Part shown: positions 1-64,000 of the stretch, one piece after another
Layout of the letters: every line of letters starts with the position of its first letter
Numbering within the stretch: the first letter of the stretch is position 1
Source of the DNA: Balanoglossus misakiensis
Lineage: Eukaryota; Animalia; Hemichordata
Direction of reading: 5' to 3'
Assembly: GCA_040954595.2 (NCBI GenBank)
Contig: CM082576.2
Span: 13,023,129 to 13,087,128, forward strand
Length of the DNA stretch: 64,000 nucleotides
Notes under the pieces: generated by a model
What the model was told of the DNA's origin: nothing
Database searches by the model: none
What the model saw: the letters and a program-made list of their open reading frames with translations, nothing else
Translations under genes and position numbers: made by a program

Positions 1-743
1 ATTGCAGCCACAAGGCACAGAACAGACTTCGCGGGACTCATTTTCTAATGTCCCAGTGTGAGTACAATGTAGATTTGACGCGTCGGGCGATAGGCAGCGC
101 TAATGTCCTCGTGCAATTCATACTTTGCGGTGTTTACGCAATAACCTCATATTATCGTGTACTGTAATGCACTGGTGTATCTATACTCCCCAAATGTCGT
201 TTTCATTTGGGAAACACACACAATATTTAATTAACTTATCTTTTACTTAGCTGACATTTTTTGTCAGAACTAACATTACCAGGAAATATCAACACTTGAC
301 ATTTAAATAAAATAAAGTCATTTTTATAACCTCTCATGAAGTATTTGACAGCACTGGATATTATTAGAAAGGTACTTTTGTTGTCACAGTGGGTGTGGTG
401 CTCTGTAGTTGACACTAATCAAACGTTTCAGATCAATGGAGCCAGACCAGTGCAGTGTGTGTAAAGTGATACACCACAATAACATCTAACCTCAACCAGA
501 ATGTACAAACTGCCTCACTCAGATGGGGATTTTGTTTGTGTTTGTTTTGTTAAATTTTAAATAACAAACCCAATTAAGTTAAGTGGAAACCATAAAGTTT
601 GTGACATTTATAATGCAGATGTAATTCCATGGCTATTTTTTTATCATTCTATTATGAGTAATTATAGAGAAAATGGCATTCCTATTTCTACATGTATCTA
701 CACTTTACAAATCAACAAATTATGGCAAGAATTTTGTTTTTAC

Positions 744-3700
744 CTGATTCGACCTTCTTCAAATCTTTCAATGTGAAACCATCCGCAGAGTGGGGAGACT
801 GAAAGAGAATGAGAGTAAATATCATCAGTATTCCTAATCACCGAAAATGTGGAAAAAATGTCAGTTCTTTTACAATTTTGTTATAAAATTATTTAGCACT
901 CTCAGAAATACGTTTTGATTCTGGGTACATCACATGATAGAATGACAGGAAACATTAATCATTTTTTGTTTGTTTGTTTGTTTCGATAAAACATGACAGA
1001 AACTTCCCCCTGCAGGAAAAGTCTCAGATGTTCCCAAAGAATATCCGGCCCTCTTGACAGAAAAACACCCTTCAGCTGCTACTGTCGAAATAATCACCCA
1101 GATCACTCAGCGTACTTGGTGAACTGGTTCATAGTTGTATACAGTTCTCCACCATATGTGCCTTCTCTACGTTTAACCCTTTCACCACTATGGTTTGCTT
1201 AAAAAAGCCTCCAGAGATGATTATTTTTGTACATGTCTTGTATTGAAAGCAGTGGGTGTACAATCTTGTACATGTATGTCTTGTATTCAGATTTGCAACT
1301 GATTTCCTTGAAAAATATCAAACTTGACAAGGCTATGTTTTCACAGCTAACTGGCGAGTTTGGAATATATTTTTGACTATCTTTCAATCAGGAGGCAAAG
1401 AATGTTACACTTTATCTTTGTACAACTTTATCAACTGTGACTAAGTTACTCGTTAGCTGTATTAATGACAGCATTATTCCAGAATGCAAAATATATAATG
1501 CATTACATTTCTCAACCAAAGGGGAAATCAGATACAAAATTCTCTCTTTTCTGAATTCTCTCTTTTTTCAAGACTTGAGCAGTTGGGTATTACTGCGTAC
1601 TGTATTGAATGAGAATGCCACTTTTGAAATGAAATGAGATCTAACACAGTGCCACACACATTAAGTTACTGTCAAGAAATCTACACTGTAGCTATCTAAT
1701 TAGGCAGGGAATCACTGTCAACACAGATAACAAAAAAGGTTAAATATTTATACACTGAGTACTGATAAGGTGTGACTGACAAGGTACCAGTAAATTTGTT
1801 AAACCACAGAGACTGACTGATATTGGAAGTGGGCAATTTGTAAAATGATGATCAGATGGGATTATGATGCACAAACATTTTCTGTTCAAGGGAAACTCTG
1901 GCTATAAAAATCAATTTGACAGTCACGCCTTCCTAGAAACTGGTTTGCGAGCAAGAAATTTACAGACGCTCTGCAAGACATCTGACGTAACATAATGAAG
2001 AACAGATGCCAATTATAGAAGACTGAATTTCATTTCCAAAAAACACTAACCAACAAGAATTTGACTCCCTTATGTGTATTGGAAAGAAAATACCTCGGGA
2101 GAAAACTGACCGGTAGCAATATTACAACCCCAGACAAGTTAAACAAGACTCTCTTGGTGGGCCCACTTGACTGTATCAGTAACTAGCAGTGCAAACACTG
2201 TTGAAGGAGTAACAGCTGATTAACTTGTCATATATCTGTTGAACCATAGACACGCCTTCTCAACAAACACAGTCATTTTCCCTGGCATCATATTTAATTC
2301 CGACAGCTGTCACTTAAATTCACACTGCTGACATATGAAAAACAAATCTCATTATTTCATTTTATAAGGTACAGTCCTTTTCACGCAGCTTACTCTAATT
2401 GAAATATTTGTGGAATGTGTACATTGAAGCAATGAAAACTTGGCCAAAAATATCTACTCAAAGGGACCAAGTCTTTTTCTGTTGTTTGACATAAAAAGTG
2501 CAACAGATTATGCAAGATTTCAGTCTTCATCAAGCAATTAATAAACTTTAAAACAATATACCACTTCTCAATGCCCCCATGTTCATTTTGGAGACAATGT
2601 TGTCTGAAATGCAAGTAAAAATTATATGTTTGCTTCTATGGATTTTACAAAATTACCGGCTGACAATTCTGTCTCAGTCACATGTATTTGCTGATTTGCT
2701 CTTTTTGTTTGTTCATATGTATAATAATGACACAATTCTTTGTGCCAGGGATCTGGGTCTCGTAATAAGGTCTGATTAAACATGGCTTGTTCTAATTACT
2801 GGTCCTGCTCTTATCTACAGCTGTTACAGTAATGTGGTGTTTGTTTTCTCACAGAATTGGTTTCACTAAATGTGATTACTGGGCACTTCTGAGCCATAAA
2901 GCATGCTAATCATTTACGATCACAGAATCTGTAAACTGGTAAAAAATTCACATGATATGAGATGGAGAAGCTATGAATTATGGAATGCACACTTAGATAT
3001 ACATAATCTAAGCACCCAAAATAAGGATCTTCAGTCTTTGAAAAACAGGATCATTCAAAGCCAATGATGTAGGGGGTGACGAGAATTTGAGACGTCATAC
3101 ACAGAGCTGTCAAAGTAACAAGTTTGGTTGATGGATGATGGAACTGTCTGCTCCTCCTTCATCGGACTGGTAAAGTACATTAAATCAAGCATTCAATGGT
3201 GAAATAAATCACTCACCTGTAGAGCTCTACTCCTTAACTCGAGACACGATGCAATCTTGGACAGAGTTCTCTGTTAAAATTTATATAATGATATTGTTAC
3301 AAGTAAATAATTTATTGTATATGTACAATTTAGATTAACTTGTATGTTTAAGAGTTTCCAAAGAAAACTTGCATAACCTAATAGCTCCCTGGTAAGGATA
3401 TAATATGTTTCATTTGCGGGCATACACCTATCCCTGCAATATCATTTCTGGTCATAATTAATCAAATCAATAAATGTTATCTGATTATCATTCATAAAAA
3501 ACACTGTTGGTTTTTTTCACCTTTTGATCATCTGTGAATGGACTTGAACTTGATGTTGCTTCCTTGTGCAACTGTCTGGAAAGCCTAATATTTGAAAATG
3601 ATATAAGAAAATGAGTATGACGCCAAAACACACACACAACATATTTTTAATAGTAATAATGGTAATCAATTTTGAAATTTCAGGTTTCCTTGACAACTGA

Positions 3701-4129
3701 GTAATGATGTTTGTGACATTGAGAAATTGTAATCATACTGATAATGATAGTAGTTTTAATTACATTTGAATAAAAAAATATTTGTGCTATTTGTCTGCTT
3801 GCATATACTTACATATATCCACTTACTTACATATATCCATACAAGTTATGTTTTTAGTGTTTGTAGGATTTGTTCTTAAATGGTATTAATGTGTCAGTTA
3901 TTTCCATGGCAACTACGTTTATGTTCAGTTATTTACTGATCAAAGAATGTGAAATCACTGTTTTGAACTTAGCGTGTGGAATCCGATGTGAAACAACAAG
4001 CAAACATTTCAATTGTACTTACATCTGATATTCGTCGACTGCTTCGACCAGCTGACCCCAGGAGTCGAAATCGGTCCCTTTGGTGAAGGAACCCTCCCAC
4101 CTTGATATCAATTTTCCCTTTTCACTCAT
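744..4129 (-). CDS. AIDA: Axin interactor, dorsalization-associated protein; first four coding exons, gene continues beyond the left window edge
   Basis: Exons 4129-4023, 3584-3521, 3270-3217 and 798-744 have GT-AG boundaries and consistent phases. They give MSEKGKLISRWEGSFTKGTDFDSWGQLVEAVDEYQMLSRQLHKEATSSSSPFTDDQKRTLSKIASCLELRSRALQSPHSADGFTLKDLKKVES, matching the recalled AIDA N-terminus (DFDSWGQLVEAIDEYQ...KIATCLELRSAALQ...FKLEDLKK). Confidence 0.93.
1173..1197. mobile_element. Solo end of a small piggyBac-like (TTAA-CCCTTT) MITE
   Basis: TTAACCCTTTCACCACTATGGTTTG is nearly identical to the left end of the element at 28555 (TTAACCCTTTCACCAACATGGTTTG). Confidence 0.45.
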
Positions 4130-4829
4130 TTTTATGAAATAAACGAGTGAAAGTACTTGATTCCTGTTTGTTAAACAGGTATGGCTGGATGACAAATCAA
4201 TAGAAATTCGTCGTTGCTTGCCGTCTCTGTCCCGCTTGCGAATTTGACAAGAAATGCGTCCACTACATGCAGTGGCACTACAACAAAGCGTCGGCCAACG
4301 GACTTCCCAGCATTTGTTTTGCTGCTACACGAAGCGGGCGATCAACATCGACGGTTTTTGAGCAGTTACCTGCAAAGTACGAACACAAAAGTCGGCAAAG
4401 TGATAAAATGTGTTGATTATATGCACCTGGCACTGTCAGTTTGTCGGGGTAGTGCGCGGTGTACGAGAAATTCCCCGATAATTCTGCATTTGGGTGGGTC
4501 CGTTTTAAAGCTTGACACCCAGCAACTTTGACCCGGAAGAACAAATCGTTCTGGGTCGCTTGAACGGAAGTAGCAGAACTCGCTACGTCAGGCTTTTCCG
4601 GTTAATGATACAGTGAAAAGAAAAATGGCATTTTATTCACAGAACGTGTAATGTCAAGTAATTATTGAATTATAGATAATTTTCCTAGAAATTGATTGTG
4701 TCTAAATATTAAACTGTTTTGAAAATATGAAAACATTGAGTGTAGTGTTACTATTAATTGCCCGTGCCCTGCACGTGTTTACCAACACATGTACATGTAC
4801 GTGCAGCGAACAAGACATACACTGACAAC
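4130..4829. promoter_or_regulatory. Bidirectional promoter region between AIDA and FKBP3
   Basis: Divergent start codons are 700 bp apart. The interval is locally CpG-rich, with ETS-like CCGGAAG/CGGAAGT (about 4533 and 4565) and a TACGTCA CRE half-site (about 4584). Confidence 0.6.
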
Positions 4830-7800
4830 ATGGGGGATGGACCAAGCCCTCCCTGGACAGCGGAACAGCTTGCTTCCGAAGAAGTATCCAAGAAAGACAT
4901 TGTGCAGTTCTTACAAGACAGTGCCAGTCATGCAGTAGGTTCTTTACTTACATGATGTAACATAGGCGTGATCTTTGTTAGGGTAGGGACCGGGGAAATC
5001 TAACAGACGACGCACTATGATGGCGGCATGGCGCGCCGGATGTGGAACTGTGTGCATGTGTTGCACTCGGTTGTTGCACACACACAAAAAACACACAATC
5101 GCAATGTTTGTCGCTTTTACTCTTTCTTTGCAGCAAAAGATTATAATGGTAACAGAGTAAATTTTAAAAAGCGTGTTTTATTCACCCATTCAACGAATTT
5201 CTCGAAAGTAGGTCATTTCATATAACCTAGTAAAAACTAAAAAAAAGTCGACACCTGATGATCGACCGTGTTGGGGCCCGTCTATGTCTTATCTTGTAAG
5301 ATTAAATATTGATAGTCCGTTGTTAATACGCGCACTTTTATGTTGCTGTTTATACAATAAATTTATGGCTAATTACCTATGCTGTCAGTTATATTCATAT
5401 AACATTGAAAGATTTGTCTATAGCTGTCATAATGTGATGTACATGTACGCCATGTTTATCAATCTGGCAGAATAAATTGTATTAGCTAGCAAACATCTGG
5501 AAATGATCAGTGCATTTTACATGTAGACAGTCTGTACAAACAACATCACACAGGAATGGACCGATTTGATCATTCGGTTGGTTTTGTTGCCAAAAGTTCA
5601 AAACATGATGTTATTTGTACACATATTCAATTGTACATCACCTTTGGCGCATTACCCCACAATGGTGGGCGTGTGTAAGCAATTTTAACTAAAGCACTTC
5701 TATTAGAAACCTGGATAACCATGGCGATGTCTTTGATTCGCAGTTTCTTCAAGAGAACAGGATGAAAGGCCAGTTGAAAAACGTCGTGAAAACCTCCAAG
5801 AAAGAGCATCTGATTGACGTGTACAATACACTCTTTCAAACAAAGGATTTCAAAGGTTCTGCAGAGGAGGAAGCAGCCGCTGCGGCAGAAGCTGACGTTG
5901 CCAGGGTAACAGAGAAAGCAGCAGCGGTGACCGTAAAGGATGATGGAGCCAAGGGAGATGAAGTAAGGCAGATTATTTTTTGTTCAGAATGTTTTCTAAT
6001 AAGTCGTTTTGCAAGAAAATGCTTGTTGTACTGGGCACAATAAAGAGTGATTAAAAAAAGAATTCAGAATGTAATAAGTCGTTTTGCAAGAAAATGCTTG
6101 TTGTACTGGGCACAATAAAGAGTGATTAAAAAAGAATTCAGAATGTCATATTACATATACTGAAGTTTATAAACAACTACGTGTACTATCTTCAAGATGT
6201 AAGTTTTTCGAAAACAAGCCCGTTTCCAACTTTACCATGGGAAGTGATAGATTTGGACCAGGCCATGGGTATGAAAGAGTTGATGCTAACTGTAACTGTA
6301 ACTAAGATGACATGGGTGTTCAAGGAAGAGTTTTCAAATCAACAGAACATCATGATCAAAGAGTGTCAACTTTGGAGTGCGCCCTCTATTGCTGAAAGTA
6401 ATGTGACTGGCACAACAGGCATTCAGTTTTCTATATCTTATTTGATCACTTCTTCAGCAATGTTTATGCCCAATGTAGTTCTGAAACAAACATTGCTATA
6501 TATTCTGAACAGCGAGATATTTTCTGCTATTGGTATATTTATATCAGGACATGTGTACATTGATTTTTGCAGGTGAAAGAGAGGCCCAGATACATGAAGA
6601 GAATACTGAAGAAAGGGGACAAAGTGAACATCCCACAGAAAGGTGACAATGTCAAAGTCTGGTACATGGGCAAGCTAGAGGATGGCACAGTGTTTGACAC
6701 CAACATACTTACAGGTATTATCAATTGTGTTTCCCAAATTACCTATAAAAATTGCCGTACGGGAGAAGGAATTTAGCTGAATGATGAAGATTTCAGAATC
6801 GGCATCAGACGGCCACATGTGCTTGCTATCACTCAGATGAGCTGTATGAACACACAGTGTACAACCCATCATTGCTTACACACTGTTAGTAGACTGCGTT
6901 ACCAATGTGTGATGCATCAGCCTCTTGTTGTCCGTGAGTACACAAATGCAGCATACATGATACATGTACTGTGACATTCCATCCGACTCACATTTCACAG
7001 AGAATCAGGATCATACGGTAGTTGCCATTTACAGCTTTGAGAAGTAGTTGTACTTTTTTTTAAATGGAAAGAACGGTCACAACAATTCACTTTTCTGTCC
7101 TAGGGAAAAAGAAAAAAGGTGCTCAGCCGCTGAAGTTCAAGCTGGGAGCTGGTAGAGTCATCCGTGGGGTAATATACATTCAATGATTATGTTTTGGCTG
7201 TATGTCCCCTGTTGATAGTAGTATACAGTTGTAGTTGGTATGATAATCCACTGGAGAGACTTAATGTGATATTTACAAATTATTTACAAGACTTATATAT
7301 TTTTTTTGGGGGGGGGGGGTAAATTTTGTTTCCATGTCACCAGCCAGATTCTCTGACCATTTTCTGATAGAGTGTGGTGTGCAGCTATGAGAAAACAGAC
7401 ATGGGGGGGGGGGGGGGGGGGGGGCAATGGCTCAATCATCTGAAATGATACAATCGATAGAAATGTGTCCTTTGCACAAAGATCACTCTTATGCTGTGCT
7501 CAAAGGTTTCATAAATGAACAGCTTGCACTGCTATTCATGCATTGTGTTTACCTTTTAGTGGGATGAAGCTTTGCTGACGATGAGTTCTGGGGAGAAGTG
7601 TGAAGTCACTATTGAACCCGAGTGGGCCTATGGAAAGAAGGGAATGGAAGGAAAGTATCCTTTAAATAGCGATCGTCATTTCCCTTTTATGGGAGCGGTA
7701 TGATGTTTTATATGTGCAAGGCCTGCGTCGCCACTGTTCTGGTGATGAGCCAGTATTTGCACTGGCGGAGATACAAAAAAAATAGATTTTCATGAGATAT

Positions 7801-8350
7801 GGAGATATGGACGTGCAAACACAATTAAAGTGTATATTTTAGAGTGAGACTCTATTATGTCGAAAATGCAGACCTATTGTGTAAATTGTATGGACCTAAT
7901 TTGTTTAAAGTGAAATGTCTAACAAGCAAACTTTTACTATGCATGGTCATACATGCTTGACTTACACATTTGGGTTCTGATTGCCCATATCACGTTAGCT
8001 TCAAATATGTGAATCATGCATTTTCATCAATTTGTTAATACTTGGCCAAGTTGTTCATATCAGTTCATATATCATATTGTATGCTGCAATAAAACTGCCA
8101 GGTGACCATATTGACATTTTTCACTGAAACAGTTCTTTTAACAAATTTGAATCCAGTAGGAACTGTATCATTGACAGTGACTTGTTGATCAGTAGCTTTC
8201 ATAGCAAGTGCATGACGTATACTGTTTTGATGTTTTTATTATCTTTCAATCAGTGCTAGACGGTTGCTTTTTATTCCTTGACACTTTTCCCCCAGAATTC
8301 CACCAAATTCGACGTTGATTTTTGAGATCGAACTGGTAGCTATTGAGTGA
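4830..8350 (+). CDS. FKBP3: Peptidyl-prolyl cis-trans isomerase FKBP3 (FKBP25), about 226 aa
   Basis: Exons 4830-4934, 5744-5962, 6573-6714, 7104-7168, 7560-7654 and 8296-8350 total 681 nt in frame. N-terminal basic helical domain: WTAEQLASEEVSKKDIVQFLQ...GQLKNVVKTSKKEHL. C-terminal FKBP domain: KKGDKVNIPQKGDNVKVWYMGKLEDGTVFDTN...KKKK..PLKFKLGAGRVIRGWDEALLTMSSGEKCEVTIEPEWAYGKKG...IPPNSTLIFEIELV. Confidence 0.95.
5997..6145. repeat. Near-perfect tandem duplication, 2 x ~75 bp, in FKBP3 intron 2
   Basis: Unit TAATAAGTCGTTTTGCAAG...GAATTCAGAATG occurs at 5997 and 6072; the copies differ only in the length of an A-run. Confidence 0.9.
7655..8295 (+). other. U12-type (minor spliceosome) GT-AG intron of FKBP3
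   Basis: 5' splice site GTATCCTTT at 7655; branch site TTCCTTGAC at 8274-8282, close to the AG at 8294-8295. Splicing restores EGK-IPPNS. Confidence 0.9.
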
Positions 8351-9805
8351 TCTCAGTGCCACACTGGAGGGTGGACGGTTCAACAGTAGAAACAGTCTTG
8401 TATCCAAACAGATGAGAACACATGAAGAGACATGAAGATTTTGACATGGTCCAAGTATCGAGTTTTTATAAGTCTGCAATTGTATATCTTGTTTGATCAG
8501 ATTCACATCGTAAAACCCCAAATTGTGGGTTGGTCAGTCACAGGAACAAAAATTGTGAAACTTCATTTTATTATCAAGTACATGTATAACTCGAGTAAGA
8601 CACAAAATAAAGTGATTTTATTGACATAGTATTATGCTTTTCACAGCTGATTGACCAACTGTGATGTTCCTGCCACACTTCAGTGTAATTGTGTGGTTTC
8701 AAATGATTTGTCTGCTAATCATAACCTTGTTTGAGGCCTGAAATTGGTTGCGCCGAGAGAAACAAACAGAAAACATTATCAGGGCGTATGGACATGAAAG
8801 TGGCTTTACATGGTAATGGATTTATCATTCATCTTGGATGGCTTTCTCCATTACAAAAGTACCCAATCTCTTTCCAGCTTCTCCTTAACTCTTGTAGTAT
8901 ACCAATGGCAATAAACCTGTATCTCAGTTACGTCTTCTGTGATTGGTTAACATAAGAGCTTTGGACAACCAGTAAAATTCAGAACACGCACAACTGTGTA
9001 CATTGAAGTGGTCCCATAATGGGACCACTGAAATGTTCTTTTTGATTCATGTATGCAAATTTGAGAGGAATTTTATTCACAAACACCAAATTTTGTTGCT
9101 TATAAGACTTGATAATTTGATAGTGATAAAGTTTTTATATCATGTTGGATAATCCTTATCAAGTCAAATTATCTCTTTTAAAGAGAATTTTCTTACAAAG
9201 TGGTACAAAGTACTATTAGAAATCATGTAAGTTTGTTCTATTTCTTTTATTGTATTTCTCAGTTATGAAACAAATAAAAACTTGTTCAGGCATAATTTAT
9301 TCTGTTGACTCGTATTGTTTGGGGAACTGTATGCTTTCAACAGGGTGGTACCTTGCGAAGTATGGTGTTCCATTGGTCAAGTGTGTATAGTGTAGTTTAC
9401 TGGCCTTGTAACTGTGGGATCATGCTGCAATGGCCTACCATCACAATCCCTGCAGTCAGGAAAAGTTCCACAAGGCACACATCCATGTTTTGGTGTCGTA
9501 GGATGTCTGAACCATCGTTTGGGGAGGGGTGTGTTCTGCTTGAGTATGTGACAGATGCCAGCAATTCTCTCAAGCTTAATTTCTCAGGAACATAATGGCA
9601 AATGCTCTGAAGGAAAATCACAGGTAGACACACCACTGTATTTTTTAAAAATCAGACTCTTGGGGGCGCTCTTCACCCCGTCGCCCTTACAGTGGAGGAA
9701 TGTAACAACGGACAGACGTACAATTTAAATTCCTTGTTCAAAATGGCCGAAAATAAGTGAATTTATTGTTTTGTTATTCCCTGGTTGAGTTTTTGAAGGA
9801 AAGCG

Positions 9806-12800
9806 ATGGCCAAGGACAAGGGTCCCTTACATACTGCGTCTAGAGAGGCAGATGCTCTCAAGAGAGAGGTAAAGTGATAAATATTATGTGTTTTATTTGA
9901 AGGGCTGGCGGATGACCCATTCTGCAGCAGCCCTGGCATTGGCAACTGTCCAGCGTTCTTGGCAACCGAAATCATGATTGGTAGCACAAACGCATCATAT
10001 GTAGAATTGCAGTCTTTAGGGGTGTCTGCCGCATATAGAATTTCATCCTGCCCAGGCCCTACATGCATTTGTGTGCGCGCGCTGTGCATGTGAATTGTGG
10101 TGTGTTAGCCCTGCGTGCAGGTCTGTATGTAATGGGGGTATGAAGAAAGCCAGTCCCCAAAATCCAATCATGCCCAGGCTTAGCTGCAATGATTGTAGCG
10201 GGTGCTGCTAGGTTGACTGGTGTATGCGAACACACCAGTCAACCTAGCAGCACCCGCTACAATCATTGCAGCTAGCCAAGGCTTTATTACAGTCATTACA
10301 TGTATAACTGTTTTGCATGATTGAAACAGAAAAATTGCTGTGTCTTTGACAAGTATTTATGTACATATACCTTTTATTTTTCAAAACACCACATGCAAAT
10401 TGTAGGTAGACAAGCTTCTTGGGCAATGTCAGTCTGTTATCGAAGAGTCAACCCATGACCAGAAGGAACTCAGTCAGCTTTACAAACAGTAAGTATTTCT
10501 GTATGGACATTGTGTGCTTCAGCAAGTCGAATTAGATCTACTTCATCATGGAGCTCAGCTACCACATCCATGATTTCATCCTGTGACAAGACTGAAAATG
10601 CAGTGTTCAAGTTTCAGCAGTGTGCCATATACCGGTAGCCTGCCAGTGGGATGCACTGTTGACATTGCAAATGTATGCAAGATACAACGGAAATGTTGGT
10701 ACTGCAAGTAAGAAAAATGATACACACATTGAAATGTTGGCTGACACCAGCAAAAGGTTCCTCAGATTGACTCCATTTTCCTGAAGTTGTGTTTGCCAGT
10801 ACACGGAACACTTTTAAGTCACCCTTTTGCAAAAAACACCTATATGACCTTTCATTAAAAAAGGTCGCTATTGTATATGTGGCAAGTTGAAGTTGTAATG
10901 TTATGATCTCTCCCCACCCCACACCCCCCCCCCCCCAGGACACAAGAACTTCAGAAGAAAGTCAAAAGTCACAACAAGAAAGTGTCCAAATTGGACAAGG
11001 TCAGTGAAAATTTATTGTCTTGTTGATAGAACACAGCAGTATTTTCTGATCAAATTCCTGTAAGAGTTCTCCTGTAAGTGTAATGATGTTGAAAGTCCCA
11101 GAATTTGGCATTCTGGAAAAAAAACGCTATGAAACTTGAAAGTCTGTGGAAAATGGATTTAGCCACCTATCCTATTTTTAAAAGTCTGTGATCATGCAAT
11201 GTAATTGCTAAACTAACATAACAAGAACACAATAATATAAAATTGTCTGCAGTGATATTACAGTACACATTCACTTCTTGAAAATGACACATCCTCAGGT
11301 GCACATATAAAATGCTGCAAACTCTCTTCTTGAAAGTCCTGGAATTTGTATGAATCCAGTGGTAACCTCTTCTCATATTTCCCCAGGGAAATGAACCTGT
11401 ACACGTTGACAAATTTGAAGAGAAGAAGAAGCAAGAGTTGGCAAGACTGAAGACTTTACAGGTGAAACTTAAAAAGAAAGCTCACTTTTCAATTGATTTT
11501 TCACAAATTTGCATTATACTAATACTGATCACAACAAGATATGAGAGACAATCATGGGTTGGTGAAGTTTGCTTGTTCAGTCGGAGGTGTTTTTTCTTTC
11601 TGGAGCTCTCCTTCACGCTTCTAACTTTTCCGTACAAGTTTCTGCTCAAGGCCTGCTGCCATGCGATGATGCCAGTTCATCCTTGTCATATATGTGGTCG
11701 CAACCTAGGTTAAACATACTTTTGTTCTGACAGGACCATTTGTCAAAGGTTGGTGACAAGTTGAAACCTGACAAAGTCGAGGAAGACTACCTTCGGTAAG
11801 TGTGTGTGTGAACATCTGTCTTAAGTTTTTGTTTTGTTTTGCAGTGTGTGGCTTTTTTGTTGTTGCTGGAGTGGGTGTGTTTTGCCAGTACTAATCCACT
11901 TTTCCACAGTTTGCTGTGCCATTCATTTTAGTTTCATCACCCTGCAGTGGACCAGCGGATTTCGGTCTTTGCCGTCTTATTAACTCACTTTGAATATTGT
12001 TCACTGGTACACACGGTACATTGTCAGTTTTCCTGATTCTTTCATCACTTCTGTGATGACGGAATCCAATATTCCCAAAGTCAGATATCCCAGACACCCT
12101 GTTCTTTATTCGCATGCTGATTTCCCAAAATGGTTGAAAACACTGCATTTGCATGTGGAGTTTTTAGTTTAGTTTTAGACATATTTTGCATGCTTTCACC
12201 AAGTGACCAGAAATAAGTAATGGTCAGTGGTCACTGGGCATCACAGCCATCTAAGGTAATCCGTACACTTGCGGATATCAACGTGTTCTTTCTACTGGTA
12301 ATTAAAAGGTAATGACAATTGGTCGTGAGTATATTGAAGACCTGAACTGTTTTTGGTAGAGTCCTTGTGTGGTGGTGGTGGTGGGATTCCGGTGTAGGTC
12401 AGTTCAGGTTTTCAGACACCCACAACCATCACATCCAGACAGTGTGTGTTTGCAGTGGTGTTTAATACTCTTGCCTGTGTAGTACATTCACAACCACACA
12501 CGCAGTATACACGCAGACGGAAATGAGATTTTCTGAAACACAGGCAGGTGTTCCCTGGCAGTACAGGGTGTCTCACACATTCAAATCAGTGGACATTGAG
12601 ATGGGAGACAGGCGCATGCATGCAGACATCACATGTACCACACAGACATGCATCTCGTCACTTGTACACACACATACACACACACACTGTGATGCAAACA
12701 TGAAACGCGATGATGCGTTGTACTAACAGATGCATTTTCAACTTGTTCCTTGTAACAAACACAACATACTTGTAGCTACGGCATGACTGACTGTGCATGC

Positions 12801-15800
12801 ACACACGCACAGAGTGATAGCATCTCCTGCATGTTTGTTCTGATGTTGGTGGACACAATCAATGCACATTTGTTAAAACATCCCTGGGCTTTTCTTATAA
12901 CATGGCATTCCCCCCTCAGAAAAGTTTCACAAGCAGCTGATTTTGATGATGATGAGGATGACCTGCCTGTAGAGTATCTGGAAAATGATAAAAATGAGGA
13001 GGAGGACGATGACGATGATAGTGATGAAGTCTCTGATCTAGATGACACTAACGAGCACGCTCGAAGCGAAAGTCCTGATCCAAAGGATGCGACGAAATCC
13101 GGGGAGAAAAAGAAAAAATTCAGCATGTTTCATCGATCGAAGTCGCCAGAGAAAGAAGCCAATAAGAAGGCCAAGGAAGAAGCGAAATTGGAGAAAAAGA
13201 AAGAGAAAGAGAAGGAGAAAAAGGCGAAGGAACTGGCGAGGAAAGAAAAGAAGGAAAGAGAGAAAAAAGAAAAGCAACAGAAAGATAAGAAAGATAAAAG
13301 CAAAGACAAGAAAGGCAAAGATAAAGGGAAAAAGGGCAAAGGTCAGGAGAAGGTTGAGGCTAGCGAAGAGGAAAGTGAGGAAGAAGAAGAGGCAAATGTT
13401 TCCATGGTAGCGGAGGATGTGGAGAGTGATGAGGAGGAAGACGATGAGGAGGAGGAAGAGGAAGAGGAGGAGGCAGAGGATAGCAAAGATGTTGTGGAGG
13501 TGAAAAGCGGTGGTAAGGCTAAGAAGAAGGACAAGTCCAAGGAAGAAAAGAAAGAGAGAAGTAGCCGATGGAGTATGTTCAGAAGGTCTGACAGGTGACT
13601 GGGAAAAAAAAACACATCAGCTGTTCAATTTGATCTTATGTAACATAACTGTTGCCTGTGCGGTGTGGTGTGGTGTAAATCAAGCCTGGCATGTGCACAG
13701 GTAGTTGCGCAGTTCTGTTACATAAGGTCATAATTCTTGTGTGAAGTGACGCATGGTGACTATAAAGCACTATTTGGAGGGACCCATCAGCACACACACA
13801 TACACACACTTACACCATACGCACAGACATATCATTGTTTCCTTGAGAATGTGCACTAACAGACTCCTTGTCATCGTCAAAGGCTATCTCGACTCCATTC
13901 TTTGATCTGTGTTGTGTTAAAACCTGTGTGGTAAATAAACTGGGTTGTGAGGTGTGCATCTTTGTGGCGTCTCGTCAGGTGTCGTGTACATGTACGTCTT
14001 TCGTGTGTCGCCCACTCACTCGTGGTTTGGTAGCAGTACAGTAAACTTGCATGCGGATGACTGCTGCTGTTCACACATCCACTAAATGGTGCTCATGGCA
14101 GCTCAGCTCCAAATGCTACAGTGTTGAACAACAGGCGTGGTTTCCTCCCTGACGAGGGTTGTGTCATCACGTTGCTAAAAGACTTGTTAATTAATATAAT
14201 GTTGTCTGTTGAATGATCTCGTCCCATACAATTAAATTTACTGTACCTCTATGATGTGTGTTTGGTGTACCAATTGGTGAATAAAAAACTTTGTGTCATC
14301 TCATTACTTTCATAATCATATCATGTCATATCAATTATCATAAATCATGTATGTGTACTACATGTACTACTACTGCTTAAATATAATAAACATTGTTTAC
14401 TTTGTTTTTAGGCTGACATTTTCATCATCTGTTCTATCATTGTGTGTGACTCATAATACTAACTACATTATTTTCAGACATTCTCTTAATAATCACTTTG
14501 CCAAGCTGATTAACATCATCATGACTTTTCTCCTCCTAAGGTTAAACTTAATAGATAATTTTGTTGTCTTCTATATTGTAAATAATTCTGTGATTTCTAC
14601 TGTAGTGAATACACAGTAAACAGGAAAGATATTTACGAGTCTGGGGTCAGTTTTGAAAAGCAAAGTGAATTGGGATTCGACTAGAAATTGAAATTTCTAT
14701 TACTGGTATCTATACTTGGGCCACTTAATTAAAAATAGTAAAGAACAATAAGAAATGTATTATCTATTCAAAGAATTCTAAAAATTACAGTGCATTGTTT
14801 TTCATTCTATTTGTTCACATGATTTATAGTGCTCTTCCAAGGGTTTAAAGAAAGAACTATTCATCTTCAAAATTAGTACCCCTCAAAAAAAACTCAGAAC
14901 AATTTTTGAATCCCATTCCTTTCCTGACAGATTTGACCTCGTTTAGTGTTTCGGTTGATTCACCAAACTTTGCTCTCACACAGTCACATACTCATTGTTT
15001 CATTTTGTGAGATTTGCAGGCTGACTGGGAAATAAATAAAAATGAAAATACAATGTACATCAATGCAGATGGAATACCGAGGTCAACCAGAATTTTCTTA
15101 ATAATATCGAATTTTGGAAGAAACAAAAACTTAAGTCTTGCAAACAAAACTTTTTGTTTGGGGAAGCACCTTTTGTATACCATTTCCCTTTGGGATGTTC
15201 TCAGTAAATGTTGAAACCAGTTGCACTCACCTGCAAATCTCTACTGTGTGCTTTTTTTAAATAGATATAAATTATCTTAGTAACTTCAACAAAATTGTCA
15301 TTAAGCATCTATCAAATCATAATGAAACTTTTTGTTTGATCATCATAAATATCAAAACTCTTTTAGATTATTGGTGATAGAAAATGTGTGTTTCTTAAAA
15401 GTTAAATCTAGACTACCCATCTATACAGTAATTGTGAATTGGACCATTGTTGGCAGTATTCTCGGTTGAATGAATTGCTCGCACGCATAATAAGGTCATG
15501 AGTATTCAGTACATCTTAGTAGATAATGACCCAGCTTCTACTGCTAATATGGTCAAGCATTTTCCTAGCCAAATATATAATCTACCTTTTCAGTTATTTT
15601 GGGCTTTGCCATAACTATGAGCTTGCAAATTCAATGTCCAATGGTACGACTGTATTTTGGGGAGACCCAAGAAATGGCAAACTGGATAGCCAGCTAGCAT
15701 TTTTCCAGAATGAAAGTTTCACTAAACACATTCTTGGGACTATGACAATAGTAATGTCATGATTGGAACTAGTTGACTATGACAAAAGCAACGTCCTTTG

Positions 15801-18800
15801 GTTTGATAATATCTCAGTATTCCTATCTTGTTTAATGCCAAAGGTTCAGCTTGTCAAGACAGGAAGACAGTTACACACACGCAAATGTGTCCCCTGTATT
15901 CTAGGCAAAGCACAAAGCATTTTAATACCCAGATGCCCGTACGCAGTAAAACTGACTTGCACTAAGAAAAACATTCAATGAACAGCTGGGTTATTGTCTA
16001 CTTTAGATGCATGAAATACTTATAATGACCTTTGTGATGTTACTGCTGCGTAACACTGTGTAATCTCGGTATCTGTAGGAAATCTAAAAAGCATGCTGAG
16101 GAGAAAAAGAAGAAGGTAGAGGAAAGTGAAGATGAGGAGGAGGAGGAAGAGGAGGAGGAGAGTGATGAAGAGGAAGGAGAGGTGGTAGCAACAAAGGCAA
16201 AACCTAAGGCAGGTGCTCAGGATGATGATGATGATGATGAAGAAGATGATGAGGAGGAGGAGGAGGAAGAAAGTGAAGAAGATGAAGAAGATGAAAAACC
16301 TGTTAAAGCAAGTCAAAAGAAGACAGTACAAGATGAGGAGGAGGAGGACGATGAAAGGTAATTATGCAGGCTGTAATCTGATTACAAGATTCTGTTTTTT
16401 TTTTTCTGACTATCTTCTATTAGGAATGCACCTTTTTGATGTTGTCAAGCAGATAACACACTTTGTACACGGTTGCATGCAGTTGACATCTTGGTAATTT
16501 TGTGAGTTGGATGGCAAACAAACTCGTTGTCTCATTGATGAAATAGCCTTTATATAAGAATGGCACTCTGTAGTGTTTTTTTATAGTACATTACCCTGTG
16601 TGATCTCTGTATTTCTCTGCAACAGCCTTGAAGATGAGGAGGAAGAAGATGAAGAGGAGGAGGAGGAGGAGGAGGAGGGAGAGGATGATGAAGAGGAGGA
16701 GGAGGAAGAAGAAGAAGAAGAAGAATCATCTGAGGACGATTTTGATCATGCTGAATCAGATCAGGACTCTGATATCCTTGATGAAGGTGTAAGTGGACGC
16801 AACACTGACATTTTACATTAGAACATGCACCAGAGTTCTCTGCAAACACCATGCATTCTGATTGTAAGTGACACAAAACGGTCATGTCCAATTTACATTT
16901 AATGAAAGTCTCTCTCAAAACAAACTTTAATACTCACTGTTATGTGGTACATGTATATTTTCCCAGATGAAACAGTTTGAAGCTGTTTGTGACTTTCCAG
17001 GCGAGCAGGAAGACGATTTAGGATTCAAAGTTGGCGATGTGCTGACCATAATGAGCACCAGGTGAGCGGTGTTGTGGAAAATTAATTGTTCTTCTCAGAT
17101 GCAAATTTAACCACTGTTACCATGGAAAATACATATCCATGATCATTCGCACACCTAGGCAAGCCCTTTTAACCATATATAGGCATATGTTAATTAGAGG
17201 TGACTGTAGATCTTTAAAATGCTCAAATATCTGTTGATGCCCGTGACTTTCATCTGTACCCCTCTCCATGCCTGGGTTTCTCCTTGATCACCTGATCATC
17301 ATCTGATCCCGTTGTTTGCATCGTCAGGGAGGATGGCTGGTGGACGGCCGTGGATGAGGAAGGGAATAAAGGTCTTGTGCCAAGTACTTACTTAAAGGTG
17401 AGTTTTCCTTTGGTATGACGTAAGTGCTGGTGTATGTGTACCAAGTATGTGTGGAAGTCACGAAAAACAGTTTACATGTACTTTCAAATAGTTAGTACAT
17501 ATACATGACATTGATTGTACAGATACTAACATCTGGTAAAGTCTTAACAGTGAATTTTAATATAGAGAAAAGCAGGTGTCTTATGTATGCCACTAATATT
17601 AACCCTGGACAACACACTGCAAGCAATACTACCAGCATACACTGTTGTGTGCATGTAACTGAAACCTTTCTTGGTGGATTACCACCAACATCATCCTAAC
17701 CTTTACATCCTTCTCTTTCTTTTCTTTTTTCCAAAGCTGAAAAAAGATTACTCAGACCAAAGAGATCTGCAGTCTCCAGAGGGTGAGTCATACAGAAATG
17801 TTATTGGTTTATAATAAACGACTGAAAATTGAATGTGAAACTCAAGTCTCTTCTTATTTCACATATCTGACAATCCTGTATAACTACATGTATAAGCATC
17901 AATTTCTTGACATCGAACAATTCTATGCAATTATTTTTGAGATCTTGGAGTCCTAATTTTTTTCACAATTATTGCTATATATTTTAACTTTCTACAGTGT
18001 GTAGTATGTGTATAGTCTTATTCAAGACAGTTTATAATTTGATCATAAAACTAACTCAGCCCTGTGCATTTTGGAATGGGTGATTCTTTTGGAGCGTGAC
18101 AGTGCATTATAATGGTGAAGGAAAAGAGGATCATTTAGGCGACAATTCAAATATGTATGATGTTGTAATAATCTTACGATTCCAAGAATTATTCAAGTGC
18201 ATGAACGTCAAGCATGTCGTAAATGCTATCACCCTCAACATCGTGACTGTGTAAATTAAGATGTACACATCTCCTTTACTCTGTTTGACTTTTTCATTCA
18301 GCGCCCCAGTCACCAGATCCAGAGACCCCAAAAAGGTCAGCCATGATTCTGAAAGAAAGTGCTGTGAACTGTCTCTTTCTTTTCTATTAAAAGAAAGACC
18401 CACACATTCAATTGGAATGATCCATTCATTTTTCCCGGTGTCCGCCATGCCAACCGACTGAGGGGACATATCATTACATTTCTAGTCATGAAGATCATTG
18501 CATGTACCGTTTGCATGCGCTATCCGACATTCAGAAGCATTTCGCATGTACAAATTCGGGAAAATCGATTTTACATCTGAATATTTACAAAGTCCACACA
18601 TTTACACCAACCCTTGTCCCCCCAAAACATCACAACAGTTGAATGGATGATTCCAAACACAACCATTTCCCCCTCAATCTTTCTGCACGTTGAGAGCTGT
18701 CCCTTTTCAGTGTTATCTTAATATTCCAGCAGACACTTCTCTACTAATTTATATTTGTTTATTTTTTTTTCTCTGTCAACATATGTTAATCTTCCGACAC

Positions 18801-21800
18801 TCTTCCTGATCCCAATTCACTGGATCCACTATCGCATTATTTATTTTGATGATGGTTGACGCACCATGCGTAAGATCTCATTTTCTTCTCAGCATGGTTA
18901 TCTAGTACTCACTTACGCTTTGGATAATTTTTAAAAAATGGCACTGTAAACTTTGTAGCTGTTAATGTAGATCATATTTCATGTTACAATGTTAGTTCCT
19001 TTCTTTCTTTCATTCTGTCTTTCTTTCCTTTTACATCAGTCAGTTTACTTTAAAGCTATAATGTCTCCAGAAAGGCTGTTGTTAAAACTGTAAACTTTCA
19101 CTCAGTGACACCTGTTTTATGGAGTGTAACAATACTGTAGATTTTTTAAAATCAAGCATGTAGTTTTAAGGTACTGCATGATTGAAAATGTATGAAATGT
19201 CCTGCATGAAGATGAAAAGACCAGTAACCCATTGGGAACCATCAGTTTTCTCAGGTGGTTTGGACTAAACGCATCCATTTTGAAGGTCAAATTCATGCAC
19301 ATTTACAATTGCTCCTCTTGTGAATGGTTCGCTATGGAGACATTGTAGTTGTACATTTTAGAAGTGACAGTAAATTGTAATGTTTTCTAATTTGTTTAGT
19401 ACATTGCCATTTTAGTAGTCTACTATCATTCTTATAATTACAGTCACATTCTTTTAATCTTTCATATGAATCTTCTTTGATTTTTATTTTTTTCTGTTAT
19501 TGATTTGAATCATCCCCTAATCTGAGAGCCCTTCATTGGCTATGCCATGTTTAATTGTAGTTGTATTTTTTTTCCAGTGGTAAAATGTTGTGGAAAGGTC
19601 TCAAAGCTGCTGTGACCGAGGTAAGCAAAAATTTGTCAGCAAAATATTTGACTTGTCCTCAAATGTTGTAGGAGACACAGTGGGTACCTTGATTTAGGGC
19701 TTGTGATTAGGGCCAGAAAATCTGAAATTTGGACCCAGACTTTCCAAAGTCATGACACAAAACTTGGTTTTCTGATCTGGTGTTATTTTTTTCCCCATTC
19801 AGACCAGTGTAACCGATGTATTGGCCGCAATGGGTGCCATACCTGCTGGCTTCAGGCCTTCAACGACGGCAAAATATGTGAAAGATTGTAAGTATAGAAT
19901 ATCGGCACCTCCTTCAGAATGCTTGTATGTATCGCGCCCCACATGAGGGATACTTCCAAAGATCCAATGTAAACTCAAAACCATCACAATAAAGGCAGAT
20001 ATAGCATCAATCTGATTAAAATCAGCATAAAAAAACCACGTCGCCGTTCCCTACATCTGATTTTAATCAGATTGATATAGCATAATCTTTGCATGCTTAT
20101 TAATTTCAGATTGTCTTTTTGGACATATGATCCCCTCACGTGTTTTATTGATGAAATTCCCATATAAACCTCACCATCATTTCGTTTCCTTCCCGCAGCT
20201 AAATACAGTACTAGTTTCTACTTATTACCCAAGTTGAGTAAATCCAAGATGTGGTTTTCAGACCTGCATTGGAGTCCCAGAGACAATCAGGTGAGAGCTA
20301 AGCCGGCCAGGGTACAACGAATGGTGACTCTCTGGGCAGTCAGGAATATGCCCAAAGTCGGAGTAGGTACGTATCTCTGTTGCTCAGATCCCGTGACCAA
20401 AGTGATTCATGAAATTACTCTAGATGTAAGGACTGAAGTTCCATGCCTATCCATGGATATGTCTCAATGTTAGTATATCAAGGCATCTTCTCTTTGTAAC
20501 AATGTTAATATCCGAATCCCCACACTTTATTTTCATTACAGGGTTGGAAGTATTAAGTAGACACGTGAGGATGTGTATATTTGATGGGGAAAAGGTAATT
20601 GAATTTAACATGTTTTTTTAATTAAAATCTAATTATCGCATAGTAATTGTAAATAAAACGGGTTGTAGTTCTAACCTGGAAATTTTTGGTTGTAGATTTC
20701 GTTTTGTAGCAATATCTTTGCACTTCTCTCATTGTGAAAACCTGTGAGTATTTAATAGCTTGATGTTGAAAGCTCATTCTGTATTTAAATAATATTCTGT
20801 GGTAATGACACATTCTCTGTGTTGGCTAATTTTTTCTCTCATCAGATTTTAAGTAACATTCACACTGTGAGAGCCACTACAACTGGACCAGACGGAAGAG
20901 AATGGAAGTTCTCACCTAAGGTTTGGATGATTTCTGTTTCCTATATGCACACGATATTCTAACACTCACACATAAAAGTGGTTGTCTGATAATGTTTATG
21001 TTAATGTTAATATTCATTTTGCTGCAGGTGACTGGAATTTTGCCAAGTCTACTCGATGGTGACTGCTTCGTGAGGACAAATGACCCTGAACAAAAATTGG
21101 GTAAGCTCACCTTCCTTTGAGAATACTGATGGTGGAATCGATCAAAATATGTAATCTTATGTTGTTTGGAAACTTGCAGCTCAGAGTGTTCAGTTTGGTC
21201 CTCCATAGTGTTGAGAATGGGGTCTGGTATAAATGGATCCCAAAATGGGAAAGCATTCTCAATTAAAGTGATCTGTCTCTTTACTTTTTGCAGGTATATT
21301 GTTTGAAATTTGCCTGTTCTATGTCAGGACTGTAAGTATCAACTCCTGTTGTGTTACTTGTTAGTCTAATATTAAGGGGAGGAGGTGCTGCATTTTATAT
21401 GTTTTTGGGCAAATTTCGCTCTTTCATACATTACAAGTTGGTTTGTCCCATACACTCAGTCATAGGAAACAAAATCTTTGTGAAAAATGTGACTAACATC
21501 GAAGACCTCTCTTTTACGAAATGGTAATTCCACTATTTTGGACCACACCTGTACTTAGGCAACAATTCCTGTTGATTATTGATTATGTAAGCAAGGTTCG
21601 AATACGTCATATTTGAATGTCTTTATTTCCCCCAGAAAACCGGAGAAAGAGGCGAATTCTGCTGTGGCTGGTATCATTTACCGTTGTTTGATGAAGAGAC
21701 TGGTGCACCTATCTTCAGCAAGTGAGTTTGTCAGTATTTTGGGACAGTTGGTCCAGTTTTTAAACACGGCCATGTTTACAAATCTGATATTCTAGCAAAA

Positions 21801-24356
21801 TGGTGGCAATACTTTGTTTGAATGAGATCATAATTAAAACCAGATGACAAACTTTAAAGAAAGCAAAGAGTTTCTCCAAATTTTAAGAGTCATCTTTGCA
21901 ATATTTTCCATCTACATTACCGTAAATGTCACATAAACTCTATAGAGTGACTGCCTCACAGTTTAGGTTGTCTTGACAAGTTCTTTGAGAACTTTCTGAG
22001 CCTGATGAATGACCTTGACGTTGCTTGCAGGACATATGAATTGATAGTCAAGGGAGGTACACCGTACGAACAGGATGTGGAAGTCGATCCGTCCATTAGC
22101 AGAAAAGGTGAACATTTCTGTCATTCATATATAATTCAAGGTCATGTTCTCTATGTTAAGTATTGTCAATTTTCAGCTACTTTCAAAATTGGCCATCTTT
22201 GAAGAATCATTTTGATCAGTAAATGACTGTATCGGAGAGTGTGTTCAGCATGTAAACTACTTGCTACATGTTTCTCCCCCCCCCCCCCAATAATGATGTA
22301 TCGTAATTTGTCTGCACACAGCTTCCACAAGTAAACTCAGATCAATGATGTCAGCCAACAAGCAACCCAGATTATTGGTTAAAATACTGGCTCCAAACAA
22401 AGACCAGAAGACGTATTTAGAGTAAGTACTCTGGGATTATACATGAATACGTCTTTCTCAAGTATCATTTTATAGTGTGATACTTTGTATTAGTACTCAT
22501 AAGTGAAAATTGGAAAGAAACATTTTCTGACTTTTAATTATTGTCCCCATCACAGCCACCTTCCTAGCACCTTAGTAAGCAGTGCCAGCTATCTGCCTTT
22601 CTTGTCGTTTTATCGTAAAGTCCTGGCCGATTCTGTTCTCCGAGATAGAATTAACATGGAAACAACAGGTGAGTGGAAATATTTTTAGTACTTTATCAAA
22701 TGATCTTCCCAGAGCACTGGGTATCTGATTTTGGAAAATGACGTGAAAACTGAGATTCTTATTATTTTGTGACTGTTTTGTAACCGTCTTGTGTCTTTGT
22801 CTGTTGCAGATCTGATTCATCACCCGGTCCTTGCCTCGTTCCCAGAAGCCATCAGATATCCAGACATCATGGATGCACTCAGAGTAAGTTATACCAGCTG
22901 CTAATGTGTTTTAAAAAGCCCTGAAGTAACTCCAACTTTTGGCTGATTTTTCAGTATTTTTCTCGCATGTATCAACTTAAGTTTCTTGGATAGAGTATCG
23001 GTAATGGCTGTTGTTACTGTTTACAAATGAATTCATGTCTGAAATTGAATTTTGAACAAAAGCAATGATGATTGCTACATAAGAGCCGTGTTGAAATCCA
23101 AATCCAAATACTGTACTGAGCAATTCTGTGTGTTTGACAGAATAGAACAAGAAACCACAGTTAATTCCCAAAAAACAAAAATACTGAGAAAATAAACGGA
23201 AGTTTGAGTTCCTGGAGCTTTAATATCAGGGTAGGGGAATTGGCTTCCAGTAAAAGGTGTGCTGATGAAAAACAATTAAAAAAGATTCAACATGTATGAT
23301 ATTTTCAGAACAATTTTGAAAAAGTTTAAACAATCTGCAATATTCAAAGGAGTTTCTCTCTCTTTTTTGACACAGAGTACATGGGCAGATAAAATGAAGA
23401 ATGTGAAAAAAGCAGACAAGGTAAATGTACATGTACCCGGTATCTCTGTTTCGTAATTTTTCATTGTGGATACTTTTATCCCCAAGTTCAAGGCCTGTTT
23501 ATATCTATCATATATTATTATTCAAGCTGATAAACTTGGTCTCTTCTTACTGTTCCCCTATTATCAATACATGTACTTGAGATTCTTGGTATGCATGTTC
23601 CTGGCTTCGGGGGTTACCCTATGCCAGTGCCTGGAAATTTGCATCTGTTCGCCCATTTTCATCCATGATCACTGTGATGTAAAACTAAAGATGACGGTAC
23701 GGTGCAGAACATTAACCCCTTTCCTCTCGGATTTCTTTGGCAGCGTGATGGCGAACACATGAAGGAGTTCTTCTGTCAGATATTCATGGAGACGTGTTAC
23801 CCACTGCTGCAGTCACCAACCCTGCCGCCTCCCAAATGGGCCGATGCTGCAGCCGAAAACGTAAGCTCACAATTCTCTTACCGTCTCCTCTTGTGTTGAA
23901 CACTGTGATTTCACTTTCCCAAATTCTGTGTTGGAATAAATCAATATTGGTGTGCACAGAATTTACAGTACAAGTTTGTATTGTGCGAAAAATTGTATAA
24001 TGCACAGATAGAAAATCACAGTGATGCAGTGCGGTTGTGTAGACCAGTGTTTTAGATCATGTTTGATATCTCATACAAACACACTCCAATTTTCTCAGTG
24101 TCGCAACCCTTTGCCAGCAACTTTCGAACATGTCTGCGTGAAGCTGTGTTAGGACCTTGCACTCCTGTTCCTGTACTGACGTGCCTCTTTTCTGTTACTG
24201 CAGGCAAGGTGGGAAGAAATCGCTGGATTTTTGAAGAGGAGTCGAGAGCAGGGCGGCGTATTAGCTCAACTACTTTCACCAGACAACATGCACAAACCTT
24301 TCGACGTTCAGGAAGTCACCTTTGACCTTTTAGCAAGCTATCATGACTACCGATAA
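9806..24356 (+). CDS. NPHP1: Nephrocystin-1 (coiled coil, acidic tracts, SH3, nephrocystin homology domain); about 1001 aa with the 12920-13594 exon, about 776 aa without it
   Basis: Phase-consistent exons: 9806-9868, 10406-10488, 10939-10999, 11387-11461, 11734-11795, 12920-13594, 16079-16357, 16626-16788, 16967-17061, 17328-17397, 17737-17782, 18302-18335, 19578-19620, 19803-19887, 20199-20366, 20542-20594, 20846-20920, 21028-21100, 21294-21331, 21636-21721, 22031-22107, 22322-22421, 22556-22668, 22810-22883, 23376-23420, 23744-23860, 24204-24356. SH3: [55 protein letters not shown]1 signatures: [61 protein letters not shown]. Confidence 0.93.
10181..10274. repeat. Perfect 43-bp inverted repeat with 8-nt loop in NPHP1 intron 1
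   Basis: 10181-10223 (TAGCTGCAATGATTGTAGCGGGTGCTGCTAGGTTGACTGGTGT) is the exact reverse complement of 10232-10274. Confidence 0.92.
14643..14940. mobile_element. Possible degraded MITE
   Basis: Imperfect inverted ends GGGGTCAGTTT...TGGGATTC and GAATCCCA...ATTTGACCTC around an AT-rich core. Confidence 0.3.
20006..20076. repeat. 20-bp perfect inverted repeat with 31-nt spacer in an NPHP1 intron
   Basis: ATCAATCTGATTAAAATCAG (20006-20025) and CTGATTTTAATCAGATTGAT (20057-20076). Confidence 0.85.
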
Positions 24357-25726
24357 CCGAGGCGAACCTGGTCTGCTGAATTCAAAGTTGTATTTCAGTG
24401 AGTGAAAAAAAACTAGAAAAGGGAAAATCAAGTGTCAACTGAACATATTTCTCAGTCAGTGGAATACCCATGCAAAACAAGATACACTGAGAGTAAGAAG
24501 TGTATGAACTGGGATGAAGAAAAAAGTTACTGGTATAACAGGAATCTGGAATTCTTTTATCGTGCTTTAAATATAGTAGTTAGCAAAATCTGATTCAAAC
24601 ACAATTAGGAGAATGTGATATTATCATATTAGTTCTAATGAAAGGAACTAGAATTTATTCTTCTGTGTCACAAACTAATTTTCCCAATTTTCAGGAAAGA
24701 AAATAATGATGGGAAAAGAGGGAAATATTTTAGGGAAGATGGTGCAACTTTTTGTGTGTATATATTATGATTGGGGTATATGATATAGTATTAGACCAAT
24801 CATTCATAACAGCAAACTTCAGAAGTTCTATTTCATAAGCTTTATTTTTCATATGTAAATTTCTTTAAGAAATGTCATGAGATTTAGCTGTTGTGACATT
24901 GCACAACTTCTTTTGAACATGTAGTCTTAGAACTCTGTGTCATACCACAAGATTTTCTCAATGATGTATTTGACTCCAACTCGCTGGTAAGACAATAACC
25001 TTTGCTAGACCACTGTCAAAATCAACAAAAACTTTCGATTGTCGTTGCTTTTAAAATATCACTTTTTTACTTCAAAAAATGAACGATAAAAGTTTCAGAA
25101 AAATAAAAATTATCAAAGAATTGTCCAAGTGATTTGTGCTCGATAAGACTTGTTCACTGAGGTTGTTGTTCACTTATAAATAATGTAAATAATCTTGGCA
25201 CTCATGTGATAGACTCATGCTTAATGATGCTTCGTGATTTTATTTATATATGTATATTTTTGATGAACAAAATAGTACTGAATTTTGTAAATAGTTTTTT
25301 CGGGAAATAAATAACTTGATTTTTTAGGAAATGAAGTACAATTTATTTTGTGTCACAGTAACTCCAACTTCGGGACATTTTCGTTTTGGGGTATCAACTG
25401 GGGTTTACATAAAGAATTGTTCAGTATTCTTTTTTAACATAGCCCCTTTGTACATGCAGTAACCAGGATTGTTAATGTTGAACAGTCTGGATATAGAAGC
25501 CACAGATGCACAGCATGATGGGTAATACACAGGAACAGAACAGCTTGAGAAACGAAAAAGATGTTTAGGAAGGAGGTACTGGACAGACACGGAGATATTA
25601 CAAGGGAGAAACATCCAGTTTATTTGGTGAAATCATTTACAATGAAGTGACCAGATTCTCCTGTACAGTCAATATTCACAAAATGTGTACACTATGTTTA
25701 CATATGTATACAGTTCATGTAAAATA

Positions 25727-25805
25727 TCAATCAATCAATCAATCAATCAAAGGAATTTATAGAGCGCCAAACTCCACTACAATAGTGTTCAATGGCACTT
25801 TACAA
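25727..25805 (-). mobile_element. 3' tail remnant of an L2/CR1-type LINE or its SINE partner
   Basis: Minus strand reads TGTAAAAGTGCCATTGA...GGCGCTCTATAAAT followed by (TTGA)n. This resembles the stem-loop plus short-repeat tail of L2-clade elements. Confidence 0.5.
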
Positions 25806-28558
25806 ATATTCAAAGCACACTCATAGCATTTTACTCTGAAAATAATTCTAGCGTGATCTCACTGGGGATCAATTAAAAAGATCACATGATGCATTAGATT
25901 GATACTGGAATTCACAAATCTTCCTCAAAGTAGATACTTTGTGCCTGACAGAAAGGATCAAAGTTTAAATCATTGAAACTCCTGGTGAATTGGTTTCAAA
26001 ACTGCATTTAGTGTGAATTTTTCGATTCTTTGATGTTTGTAGGTGCCTTGCCTATATAGTGTACATGAAAGCTTTATTCAAAAGTTATATTGTGATATGT
26101 GAATTCTTTAGAGTCCTGAGACAGGAGACATGTACCAGTAGTTAAAAATTTCATTTTTGGCCGATTAAACTCCATACTAAAAACCACTTCAAATCTTATC
26201 AACTAACCAAGTTCAAACATTTTACTTTTACACATAATTAGTCTGTATCACTATCAGTGATCATTACAGATATGATAATATACCATCCCATACTAGTAAC
26301 TGATTCCAAATAACAACCTGTTAAAATCTTCTCGACACTTATCAACTTGCCAAGTTCAAACATTTCACTTTTACACATAATTAGATGTATCCGTGATCAT
26401 TACAGATATGAAAATATACATGTAGATACCCATTGCATCCATTTCAAAATTATTGCCACTTTTAATGGACAATTTCTTACAGGTTCAACCCTGTTACATA
26501 ATAACATGCCATCTTAAGAGATGAACAATATCTTGGAATATCCAGCATTACATGTAACCTTCAACATCCTTACAGAAAGTCCTAATTCATACATTTGCTT
26601 TAAAAATCTTGTTGGAAAACAACCTTCCAATTCAGTTTTTACACTCCATAATTATACAACAATGTGACCTAAAAGTCGTATTGACTGCAACAACACAGAC
26701 ATTAGTTGTCTTTTGGCCAATGTTGAAAACGAGATATTGTCCACACGCATCATTGCCTGGTATCCATGCAATATTCAAACTAGTAGACTAAAAGGGTTAC
26801 CTTCGCACCAAATATCCAGACAGATAACCCTCTTGTACATTGCAATCTCCACGGCAGAGCCTACTTTGGAATTCTATCAAATGTTTCTCTCTTGCTTTTA
26901 AGAATTTTATAACTAAAACTACAATCACCCAAGTGCTCTACACCTAAACAAAACACAAAAGTAAGTTGTTTTTTTATTATTATTTTTTTTTCATCATTTT
27001 ACCATGGACTGTCCAGAGTAAAATGTGTATAGATTTTTTGAAAGATGATGAAGTGTTTCAGTTTTGAGAGTTTCATGAACACAAATGGTCAGGGCCTTTG
27101 AATGCCAAAGAATATTTCAGTGAAGGCAGGAATAGAAAACCTCCATTTTGGAACGGGGAGACTGGCTAAATACACAGCATGTCCACCACAGTGTTGTGGG
27201 TGCTGTGTGACATCTGGATTTCATGAACACAGGAATTTCAAAATACACGATGGAAGATGTTGCAAATTGGACACGCAAAAACCTGGAATGTTTCATCAGA
27301 CTGACCATTTTGGTCTTTGGATGGATGACCATTACCCCATGATAGCGGTTTCAACTCTCAGACCATCATAAACATCATTGCATCTTTCCTTTTTTTTAAC
27401 ACATTGAGTGAAAGGAAGAACAAAATTTGATCATTTTGTTTTTTGTACCCCACTGAATAAAAGTTATGTCGTGAGGTGAAAGAAAACTTAAATATCTATG
27501 GCATTCATACGAACACACCTTTAATACAGTAGTATGTTACAGACATGTTCGTTTTCGTATCAATAACACTATTAAACACAAATTTTCAAGTGCTTGCTGA
27601 GGATCAATAGCCCTACCACTCCCTTCATTGTTTTGTGTTTGGAAGTTTTCACACAAAATGAATTGGCCTATGTAGCTGACTTGCTGATTCTGAGAAACTT
27701 TAGTTTTCCATTTTTTTCTTGTTTTCCTTAATGTTTTGTTTTGTTTTGTTTTATTTACTTGTTACAATTTGTTTGTTGTTGTTGTGCTTTTCTTCACTTG
27801 TATATTTGGGGAAGTGGCTTTGTATAGGTGATTTGCACCTATCCTATGTAGACATATTTTCTGCTTTGCCATGGATGAATCTTATAAAAAATAAAGACAA
27901 AAAAATATATAAAAAAAGAGCAGTGCACCTGTAACAAATAGTTACAGGATACAAAGCGTCTACTGGTTCACTCTACAGAAATTTCCAGGCCGGCATACAA
28001 ATCATGCCAAAGCTCAAGCTCTTCTTCCAAATCAAGAAATAAAACAAGTTGATGAAAAATAAACCTAACTGATAGCTGTTGCAGCCACTATCTAGTATAA
28101 CTGCAGATACTTAGGCAGTCTACTTTCATTTTCAACTTACTCCTAATCTTCCTAGCTGTTGTGCGACTGTGTAAAGCAGTTGACCAAGCAGAAACAACGT
28201 TACCAGGTAACCAGTGGTAACACGAAATTTTATAAATACTTTACAGCTGCAGTTAAGCAAGCTTTGCATAAACTTTTGAAATAAATAGAAACCCCAATTA
28301 ACTGGACCAGAGAGAAAGCAGTGACAAAAGAAATAAAAGTGATAAGATCAATATTTTTTTTAAAATATTATTTCATCGCTAAGTCTGCATACGGCCAACC
28401 TAAAAGATAGACATGACTGATGCAAGGAAATTAAACCCTGCTGTTCGAATCAGTGCTTTCTCTGGTTCAGTGAAAATGGGTGATCCATAAATAGAATAAA
28501 TTGCAATGCAGGAAACGTAATCCAAGGGGCATCAGTCTTCAGCAGACTCACCATTTAA

Positions 28559-29258
28559 CCCTTTCACCAACATGGTTTGGTCCAAATCCAATTTTTCTTA
28601 AAGGGGAAATCCGTCGTAGCTGATTTCTACATAATTTGGTAGCTTTGATGTCACTCTTTCAGAAAAAAACATATTCGCCATGTATAGGTCGCGCGATTTT
28701 TTACAAAATCTAGGGAAATTTCCAATATGGCGTTTACTGTAATTTGAATCATGGGAAAAAAGCGCCAGGACCAACTTCCGCCCACCATGGTGTGGGTGAT
28801 ACCATTCTCCGATAGGTGTCACTGGGCGACAGACTAGGCGTATTTTCATAGCTATTGTTTGTTCTTTGCATCAGTTGATAAACAATCATCAGCAAAGTCG
28901 AAAATTTGTCATCTATTGACAGTTTTCATGAGCTATAACCCATGGAAAATATGCAAATACGCTTAGCTTGTGAGGCAGTGACACCAATCGGAAAATGGTA
29001 TCACCCACACTAAGGTGGGCGGAAGTTGGTCCTGGCGCTTTTTTTCCCATGATTCAAATTACAGTAAACGCCATATTGGAAATTCTGCCAACTTTCCCTA
29101 GATTTTGTAAAAAATCGCGCGACCTATACATGGCGAATATGTTTTTTTCTGAAAGAGTGACATCAAAGCTACCAAATTATGTAGAAATCAGCTACGACGG
29201 ATTTCCCCTTTAAATAACAGTAAAGTTGGACCCATACAGAGGGTATGGGATGAAAGGG
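28559..29258. mobile_element. Tiny (~88 bp) piggyBac-like MITE interrupted by a larger MITE
   Basis: TTAA|CCCTTTCA... at 28555-28566 and ...TGAAAGGG|TTAA at 29251-29262, i.e. TTAA target duplication with CCC/GGG termini. Confidence 0.7.
28602..29209. mobile_element. Palindromic TTAA-flanked MITE (T2/Kolobok-type AGGGG termini), copy 1
   Basis: TTAA TSD at 28598-28601 and 29210-29213. About 250-bp inverted arms begin AGGGGAAATCCG and end CGGATTTCCCCT. A near-identical copy lies at 59577-60195. Confidence 0.92.
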
Positions 29259-29854
29259 TTAAATCTTACTCACTGACATTAGTTTATTTTAGTTTCTTTC
29301 GATAGACTACCAATCTGCTGTTCTGTGCAATGGCACTGAAAGCTCAATCACCAGCTGATACAATCCATCACCAGGGTTCTGCCCAGCATGACTTGAGTGC
29401 AGGCAACTTCATACTCATTAATATTCATGCTCATTCATATTCATATCTGTTGCAAGTCATAACCATTCATCAATAGATTTGATTGAGTGCACAATAGTGT
29501 CTGCTAGCAGTCTTTGTTTGCTAGCTAATTTCTCTGCCCTCCGCCACTGTCAGGCGTAGGCAGAACCCTGCCACTTACACTCTGTATGTGGACATACCAT
29601 ATACTACACAATTTATGGTATTGACCTAAAAACATGAATCTTACTATGACAATTTTAAGGCACTGATTAGTGTCCATGTACAGGGTGTAATGCAAGTCAA
29701 AAGAACAACCCAGTGACTGAGCCCATTCCAATGGGTAGAGCAACATGGCGATTTTCAACAGAATCTAAAATAACCAAAGACAGTCAGCGACTTTGCCCCC
29801 TTACCAATTACATTTGTAACAACAACAAGACAAAAGACAACAACCAAGACCTTA

Positions 29855-32800
29855 TCATAACTTGCGGGGGCAGAAGGCCTTGTAGTGACCAGGCTGGCCA
29901 CAATTGAAACACGTACGGCCACCATGATATCTTCCTTTGGCCGTTGGTGACTTTGGCTTGGCCATTGAGCGTCTGGACACTGGTGTTAGGTGAGGACGTA
30001 CTGTCTCATTGAGAGTGACTGATGTGCTCTGCAGTGGTGGAGGTTGCTTGACGGCCGATGAGTAGGATGCCGTCCCTTCCTTACCAGTGCCTCGAGTTGG
30101 TCGTTGACTTGGCTGTCCGTTAGTTGTCGTGACAGATACTTTACCAGCATTACTTACAACGGATATGGTAGAACTCACGCTTGTGGTCTCGATTTCTGCA
30201 CCAGACAATGTCCTTTCAATTGTTATCTTTTGCTAAAGAACAGATAAAATTAACAAGAAATTAATTATGGTGAATGATTCACAAATAAACAGTTACTATA
30301 CGATTATGTTGAAAATTTGCAGGGAGTGTGTCTGGTTCTAATAAGCAACTCACCCAACTCGAATCACCCAGATCGGACGTTTCATCAGGTGTGCCATCGC
30401 ATCCCCCGATGGCTCCCAACAAACTCTCATCCCCGGAGACTCCCAATAATCTCTCATCATTCTGGCCAGGTTGACCGGTCTCGCTGATGGCACTAGCGAT
30501 GCACTCGGTGGCTTTTTCATTGGCGGTCCGGATCAGCACGTCGGCCAGGCGCCTCAGGTTGGCCGTTGCATCCTGCATCCCGATCAGACCCAGCATCTCC
30601 ACAGCATCATCACCACAGAGGTCATGGATGTTGTTCACCAGGTCCTCGCGACTGAGCTCAGTCAACTTTCTCCCCGGAGTAAACTGTGCCAAGGGAGCCG
30701 CTGTTTGTCTTTGCTGGCTGCTGTCACCCTTCAGTTCTCTTAGGGCCTTGGTAACATCCTTCCCAATCAGTACACATTGTGCTGACTGCATAAGTACAAC
30801 TGTATCACAAACATAAGTTTTCATGTCAATTCTTTTATGCTGTGCTGAGAAATACTCGTTTAATGAATGCATCTTTTGGCAATTTTTACACAATTTTTGG
30901 TACTGACTGACAAAAAATTAAATGTTACAAGCATTCATGTGGCATGTCTGCTACTTACAAGTAACATGGCATGAGTTGAGTTGTAATAACTTCTTATGCA
31001 GCATTTCATTGAACAGAACAAAATAAGCACCATAGAGTTTAAACACAAACTGGTGGACATTTTGAATTAAACTTTGCAACAATTTTGCTCTTTTGTTCAA
31101 ATTTTGCATGGTGAACCGCAATTTCCATTCTCAGGGGGTAAAAACCTTAAATTGGTTTGACCAAAATAAGAGAAAACTGAGATTTTCGAGGCGCATTATG
31201 ATCACACAACGTTCACATTTGTTACCTGGTTCTGGTGTCTCCTGTATTCCTGATGCAACACCATTGCTGATCTTCTTTTCATCCTCCCTTGCTTCTAAGT
31301 AGTCAGTGCCATCTTTCATCATCTTCAAACGCATTTCATGCGATGGCCTGTACTGCGACATTTTCAGTTCGTCTTCCAGTTTCTGGTTCTGTTCTTCAAG
31401 CCAGGCAATCACCTTCCTCTGTTCCCGCAACTCTTTCTCAATTTTCTCCAGTTTGTCCAGGCAACCTTTGGTTTCTTCCTGATGTTCTTTCAAATGTCGG
31501 ATTTCTTCTTTCTGTTTCTCATTTTCTTCCTAGAAATTTTCAACATTGTACTGATAACTCCAACTGCTGTATTTTACATGTATTAATCATTTAATATTTG
31601 GGATACTATCAAGGGCCTACTAATTATGCAATATCAAAATAGGCAAGTGTTACGTGAGGATTAATTTTTGCATACTCGTATTTCTACGCATCTGTATCTC
31701 TGTAAATATATTACGCGACCTTTTATTTTCACATTTTTGTTACTCTCGCGTATTTCGTGAAAATTTATTGCTCGCGAAAATAACCTGTTTTACAGTATTT
31801 CATCAAATGAAAACTGCTGGAAACCAAATTAATGGCTGTACCCACCTGTAGCTTGATGAATTGGCCTTTAAATTCTTTAAATTCTTGTATTTCTCTCTGC
31901 ATATCCTGTATCTGTTTTTCCATCTCCACAACAATTCCAAATTGGTTGTCCATCTTTGGTCTTTCACTCTGTAACTCTGTTATTTGTCGCTTGTTTACTG
32001 TGCATTCAAGAGCCAGAGATTCATGCTGTCTTTCATAGTGCAACTGAAGCATACGTAGATGTTCAGCAACTCTATTATGAAGGTGAAGCCCATGTTCTCT
32101 TCTGGTGCCCTGTACACAACGATACAACAAACAATGTCTCACCTCAGACAATACTTAAGTTGCTGAAGCCACAGAGATCATGGGAATTGTGGCAGCATAC
32201 AAACTGACTGCAGTACATGCACACAACAGAGTGGAACTTTATGAATTTTCACCACACTCATATTTAAGTAAAAATTACATAACATAGGCTGTAGCATGGC
32301 ACACACATATTCTTTCCGTCAATGTATGTAATATGACATATTTGGCATTTTCTGCTTCCATAGAAGACTAATGATACAAATACAAACAGTTCCCTAAATC
32401 CTGTGACACTTGAGTATAATACATGAAAACAGAAATGCACACATATTTTTTCACAGCACACACAGAACACAGCACTCAACGTCAAACCACACATAACAGT
32501 ACACTATAAACTGGAGCTGTTTTCCATAAAAACTTCACTACAATAGGAAAACAGTCAACAGCAAAACATATCACTCAATTACCAACTTTCTCACATTCAT
32601 TTCACCATCCATGGGCATATACATGTACAGTCTTCTAAGTGCATGCATCCTGTTATTGAAGCTCAGAGTTTTGTAAGATCTTCACCTGAAAGGAGCAGCC
32701 ACTCAGTTTGAAGACGCACTGCACACGTACTAGCGGACATTCTTGCAAATGGCTCTCCAGCTGAATTAGTAAAGACAAATCATGAATTGGGATGAGGATC

Positions 32801-34923
32801 AGTCACAGAATTAGTTGTGAAAAAAGTCTTGATTTTGCCAGGTTTGTAGTCTGACTTCAGAAATTTTGAGCTAATACTGCAAAATCATATTTTATGGGAC
32901 AACTGGATCCACACAATCAAGGATTTCCACTTTGACCAACTATGAAAACAAGTTTTGCAAATGCATTGGTACAATACTTCCAAATGTAACTGCCTGAACA
33001 AATAAAAAAATCCATTCTGAAAAATTAGCTTCTTTTATCACAACAGTACAAATGTAGTTTTATACCAACATCTACAAACAAAATTTGTATATATTGATTG
33101 CACATGCGAGTGGTTTTTGCTGGTGTAAGACTGGCTAGAGTTTTGAATACTGATAATTCTTTACCTGGTTCTTCTGAAATGTTTCTTCATGATTACAATT
33201 TTCAGGACATTTCACAGGAACTTTTGTACAAATTTCAGCTTCGTGATTCTACAACAAAACATTATAGAAAATAAACAATTATTATCACAACAATAGCCTG
33301 TTATGTAAATACTAATACTTCAATGTAACATATAATCTGATAGTGTTTACACATATGATGCAAGAAACATGAGACATTTTCGTGAGAAGATGAAAGTGAC
33401 ATGATGTATCACTAGAGACAGTTAAAGGTATAGAGTCACCCATGAAAATGTAGTCACAGTTATCATCAAGTGGAGATCTAACCAATCACATATTTTCAGT
33501 GGATGCACGGCCATGCAAAAAAACACAACTCCAACTTCTTAGACTCAAACACGCCTATTAAATATAAATCATTCAGCCTACTCCTTAGAGTGTCACATGA
33601 CGTCATCAACCATCATGCGGCAAAAATGATCACTAACATATATCTGCTGACATTTGCAGGTGCTTGCTTGGCGGTCACGCACTCACCTGTAATTCCCGAA
33701 ACGTGCATTCGTGCTGGCAATGCGCGCAGGTAACAACTCTGGCAGGGCACTCGTCTGCAAGGTGTTCCTTCAGCTTCCCTCGCTGAAGATTCACGCCGCA
33801 CCCACCGTTTGTGCATTCTACAGGCACCGACTCACAGGAATCTCCAAGGTGATTTTCATAAGTCTTCAGTGCACCTTCCCACTTGCAATGCCCACATATG
33901 ACGATCAACTCCTGCATCTCCCTGTGTGCTGATTTGTCCTCGCGAAATTTGTCTCTGCACAGCTGATCATTACAGTCTGTTGCCGGGCACCTTGCCTCAC
34001 TGCAAGTGATCAGAAAAGCATATTTACATGTCGCAGCTCGCATACATGTCTTTGTCATTCGAATTCCCCCAGATTTTCAATATGACAAAATGGCTCCTTT
34101 TGATAGGTTACATGTATGTCTTACTTCTCAGTGAAATATGCACAATTTATATGTGAATAACTACCACAACTATTTTTGAGGTAGAACACAAATGTATTTC
34201 ACAAATGTTCATGTACCTCAGAACGTGGAATGAGGTAATTGTACATGAGCTCTGACAATAGTCATTGAGTTACTTTAGCCAGCACAAGCACATAGCCTCA
34301 GTTTCAGAAATTAAAATAACCAAACTGATGTCAAAAGTGAGCAACCTAATGTCCTTTTAATACTGCAATGTACAGAGGAAAAATGGGAACAGACTAGACT
34401 AGCACTTGCTATTTTCTGTTCCCAACTACCCTTTCATTCAAACTGATATTTATTCATGTGCTATATAAATATTTTTCACCCAAGGCCTTGAAGGGTAATA
34501 AATCGAAACTGAATTTTATTTGTGATGAATTGGTACCAGTTTACAAAGTGAAAATCTCATTACTGGGGATAAAAAATATGACATTATATAAATAGATGTA
34601 GTTAGTAACTCACTGTACATTTTACTGGACCCTCAAAAAATACAATTTTTTATCCCAATACCGGTAGAGTCAACAGAGTGAAAATAAAACCACAACACCA
34701 CTCCAACTTCTGTTTCCCCAAAAGAGTACATTTCACAGCCAGTTTATACAAAAATAACAGACATGTGACAAGTATATTCTCACCTCACAGCCTCTTCAAT
34801 ACATGACTCACAGAATCTATGTCCACAATTGTTTTGGTACGGTTCCTTCAAGGGATACCTGCACTTGGTACAGATCAAACAATTTTCCAGCTTTTCCTTG
34901 AAGTCAACAAGATAGCCAACCAT
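29855..34923 (-). CDS. Divergent TRAF-family paralogue: RING + TRAF zinc fingers + coiled coil + unrecognised segment + C-terminal CCHC zinc knuckle; no MATH domain; about 682 aa
   Basis: Exons 34923-34784 (CTKC...CGHRFCESC RING), 33999-33687, 33248-33165, 32760-32686 (TRAF-type fingers, e.g. HLADECPARVVTCAHC, HLQECPLVRVQCVFKLSGC), 32109-31846, 31529-31226 (coiled coil), 30844(or 30781)-30354 and 30232-29855 (ends CFNCGQPGHYKAFCPRKL*). All boundaries are GT-AG and phases are consistent with no internal stop. Joining of the last two exons is inferred from phase only. Confidence 0.82.
31650..31797. mobile_element. Partial TACTGTAAAA-ended, CGCGAAA-rich MITE
   Basis: Ends TTTTACAGTA and carries CTCGCGTATTTCG(C/T)GAAA motifs shared with 35863-36068, 45554-45688 and 50347-50420. 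Confidence 0.6.
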
Positions 34924-35838
34924 GATGACAGACGGTTAAACTGTTCTCTACACTTGTGTGGACCTTTATTCAGGTTATTACATAGAATCTGGAAAATGAT
35001 GATAATTAACCCATAAATCAGAAACACTGCTCATTCTATAACACTTAGTCTACACCAATGACCAATCCCTTTAGTTTATTGAACCAACTTATAAACCCCA
35101 CGCAGCCCACCAAATTGGTTAAAATCTGACAGACTATACACATGACATGGACAGACATACATGTACATAAAATGGTACTTTCTTCATACCAGTGCTCCTG
35201 TGTTTGAACATGAATGGAAGTCAAAATATGTTTCCTACTAATATTCATATATAGCTACCGGTATTTTGATTAGAATGTTACTGCATGCAGTCAGCATCGA
35301 TCATCTTGTTCCTGCAGGACACATTATTATTTCAAACCTGGGACATTCGCCTTTTTGTCACCTCTGTACGCTGTGGTGCCAGTATACGCTCACCACCAAT
35401 TTACATACGCCCATATATGGCTGAAATGTATTTGAGTGTTCTAAAGAACGTATGGTGGCGCTCTTTTTTTCGCGTGTGCCACCCACTGAAAATCTGAGAT
35501 TGGCTAGATCTCAATATTTGCCATGGTAACTTTTGCTAAATTTGCCTAGGTGACCGTATAATCGGTGCAGTGTGTGGATTCGCGTTTGTTAGACCCTCAA
35601 ATAGGGGACCTGCGTTCTAAAGTGATTCATTTGAAAATACTCAGAGTATTTCCCGCCTCAAAGATCCTGGAGGCCGAAAGTTCATGTGTTTGACACGGTA
35701 AAAATAGTCATGAAAACAGTGCATTACCTGTGAAACTGCCAATGTCAAAACATTTCCATGATATGTACAACTGCGTCATAAACGAGACGAACACCTCGAA
35801 GTACAAGTGCCGGCGCGACGCGAAATTTAAAAATAGAC

Positions 35839-35849
35839 GGGAAAGTCCC
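35839..35849 (-). promoter_or_regulatory. Canonical NF-kB site at the putative promoter of the TRAF paralogue
   Basis: GGGAAAGTCCC reads GGGACTTTCCC on the minus strand. It lies about 110 bp upstream of a candidate non-coding exon donor (CAG|GTAATG at 35728) that can splice to the acceptor at 34988. Confidence 0.55.
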
Positions 35850-35862
35850 GTCAGGTCCAGTC

Positions 35863-36068
35863 ACAGTAAAACGGGAATATTTTCGCGACATGAAATTTTC
35901 GCGATATCAAAAGAGGCAACTGTTACTCGACGATTAAATTTCGCGTTCTCGTATTTCACTGCATCGTTAGATCTCCGAAAACATTTTTACGCGAACTTTT
36001 TTCGCGTTTTTTGGCTCTCGCGTATTTCGCGAAATTTTATCATTCGCTAAAATTTCCCTTTTACAGTA
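35863..36068. mobile_element. Short TA-flanked MITE (CGCGAAA-rich family)
   Basis: Imperfect TIRs (A)CAGTAAAACGGGAATATTTT and AAAATTTCCCTTTTACAGTA. Internal motifs are shared with three other fragments in the window. Confidence 0.7.
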
Positions 36069-37807
36069 CATGTATATTTCAACCGCTGGCTGCGCTGTGC
36101 CACAAGAAAAGTGTAATCTTTGGGCTTTTCGGCACTCTCTGAATAGCGCACGTTGTGATAAAATATGAAATATGAAGGAAAGTGACTGATTCTCTCTGCT
36201 TGTGCCACGAATCACATTCTTCAGTTCAGGATCGATCAATTTTGACATTGCCAGTGAATGCAATGAGGGCGCTATTCCGACTTCTCAGTGGACTTGCCAG
36301 TGCAGAAACTGGTCTTGTGATTTAAATTCTTTAAGCTTGAGTATTAATTCATAGCAATCATGCATATTCCAAAGATACAAATATTTAAATACTGGATATG
36401 TTGGGTTCTTTATTATTGGCAGTGATAAATGCTCAGTGTTACAAGAAATAAAACGTTACAGGATAATTGTTTTACAGATCAGCGTTCCAATACAAATGTA
36501 AATCATTGCAGTAAAATTTAAAAAACACATGATATATTAAAGTGTTTACTATGAAACTTTCATAAATGTTAGCTAAGGTGTATAGATGAGGCAGACGGCA
36601 ACAAAAATAGTAACAAGGCCACTGTGCTGCCTTTGGAGCAAAATTTGCACAAGCAAGTGTGATATAAAGGCATTACACATGTACATAAATTATGAGATGT
36701 GATAAATGAAAAAATCTGATAAAGATTACTGGCAGTGGGACCTGGCAAATTAAACATCAATACAGATAAAAAGGATAATAATTGGCAATAGAACAATAAA
36801 TTTATGTGGTCATTATTTTTATAAACTGTAAAGTAATAACACTGAAACTTTATATACCTTATGATAATCAATAAAGCACAATCTGGAAATGGTATGTAAC
36901 TCAAATTACAAAAATATACGAATATAACTTTTTTTTAACAAATATTATTCATTGTGGACGTGTGGCTTGGTCAGAGGGAAAATGGGTTTGAAAAGTATTT
37001 TACAGAAATTAATATTGATTTCATGCTAAATGTATATGTATCGTGATCTGGCTATCCTTGGAAATGAGAATGTATAGCGCAGTATGTGGCTATTCAACAA
37101 AGACTACCAAGGGAAGTTGTGTAGCAAACACAGGAGCAGACATGACATTCTACTTATCTACTTGTCCAAAAAGCATTCTACTTATCTACTTGTCCAAAAA
37201 GTTTTTTTTTTCTGTGTAATATTATTACATACACAATGTCATGATGTCTACGTGTACAAACTACATATCATGTCGCCAGAGCGACTGTTGTCAATGGTAA
37301 TGTCAACAGAATTCACATCTACACAGAAAACACCACGGTTAACTGCCTTTGTATCTACCGTACTCACTATGCTGAATTGTTTCTATCCCTATAAACAATG
37401 TTTTATTCCCAGAAACCTAAACTCTCCTTCCTGGGAATGAACTGCGTACGATGAAAACAAATACAGACTTTGGTTTGACATGGGCAACTACTTGAACTTG
37501 GTAGGGAATCTTCAAGAAGTCATTGTATTCATGACAGGCAAATGTTTGATTGTTCCCCCCATATGCGCTGTTCCAGCAACTGTCACTCCTCCATGGAATG
37601 GGGTAACACACACATCCCCTTGTTTGTATTTAAGTCTGCTTTATGTACTTTGTAGGGTTTACTGCATGGTTAACTACTGCACCGTAGTCTTAAAATATCC
37701 ACTGCCCAGGTAAAGCAGTCACATACACATCGGGTTTAGAGTCTGTTGTGTCATCCATCGATCATGACCATTCCATTTTTCTGGTTGCGTAAACTTTCCT
37801 TGGCCAA

Positions 37808-40800
37808 TTATGGACCGTACAGGTCTGACGTGTCCACGATCATTTTGACGAACAGCGTGTCATTCTTGACGTAAGCGGGCGTTTCCAGGACTGACTGCGA
37901 CACAAAGAGCGGGCAGCCGGAGGCAATGTTCATGTCACTGCTTGGACGCTTGAAGCTGCTGCTTGTTGGATCCGGTTTGAAGGTGTCCGATAAATTGCGA
38001 CGCCCGGTGTCTTGATCCAAGAGTATCAGGGTCACCTGGGAGAGAGAGCATGATGAGACCATTGTAAGTGCATCTTACATTTGATGAAACAAGGCAGGGT
38101 ATTTGTTGTAATACCAAAATTGGTGGAGAACGGTGGAATAAAAATCAAGGGGGGAATACAGTGTAAGGTTGCTTTCAGGGATCGTCATTTCAAAGGCATT
38201 CAAAAAAGTACATGTAAAGATTTTAAAGAGATGTTACTTTTAATGGTAGAGTTTATATTGCAAAATGTGGTAAAATGTTGCATGTAACTGGTTGCGATTA
38301 CCATAATGAACAATCTATGAATGGGTCTCCTGTCATAAAACACTGTACTGTATTAAGTAAGGCTTAATGTTTGAGCAAAAAGCACAACACCACAACATCT
38401 CTATGCAAATTTGGAGGCTCAAATTCTGTCAAAAAATTGGGACATGCAAACCTCTGATACAAACTCTTGCCCTGCAGTCTTGAATCTTACCTTCTGCCTG
38501 AAGGGCCAGTCCAACAAGGCATCGTAATCTCCCCGCATGACCACAAAGAACAGCGACATGTGGGTGTTTTTACCCATACCGTCACCGTTCAGGTAGACCC
38601 TGGCACACATCTTGTAGCCGTACCGACTGGTGTAGAACGGCTGGCTGTACAGCGACAGAGTCTTGCCCACCACCGCTTCGTGTTTGCGCCGGGTGTAGTC
38701 TTTGATCTTCCATATCAGAATCCCGTCGTAGCACGCCGTCTCTAAGATTTGAAATTTGATGTCCTGCTCCGCCAGTCGGATATCGTGCATGCCGAGTTGA
38801 GTTCCGATCTGAGATAAGGTCTTCCTTATTTCCTCTGCAAATACAATGAAAGGATTTCCATCTTCCCGTAGCAAGAAAAGCATATCAGGCAGATTACCTG
38901 GTAAAACTATACTTAGGACTGTGAGTAATGTGTAGACACTCGGCACTATAGTACTGACAGTGCAAAATTTGTAAGTTTGGTTGTTGTTTTCATTGACAGG
39001 GGGAGATACATGAGATAGAAAATCCTGTTAACTTTGCAGAAGGCAGGACACAAACTTTGACAATTAAGTTATTGTAACAATTTTTGCCCCTAAACAAATA
39101 TCAATTTCGAATCTATTTTTTTACCTATATCAGCTGCATGGACACCACCAGTTGTTCTCACCCGAAGTCTTTCAGATTCCATGGTATCAACCCTGCCGTC
39201 CAATCTACGACAGGTTTCTTGGACTGCCATGGACAGCCTCTTACACTCTTCAATGTCATCTTTTTTGGCTTTTTGGGTCAAGTCATGTTCAATCTTCATC
39301 ATTCTATCGTTCATGGAGGCAACGCTTTTCTGTGAGGAGAAATTTCAAAAGGTGGATAGGTAATGATTTTTGACAAAGTCTACGAAGATACATGTATTAT
39401 ATACATGTTCTGAGCACTTTGGCTGATGCTTTCCAAAGTAGAAATAAAAAAACATGCATGCCCCAATGCGAGTATATAGCCAACAATTCTTTACAAAGTT
39501 CTGTTCACCGTTGCATTTGGTTATTACACATACATGTAGAGCTCCGCATTCAATATCACAAATGTCCAAAAATTATTTGTGACATTGCCGCCACATTCAT
39601 TTATTAAACCATTTCTTGTCACAGTCAGCAGACCAGACATGCACTCACATGTGAATCTCGGACTTTATCTTCCGTTTTGCCACTCTGAATCTCCAATGTT
39701 TTCACTTTTTCTTCAAGATGCTCCACTCTCTGTTTGGCTTCGTCCAACTCCTCGGCCTGCTGTCGGTTTTTGCTTTCCATGACACTCCGCTGGTTTTCCA
39801 GTTCAGTGCAACGCCGGTCGACTTGCGACAGCCTCAGTTCAAGTCTGGAGTGGCTCTCCGTGACAAGTACGAGGTGATCACTTGTTGACTGGGAGACGTG
39901 TTTCTGGAGCTCAGTGAAGGAACCCTAGCAGGAAATGAAATGATGTCAGTAATATTACTCTTTGCATGCAGTGGGAGCAGAACAAGCATCCAAACAAAGG
40001 GTCTCCAACAGTGACATAAAACAAAATTTACACACTGTCAATTTGAAACAAGACAACAAAAGTGAACCAAAATATGTCAAGTATTAAAATGTGTAGGTTG
40101 CCGGATTGTGTGTGTCTGTTGTTGTTGTTTGTAGTCATTTTATACAACTACAAACTTTGTAAATTTGTGTACAAAAGCTCTCCCTAATGCCCAGTTACAA
40201 TACTGGGCACATTGCGTGTTTGACAACTGGGTCTTTCTAATAAATCAGTCATCTGTAGAGTTCCTTTGTGCAATGGCGGATTACAAACAACTACGCATTA
40301 CACTTCTTTTATCCATTCTCTTTGTTGCATGTCCACCATTTTTTAACTTTGGCCAAACAACTTAAAATAGCGAATTTCGAACTTGAAGTCATGAATCATC
40401 ACCTGATTTCCTCAAAATAACTTGTGAACCAGGAAAAAATACGCCAACAGTTTCACTTTTGTCCGCCAGTCTGTTTCGTCATACTTTTAAGCGTCATTCG
40501 TTTGTTTGTTTGTTTGTTTACTATTTACATTCAAACCTTTTCGTTCCATTCTAGCATTTTTTTCAGACAGGTCACACAATTTTTGAACTTGCATAATTTT
40601 GGTGACAGGTGGAATTGAAAAGAAAAAAAGTCAACATACAACAATTCATATTGTAATTGCAGCTAAAGTTATTGTACTAAATTTGACCTTTCCTCTGTGT
40701 GTGAAAGGTCAGCAGTTCCACTGAATGACACAGAAGTTGTACCACAGAGGCTGAAGGAAGAAATGGGGCAATAAATCAATCATCAAGATGACCTTGACCT

Positions 40801-43436
40801 AGAAAGTTTTTCTATTTTCTTAAAATACTTTGCCTAAATCAAACTAGCTTAAAAGTCTTCACTTGCCACATTAGTGTTTTGGCAACGGGATCACCACCGT
40901 TTTACTGTCTGTCAGTGGTGGGTTAATCCCTGCCAAAGCTTGCATTCTAACTTTCAACAAGAAGTGCTGTTACATAGATTTTCACACAAATTCCAACTTC
41001 CAACACTTACCCTAAACTCACACCCATATTCATTGAAATGGCAGGTACTTCGCTGCATGGGACATTTTTCAAGATGCTGATCCAACTGTGTGTGTGTGAG
41101 AAAGGACAGTTCAAGTTATTTCTGGTCACATTCATCCATTGCATGTCTACACGCTCAGCCATTATAAGGCTGTTTTCATTTTGAAAATGTTGGGTAGAAA
41201 ATTGGTTTCCAATCTAAATTTGGCTTGATGACTCTAAACTTTTCAAAGCCAACCGTACTGCAAAAGCCACTATAAATCACACTCTCACTCAATATATATA
41301 TATATATATTAATACTAAAATGATATTGTCTTCAGAGATGATTTGAAAGAACTAATAATTCATACCCACTCTTCTAAAATGGATCAAATAAAACATCTTG
41401 AAACTTAAGTTGATAGTAGGTGGTTTATATTGGATCAGATAAAATTGATTTGTTCTTCCTTGAGTAAAAAATGGCTTGGTCTCAGCTCTGTCTTGGAGAA
41501 ACTATGTTCAAATGACCGTTGTATCATTGAGCAAGGGCCGGGATATCATTCATGACATTCAATGTGACCACAGAGGGCGCCATTCATCATGCTGGACCAT
41601 TAGAAACAAAATCCATGCGGTACCTTACCAGGTTTTTAACAAAATATGTAATAAAAATAAGATATTGTGGAAGGATGATAGCACAAATCGTATAATGTAT
41701 CTTATAATCAACCTGCAAGCCTTTAGAAGTAATAAGGCTACTGAAACACGAATAATCTTGAATTTACTTCGCCATATGAATCTAATGAAAATAAATTTTT
41801 GTCTATTCTTCGGCTCAGGGCCACTGTTCATTTCTTATTAGGATTTGTCATCATTTGAACTTACCTCCTGTCTTGCTAAATCTTTAACTCCACAATCATT
41901 CGGACATGCAACTGGGGCTGCGTCGCACTTTTCTATATGGTGCTATGGAAGATAATAAAAATGTCACTTGAATACTGATGTTTGAAGTCTGTACCTGTTG
42001 TTCATAACTGCTCTACCCAAACAACGACAATCGTCTCCCCTCCGACAGGAATACTTACTTTCAGATCTTCGTAACTCATCGACTCCTGACAGTATTCACA
42101 CGTAACTTGTCTGTACTGACATTCCGAGCTCAAATGGTCGGCGAGATGTCGTCTTTCCATCTGGACAGAGCATCCTCTGTTTTTATGCATGCAGTCGATG
42201 AGAGCGAACTCGCATTCCTGCAAGTGTTTGTCGAGTTGTTTCAATTTCAGAGTCACAGAGCAACCTTTGTCCCTGTTGTAACAGTACACTGTAGACTTTT
42301 CAATGTCTCTGCGTGCAGCATGGTCACGGGAGAATCCCTCGCTTATGGGTTCTTTGCAGTCTTCCACGCAACAAACTGGATTTTCAGAGTCACTGAAGAA
42401 ACCAAGAAAAATAGTCTATGATTAGAATAATACATCAGGTGGACAGTCTCGAGCTGGAATTCTGCATGCAAGTCACACTCAGTGTTTTGTGCACTCAAAG
42501 TCTCTATGTGATTGGCTACTGGAACACTATTTTGTATAATGCGAAGCAAACTGTTCCACCATTCTGCACAGACAAATTGTTTATTTCTTGTGTTTGCATA
42601 TCAATGTCCGGAATAATAAAAATAGTACAACATGATACTTCTGCAGCATCATGATTCAGTTAGGCTGGTGCTCCCTGACCATAATATTGACTATCTCTCT
42701 CACCTTCAGCCTGGTTGTAGCATTATCATGAGTGTGGTCAGAGAGAACAAGCCTTACATTTATCTCAATTGTATTTCCCTCACCATCACATAATCCACAG
42801 ATTTCATAAGATGTGGAAACTGTTGAGGCATAAATGCGGCATATGCTAATTTCTTTATGCTAATTTTGTGACAAAATTAGCATATCGCCCCACCATACAG
42901 CTGCGTTTCCACAGCTAAGATATCATGTGCCCTGTCATGACTGAACTGATGGCCAATGAACAGATAAGACCGTTAACTGGGAATGTTACACACCACAAAA
43001 AAAAAAAAAAAACTTTTTTATAGTCATCAGTTTATAACTCAAGTTTCCTCAAGGTAGTTTACTGTCCTCATAGCTGAGCAAGATTTGAGGGTTGAAAGCC
43101 ATGCTACAAAATCACCACACAGATTAACAACGTGAAAAAATGTTAATGTGTTTCACTTATATTTATTAGGGAAAACCACAAAGATAATACTCATGTATCA
43201 TTTTAATGAACACAGGGTACTTTATACCTCACGATTTGTTTGATGCAGAACTGACAATATCGGTGTCCACATTCCAGTTGATGGGGTGACCGGACAACCT
43301 TCTTACAGTAGCGGCAAATATAATTTCTGGCAGGTTGTTCAACAAATATTTCTAGGGGATATCCGTCATCACTGAGAGAATCTACCGATGTGCCTGATAG
43401 GAGTAAGCTCGGTGTGCTTTCTGAAAGTGCTGCCAT
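37808..43436 (-). CDS. TRAF3: TNF receptor-associated factor 3-like (RING, zinc fingers, coiled coil, MATH), about 582 aa
   Basis: Exons 43436-43228, 42392-42059, 41942-41865, 41085-41011, 39924-39649, 39329-39125, 38834-38491 and 38035-37808 total 1749 nt in frame. RING: CRYC...CGHRYCQFC. MATH: YDGILIWKIKDYTRRKHEAVVGKTLSLYSQPFYTSRYGYKMCARVYLNGDGMGKNTHMSLFFVVMRG...FKPDPTSSSFKRP..MNIASGCPLFV...IVDTSDL, closest to TRAF3 as I recall it. Confidence 0.92.
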
Positions 43437-44055
43437 TTAATATCCTGTAACAGGGGAAAAATACAAAATTAGACGGCTTATTTTTGTTGTATTTTATTTC
43501 TATTTTCTGCATGAGTTAATAAAGATAGATTACTTTTAAAAAGAAGTGAGGATTAACAATTAATCCTTTTTAATTCTATGAGAAAAACAATTAAAAGCAT
43601 CACTTTTCTCTCGGATTTAATTCCACTGTTTTGATGTATCAAAATTAAAAACCAGTGAAAAGTTCAGGCTTTTACAGTTCAAAAGGTCCTATCCCTCAAC
43701 CTGGTTCTTGCATTACAATATGCATACCTCTTTACTGCTTATTTTAACTAAAAACTGTCTTTTTAATGTTACATTTCTATTTATGTTAATGGCGGACATC
43801 TCACCCATTAGCAGTGCCTTGTAGATATGGCTGTGGTAAAAGTCAAGTGTTGTAACAGGATCGAGGAAACGCTGCAAGTTCGTGCAAAGTGTGCAGGACA
43901 CTCGAACACCTGTCTTTACATATCATGTTTGACATGTCCAATAGATATTGAAACTCCCAACTAGACATCATCAGTGTCACACACGGTACCACACGAGTGA
44001 GTCTGACACGACAGTCCGAGCGTAGTTGGAAAACTAACTGCGCACTCAGGGCCAG

Positions 44056-44065
44056 GGGGATCCCC
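44056..44065. promoter_or_regulatory. Palindromic kB site (GGGGATCCCC) in the CpG-rich 5' region of TRAF3
   Basis: Perfect palindrome, next to an ETS-like ACTTCCGGT (about 44089). A candidate non-coding first-exon donor CGG|GTAAGT lies at 44702 on the minus strand. Confidence 0.5.
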
Positions 44066-45553
44066 TACACGTCACGAAACCTGTCACGACTTCCGGTGCG
44101 CGCGCATGAAGGGTCAAAGGTAAAATATAACCGTCGCCAACCCACATGGCTGATGGTTGCTGCAGTTTTGTAGCCCCTTGACGATTTTTCACCTCCCCGT
44201 CCAACACTTTGTCGCAAGCCACAGCATTTGGTTAGAATTCAATGAGTGTCCACCATGCACCAGGAAAGTTTTAAACGCTTGCAATGGTGTGCTACAAATG
44301 TGTAGTGGACTACTGTAGGTAGATACATTCATTCATTCATTCATTCATTGTTCCCATCAAACAATGATACGAGAACCGTACTGCAGCTGTAGTGCTAGTC
44401 TTGCTCCAAGACTGTGTGATACTGAAAATGAAATGCGCGTCTGCGTTACGTATAGAACGTCCTGTGGACGCGTCGTACGAAAGTTCCATTCATTATCGAC
44501 AGGCACAGCGACTGCCATAGAGTCTACTGTAGTGCTAGTACCACCGTGCACCGCTCTACAATATTGTACAACTATGCTTACAACTTCAATACAACTACAG
44601 AGAAAATGAAAGGATAGCATGGTGTTATGAAATAATGGCATTGTAACAACTTCCTCTGCTTCTGTCCTCAAGAAGAACCCCCAGACTGAAAATCTACTTA
44701 CCCGACACACTTTCCCCACAAATGTTCCTGCAACAATATTATAAAATTCAAATCTCGCGCTTGAGGGAATACTTGAGGGCGCTCAATGGAGAGAAGCGCC
44801 CTCAAACGACGATTTATATTTAGGGTTACGTTTGTTTTTATATAACAGCCGTTAGGGGACCGGGGACATGGTTTTTCAGGAATGACTACTTGACAAGTTA
44901 TTGCGTTTCAAGGCCTAGGACCCATGTACAAGGAGAATATCCAGTTCTCAAATAAAGCAATCCATCGTACAAATACAAAAATAGATGATACAGTCATAAA
45001 AAATACACATACGTAGTGAAACTGTTCAATCATTCAAAGAGTGGCAAATGGCTGCTGTTCTCATAGCGATGGCTTTGTAAATATACCCTTACAAATATTT
45101 AATAGCAGATGTGCCTTTAAATTTCGTAAGCCTTTTTAGTTATGTCATATTATGGATCAAGAAAAGTCCCCTTTTGGTCAAAACTTCATTCTAATACTGT
45201 CATAAATTGAACAAATTAACAAAAAGTGGTATTTACCCTCAACGTCGCGAGAGTTACAGATATTGCAACCTGAAACATTACGATTCGGATCAATTCCTTG
45301 GTGATGTCCCTCTCATCTATCGCTAGGGGGAGGGACGAGCATCTAAAGCGAGCAGGTGATTGATTAAATTTTACATTTGTACAAAAGTTGAAAGTTAAAC
45401 ACGTACTTTTCAGGTTTATAGTAACTAATACATCTCGTAAGGTATATTAAAATATCGGCAAACGTCAACATTCCCCTATGACTGCTTTATTAGGGAATTA
45501 TTTATTTGAGAATGCCAGTAGTCGTCTGCACCATTTTCTTTGAATCTTTTCAA

Positions 45554-45688
45554 TACTGTCATAATATTGGAATTCCCAGGTTTCAACACCATACAATCAT
45601 CAAACGCGAAAATTAATCCTCACGCAAGAGTTGCCTCTTTCGATATCGCGAAAATTTCCTGTCGCGAAAATAACCCGTTTAACAGTAT
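45554..45688. mobile_element. MITE copy of the CGCGAAA-rich family
   Basis: ATACTGT...TTTAACAGTAT ends. GTTGCCTCTTTCGATATCGCGAAAATTTC is the near reverse complement of sequence in the 35863 element. Confidence 0.6.
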
Positions 45689-47569
45689 TTATACGCTGGT
45701 ATTTCAAATGACGGACAACTGGCATACACCAAACTAAAAAAAAAAAAAACAGACCGATCCATGTCTGCAATACGCTGGTTATAAATCACCGAACGATGTT
45801 TCAATGCATTCAGTATAATTTGAAAGCAGTATTCATGTCCAACCAGGCCGTATTATCACTAATTATAAAAGTGCGAATTTTTTTCTTCGGAAGCAGTCTG
45901 AAAACCAATTCATGTCACCAGTGAAACCGATACCTGTAGATATTAGAACTAACTCAGTTCAAACAATATGGTTTCCAGACCACCATATGCATGCTGTTTG
46001 CTTTTTCCTGTGGGCATATACTAGTATGTTACTGCCAATGTTTGCGACTAAACATTGTAAATTTAGAACGAAAAGTTTTCCAAAAATCAGTCTAACATTC
46101 TGCAGTGTAATATCCCGATTGTTGGTGATATGCCATACGTACAATATTGATTACATACATGTATGCACCCATTATTTCCATATTAAACATTAATTTATAA
46201 CATTAAATTTTGACTGCTTTTTTGCAACAAGAAATGATGTTAATAAAATGCCCAATTTTCAAGGTTTTTAATCCCACACATAACAACAATCTCGTGGAGC
46301 CTGAGCCGAGACAGTATATCCCGGCTGAACTCGGAATGTACACAGTACAGTACATAGACTGTCGATGTGCAGGTTAGAACATCGCAACCAGTAATACATT
46401 TTATATCGCAGTGCAGTTCAATTAAATTCAGTTACGTCCATTTACCGCATTTCTTTGTATGATTTGAGCGTCATTTATACATGTATATGATAATGAGCAA
46501 AGACATCGCGTCGTTGGGCGTTTACCCATCCAATCACAAATGTCGCTGAACGAATAAAGGGTGTGTTAAGGTGTGGATAAAACTATCGGAAGTGCGATTT
46601 TTTTTTGTTTTATATGTGAACGACGGCACATACGAAATAGGCCTATCAGACTGTACGTAGACACACCTAGTTACAGCAGTACCTCAGATCAGAATATAAC
46701 ACCAGGCACTACCGTTACACCGATTCCCCCAAACGAGGTGTCAGCCATTGGCCACTGCACTCTTACACACATGAAACTGACATTAATGTACAACATATGA
46801 TTTTTACCTTCTCTTGCTGCGAGATTGGAAATTAGTACAGTCTGGAATGAACACCAACATCGGCATCACGAGCGTACGTACAGTTGATGACAAGGGGAAT
46901 TCCCGTATAAATTGAGACAGATTTAGAATACATTAAATGCTCTGTTTTTGTTTTGGTGCATTTCATCATGTTGTTTGTAAAAAAAAATCCCACCCACAAT
47001 TACTATCAGATGGAATTAATATTACTATGTAAATGTATCTTTACTTGATTTGATTGTAAACAATTTTAATATATGTGTCTATGTTTCAATAAGCTTACCA
47101 CCGTTTTTTAGTAGTACAGGATTTATGAGGGGAAAGTCTCTCATTGAGTATAACATTTTAGGATGAACAATGTTGAATGCCTGGTAAGCGTAAAGGGACG
47201 AAGCCGTCGTTTTTTGACCTTTTTGTGATATCAAGAATACTACTTGCATATAAACGTCACTCTCTGTGCAATATAATGTCAGTACTTAACCTAAAAAACT
47301 CAGAAATTACCCCTTTGCTGCATGAAAAGTGGCGATTGTGTGTATGATATTTAGATGAAATGAATTACTTGTATCAAAGTCTGTTTCCTTTCACAAATAA
47401 ACATTGCCACAGCAGTGTACATGACAGTTAGGGAGTCGTGTTGTGGATACTCTTGCATGACAGCGGTTCACAGGATACCCATTTTGAAAAACATTTCGGC
47501 TTGAGTTTTTCTTCATGGTAACATTTCAAAACTGGAACATGGAACATGCCTATCAAGTGTTATGGCAAG

Positions 47570-47975
47570 CTGTTTCAGAGAAAACGATTTTTAACCCCAA
47601 AATTACCCCACAATTTCAAATATGTGACAATTTGAACAAAACTAACTTAGGTCACCAATAGGAAGGTCCAAACAAAATTTTAAAGAAATCTACCTATTGT
47701 GTTTTAGAGATTTTTTACCAAAAAATGTGAAAAAGTATAAAAAAACAATTTGCCCAGTAGTTATTGAATTTTTGAGTATTGACCAATTTCACATTTTCCC
47801 AGCTCATTTGCATATTTTTTGCAATGCCAAATCATATGAACAAAATCTCATCAATAGCCTGGCCTTCATCTACACACCATATATCAAGGTAACACTTGCC
47901 GTTTTCAAGTTTTTGATGTGGACATGTATGCATGCATACATACATACATAATACAACACACATCCATCCATAATC
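47570..47975. mobile_element. Degraded Helentron/DINE-like non-autonomous remnant
   Basis: Motifs resemble those in 57036-58295 (CTTAGGTCACC, AAAATTTTAAAGAAATC...GTTTTAGAGATTTTT), followed by a (CATA)n microsatellite. Confidence 0.35.
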
Positions 47976-48207
47976 ACCAGCAATATGAATAGATAAACTT
48001 ATTCTACTAAAAGACAAACACTTACAAAAAAAGTTGGGCATCAAATTTATTGATCAATAAAAAATGTTGACAGTAGCAGTTCAGCCCAACATTTACAGGT
48101 AGAACACTCTCCATTTCCAGGTAAAAAAAAATCATGAAGATTGCGTGAAGCGACATCTTCAAGATTATGGCTGTCTGATGCTGTGAAGAAATTCGTTGTA
48201 CTGAGCT

Positions 48208-52009
<3,802 letters not shown>

Positions 52010-52845
52010 TAGTCGTCCAACAACTGCCTAAACAATACATGCAGTGCCGGTAAATTATTCTTCCTGTCTGTACGTACACATGTGCACACGTGCGTTTGCG
52101 TGTTTTGATATGAACCTTCTCCACTTCCGGTTATGTGTTTGTTTATTCGTATCTCCAATTGTGGTACAAATTTGCTGCATGTTCCCCGGTGCCTATGTTA
52201 ATGCAGGCTAACCATTCACTTTCTAAATTTCAAGTTGGTCGTGCCTCTCTTCACACAAACTCCTCGACATAGTACGACCTAAGTAAACGTCAACACCTTC
52301 GTGCAAAATACACCTCATTTCCCAGAAAGCCCTGTACCACTACGTGTCAGGGTGTTCGTCTGCTATTACATTTACTAATGTCACCCCCTGTAATGGCTTC
52401 TCGGCATTGAAAGATAAATTAATGTCCACTTCCATGGGCGGGACATATTACTGAATCTTGGTAGATTTTGAGAAAATTGTCATAATTGTTGTTGGATAAA
52501 TGGTAAAAGATAGACATAGGTGTTGGGGTCAAAATATTACAAATGCGGTGCAGACAAGGACGACAGAGGGGGTAACCGACTCTTCCGCCATGTTTGATTT
52601 CCGTGACCAATCCGTGCTGCAGTAGGCGTGTTTCTCATGCTGCACACAGTCTGACACACGGTATTGTTCATACTGTGACCTGCAGACGGCTGACACGTTC
52701 ACTTTTGAGGGGAAACCTACTCTTTCCGTCGTAAATTTATGTCCCATTTTGCAATTTTGTGGCTTGACAACGAAAATTGAGAAACCGTCTAGAGCTATCT
52801 CTAATTTAGTGGTTTCTTGTGCCGAAGTTTCTCCGGAAGAAAGAG
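52010..52845. promoter_or_regulatory. Bidirectional promoter of ENOPH1/RRBP1 with candidate non-coding first exon of RRBP1
   Basis: CpG-rich, with ETS-like CACTTCCGG (about 52122), YY1-like CCGCCATGTT (about 52585) and CCAAT (about 52607). Strong donor GAG|GTAAGT at 52845/52846 fits the acceptor at 53722 just before the ATG. Confidence 0.55.
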
Positions 52846-53738
52846 GTAAGTAGTCAAAGCATTGACACGTCACATTGCATGGTTATCAATACGAAATCAA
52901 GGTTGGAGCCTGGCTTGCAATGTGTAATCTTCGCTCGCCACATTATGCACAAAAGGAAGTCGCGACTCGCCTAGTGCAGTTTTGAGGCCGAAAGATCACA
53001 AATTGGGTTGGGCACATTATGCTCGATCCTCACAGTAGTCGACACAAATTTCTTGTTCACCGAAATCGTCCTTGGAACAGTTCCATATTTTACTAAATCA
53101 CAACCGTGTCGGTCTCCCAGCGTAAAGTCCAGAGTTTTCGTTCACGTGTTGACATTGCCGATCAGCTGGTCTGGTCGATGACCAGAGACACATTGTTCAC
53201 GCGTTCTTTGAGTGGCCAAATAGCTGGGTACTCATTGAAGAGATAAGAACTAAACGGGTGACTAGCCCTGCCAGTGCTACCCAGAAAGGTGCCACATTTT
53301 AAGTATTGGTAACGAAGAAAATGTACTACTAGTGTTGTATAGTTGTACAACTCGCATCAAATTATCCAAGCGTAAAGAAATCTTCGTACTTTTGTTGCTG
53401 CAATTGTCTTTTCTGTTTATCCTAGACGTTACACAACATGAATACCCCAGTCCATATGTAACGTCGCAATACCCACTAATAGTATCTTGGAAATTACGTG
53501 AAAGGGCGTGTGAAGTCTTGTGTCATTTCATAAGACACGGCTACACCCTATATTTAGGGCATTTTGCTTCACAGTAAAATGAATTGTTCTTTTCAGCAAA
53601 AAAAAAAACTACTGATCATACACATGATGGCTATAGTTGAAAACTTTGTACAATACTAATTACAGTTTGACCCACAAGTGTTGTTATGGAAACAATATTT
53701 TGTGCTGTTTATTTTTACATAGGTAAACATCCCCCAAA

Positions 53739-56700
53739 ATGATGGAAGCAGTTGATCTGTATGATCCCCAAACACTGGGAGTTGCAGTGTTTGCTGGATT
53801 TGTTGTCCTGTCCGCAGCAGTGTATTTGGTGTCCGCGTATGGTATCCGAGAGAAAACCTATGAAGAAGCCATAGCGGAGCAGAGGAAGAGAGCCGAGAAG
53901 GAGCAGCTGGTAGTTAAAACGGAAGCCAAGCAGAAAAAGGAGAGGAAGCAGTATAGGAAGCACAAGAAGCACGCGGCCGCTGCCGACCAAGGGGGTGGCG
54001 GCGGGGGGTCAGTGAGGGTGGAGGAGCCCCCTCTTCAGGAGGCCGACGTCCCGCTGCAGCAGGAGGCCGAGGTGTTCAACCCCCAGGCGGTCCTCGCCGA
54101 GGTCGAGCCCAGGGTGGAGAAGTCGCCTAAAGCGGAGAAGCCGAAGCAGAAACACGAGGCGGCCAAGGAGAAGAGGAAGGAGAAGAAAGTGGAGAAGGTT
54201 GAGCGAGAGGTGGAGTCCACCCAAGCGGCTGCTGCTGCTGCTGCGGCTCCTCCGGTCAAAACCACGCAACCTGTGAAGCCGATCATGAAGGAGGAGAAGC
54301 CGGCCAAAGAAGTGGCCAAGGTTGCTGAGGAACCCCCTGTCACTGTCAAGAAGGCAAGTGAGGTGGAATCCAAGAGAGATCTGAAAGATGTTGAGGATAA
54401 AGGAGTAATTGGCTCACCGGCAAAGAAGAGTTCAAAATCGGCAAAGGAGAAGAAAGAAAAATCAGGTAATTGTGTATTATAGCTTTCAGTTGCATCCTAA
54501 TCAGTCTTTGCTTTCCAGTGATATTGGTTAACCAAGAAATATGTTGGATCCTAGATAATATACCAAAAAGTGTGCTCTTCAATGGAAGTATTTTTGAACA
54601 ATAAATGACCAAAATATTAAATCATGATTGATATAGTGCATACATGAAGATAGCCTACAGACATAAAATGTTGTACTTTGGACATAAAAATACTAATGAG
54701 AGTTGGTTATCTGAAAGATTTTGCATATAATGGTTATATGTTGTGTTCCTAGTTGAACATTAAATCTGTGTAATTTGCTATCATAATTCATCTTTGTAAT
54801 ACAATGGGTGACCCTATGAAGTCACTGTATGCAAAATAGGGTTATCCAACCTCCACGTGCGCTGTAAAATCAATTTCCGACTGATTTATAATGCCATGAA
54901 TTGTTATGCCCTTTACTTGGGTTTAGAATAAGCCGGTCCTCCTTATAAAGATATACATTTGAATACAAAGCACCTCAAAGTCAAGTTGAAAACTATACAT
55001 GAACAGCAGTATTTGAAATTTCTGTGTCGGTGCTGCATGTTGAAAAGGACCCTGTCTGAATTCCCATTTCAAACTTTGAGTTTTTGCAGTAGTAATCAGG
55101 TGTGACCTACATTAGACAGTTTGGCCGAACAGGTTGTGTTTGATTGCCACCAGTCCGTATTGCTAAGAAAAGAACAGAATAGTCCTTTGTTGACCATTCA
55201 TCTTGGTTCAATAGAGGTAATGGTCTTCGACAGAATCCAGACAGTGGTATTGTTGTTGACACTCCACTATTACATTTTTTCTTGCATTGTGGCTGTTTTT
55301 AGATCATTTTATCTTTGGCGTGCTAAGCTGCAAATGTTTTGTGAAAGATTTCAATCACGTCAGGATATATGCGGATTGTCTTGTACTGTGCAGTGGTGAA
55401 TTCAGATTTCCATGTTGATGTACAAATAAAGTAAAGAGAGCTTAGTTGCGACGCAGGAAGGATGCTAGTCCAGCTTTAATTAAAAGTCTGATTGCCATTC
55501 TGATTGTCGCCCATTGTAACCAGTTTTGAACTTTGAACTGGCCTGAACCTTGTCGGCGCACACATTGATTGTAATTGATGTCATCAGAGTTGGGAGATAT
55601 GTAACAGTGTTGTACATGTACAGTACTTCATGGGGATAACTAGTGCGTGTTAGACTTATGTTTACACTTACATGTACATGATGTGTACCCTCTACGTGTA
55701 TGTGTAAATGTACATTACATCTGACACAGCCAGTTTTAAAATCCTCGCCTTAAAATATCAGTGAGTATGTATATACCCACAGACAAACTTGCCATTTGAC
55801 ATGGGTACTCATTGGAATCAGTTATTGGGTGCTAAACGTTTATCACACTGTCAAATGAGGCCAGGACTGGCATAATGCATTCACTCATGAATACAGTCTA
55901 ACACAACCTACATTTACACCTGTGTATATATGCAAGGGGCAAAATTTAATTTCTGATGTGCTGAACATGTTATGTCTCCCAAGGACTTCCCAGCTCCTGG
56001 ATAAGGTTTTCATTTCCTCCGAGACAGGATGTTGTCCTTTGTTATGGCGTCGTGTCTGGGCGGTTTCAGCTCGCATGTAGCCGTGTTGAAGTGCCAAGAA
56101 GTGTAACTGATTGGTCAGACTTCTCTATCCAAATTATAATCTCAGACTATTATGGGCATGTGTGCTGCCATGGCAACCTTGCATGCTGTGGTTTTGATCA
56201 GGTTTTATCGTAAATGGGGTTGCTCCCAGGGTTTTCTAGGAGGGATTTGAACTGACTGCAGGAAAATAGCAGTCACTGTATATCTCCAATCACTACATGT
56301 ATAAGCAGAAGTTGCCACAGCTTGTAGAGCAAAACCATTAGCACAAATAGTACATGTATCTGTATGCATTATAAAAGGCATTTTGTGGATGTGAACTCAA
56401 GTTTCAATGAGACCACAATGCGTTTTAATGGACCTTAGCCTCATGATTGTGTTTGCATATATCATGTAAGAGCAAATTTTTAGATCTGCAAAGGAACGGT
56501 ACATGTAGCTGTAAAAGGAAACTGGATGTTCATGGTGTGACACAATCAGTGATAGATAGATTCTCTTGTGGAAGTCTTCGCGGGGTTCATTCAGCTATTC
56601 TAATGTTCTGAACTGGTGACTCACCCACTTCAGGTCGTTCACATTATACCAGCAAAAAATTAGAAAATTGCATTAAAGGGGAAATCCGGTCCAGCTGATT

Positions 56701-59700
56701 TCTACATAATTTGGTAGCTTTGAGGTCACTCTTTCAGGAAAAAAAAAACATTTTTTTGCCATGTGTAAGTCGCACAATTTTTTACAAAAACGAGGGAAAG
56801 TTGGCAGAATTTCCAATATGGCGTTTACTGTAATTTGAATCATGGGAAAAAAGCGCCTGGCAGATTCCTACTTTGAAACTGGCAGCTGTTCATTTTTTAA
56901 TGACCGCATTATGGACACCATGATTATTTCCTCAGTATTTTGTATCGTTGCTGCTTCCTGCTGTGCTGACTGTAGAGCTCCAAGCTGTAATTACTGCCTC
57001 AGGTGGGCTAGTCCATGGACGAATAAAAAATAGATTAAAGCTGCAAGCAGCGTTGGCGGGGCACAAGCGGTTCCCATGGTGACCAGCAAATGCCAAGGCT
57101 GTATCTGCTGGGGATACCAAGTTATGGGAAAGTAGGTCACCTGAGGTCACTACAAAATTTGGCAAAAAAATTGGGTCCCATACTAATCTAGATCCAACAA
57201 AAAACCAGACCCCTAGCACTGTTGGTTCGCCTCCAATTAGGTATGCGCATAATTAATGAGGTCTTGTGTAAGACTCCATTATGTGCTCAATCCCCATAAA
57301 AGCCATGGCTCTAACTGCTCTGGTTGCTGAGATATGGAAAAGTAGATCAAAGGTCACCAAAGGTCACCCAAAATTAGGGCATAAAATTTTGAGCCCAGAG
57401 TGGACCATGTCCAACCAATACCAGATCTCTAGCCCTATTGGTTAGCATGGAATTAGGTATGCAGAAAAATGATGTGTCAGAAATAGGTCAAAGGTCATTG
57501 CCAAAATTACCAAAATATTTGTGTCATGTCCTGGCAGCATTGGTACCCATGTCCACAAAATTCATGACTGTGGTGCTTTGACAAGAGGAGGTATGGGGAA
57601 TATGCATATATAATTATTTGTTTTAAAACTGGGTCAAAGGTCATGTGAAAATTGCCCCGAAAAATTGTGACAACTTCCGGTCATAGGATGACTCATATCC
57701 AAAAAAAGAATTTCCATGCTGTCAACATTTTGGCTACAAAACGGAATTATCACTTTTCAATGGTTTTCCGAAAATCCAACATGGCCGCTATAATGATCGA
57801 CCAATCACATTGCGCTTCGCAAACTTGATAGACATAGGTTAGGTGACCACATATCCCAAATCCCGAGACTCGGTAACCGCTGGTTCTGGAGAAGAAGATT
57901 TTTAAAGTTTTAAGTAGTTTTTCAGAAAAACAATTGTAGCAAAAAACCTTTATGTATGACGTCATGATTTTATTGGGGTAAAATGATGGACATAAGGTAG
58001 GCTACCTGCACACCAAATTTGAACTCGATCGGCCCAGTGGTTTTTGAGAAGGACTCATTTAATGATTTTCAGGAAATCCAATATGGCCGCCAGGTCACGT
58101 GACTAATTAAATATTCACGAGCCACTGCACGTCTACTCATTGGCCCCTACTACCCTACCAAGTTTCAGCCCCCTAGGTGCTGCGGTTTTCCAGATCTACC
58201 TGGCCGATTATTTGCAGAAGAAGAATAATAATAAAGAAAAATTCCAACAATACCAATGGGGGCACAAGCCGCCTGAGGGCGCTTGTGCCCCCAAAAAGGG
58301 AATAAATTGCAGGTACATGCAAATGTACAGAAAATGACTATTTTAGTTATATAGTTTAGAAAGCATTGTGTTAAATGATACCAAGCTGATAGGATCCGAT
58401 GGGTAAAGTGGATTTGCGTAGTGAATAAATGATCATTTACCTATCTCACAGAAATATGGGGGTCATTGAACTGTGAAAGAATAGATGGATTTAGCATTTT
58501 TCAATATGCAAAATAGATAATGAAGTTTTGCAATATGTGGACCTATACATTCTGAAGTGTTAATGTATGTTTGTACCGGGTGATGCAGATGTATGTGGGT
58601 CATTTTTTAAAGACTTCATGCATAACCATAATTGACATGTATGGCTTCATGAGGGCAGACATTACCGAAGCCATATCTACATTACAATAAGAAGCAGAAC
58701 TAAAAGAACCAGCAAGGTATCCATTTTGAGATAAAGGTTGTGTTGGTTGGTAATTACAGAGCATTGTGATGCAAACAACCCCTGTGTGTGACCTTACACA
58801 TCCATGCCTGACACGTGCACACGTGTACCAAAGGGAATGGTACAATATGGCAATATTTTCCATTTCTTCACATAATGAGAAACAGGAATTATTTCAGCCT
58901 TTGCATTTCGACAAATTTTGTCAAAAGTGGCTTTTGTCAGTTTGTAGTGCGACCACTTCAAGAAAATGAGCAATTTTAGTACATATGTAAATGTTTAATA
59001 AGTTTAATAAAACAGATGATGAAACTTAATTATTAGTAACTGAAAAAAAAACCTACCAAAGTGTTGCATTTGTAGGGATGTAGTAATAATCATAATTATT
59101 AAACATTTTTTGATAAAAGCCTGAAGAACTAATTAATTATGTATTTATCTTAAATTCTTTGATGATTGTGTAGTTAGCATAAAATGCCGTAAATCATTGG
59201 AACAACTGGTGTCTTGCAAATTAACATTTCAGAATACATGCATTTACCATGTACATTACAGCAAGGTTTTAAAAAACATTGAATTCATTTGTCTGTTCTA
59301 CCACATTGACAGGTACATGTATGAAAATATGCTAAATATTCTCAGTAACATCAAACAGATGGGCACGTTTTTGTCACTTTTTGTCTGTATGTCTTGGTCA
59401 TTTGTTGTCTCTCGTTTATTAGAGTGGTAATTATGATGCAACTCAAAGCTGTTGCCTTGATGTGTGAATTGCTTCATAACCTGTAGGTTCATGTTTATAT
59501 ACATCAGATGCTTTAATTCACACATGTGCAAGTACTGTATTTTAACTTAATTTACAACCAGACAATCGTTGCTTAAAGGGGAAATCCGCTGTAGCTGATT
59601 TCTACATAATTTGGTAGCTTTGATGTCTCTCTTTCAGAAAAAAACATATTCGCCATGTATAGGTCGCGCGATTTTTTACAAAATCTAGGGAAAGTTGGCA

Positions 59701-62700
59701 GAATTTCCAATATGGCGTTTACTGTAATTTGAATCATGGGAAAAAAAGCGCCAGGAGCAACTTCCGCCCACCATGGTGTGGGTGATACCATTCTCCGATT
59801 GGTGTCACTGGGCGACAGACTAGGTGTATTTTCATAGCTATTGTTTGTTCTTTGCATCAGTTGATAAACAATCATCAGCAAAGTCGAAAATTTGTCATCT
59901 ATTGACAGTTTTCATGAGCTATAACCCATGAAAAATATGCAAATACGCTTAGCTTGTGACACAGTGACACCAATCGGAAAATGGTATCACCCACACCAAG
60001 GTGGGCGGAAGTTGGTCCTGGCGCTTTTTTTCCCATGATTCAAATTACAGTAAACGCCATATTGGAAATTCTGCCAACTTTCCCTAGATTTTGTAAAAAA
60101 TCGCGCGACCTATACATGGCGAATATGTTTTTTTCTGAAAGAGAGACATCAAAGCTACCAAATTATGTAGAAATCAGCTACAGCGGATTTCCCCTTTAAT
60201 TGGTTTTCTGATGGCAATAGGGTACACAGTCATGAATATCATTAACGTTTATGTAAATTGTGTGGTTTGAAATACTGCAACCTGTCACCTGTAGGCTGTA
60301 ACTTGTAAGACTTTTTCCATACATGTACAAGTATCACTAAAATCGATGTGGTTTGAAACCATTGAAACCATGTCACATCACAGATATTATTAGAAAATGG
60401 TAATTATTTGCCTATGGTTTCATAGACACGTTTAACTCAACTCTGAGAAACCTACCAGCAAGTCCAAACACACATTTGTATAAATTTATATTTTGTGACG
60501 TGTGTGACTCATATCACACCTGTTCAGTTCCACGGCACAAAAAGTACATGTAAAGATAGATAACAACTGTCCTGTTGGCGACCTCGATAGATCATGCAAG
60601 GAAAGTGTGTTGCAACGACAATTTCACGAGAACTCTGTTGTTGGAAATGTGTCTCGCTAAACATCTGGCAGATGGCCCTGGTCTGTGACCTGCTCAATCC
60701 ATCCCCAAGTGTTTGCTTTCAGTTCGACCCAAAGCACACAACTCAGCCTGATATTATTAGCAACCACTTTCAATATAACTGTGACACTGTCTAGACTGTG
60801 TAGTCCACTGTCGCAGTAGATTTCCCCAAAGGAAGCTTACTGCAGCTGTTTCAGCCTACTCGTAGATGTGATTGCCATTTTGGCTGGCGTTAATTTCTTG
60901 TGGAAATAAATTATTCTACAACCACGTAGGATGCGGCATTGTACATGTAAATTACATGTACGTTATGCACGTTCTCACAGTTACTGCGAGCATTGGGTGT
61001 GGTATGTTCTCACAGATATGCCGCGCCGGGTATTGGGTGTGACCAAAACCCTGAAATCCAGGGAAGAATGCTTAAAAGGGGAATTACGCCTCTTTAGGAT
61101 CATGTATGCCTGGGGGTTTATCTTATTTTTTTGAGAGAGAGAGAGAGAAAAAGTCTGTGGATAGCCCAACAGACACATGTTTGACCGATGTAAACTTTTG
61201 CTGAACGTTTGATTGTTGGAATGTTGTCGACAACGTTAGTGTTGGTGAACTCTTAGTCTTAGTCTCGCTAGAGAGATTTGCCATATATTGACCAGGCAAG
61301 CGATAGGGTTTGGTTCATGAAGGGAGGACAGACCTGTTTATGTGGCAGACTGAGGTCACATTCCTGGGACTTGTCCTATATTGAAGTCAATGGCCTTTTA
61401 GTCGAAAGTGTTTTGAATTGAAAGCCAGACAAAGTACTATTACACAAGACTTTCTTTCCTGAGCGTAAATTGTAGGATAAAGTACACACAAGTCATCTTG
61501 TGGAAAGAACACCAAATCGGGTGAAAGGTCATGTTTATTCAAAATGGCTCCAGCATGGGTGTCTTGGTGCCATGGTTTCTCATTTGCAGAAGCCAGAATT
61601 AAGCAAAAATATTCAATGCCAACATGGGTGCAGTTGTCACTAGACTGTAATTAGCATGCCGTTTCATACAGCAACACGAACTTGCATCAGTGAGACAAGA
61701 TGCAGAATGGCAAATTCCTGGTCTTGACTTGTGGTATGTCAGACTTAATTGTGTGGAGATTGCACACAATGATTGAAGGTTTCTCAAGAGTTAAATTCAT
61801 TTCATGAAATGCCTGCTTCATTCGATTTCTTGTTCTCATGCTGAGACGTAACCGCGAACAGAGGTTTTCACATTCATGTGACTGTTCAGCGCATTCTTCT
61901 TTGTAATAAAACATTAATAATCATCAGCAATAATTCTGCAAGACTCATGGGGTTACTTGTGACAGAAATTAATCATAATATTGCTGTAAAAAAAATTTTC
62001 CTCAAAATACCATCGACTTTACACTCCAGAATTCCATCTGTTGGTTTACCAAACTATCAGTATCAGGTTGAATATGTACATGTCGTGTGACTGACCCCAT
62101 CGATTTTGAGATGTTCAGAATGCAGACTTCGTCACTGACCTGTTGTGTGGGCTGCTCGTTGATAAGAATTATTGAAAAGCAATACTATCCAGGCTTCTGT
62201 GTGATTAAAATCTTTTAAAGTATGCAATTAATCAGCCTTGCTTAATGTGATTGCTGCAAAGGTCCCTTTGCTCAAGAAAAAAGCATTGTGTCTCAATGCA
62301 TATATTTAATGTGCATCGCAGGATTTTTGTCAGGTATGTGTTAGAGGTCATGACGTGGTAAATTTCGGTTATTGATAGGAAGCATTCAAGCTAAGGACCA
62401 AGCAGTTTACTTTCTGATTACGCAGATCGAACAAAAGTGTTTCTGTGCATACGGTTTACATTGCACAGAAGCACAGACCTACTGTAGCTCCACTTTCCTC
62501 CCTTATTTCAAAGGTCTCTTCCAGAACATTCACAGAAGCTGTCAAAATACTCCGAGTTTCATTGGTGCCTTTGTCGTGCATTTAAAGTGAGAACGGAAAT
62601 GAGAAGCAACAACATTTTGAATTTGATATCTGAACACTGTTGGGTTGTCAAACAGTAAGTGTCAGGAATGATACATTACATGGCAGGTGCCTCTACATTC

Positions 62701-63849
62701 ATTGTATGTGTGTATAATTAAAATATTGGATATCGATGCATTTGATATTATTTACATACACCTGTGCAAACTGCATTTAAATTGTCAATATCATGCTTCT
62801 AATAATGCTCAGCCCACACAGTGTCGGAATATGTATTGTGTGACCTATTTACTGCTTTGAAGTGGGTCATTTTGCCATTAAATTCACCGTGTGTGATTGA
62901 AGACATATTCAAGTCTCTGAAAGGCCAAGTGTCTTTATCATATGAATCTCAAATCAAAAAGGTTTCTGACATGATGACATTTCCATTGAAAATGCATCCA
63001 GAGTGTGAATTTGTTAGTACATGATACATTGTAACCTTAGTCATCTTGACCTTAAAAAAAATCCTGACAATAACTGAAAGTAGGTTGCAACCCCTCCCTT
63101 CATTTTTACCTGGGATGTGGCGTAAAAACTGAAAGTGTATCACGTAAATGTGTATGCTTGCAGCGGTTACAACAATAGGTGTATGTATAATAATACATTC
63201 TACATGATCTTTACAGGTGATTCCAGCAGCATGCGTCTGGTCTCCACTCTGAAGACGGCCACATTGACCGATGCTGAGATACAACAGCTCACGGACATCT
63301 TGCTGAATAAGCAAGGCGGGGGTGCAAGCCCTGCAGGAGAGTGGACCAAGGTAATCAATGTGTACACCACCTTGATCAGTGCCAAGAGAGCATCGTCCCA
63401 CTTTGGAGTCCGTGCCACCTCTTGTATGTGAATTGCCACTTGCGATACAAAGCTCAGTGATAAAAACAACAGCAAGACAGCAGGTCTCATTGTGTTCACT
63501 AGTTATTAGTATCACTGTTACAATGCAGTGAAATCTACCATTTCCAGAAAAATGTCTACACAAATTTTTTTTCCCCAGTTCCTGGTTATTTTACTGTTAA
63601 AAGAATCAGTTGAACCCAAGGAAACACAACTGAACACCATATAACAGTAGTGCATGTCTGTTATTTTTCATTTCAGTTGCAGAGAATAATTAATGTAGAA
63701 TCTTTGTTCCATCATGAAAATGTCCAACCATCCAATTCTTGATTTTTATAAATCATGATGTCCATTTTGTCGACAGGCATCTCAGAAGGCAGATCCTGTG
63801 GCAGCAATGAAGAAACAGTTGCAAGAAAAGGAGCAGGCCTTACAAGATG
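53739..63849 (+). CDS. RRBP1: Ribosome-binding protein 1 (p180)/kinectin-like ER membrane protein; first three coding exons, gene continues beyond the right window edge
   Basis: Exons 53739-54465, 63217-63350 and 63777-63849. N-terminal TM anchor DLYDPQTLGVAVFAGFVVLSAAVYLVSAYGIREKTYEEAIAEQRK, a Lys/Pro-rich region, then EIQQLTDILLNK...WTKASQKADPVAAMKKQLQEKE, matching recalled RRBP1/KTN1. Probably co-orthologous to both vertebrate genes. Confidence 0.88.
56677..56860. mobile_element. Truncated, more diverged left arm of the palindromic TTAA MITE
   Basis: TTAA|AGGGGAAATCCG...GCTGATTTCTACATAATTTGGTAGCTTTG...CATGGGAAAAAAGCGCC is homologous to 28602 and 59577. Confidence 0.85.
57036..58295 (-). 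mobile_element. Helentron-associated (HINE/DINE-1-like) non-autonomous element
   Basis: Sub-terminal inverted repeats GGGGCACAAGCG (57058-57069) and CGCTTGTGCCCC (58280-58291). One end has a 13-bp hairpin (58257-58293) plus an (AAT/AAG) simple repeat; the other has a short stem-loop GCTGC-AA-GCAGC. Degenerate internal repeats (GGTCAAAGGTCA, AATTAGGTATGC, AAATCCAAYATGGCCGC). Confidence 0.65.
59577..60195. mobile_element. Palindromic TTAA-flanked MITE (T2/Kolobok-type), copy 2, in an RRBP1 intron
   Basis: TTAA TSD at 59573-59576 and 60196-60199, long inverted arms, near-identical to 28602-29209. Confidence 0.92.
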
Positions 63850-64000
63850 GTGTGTAATTTATAGAGTTTTAGTATCACTTTTATTCTGGGTTCTCCGTTT
63901 AAAGGGTGACTGTTCACCAACTGGATTAGCTGACTACCATGCTGAGCATTGTGCCTCAGATGATTGACTCTGTGAATAGTTGATACCATTACAGCCGCCC

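Follow-up and report, generated by a model that had tools for sequence, protein, structure and literature searches.

The specificity of TRAF proteins normally derives from the binding of their MATH domain to receptor tails, TRAF7 carries WD40 repeats, and the name Mpe1 is grouped with RBBP6. RBBP6 combines one CCHC knuckle with a RING, in the order DWNN, knuckle, RING, in one protein tied to mRNA processing (PMC1360078), and ZCCHC3, an RNA binder with three knuckles, is coupled as a separate protein to the RING ligase TRIM25 in antiviral and anti-LINE-1 activity (PMC10351740). The TRAF-C/MATH domain is the defining feature of the TRAF family (PMC3697994). At the RING, the TRAF6 mutant I72D/L74R abolishes Ubc13 binding, a linker-helix arginine (Arg-link) has a role in TRAF RING dimers, and RING heterodimers can be active (PMC5702613).

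The 64,000-nt stretch of Balanoglossus misakiensis DNA analyzed here (the window) encodes a predicted TRAF paralogue which, like TRAF2, TRAF3, TRAF5, TRAF6 and the TRAF3 gene next to it, has a RING, TRAF zinc fingers, a coiled coil and the Arg-link, but which, unlike them, has no TRAF-C/MATH and ends instead in an unnamed domain, a low-complexity linker and a knuckle. It resembles TRAF7 in its TRAF-like front half without a TRAF homology domain, although Pfam found no WD40 match here or in the orthologue from Glandiceps talaboti. With RBBP6 it shares one knuckle and a RING in one protein, whereas here the TRAF-type RING is N-terminal and the knuckle terminal, and Pfam found no DWNN match in either orthologue. 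The likeness to ZCCHC3 with TRIM25 is one of description, and no homology is claimed. Precedents for a TRAF-like protein without MATH (TRAF7) and for a ligase with both knuckle and RING (RBBP6) make this less surprising. Still, the conservation in deuterostomes of a TRAF with a knuckle tail in place of MATH would demonstrate that new targets, RNA perhaps among them, can be given to the TRAF ubiquitin module; the gene lends itself to direct testing, in an outgroup of key importance for chordate immunity. We found no publication on a TRAF plus zf-CCHC architecture or on the Glandiceps protein; genome-paper supplements, which together with subscription papers lay outside the scope of the search, could list this architecture.

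Gene model and TRAF-type front half

The predicted gene has the uninterrupted eight-exon frame of the original prediction: its exons join into 2049 nt that encode 682 aa and a stop, with no internal stops and with GT..AG at 7/7 introns. In-frame stops precede the ATG of exon 1. The gene and its neighbor are laid out as follows:

37808..43436, minus strand: intact TRAF3 gene, 8 coding exons, 582 aa, MATH present, about 2.9 kb upstream
34784..34923, minus strand: exon 1, aa 1-47, with the start codon and the larger part of the TRAF-type RING
33687..33999, minus strand: exon 2, aa 47-151, RING end, linker helix with Arg73, zinc fingers 1-2 and start of finger 3
33165..33248, minus strand: exon 3, aa 152-179, TRAF zinc fingers 3-4; introns on both sides align with TRAF3 introns
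32686..32760, minus strand: exon 4, aa 180-204, zinc fingers 4-5; 75 nt, equal to TRAF3 exon 4
31846..32109, minus strand: exon 5, aa 205-292, end of the last finger and start of the coiled coil (TRAF-N-like); aligns to the Glandiceps orthologue
31226..31529, minus strand: exon 6, aa 293-394, coiled coil, with a phase-1 intron at its end
30354..30844, minus strand: exon 7, aa 394-557, unnamed domain and acidic Gly/Ser linker
29855..30232, minus strand: exon 8, aa 558-682, Ser/Thr-rich low-complexity linker, basic patch, knuckle and stop
29283..29288, minus strand: candidate polyadenylation signal, taken as the first AATAAA 3' of the stop

A TRAF paralogue with RING, TRAF zinc fingers and coiled coil had been predicted, and on this both Pfam and alignment agree. 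Among the exon translations, Pfam detected TRAF3_RING (34.0 bits; cut-off, 26.9), zf-TRAF (36.7 bits; cut-off, 27) and zf-CCHC, with MATH absent, which is the expected domain set. The RING zinc ligands are intact in both species; four TRAF zinc fingers are found by pattern and a fifth by alignment to TRAF3, and the coiled coil that follows aligns, at the sequence level only, to that of TRAF3, the orthologous Glandiceps region matching generic coiled-coil models. The prediction had also supposed that signaling output is kept. The RING, fingers, coil and Arg-link (Arg73 here, Arg77 in Glandiceps) are present; the supposition is weakened at the Ubc13-binding pair: the positions of TRAF6 Ile72/Leu74 align with Lys20/Arg22 here and with Ala21/Asn23 in the Glandiceps orthologue. 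Since the TRAF dimer/ubiquitin arginine is kept and the Ile72/Leu74 pair is absent, unlike in TRAF6, a role as partner RING is more probable for the protein than one as a K63 ligase in its own right.

The tail in place of MATH

The missing MATH domain was borne out by Pfam, in which no MATH model matched exon 7 or exon 8 at E<=1, whereas the MATH exon of the adjacent TRAF3 scored 105 bits. With a profile of 45 TRAF C-terminal sequences, the tail scored -2.4 bits, a value equaled by 106 of the 121 shuffles reported out of 300 run, and the Glandiceps tail went unreported, i.e., it too is without MATH signal. The window contains no second MATH exon. A degenerate MATH, suggested by equal intron phases and by a look-alike at the exon 7/8 junction, was rejected on several comparisons: (i) exon 7 against TRAF3 exon 7 was equaled by 349/1000 shuffles and exon 8 against exon 8 by 796/1000; (ii) there was no profile signal; and (iii) DNA and tblastx comparisons gave no match below E 0.79. 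What the tail does contain is the following:

30516..30797, minus strand: unnamed domain of about 95 aa (aa ~410-503), predicted helical with a three-helix core, no Pfam match
29870..29911, minus strand: single CCHC zinc knuckle (aa 665-678), 4 residues from the C terminus

The knuckle lies where the original prediction had placed it, after a basic patch, and exceeds the zf-CCHC cut-off (20.8 bits) both here (25.8 bits) and in the Glandiceps orthologue (22.8 bits). The window has no other C-x2-C-x4-H-x4-C in any of its six frames (mean over 100 shuffles, 0.03), and the best PDB matches of the knuckle are those of nucleocapsid and RBBP6. The last 43 aa hold 10 K/R and no D/E (11 K/R and 1 D/E in the Glandiceps tail), and exon 8 is 36% identical to Glandiceps residues 571-635 (pairwise, E=1e-10). 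We infer that the predicted knuckle and basic patch would bind single-stranded nucleic acid. Knuckles bind RNA in innate sensing, as in ZCCHC3, and can also mediate protein contacts; most of the anti-LINE-1 effect survives mutation of the ZCCHC3 knuckles (PMC10351740).

The tail had further been described as some 290 aa of unrelated sequence, which holds for the lack of MATH likeness and fails for the suggestion of a featureless stretch, as aa ~410-503 form a conserved domain. A full HMMER scan with exon 7 gave two matches, the Glandiceps orthologue (40% identical; 38/94) and Branchiostoma lanceolatum CAH1238118.1, an Ig/FN3 protein in which the domain occurs twice; a word-index search (0/1667 candidates for exon 7 and 0/10 for exon 2) had missed them. 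All six pairs among the four copies exceed 2000/2000 shuffles, 20 columns are invariant across three copies, and AF2 modeled the core of the amphioxus copy at pLDDT 79-88 (single-sequence AF2 of exon 7 was unusable, at pLDDT 38). The analysis thus reveals a domain common to acorn worms and amphioxus. For exon 7, NCBIfam and PHROGs gave 0 families, and for either exon 7 or the amphioxus unit the ESM Atlas gave no usable match; Foldseek, in searches that covered more than the domain alone, gave no match at E<=0.001, and the domain was thus assigned to no known fold. Matches of exon 7 to Kelch-like (designed SAKe) proteins and VopS_N were dismissed as summed weak repeats or E>=0.04.

The VIA matches, of which the best had a Z of 7.7 and an rmsd of 2.9 with 79 aligned, fall on the second helical unit of the amphioxus protein rather than on the exon-7 domain, and this second unit is undetectable in either acorn-worm tail (139-648/1000 shuffles). 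A short helix after the domain, common to the Glandiceps and amphioxus proteins, was not significant (244/3000).

Conservation and ancestry

A search for the architecture in relatives succeeded in Glandiceps talaboti, where LOC144449148 (XP_077995744.1 and XP_077995754.1; RefSeq name, "uncharacterized protein") is the orthologue, with the same domains in the same order in a member of another acorn-worm family. The 637-aa XP_077995744.1 is collinear with the 682-aa protein, knuckle included (255/687 columns identical, 37%; E=4e-138). Identity amounts to 24/55 in the RING, 69/149 in the fingers and 79/181 in the coil (aa 205-385), and in the tail to 38/94 in the new domain, 33/152 in the linker and 11/27 in the knuckle region, so that the domain and knuckle have been preserved to roughly the same degree as the TRAF half, in contrast to the drifting linker. 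On these alignments, the predicted architecture is conserved in acorn worms, across two families. Because this independent RefSeq model has an identical domain order, the last two exons are, as predicted, part of the gene model. Neither Ptychodera flava nor Saccoglossus yielded an orthologue among the two matches of the exon-7 scan, although their TRAF3s are in the same collection; in these species the gene may have disappeared, may lack annotation or may be masked by clustering at 50%.

The adjacent TRAF3 (71% identical to Ptychodera flava TRAF3 and 65% to Glandiceps TRAF3) is a relative, with a possible partner role. Introns 1-4 stand at aligned columns in the two genes and phases are equal in 7/7, including the phase-1 intron that in TRAF3 ends the exon preceding MATH; the N-terminal halves are identical at 96/339 positions, and the two exons 5 resemble each other (9/1000 shuffles equal or better). 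In a tree without TRAF2/4/6 rows, the two orthologues group together on a separate branch (100/99) that lies apart from the TRAF3s of hemichordates, and the gene looks like an old paralogue, not a recent copy of its neighbor. A TRAF3-like parent is only tentative, because that tree lacks TRAF2/4/6 and the PDB matches of the RING put TRAF6 slightly first (34 bits, against 31, 29 and 29 for TRAF3, TRAF2 and TRAF5). The Glandiceps orthologue and Glandiceps TRAF3 each lie on a contig 33,943,121 long, hence probably on one chromosome.

Function and origin

The reading that we tentatively prefer, somewhat short of an even chance, is that of a MATH-less TRAF paralogue whose new tail directs TRAF ubiquitin signaling to RNA-containing targets, the protein itself serving as a partner subunit. 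The mechanism would run as follows: (i) the coiled coil and RING linker helix, in which the Arg-link is kept, would mediate oligomerization with itself or with other TRAFs; (ii) since the equivalents of Ile72/Leu74 are polar or charged, the protein would probably not load Ubc13 alone and would act as part of a RING heterodimer or use a different E2; (iii) oligomerization would make the single knuckle and its basic patch multivalent, and together these would bind single-stranded RNA or RNP; and (iv) the unnamed exon-7 domain would provide a protein contact. Knuckles also make protein contacts, and just one is present here. Two features of the gene model count against this reading as well: acceptors 7 and 8 are weak, and local similarity over the exon 7/8 junction is at chance level (2088/3000 shuffles equal or better). 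The targeting module may be the new domain rather than the knuckle; this domain, not noticed earlier, could be the real one.

If the domain and knuckle bind proteins and not RNA, the paralogue could join TRAF oligomers through its coil and RING without binding receptors, as a modulator or decoy that damps or redirects TRAF3 signaling. We regard this as possible, if doubtful: the absent MATH, the kept coil and Arg-link, the lost Ubc13 pair and the adjoining TRAF3 all fit it, as do the protein contacts of which knuckles are capable and the amphioxus protein, in which the new domain adjoins Ig/FN3 domains without a knuckle, but it does not obviously explain why a basic patch and knuckle should be conserved beyond a linker that drifts. 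A stand-alone RNA-binding E3 ligase, withdrawn from receptor signaling and engaged with a non-Ubc13 E2 in RNA turnover or transposon control in the manner of RBBP6 or ZCCHC3/TRIM25, appears rather unlikely. The intact zinc ligands and the separate branch in the tree would suit such an enzyme, knuckle-plus-RING ligases being known (PMC1360078) and ZCCHC3 restricting LINE-1 and co-localizing with TRIM25 (PMC10351740); on the other hand, TRAF dimer features are kept, TRAF5 alone is weak with Ubc13-Uev1A, and E2 partners are undefined for TRAFs besides TRAF6 (PMC5702613).

It is highly improbable that exons 7 and 8 lie outside the main transcript, leaving a truncated RING-finger-coil TRAF and, beyond it, a remnant that is unrelated or comes from a transposon. 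By a matrix derived from 12 local sites, acceptors 7 and 8 are indeed weak (12% and 24% of all AGs score equally high), intron 6 contains ATTAAA, and read-through would stop after 31 codons in intron 6 and after 24 in intron 7. Against this, the independent Glandiceps model has these parts joined in an identical order, with domain and knuckle about 40% conserved, and the tail is interrupted by an AT-rich 121-nt GT-AG intron required for the frame. Donors 6 and 7 rank within the top 1.5%; exon 7 is free of stops in 5/20000 base shuffles (codon periodicity, p=2e-4) and exon 8 in 53/20000 (periodicity just p=0.09). As for a multi-copy transposon fragment evolving neutrally, the window holds a single copy, and the Glandiceps counterpart is strong evidence that the tail does not stem from a recent, neutral transposon fragment.

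As to origin, an old duplicate of a TRAF3-like gene would have had its last two coding exons swapped for a module also used in amphioxus. More specifically, and in our view distinctly unlikely, an acorn-worm ancestor might have fused the TRAF module to a domesticated retroelement ORF1/gag-like module (helical domain plus knuckle), so that retroelement RNPs or other RNA would recruit the TRAF and be coupled directly to its ubiquitin signaling, with amphioxus independently capturing the mobile domain into an Ig/FN3 protein; if true, this would be a one-protein counterpart of ZCCHC3 plus TRIM25. The lead here is a possible resemblance of the exon-7 domain to the ORF1 of DIRS/Ngaro-type retroelements, unconfirmed by our searches. 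Metagenome and viral contigs yielded no relative of the domain as donor, with 0/597 and 0/281 pattern matches confirmed; DNA patterns pointed to 13 loci in metagenome and 29 in viral contigs, which reached at best 9.4 and 13.7 bits on short pattern-selected stretches and were set aside as chance. A LAP2alpha domain has been reported in Xenopus DIRS ORF1; its Pfam model was absent on exon 7 (E<=1) and on the Glandiceps orthologue and amphioxus CAH1238118.1 (E<=0.1), a difference from TMPO and ZNF451. These two nonetheless offer a precedent for a host gene gaining C-terminal retroelement sequence, since the C-terminal sequence of the TMPO LAP2alpha isoforms and of ZNF451 comes from a retroelement first ORF (domesticated DIRS1 ORF1; PMC4495291), and some gag-like proteins of YR elements contain a CCHC box (PMC6681497).

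Gene model and orthologue in Glandiceps

The candidate TRAF-like gene is read as a 682-codon stop-free frame in eight minus-strand exons joined by GT-AG introns, from 34923 to 29855, with matches above curated Pfam cut-offs to RING (TRAF3-type), TRAF zinc-finger and zinc-knuckle models; no MATH domain was found by Pfam in exons 7 and 8. This agrees with the original reading of an uninterrupted frame, and with its expectation that InterPro/HMMER would show RING, zf-TRAF and zf-CCHC in the absence of MATH. Apart from the knuckle (29911-29870), the window has no other motif of CCHC spacing (mean for shuffled windows, 0.03), and exons 7 and 8 remained stop-free after shuffling in 5/20000 and 53/20000 trials, respectively. 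Their acceptors are weak by a small local splice matrix, so that the window sequence alone leaves their splicing undecided. The gene and its architecture are very probably real, and a false gene model, to which the weak acceptors could point, is highly improbable given the orthologue described below.

When exon 7 was searched with HMMER in full mode over 1.84 billion representatives, two matches came back, Glandiceps talaboti and Branchiostoma lanceolatum, with no Ptychodera or Saccoglossus orthologue among them. The Glandiceps protein (XP_077995744.1/XP_077995754.1, "uncharacterized protein LOC144449148", 637 amino acids, a computed gene model) aligns end to end with the candidate (255/687 identical) and has the RING, zf-TRAF, coiled coil and terminal zf-CCHC without MATH; RING, zf-TRAF and zf-CCHC were the combination that had been proposed for a search in related genomes. 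Glandiceps belongs to the Spengelidae and Ptychodera to the Ptychoderidae. In a midpoint-rooted tree of N-terminal halves (24 rows: 22 of the 122 fetched proteins and two window models, TRAF2/4/6 being absent), candidate and orthologue branch together (100/99), apart from the TRAF3 group of hemichordates. The equal size of their contigs suggests that the Glandiceps orthologue and Glandiceps TRAF3 are linked. Candidate and orthologue are 44-46% identical over the TRAF half; the exon-7 domain and the region around the knuckle reach 40% and 41%, and the linker 22%, compared with 48-60% for TRAF3 orthologues (MATH, 90%). In these predicted proteins, such a distribution is the pattern expected of constraint on the exon-7 domain and knuckle. 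We judge the candidate gene to be real and conserved.

Neighbouring TRAF3 and the source of the tail

37808-43436, minus strand: intact TRAF3 gene, 582 amino acids, 2.9 kb upstream of the candidate gene on the same strand

The MATH exon of this gene is 89% identical to TRAF3 of Ptychodera flava and G. talaboti and 82-83% to that of Saccoglossus, which points to a very probable acorn-worm origin of the window, and its N-terminal half clusters with P. flava in the tree. The candidate and TRAF3 each consist of eight coding exons, and their introns follow one phase series, 2,0,0,0,0,1,0. The positions of introns 1-4 coincide in the alignment; introns 5-7 share phase at positions that are not alignable. 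The tail therefore occupies the place of the two MATH exons of TRAF3. The TRAF3 frame requires the downstream exon 6 donor (39125, phase 1); a good-looking upstream GT at 39161 results in a frameshift before MATH, which makes a MATH-less TRAF3 splice form conceivable. Two TRAF3-like genes lie on one P. flava contig, and P. flava XP_070572516.1 is a TRAF that lacks the RING and carries its coil-MATH unit twice in tandem, the first MATH apparently truncated.

The exon-7 domain is new: no family was found above cut-off in Pfam, none in NCBIfam or PHROGs, and the fold search yielded no clear match. In the amphioxus protein (CAH1238118.1, labelled IGSF22, with Ig and two FN3 domains), residues ~393-788 follow Ig and FN3 as two tandem pairs of exon-7 domain and a second unnamed helical unit, the latter missing from the acorn-worm tails. 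All 6/6 pairings of the four exon-7 domain copies beat 2000/2000 shuffles (26-40 identities over 85-97 columns), and AF2 with three sequences gave an amphioxus copy a three-helix core (pLDDT 79-88). The two copies of the second unit match one another (0/2000 shuffles as good) and are modelled as a helical bundle.

The domain and terminal knuckle presumably resemble the first-ORF (gag-like) proteins of marine-invertebrate tyrosine-recombinase retroelements. As general context, earlier work describes such elements as abundant in Saccoglossus (PMC3266345), a CCHC box in some of them (PMC6681497) and precedents for ORF1 co-option (PMC4495291; PMC9210276). Searches of metagenome and viral contigs found no relative. 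A retroelement origin is our leading, if tentative, reading of the tail, and a serious possibility placed just behind it is that the tail was captured from a host gene. Pairwise, profile and DNA tests were all at chance, rejecting a recognisable decayed MATH, and MATH exons decayed beyond recognition are an improbable source.

RING, recruitment and comparison with known proteins

The candidate retains the zinc ligands of its RING, as well as intact fingers. For TRAF6, one study reports that (i) I72D/L74R abolishes Ubc13 binding, (ii) a linker-helix arginine is required for dimer and ubiquitin contact, and (iii) the active site can be completed by TRAF5 in a heterodimer (PMC5702613). This arginine is retained (Arg73 in the candidate, Arg77 in Glandiceps); the Ile/Leu positions are Lys20/Arg22 and Ala21/Asn23, respectively. 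Lysine likewise occupies the Leu74 position in the adjacent TRAF3, so the loop residues are TRAF3-like and not peculiar to the candidate. The proposal that signalling output is kept is weakened by the residues at the Ubc13 positions.

From sequence, the likeliest picture, held with reserve, is a partner TRAF that would oligomerise via coil and RING, could not dock on receptor tails, and would be recruited through its tail, which is flexible and basic and bears a single knuckle in each chain; the probable target would be single-stranded RNA or RNP, the exon-7 domain contributing an extra protein contact. A protein-targeted decoy is somewhat less likely, and a stand-alone RNA-binding E3 appears less likely still. 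Knuckles bind proteins as well, and most anti-LINE-1 activity survives in ZCCHC3 knuckle mutants (PMC10351740), which cautions against over-reading the candidate's knuckle.

The TRAF family is defined by the TRAF-C domain (PMC3697994, PMC7586133, PMC10181826); by this criterion the candidate is TRAF-derived and not a family member, as is likewise argued for TRAF7. RBBP6 also combines knuckle and RING, but in another order (PMC1360078). In agreement with the earlier view that no TRAF with a terminal knuckle had been described, RING, zf-TRAF, coil and knuckle together were not found in open-access main texts, nor in passages of PMC3503706; the architecture is already present in RefSeq, without a name.

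Other features of the window

28594-29213, 59569-60199, 56668-56860: non-coding element of ~630 bp, bounded by long terminal inverted repeats
31628-31797, 35863-36068, 45603-45688, 50346-50418: short dispersed repeat family
5693-6040, plus strand: BTHB-domain exon (Pfam, 53.9 bits)
53727-54479, plus strand: exon with hydrophobic segment, weakly matching the Lys/Pro region of ribosome receptor at 19.4 bits, under the cut-off
12756-16494, plus strand: gene exons, highly acidic and Lys-rich, low-complexity

We take the exon at 5693-6040 to be FKBP3-like, that at 53727-54479 to be RRBP1/kinectin-like, and the translations at 48792-50319 (minus strand) to resemble enolase-phosphatase E1; the last gave no Pfam matches at E<=0.01, nor did two of the low-complexity exons match Pfam. 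The ~630-bp elements, two near-full copies (96%) and one partial, are probably MITEs, and the copy at 28594-29213 is nested in a second inverted-repeat pair (28553-29264) just past the putative polyadenylation signal. One copy of the short dispersed repeat lies within intron 5 of the candidate gene.

Follow-up and report, generated by a model that had tools for sequence, protein, structure and literature searches.

Proteins that carry a RING together with a zinc knuckle or RNA binding include RBBP6 and TRIM25. ZCCHC3, described as a gag-like knuckle protein, is reported to suppress LINE-1 (PMC10351740). Within the TRAF family, TRAF7 is described as having a TRAF-type RING and zinc finger, with a different binding module in place of its TRAF domain (PMC7179693, PMC7586133). 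In work on TRAF5 and TRAF6, TRAF RING heterodimers are active ligases, and one TRAF can support the ligase activity of its partner with finger 1 and the linker helix (PMC5702613). The window analyzed here, 64,000 nucleotides of the acorn worm Balanoglossus misakiensis, contains two adjacent TRAF-type genes, named gene A and gene B (Table 1). Gene B belongs to a small acorn-worm family that has a helical domain and a CCHC knuckle in place of MATH. The family may derive from TRAF3 and is predicted to act as an RNA-aimed RING ligase; we regard this overall reading as evenly balanced.

Table 1. Coordinates of genes A and B and of the interval between them (positions in the window).
Feature	Position	Strand	Content	Match or remark
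Gene A	37808..43436	-	TRAF3 orthologue	582 aa; 8 coding exons
Gene A, coding exons 1-4	43436-43228, 42392-42059, 41942-41865, 41085-41011	-		
Gene A, coding exons 5-8	39924-39649, 39329-39125, 38834-38491, 38035-37808	-		
Gene A, exons 7-8	37808..38834	-	End of TRAF-N coil and MATH domain	Pfam TRAF-mep_MATH
Interval between coding ends	34924..37807	.	2,884 nt	11 ORFs scanned, no Pfam match
Gene B, exon 1	34784..34923	-	140 nt; start codon, RING ligands 1-6	Pfam
Gene B, exon 2	33687..33999	-	313 nt; RING end (C-x4-C), helix of the linker with conserved Arg, zinc fingers 1 and 2, most of finger 3	Pfam zf-TRAF
Gene B, exons 3-4	32686..33248	-	Exon 3 (84 nt, 33248-33165) and exon 4 (75 nt, 32760-32686); zinc finger 4 and first half of finger 5	
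Gene B, exons 5-6	31226..32109	-	Exon 5 (264 nt, 32109-31846) and exon 6 (304 nt, 31529-31226); rest of finger 5, predicted coiled coil, family-specific conserved tail (exon 6)	
Gene B, exon 7	30354..30799	-	446 nt; predicted helical domain of ~100 residues, then G/S/D-rich linker	
Gene B, exon 8	29855..30232	-	378 nt; S/T/P-rich linker, basic patch, CCHC knuckle, stop	

Gene A is a plain enteropneust TRAF3. It has the RING, fingers, coil and MATH domain of TRAF3 and is placed among the TRAF3s, with Ptychodera TRAF3a as its sister (support 99/94). Exons 7 and 8 match Pfam TRAF-mep_MATH with 99.1 and 60.1 bits (cutoff 27.4), and the MATH exon shares 89% identity with the TRAF3s of Ptychodera and Glandiceps. 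All eight exons of gene A, as well as introns 1-4 of gene B, were recovered independently when the Ptychodera protein P0121 was aligned in spliced form. An alternative donor in exon 6 of gene A was ruled out because it breaks the frame. Candidate AATAAA signals for gene A lie at 37407, 36414 and 35080, in the intergenic interval.

The exon lengths and phases given for both genes in the preliminary description were reproduced exactly. Coding exons are 209/334/78/75/276/205/344/228 nt in gene A and 140/313/84/75/264/304/446/378 nt in gene B (667 aa), with intron phases 2,0,0,0,0,1,0 in each. As also described, the genes are on the same strand, the minus strand, about 2.9 kb apart; all introns are GT-AG and the frames are open. 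Of the exon/phase skeleton that had been called matching, introns 1-4 fall in identical alignment columns, but introns 5 (column 407 in gene A vs. 386 in gene B) and 6 (505 vs. 643) lie in unalignable coil. The exon 7 acceptor of gene B had five open candidates, and the choice of 30799 is backed by the Glandiceps homologue.

The N-terminal part of gene B is of TRAF type. All eight C3HC4 ligands of the RING are intact (exon 1: Pfam TRAF3_RING 33.7 bits, zf-C3HC4 27.4 bits), and five TRAF-type zinc fingers follow with every ligand kept (exon 2: Pfam zf-TRAF 36.7 bits, above cutoff). Exons 3-4 score highest against acorn-worm and amphioxus TRAF3. The predicted coil behind the fingers has a heptad hydrophobicity of 0.5-0.88, and Pfam gave weak coil-type matches only. 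The linker-helix Arg, kept in 3/4 family members, is inferred to be equivalent to TRAF6 Arg126. Finger 1 is remodelled: its W-x-G motif occurs in 0/105 TRAF3-set proteins vs. 8/8 non-TRAF3 metagenome rows, and its sole PDB match is TRAF2 (E 0.02). In the ESM Atlas, exon 2 matched generic zf-TRAF clusters.

The C-terminal part is different. When the six-frame translation of the window (3,428 segments) was searched with a MATH profile, the two MATH exons of gene A alone matched, and MATH is also absent from the homologous proteins P0154, P0216 and P0145 described below. The proposal that the MATH exons had been replaced is borne out, and the replacing exons are conserved in other species. The similarity was said to last to the phase-1 intron before MATH; in fact TRAF3 likeness fades earlier, within exons 5-6. 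Exon 7 has a coding score of 0.064 vs. a maximum of -0.015 across 484 non-coding windows, and is 41% identical to Glandiceps P0154 over 96 aa (E 2e-16). It had no counterpart in NCBIfam or the ESM Atlas, no Foldseek match at E 0.001 and no relatives in viral contigs, and a two-sequence profile gave no PDB match over the helical domain. PDB matches of exon 7 to kelch-like designs were discarded as repeat-inflated chance, and a VopS_N match (E 0.04-0.09) as being under the cutoff. A six-helix death fold (PYD, CARD, DD or DED) was considered for exon 7; its single-sequence models (pLDDT 46 and 51) had their best Z scores (7.2 and 4.8) to unrelated bundles, which speaks neither for nor against such a fold.

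The CCHC zinc knuckle of exon 8 (PF00098, C-x2-C-x4-H-x4-C, aa 650-663) scores 25.8 bits with Pfam zf-CCHC (cutoff 20.8); the knuckles of P0154 and P0216 score 22.8 and 23.4 bits. Neither the knuckle nor the wider gene family had been mentioned in the preliminary description. Scanning the homologues, and exons 7-8 themselves, against Pfam gave no WD40 family. With regard to a retroelement Gag or ORF1 source of exons 7-8, the knuckle is present and 57 flanking ORFs had no Pfam match; traces of an old capture would no longer be visible there.

Gene B is not a one-off: it has homologues in three other genera, with the C-terminus conserved in two. Among the best 150 of 1,558 matches in a full HMMER scan with exon 2, three proteins are far closer to gene B than any TRAF3: P0154 of Glandiceps, P0145 of Saccoglossus and P0216 of Ptychodera, the last linked through exons 6 and 8. 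P0154 (181 bits) and P0145 (162 bits) outscore Ptychodera TRAF3a (126 bits) and gene A (124 bits). Word-based searches were blind to the family (0/1,557 candidates for exon 7, 0/10 for exon 2); the HMMER scan alone succeeded. P0154 has the complete gene B architecture, P0145 the N-terminal part only, and P0216 keeps the knuckle but has neither fingers 4-5 nor the greater part of the exon 7 domain. Exon 6 is identical at 49/102 positions to the Glandiceps and at 43/102 to the Ptychodera homologue, and a profile of its tail matched no TRAF3; exon 8 is identical to P0216 at 48/114 positions. The family forms a clade (support 100/97) whose branching order parallels that of the TRAF3s, and it is older than the Saccoglossus split. 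The Ptychodera homologue, XP_070577605, is numbered beside TRAF3a (XP_070577606-9) on a contig of the same length, taken to be the same chromosome. Adjacent numbering is no proof, since the accession of a Glandiceps TRAF4 that lies on a different contig differs by just four from that of P0154.

An ancient tandem duplication that copied TRAF3 is the likely origin of the family, and we give TRAF3 parentage followed by fast evolution slightly better than an even chance. In the best tree, from a sampling that contained no bilaterian TRAF2 or TRAF6, the family is sister to all sampled TRAF3s (94/93; 937/1,000 bootstrap trees). The C-x4-C RING end is found in 10/10 proteins of the two groups (6/6 acorn-worm TRAF3s and 4/4 family members) vs. 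1/129 others (0/98 other TRAF3-set proteins, 1/31 other matches). Two ancestral introns, at columns 145 and 180, are missing from genes A and B and present in loci L047, L052, L040 and L032. With exons 3-5, the six acorn-worm TRAF3s fill 6 of the top 7 ranks among 209 proteins, scoring 63-84 bits vs. 38 for Glandiceps TRAF4, 23 for the TRAF2-like L046 and 7 for Nematostella TRAF6. The identical phases, which had been offered as an argument for duplication, do not discriminate: introns 1-4 are also present in the TRAF2-like L047 and L052, and the matching phases are therefore ancestral. A local duplication of TRAF3, as had been proposed, is still the best origin, but gene B as a recent duplicate of gene A was rejected. 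The two proteins are 28% identical over 339 columns, their DNA showed no similarity (two matches of 14 and 19 nt, E 0.54), and A and B as sisters had p-AU 0.0145. Placement of gene B within the clade of gene A, Ptychodera and Glandiceps TRAF3s was likewise rejected (p-AU 0.0465). The best tree puts the family beside the TRAF3s, but AU tests leave TRAF2-like (p-AU 0.128) and TRAF6 (p-AU 0.166) placements unrejected. A grouping of the family with the acorn-worm TRAF3s appeared in 0/1,000 trees and was unrejected (p-AU 0.122); gene B alone fell among TRAF3s in 43/1,000 trees. Gene B carries 1/24 residues diagnostic of acorn-worm TRAF3.

An alternative is a chimera, with a TRAF6- or TRAF4-like part from the RING to finger 3, fingers 4-5 and first coil taken from TRAF3 (through exon shuffling at the phase-0 intron in common, or through gene conversion involving the neighbor), and a knuckle from a third source. 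With exons 1-2 alone, placement beside the acorn-worm TRAF3s is rejected (p-AU 0.021) and the family joins Nematostella TRAF6 (683/1,000 trees) or Actinia TRAF4 (243/1,000). The acorn-worm TRAF3s take ranks 47-70 of 202 with exon 1 and 48-97 of 209 with exon 2 vs. 1-7 of 209 with exons 3-5, and the top PDB matches of the Saccoglossus member are TRAF6. However, both rare TRAF3-like characters, C-x4-C and the two intron losses, lie within exon 2, the non-TRAF3 rows had been chosen by a search with that exon, which biases the partition, slow outgroups attract long branches, and exons 3-5 alone leave a TRAF3 clade without gene B unrejected (p-AU 0.271). We consider a chimera unlikely. TRAF4 as donor of fingers 1-3 is not claimed, because its 79 bits fell to 45 (rank 64/209) when single domains were scored. 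A wholly non-TRAF3 paralogue, a TRAF2-, TRAF4- or TRAF6-type gene whose MATH was lost and which lies near TRAF3 through an old TRAF cluster or chance, would agree with the ancestral nature of the introns in common, the W-x-G motif and TRAF2 match of finger 1, and the unrejected TRAF2-like and TRAF6 placements. It is at odds with the best tree, with the far higher scores of exons 3-5 on acorn-worm TRAF3 and with the two rare characters common to the family and TRAF3, and we find it highly doubtful. That exons 7-8 are foreign to gene B, as a separate element or chance frames, or that gene B is a decaying copy made recently from gene A, is extremely improbable: two annotated proteins from other genera combine these parts in an identical order, the coding scores exceed those of every non-coding window, and sisterhood of A and B is rejected.

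The RING, five fingers and coils of gene B are predicted to form a ubiquitin-ligase module, which the CCHC knuckle would direct to RNA or RNA-protein complexes and not to receptor tails. Gene B could pair with TRAF3 or TRAF6 through RING and finger 1, in the manner of human TRAF5-TRAF6. That the basic knuckle binds RNA, that the protein is an active ligase and that it pairs with TRAF3 or TRAF6 are tentative predictions, which we give somewhat less than an even chance. A single zinc knuckle may bind protein rather than RNA. Whatever its origin, gene B might instead be a decoy or brake whose RING and coil titrate TRAF3, TRAF6 or their E2 enzymes, with receptors unreachable and the knuckle minor. 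The missing MATH, the RING dimer surfaces conserved among TRAFs (PMC5702613) and the low identity between species of the knuckle-proximal exons (only 30-42%) would suit this role. Against it, three genera retain the knuckle with its basic flank, along with two linker motifs, while the parts between diverged or were lost, which argues for a selected function; a decoy appears somewhat unlikely. A bolder proposal is an RNA-sensing mosaic, in place next to TRAF3 from the enteropneust ancestor onward, whose RING-finger head would be TRAF6/4-like, whose fingers and coil would come from TRAF3 and whose Gag-like knuckle would have been captured. It would bind viral or retroelement RNA directly and, with no receptor involved, feed TRAF3 ubiquitin signaling; this seems quite improbable.

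Our searches of the openly accessible literature found no TRAF with a zinc knuckle and no report of the gene B family, and as far as they show, a TRAF variant with MATH exchanged for a knuckle is undescribed. TRAF7 is the sole MATH-replaced TRAF named in the literature covered. The gene B family adds another, conserved case, which ends differently, in a knuckle that likely binds nucleic acid, and which comes from the deuterostome group whose immunity has been studied least. Should the prediction hold, a receptor adaptor has been re-aimed to RNA through a two-exon swap. Three full-length orthologues, one neighbor gene and defined domains make a small, testable system. TRAF duplications cannot be dated by matching exon phases, but common intron losses can help.

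Compared with canonical TRAF1-6, gene B has the RING, the fingers and a predicted coil, and lacks the C-terminal MATH/TRAF-C. It resembles TRAF3, of the TRAF2/3/5 group, in its RING, five TRAF-type fingers, coiled coil and four intron positions, and differs from it by having a helical domain, long linker, CCHC knuckle and remodelled finger 1 and no TRAF-N/MATH. Unlike RBBP6, ZCCHC3 and TRIM25, with which it has in common a CCHC knuckle in proteins linked to ubiquitin or to antiviral or anti-retrotransposon defense, it has a TRAF finger array; this is analogy, with homology seen for the knuckle only. With regard to the TRAF5-TRAF6 pair, gene B keeps the linker Arg and is predicted to pair; both human partners keep MATH. 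Like TRAF7, gene B has its TRAF domain swapped for another module, but TRAF7 ends in WD40 repeats, whereas gene B, of a family so far found in acorn worms only, combines five fingers with a CCHC knuckle and has no WD40 match in Pfam.

Gene A, a TRAF3 orthologue with MATH, and gene B, a TRAF relative, lie on the same strand with 2,884 nt between their coding ends. The exon lengths, phases, common strand and gap of about 2.9 kb given in the preliminary description were all borne out by our exon models, with intron phases of 2,0,0,0,0,1,0 in both genes. With the Ptychodera protein P0121 as sole query, a spliced aligner recovered every exon of gene A and introns 1-4 of gene B. The two proteins are 28% identical over 339 columns; no DNA-level similarity between the genes was found. 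The MATH profile, run against 3,428 six-frame segments, matched exons 7-8 of gene A only, confirming the claim that gene B lacks MATH. The MATH exon of gene A is 89% identical to Ptychodera and Glandiceps TRAF3 and 82-83% identical to Saccoglossus TRAF3, and Ptychodera TRAF3a is the sister of gene A in the tree (99/94). An enteropneust acorn worm is therefore the likely source of the window.

Features of the window
Feature	Position	Strand	Remarks
FKBP3/FKBP25-like gene exons	5693-6773	+	BTHB 53.9 bits, FKBP_C 23.9 bits; synteny marker
Very acidic, lysine-rich open frames	11366-16933; 53850-54400	+	probably exonic, from one or two genes of low complexity; scanned frames gave no Pfam match
Palindromic element, likely MITE	28553-29264; 59569-60200		~630-710 nt; 96% identical
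End fragment of same element	56668-56860		190 nt
Gene B	29855-34923	-	667 aa; coding exons 140/313/84/75/264/304/446/378 nt
Short interspersed repeat	31628-31797; 35863-36068; 45603-45688; 50346-50418		intron 5 of gene B contains one copy, the stretch between the TRAF genes another
Gene A	37808-43436	-	582 aa; 8 coding exons, 209/334/78/75/276/205/344/228 nt
Exons presumably of an enolase-phosphatase E1, by motifs	~48200-50320	-	no Pfam match in single frames

The gene B protein contains a RING (aa 18-56) and five TRAF-type zinc fingers, all with intact zinc ligands, followed by a predicted coil of ~170 aa, a family-specific tail encoded by exon 6, a predicted helical domain of ~100 aa encoded by exon 7, an S/T/P-rich linker and, at the extreme C-terminus, a CCHC knuckle flanked by basic residues (25.8 bits in Pfam, where the cutoff is 20.8). 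Exons 7 and 8 both score as coding: 0.064 against a maximum of -0.015 in 484 non-coding windows for exon 7 and, by a thin margin, 0.000 against -0.007 in 486 windows for exon 8. Sequence and structure searches, the latter with low-confidence models, assigned exon 7 to no family or fold.

Gene B is a member of a conserved family. When exon 2 was used to query 1.84 billion representatives with HMMER, 1,558 matches came back; among the best 150, three proteins stand out: P0154 of Glandiceps talaboti (637 aa, labeled 'uncharacterized'), P0216 of Ptychodera flava (462 aa) and P0145 of Saccoglossus kowalevskii (213 aa, N-terminus only). P0154 aligns to all eight exons (47/132 in exon 7, 35/111 in exon 8). 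P0216 aligns to exons 1, 2, 6 and 8 and retains both the knuckle and the tail of exon 6; it has no fingers 4-5, the counterparts of exons 3-4 and the greater part of exon 5 being absent along with most of exon 7, through either real loss or an annotation artefact. Only these two of the best 150 carry a knuckle within the last 60 residues. In the tree the four members group together with 100/97 support; their topology, Saccoglossus,(Glandiceps,(B,Ptychodera)), mirrors the TRAF3 tree. The accession of P0216 immediately precedes that of TRAF3a, with contigs of equal size, and P0154 and Glandiceps TRAF3 are also on equal-sized contigs. This suggests conserved linkage to TRAF3 in both species, without proving it, because interleaved accession numbers also occur. 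TRAF3 has been duplicated locally more than once among invertebrate deuterostomes: amphioxus copies have consecutive accessions (set P0011, P0012, P0031, P0124, P0134), and Ptychodera and Saccoglossus have two copies each. P0001 (Ptychodera XP_070572516, on another contig) is a mirror image of gene B, RING-less with two tandem TRAF3-like coil and MATH units.

The preliminary description took the equal phases as a sign of local TRAF3 duplication followed by 3' exon replacement. We compared introns in genes modelled from 80 metagenome loci where upstream DNA sufficed. Introns 1-4 of A and B do occupy the same columns; introns 5 and 6 cannot be aligned. The four introns (column/phase 112/2, 238/0, 266/0 and 295-296/0) also occur in L047 and L052, loci outside TRAF3 in the MATH tree (best PDB match of L047, TRAF2 at 260 bits vs 244 for TRAF3); they are therefore ancestral and cannot show TRAF3 descent. 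Introns at columns 145 and 180 are absent from both A and B and present in L047, L052, L040 and L032; L031 has that at 180 only. L040 and L032 are best matched by L008, which clusters with Lingula TRAF3. This joint lack favours a common origin of A and B, as support rather than proof, because TRAF genes often lose introns (L013 and L059 are intronless). Among the searched loci, L001 carries a full-length intronless TRAF of 568 codons (3867-5573, 40-kb contig, viral collection) whose MATH clusters with TRAF3s. One contig, L012, has two intronless ORFs (2-1309 and 6705-8762), one with a TRAF3-like MATH, the other with RING and TRAF-like fingers and no MATH match, a possible transfer to a microbe.

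With gene B as the only family member (35 rows, 276 columns), sisterhood of A and B was rejected (p-AU 0.0145), and placement of B among the gene A, Ptychodera and Glandiceps TRAF3s narrowly so (p-AU 0.0465). In the family tree (41 rows, 258 columns; 12 rows added and 12 near-duplicate, short or long-branched rows dropped), the family is sister of all TRAF3s (94/93); groupings with acorn-worm TRAF3 (p-AU 0.122), TRAF2-like loci (0.128) and Nematostella TRAF6 (0.166; row identity checked) were not rejected. The rejected sisterhood argues against a recent duplication of gene A. That the family arose as an old TRAF3 duplicate and then evolved fast is the reading we somewhat favour. It is suggested by the intron losses, by a C-x4-C RING end in 10/10 acorn-worm TRAF3 and family rows vs 1/129 others (counting proteins whose RING was detected by pattern, and omitting five duplicate or fragmentary acorn-worm sequences), and by exons 3-5, for which the six acorn-worm TRAF3s are all found among the seven best-ranked of 209.

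These same features speak against a non-TRAF3 paralogue, which we consider unlikely. Against TRAF3 descent, gene B carries only 1/24 residues diagnostic of acorn-worm TRAF3, its finger 1 W-x-G occurs in 0/105 TRAF3-set proteins (PDB match, TRAF2), and exons 1-2 reject the TRAF3 grouping (p-AU 0.021, 32 rows), joining TRAF6 or TRAF4. The disagreement of that partition with exons 3-5 would also fit a chimera, a less probable origin than old duplication but a better candidate than the paralogue; however, the exons 1-2 outgroups were picked by similarity to gene B exon 2. Our weighting of the three is tempered because of this choice and because those trees lack bilaterian TRAF2 or TRAF6.

MATH is the receptor-binding part of TRAFs according to PMC7179693, so gene B cannot dock like a TRAF. 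PMC5702613 assigns ligase and dimer function to RING, linker helix and finger 1, and describes TRAF5-TRAF6 heterodimers as active. The linker Arg is retained in gene B, P0154 and P0145 and is Lys in P0216. CCHC knuckles of this type mostly bind single-stranded RNA. The conserved basic knuckle would be the obvious new targeting end. Given the retained RING unit, the absent MATH and this knuckle, the protein is predicted to be a ligase or co-ligase that is carried to RNA, alone or in complex with protein, and may have TRAF3 or TRAF6 as its partner. The main rival to this predicted ligase role is a decoy.

Family members are labeled 'uncharacterized' or 'TRAF3-like' in databases, and the family is undescribed in the literature searched, supplements aside. 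In PMC7179693 and PMC7586133, TRAF7 is a precedent for MATH replacement; gene B has likewise replaced MATH, and its knuckle end appears to be new on a TRAF.
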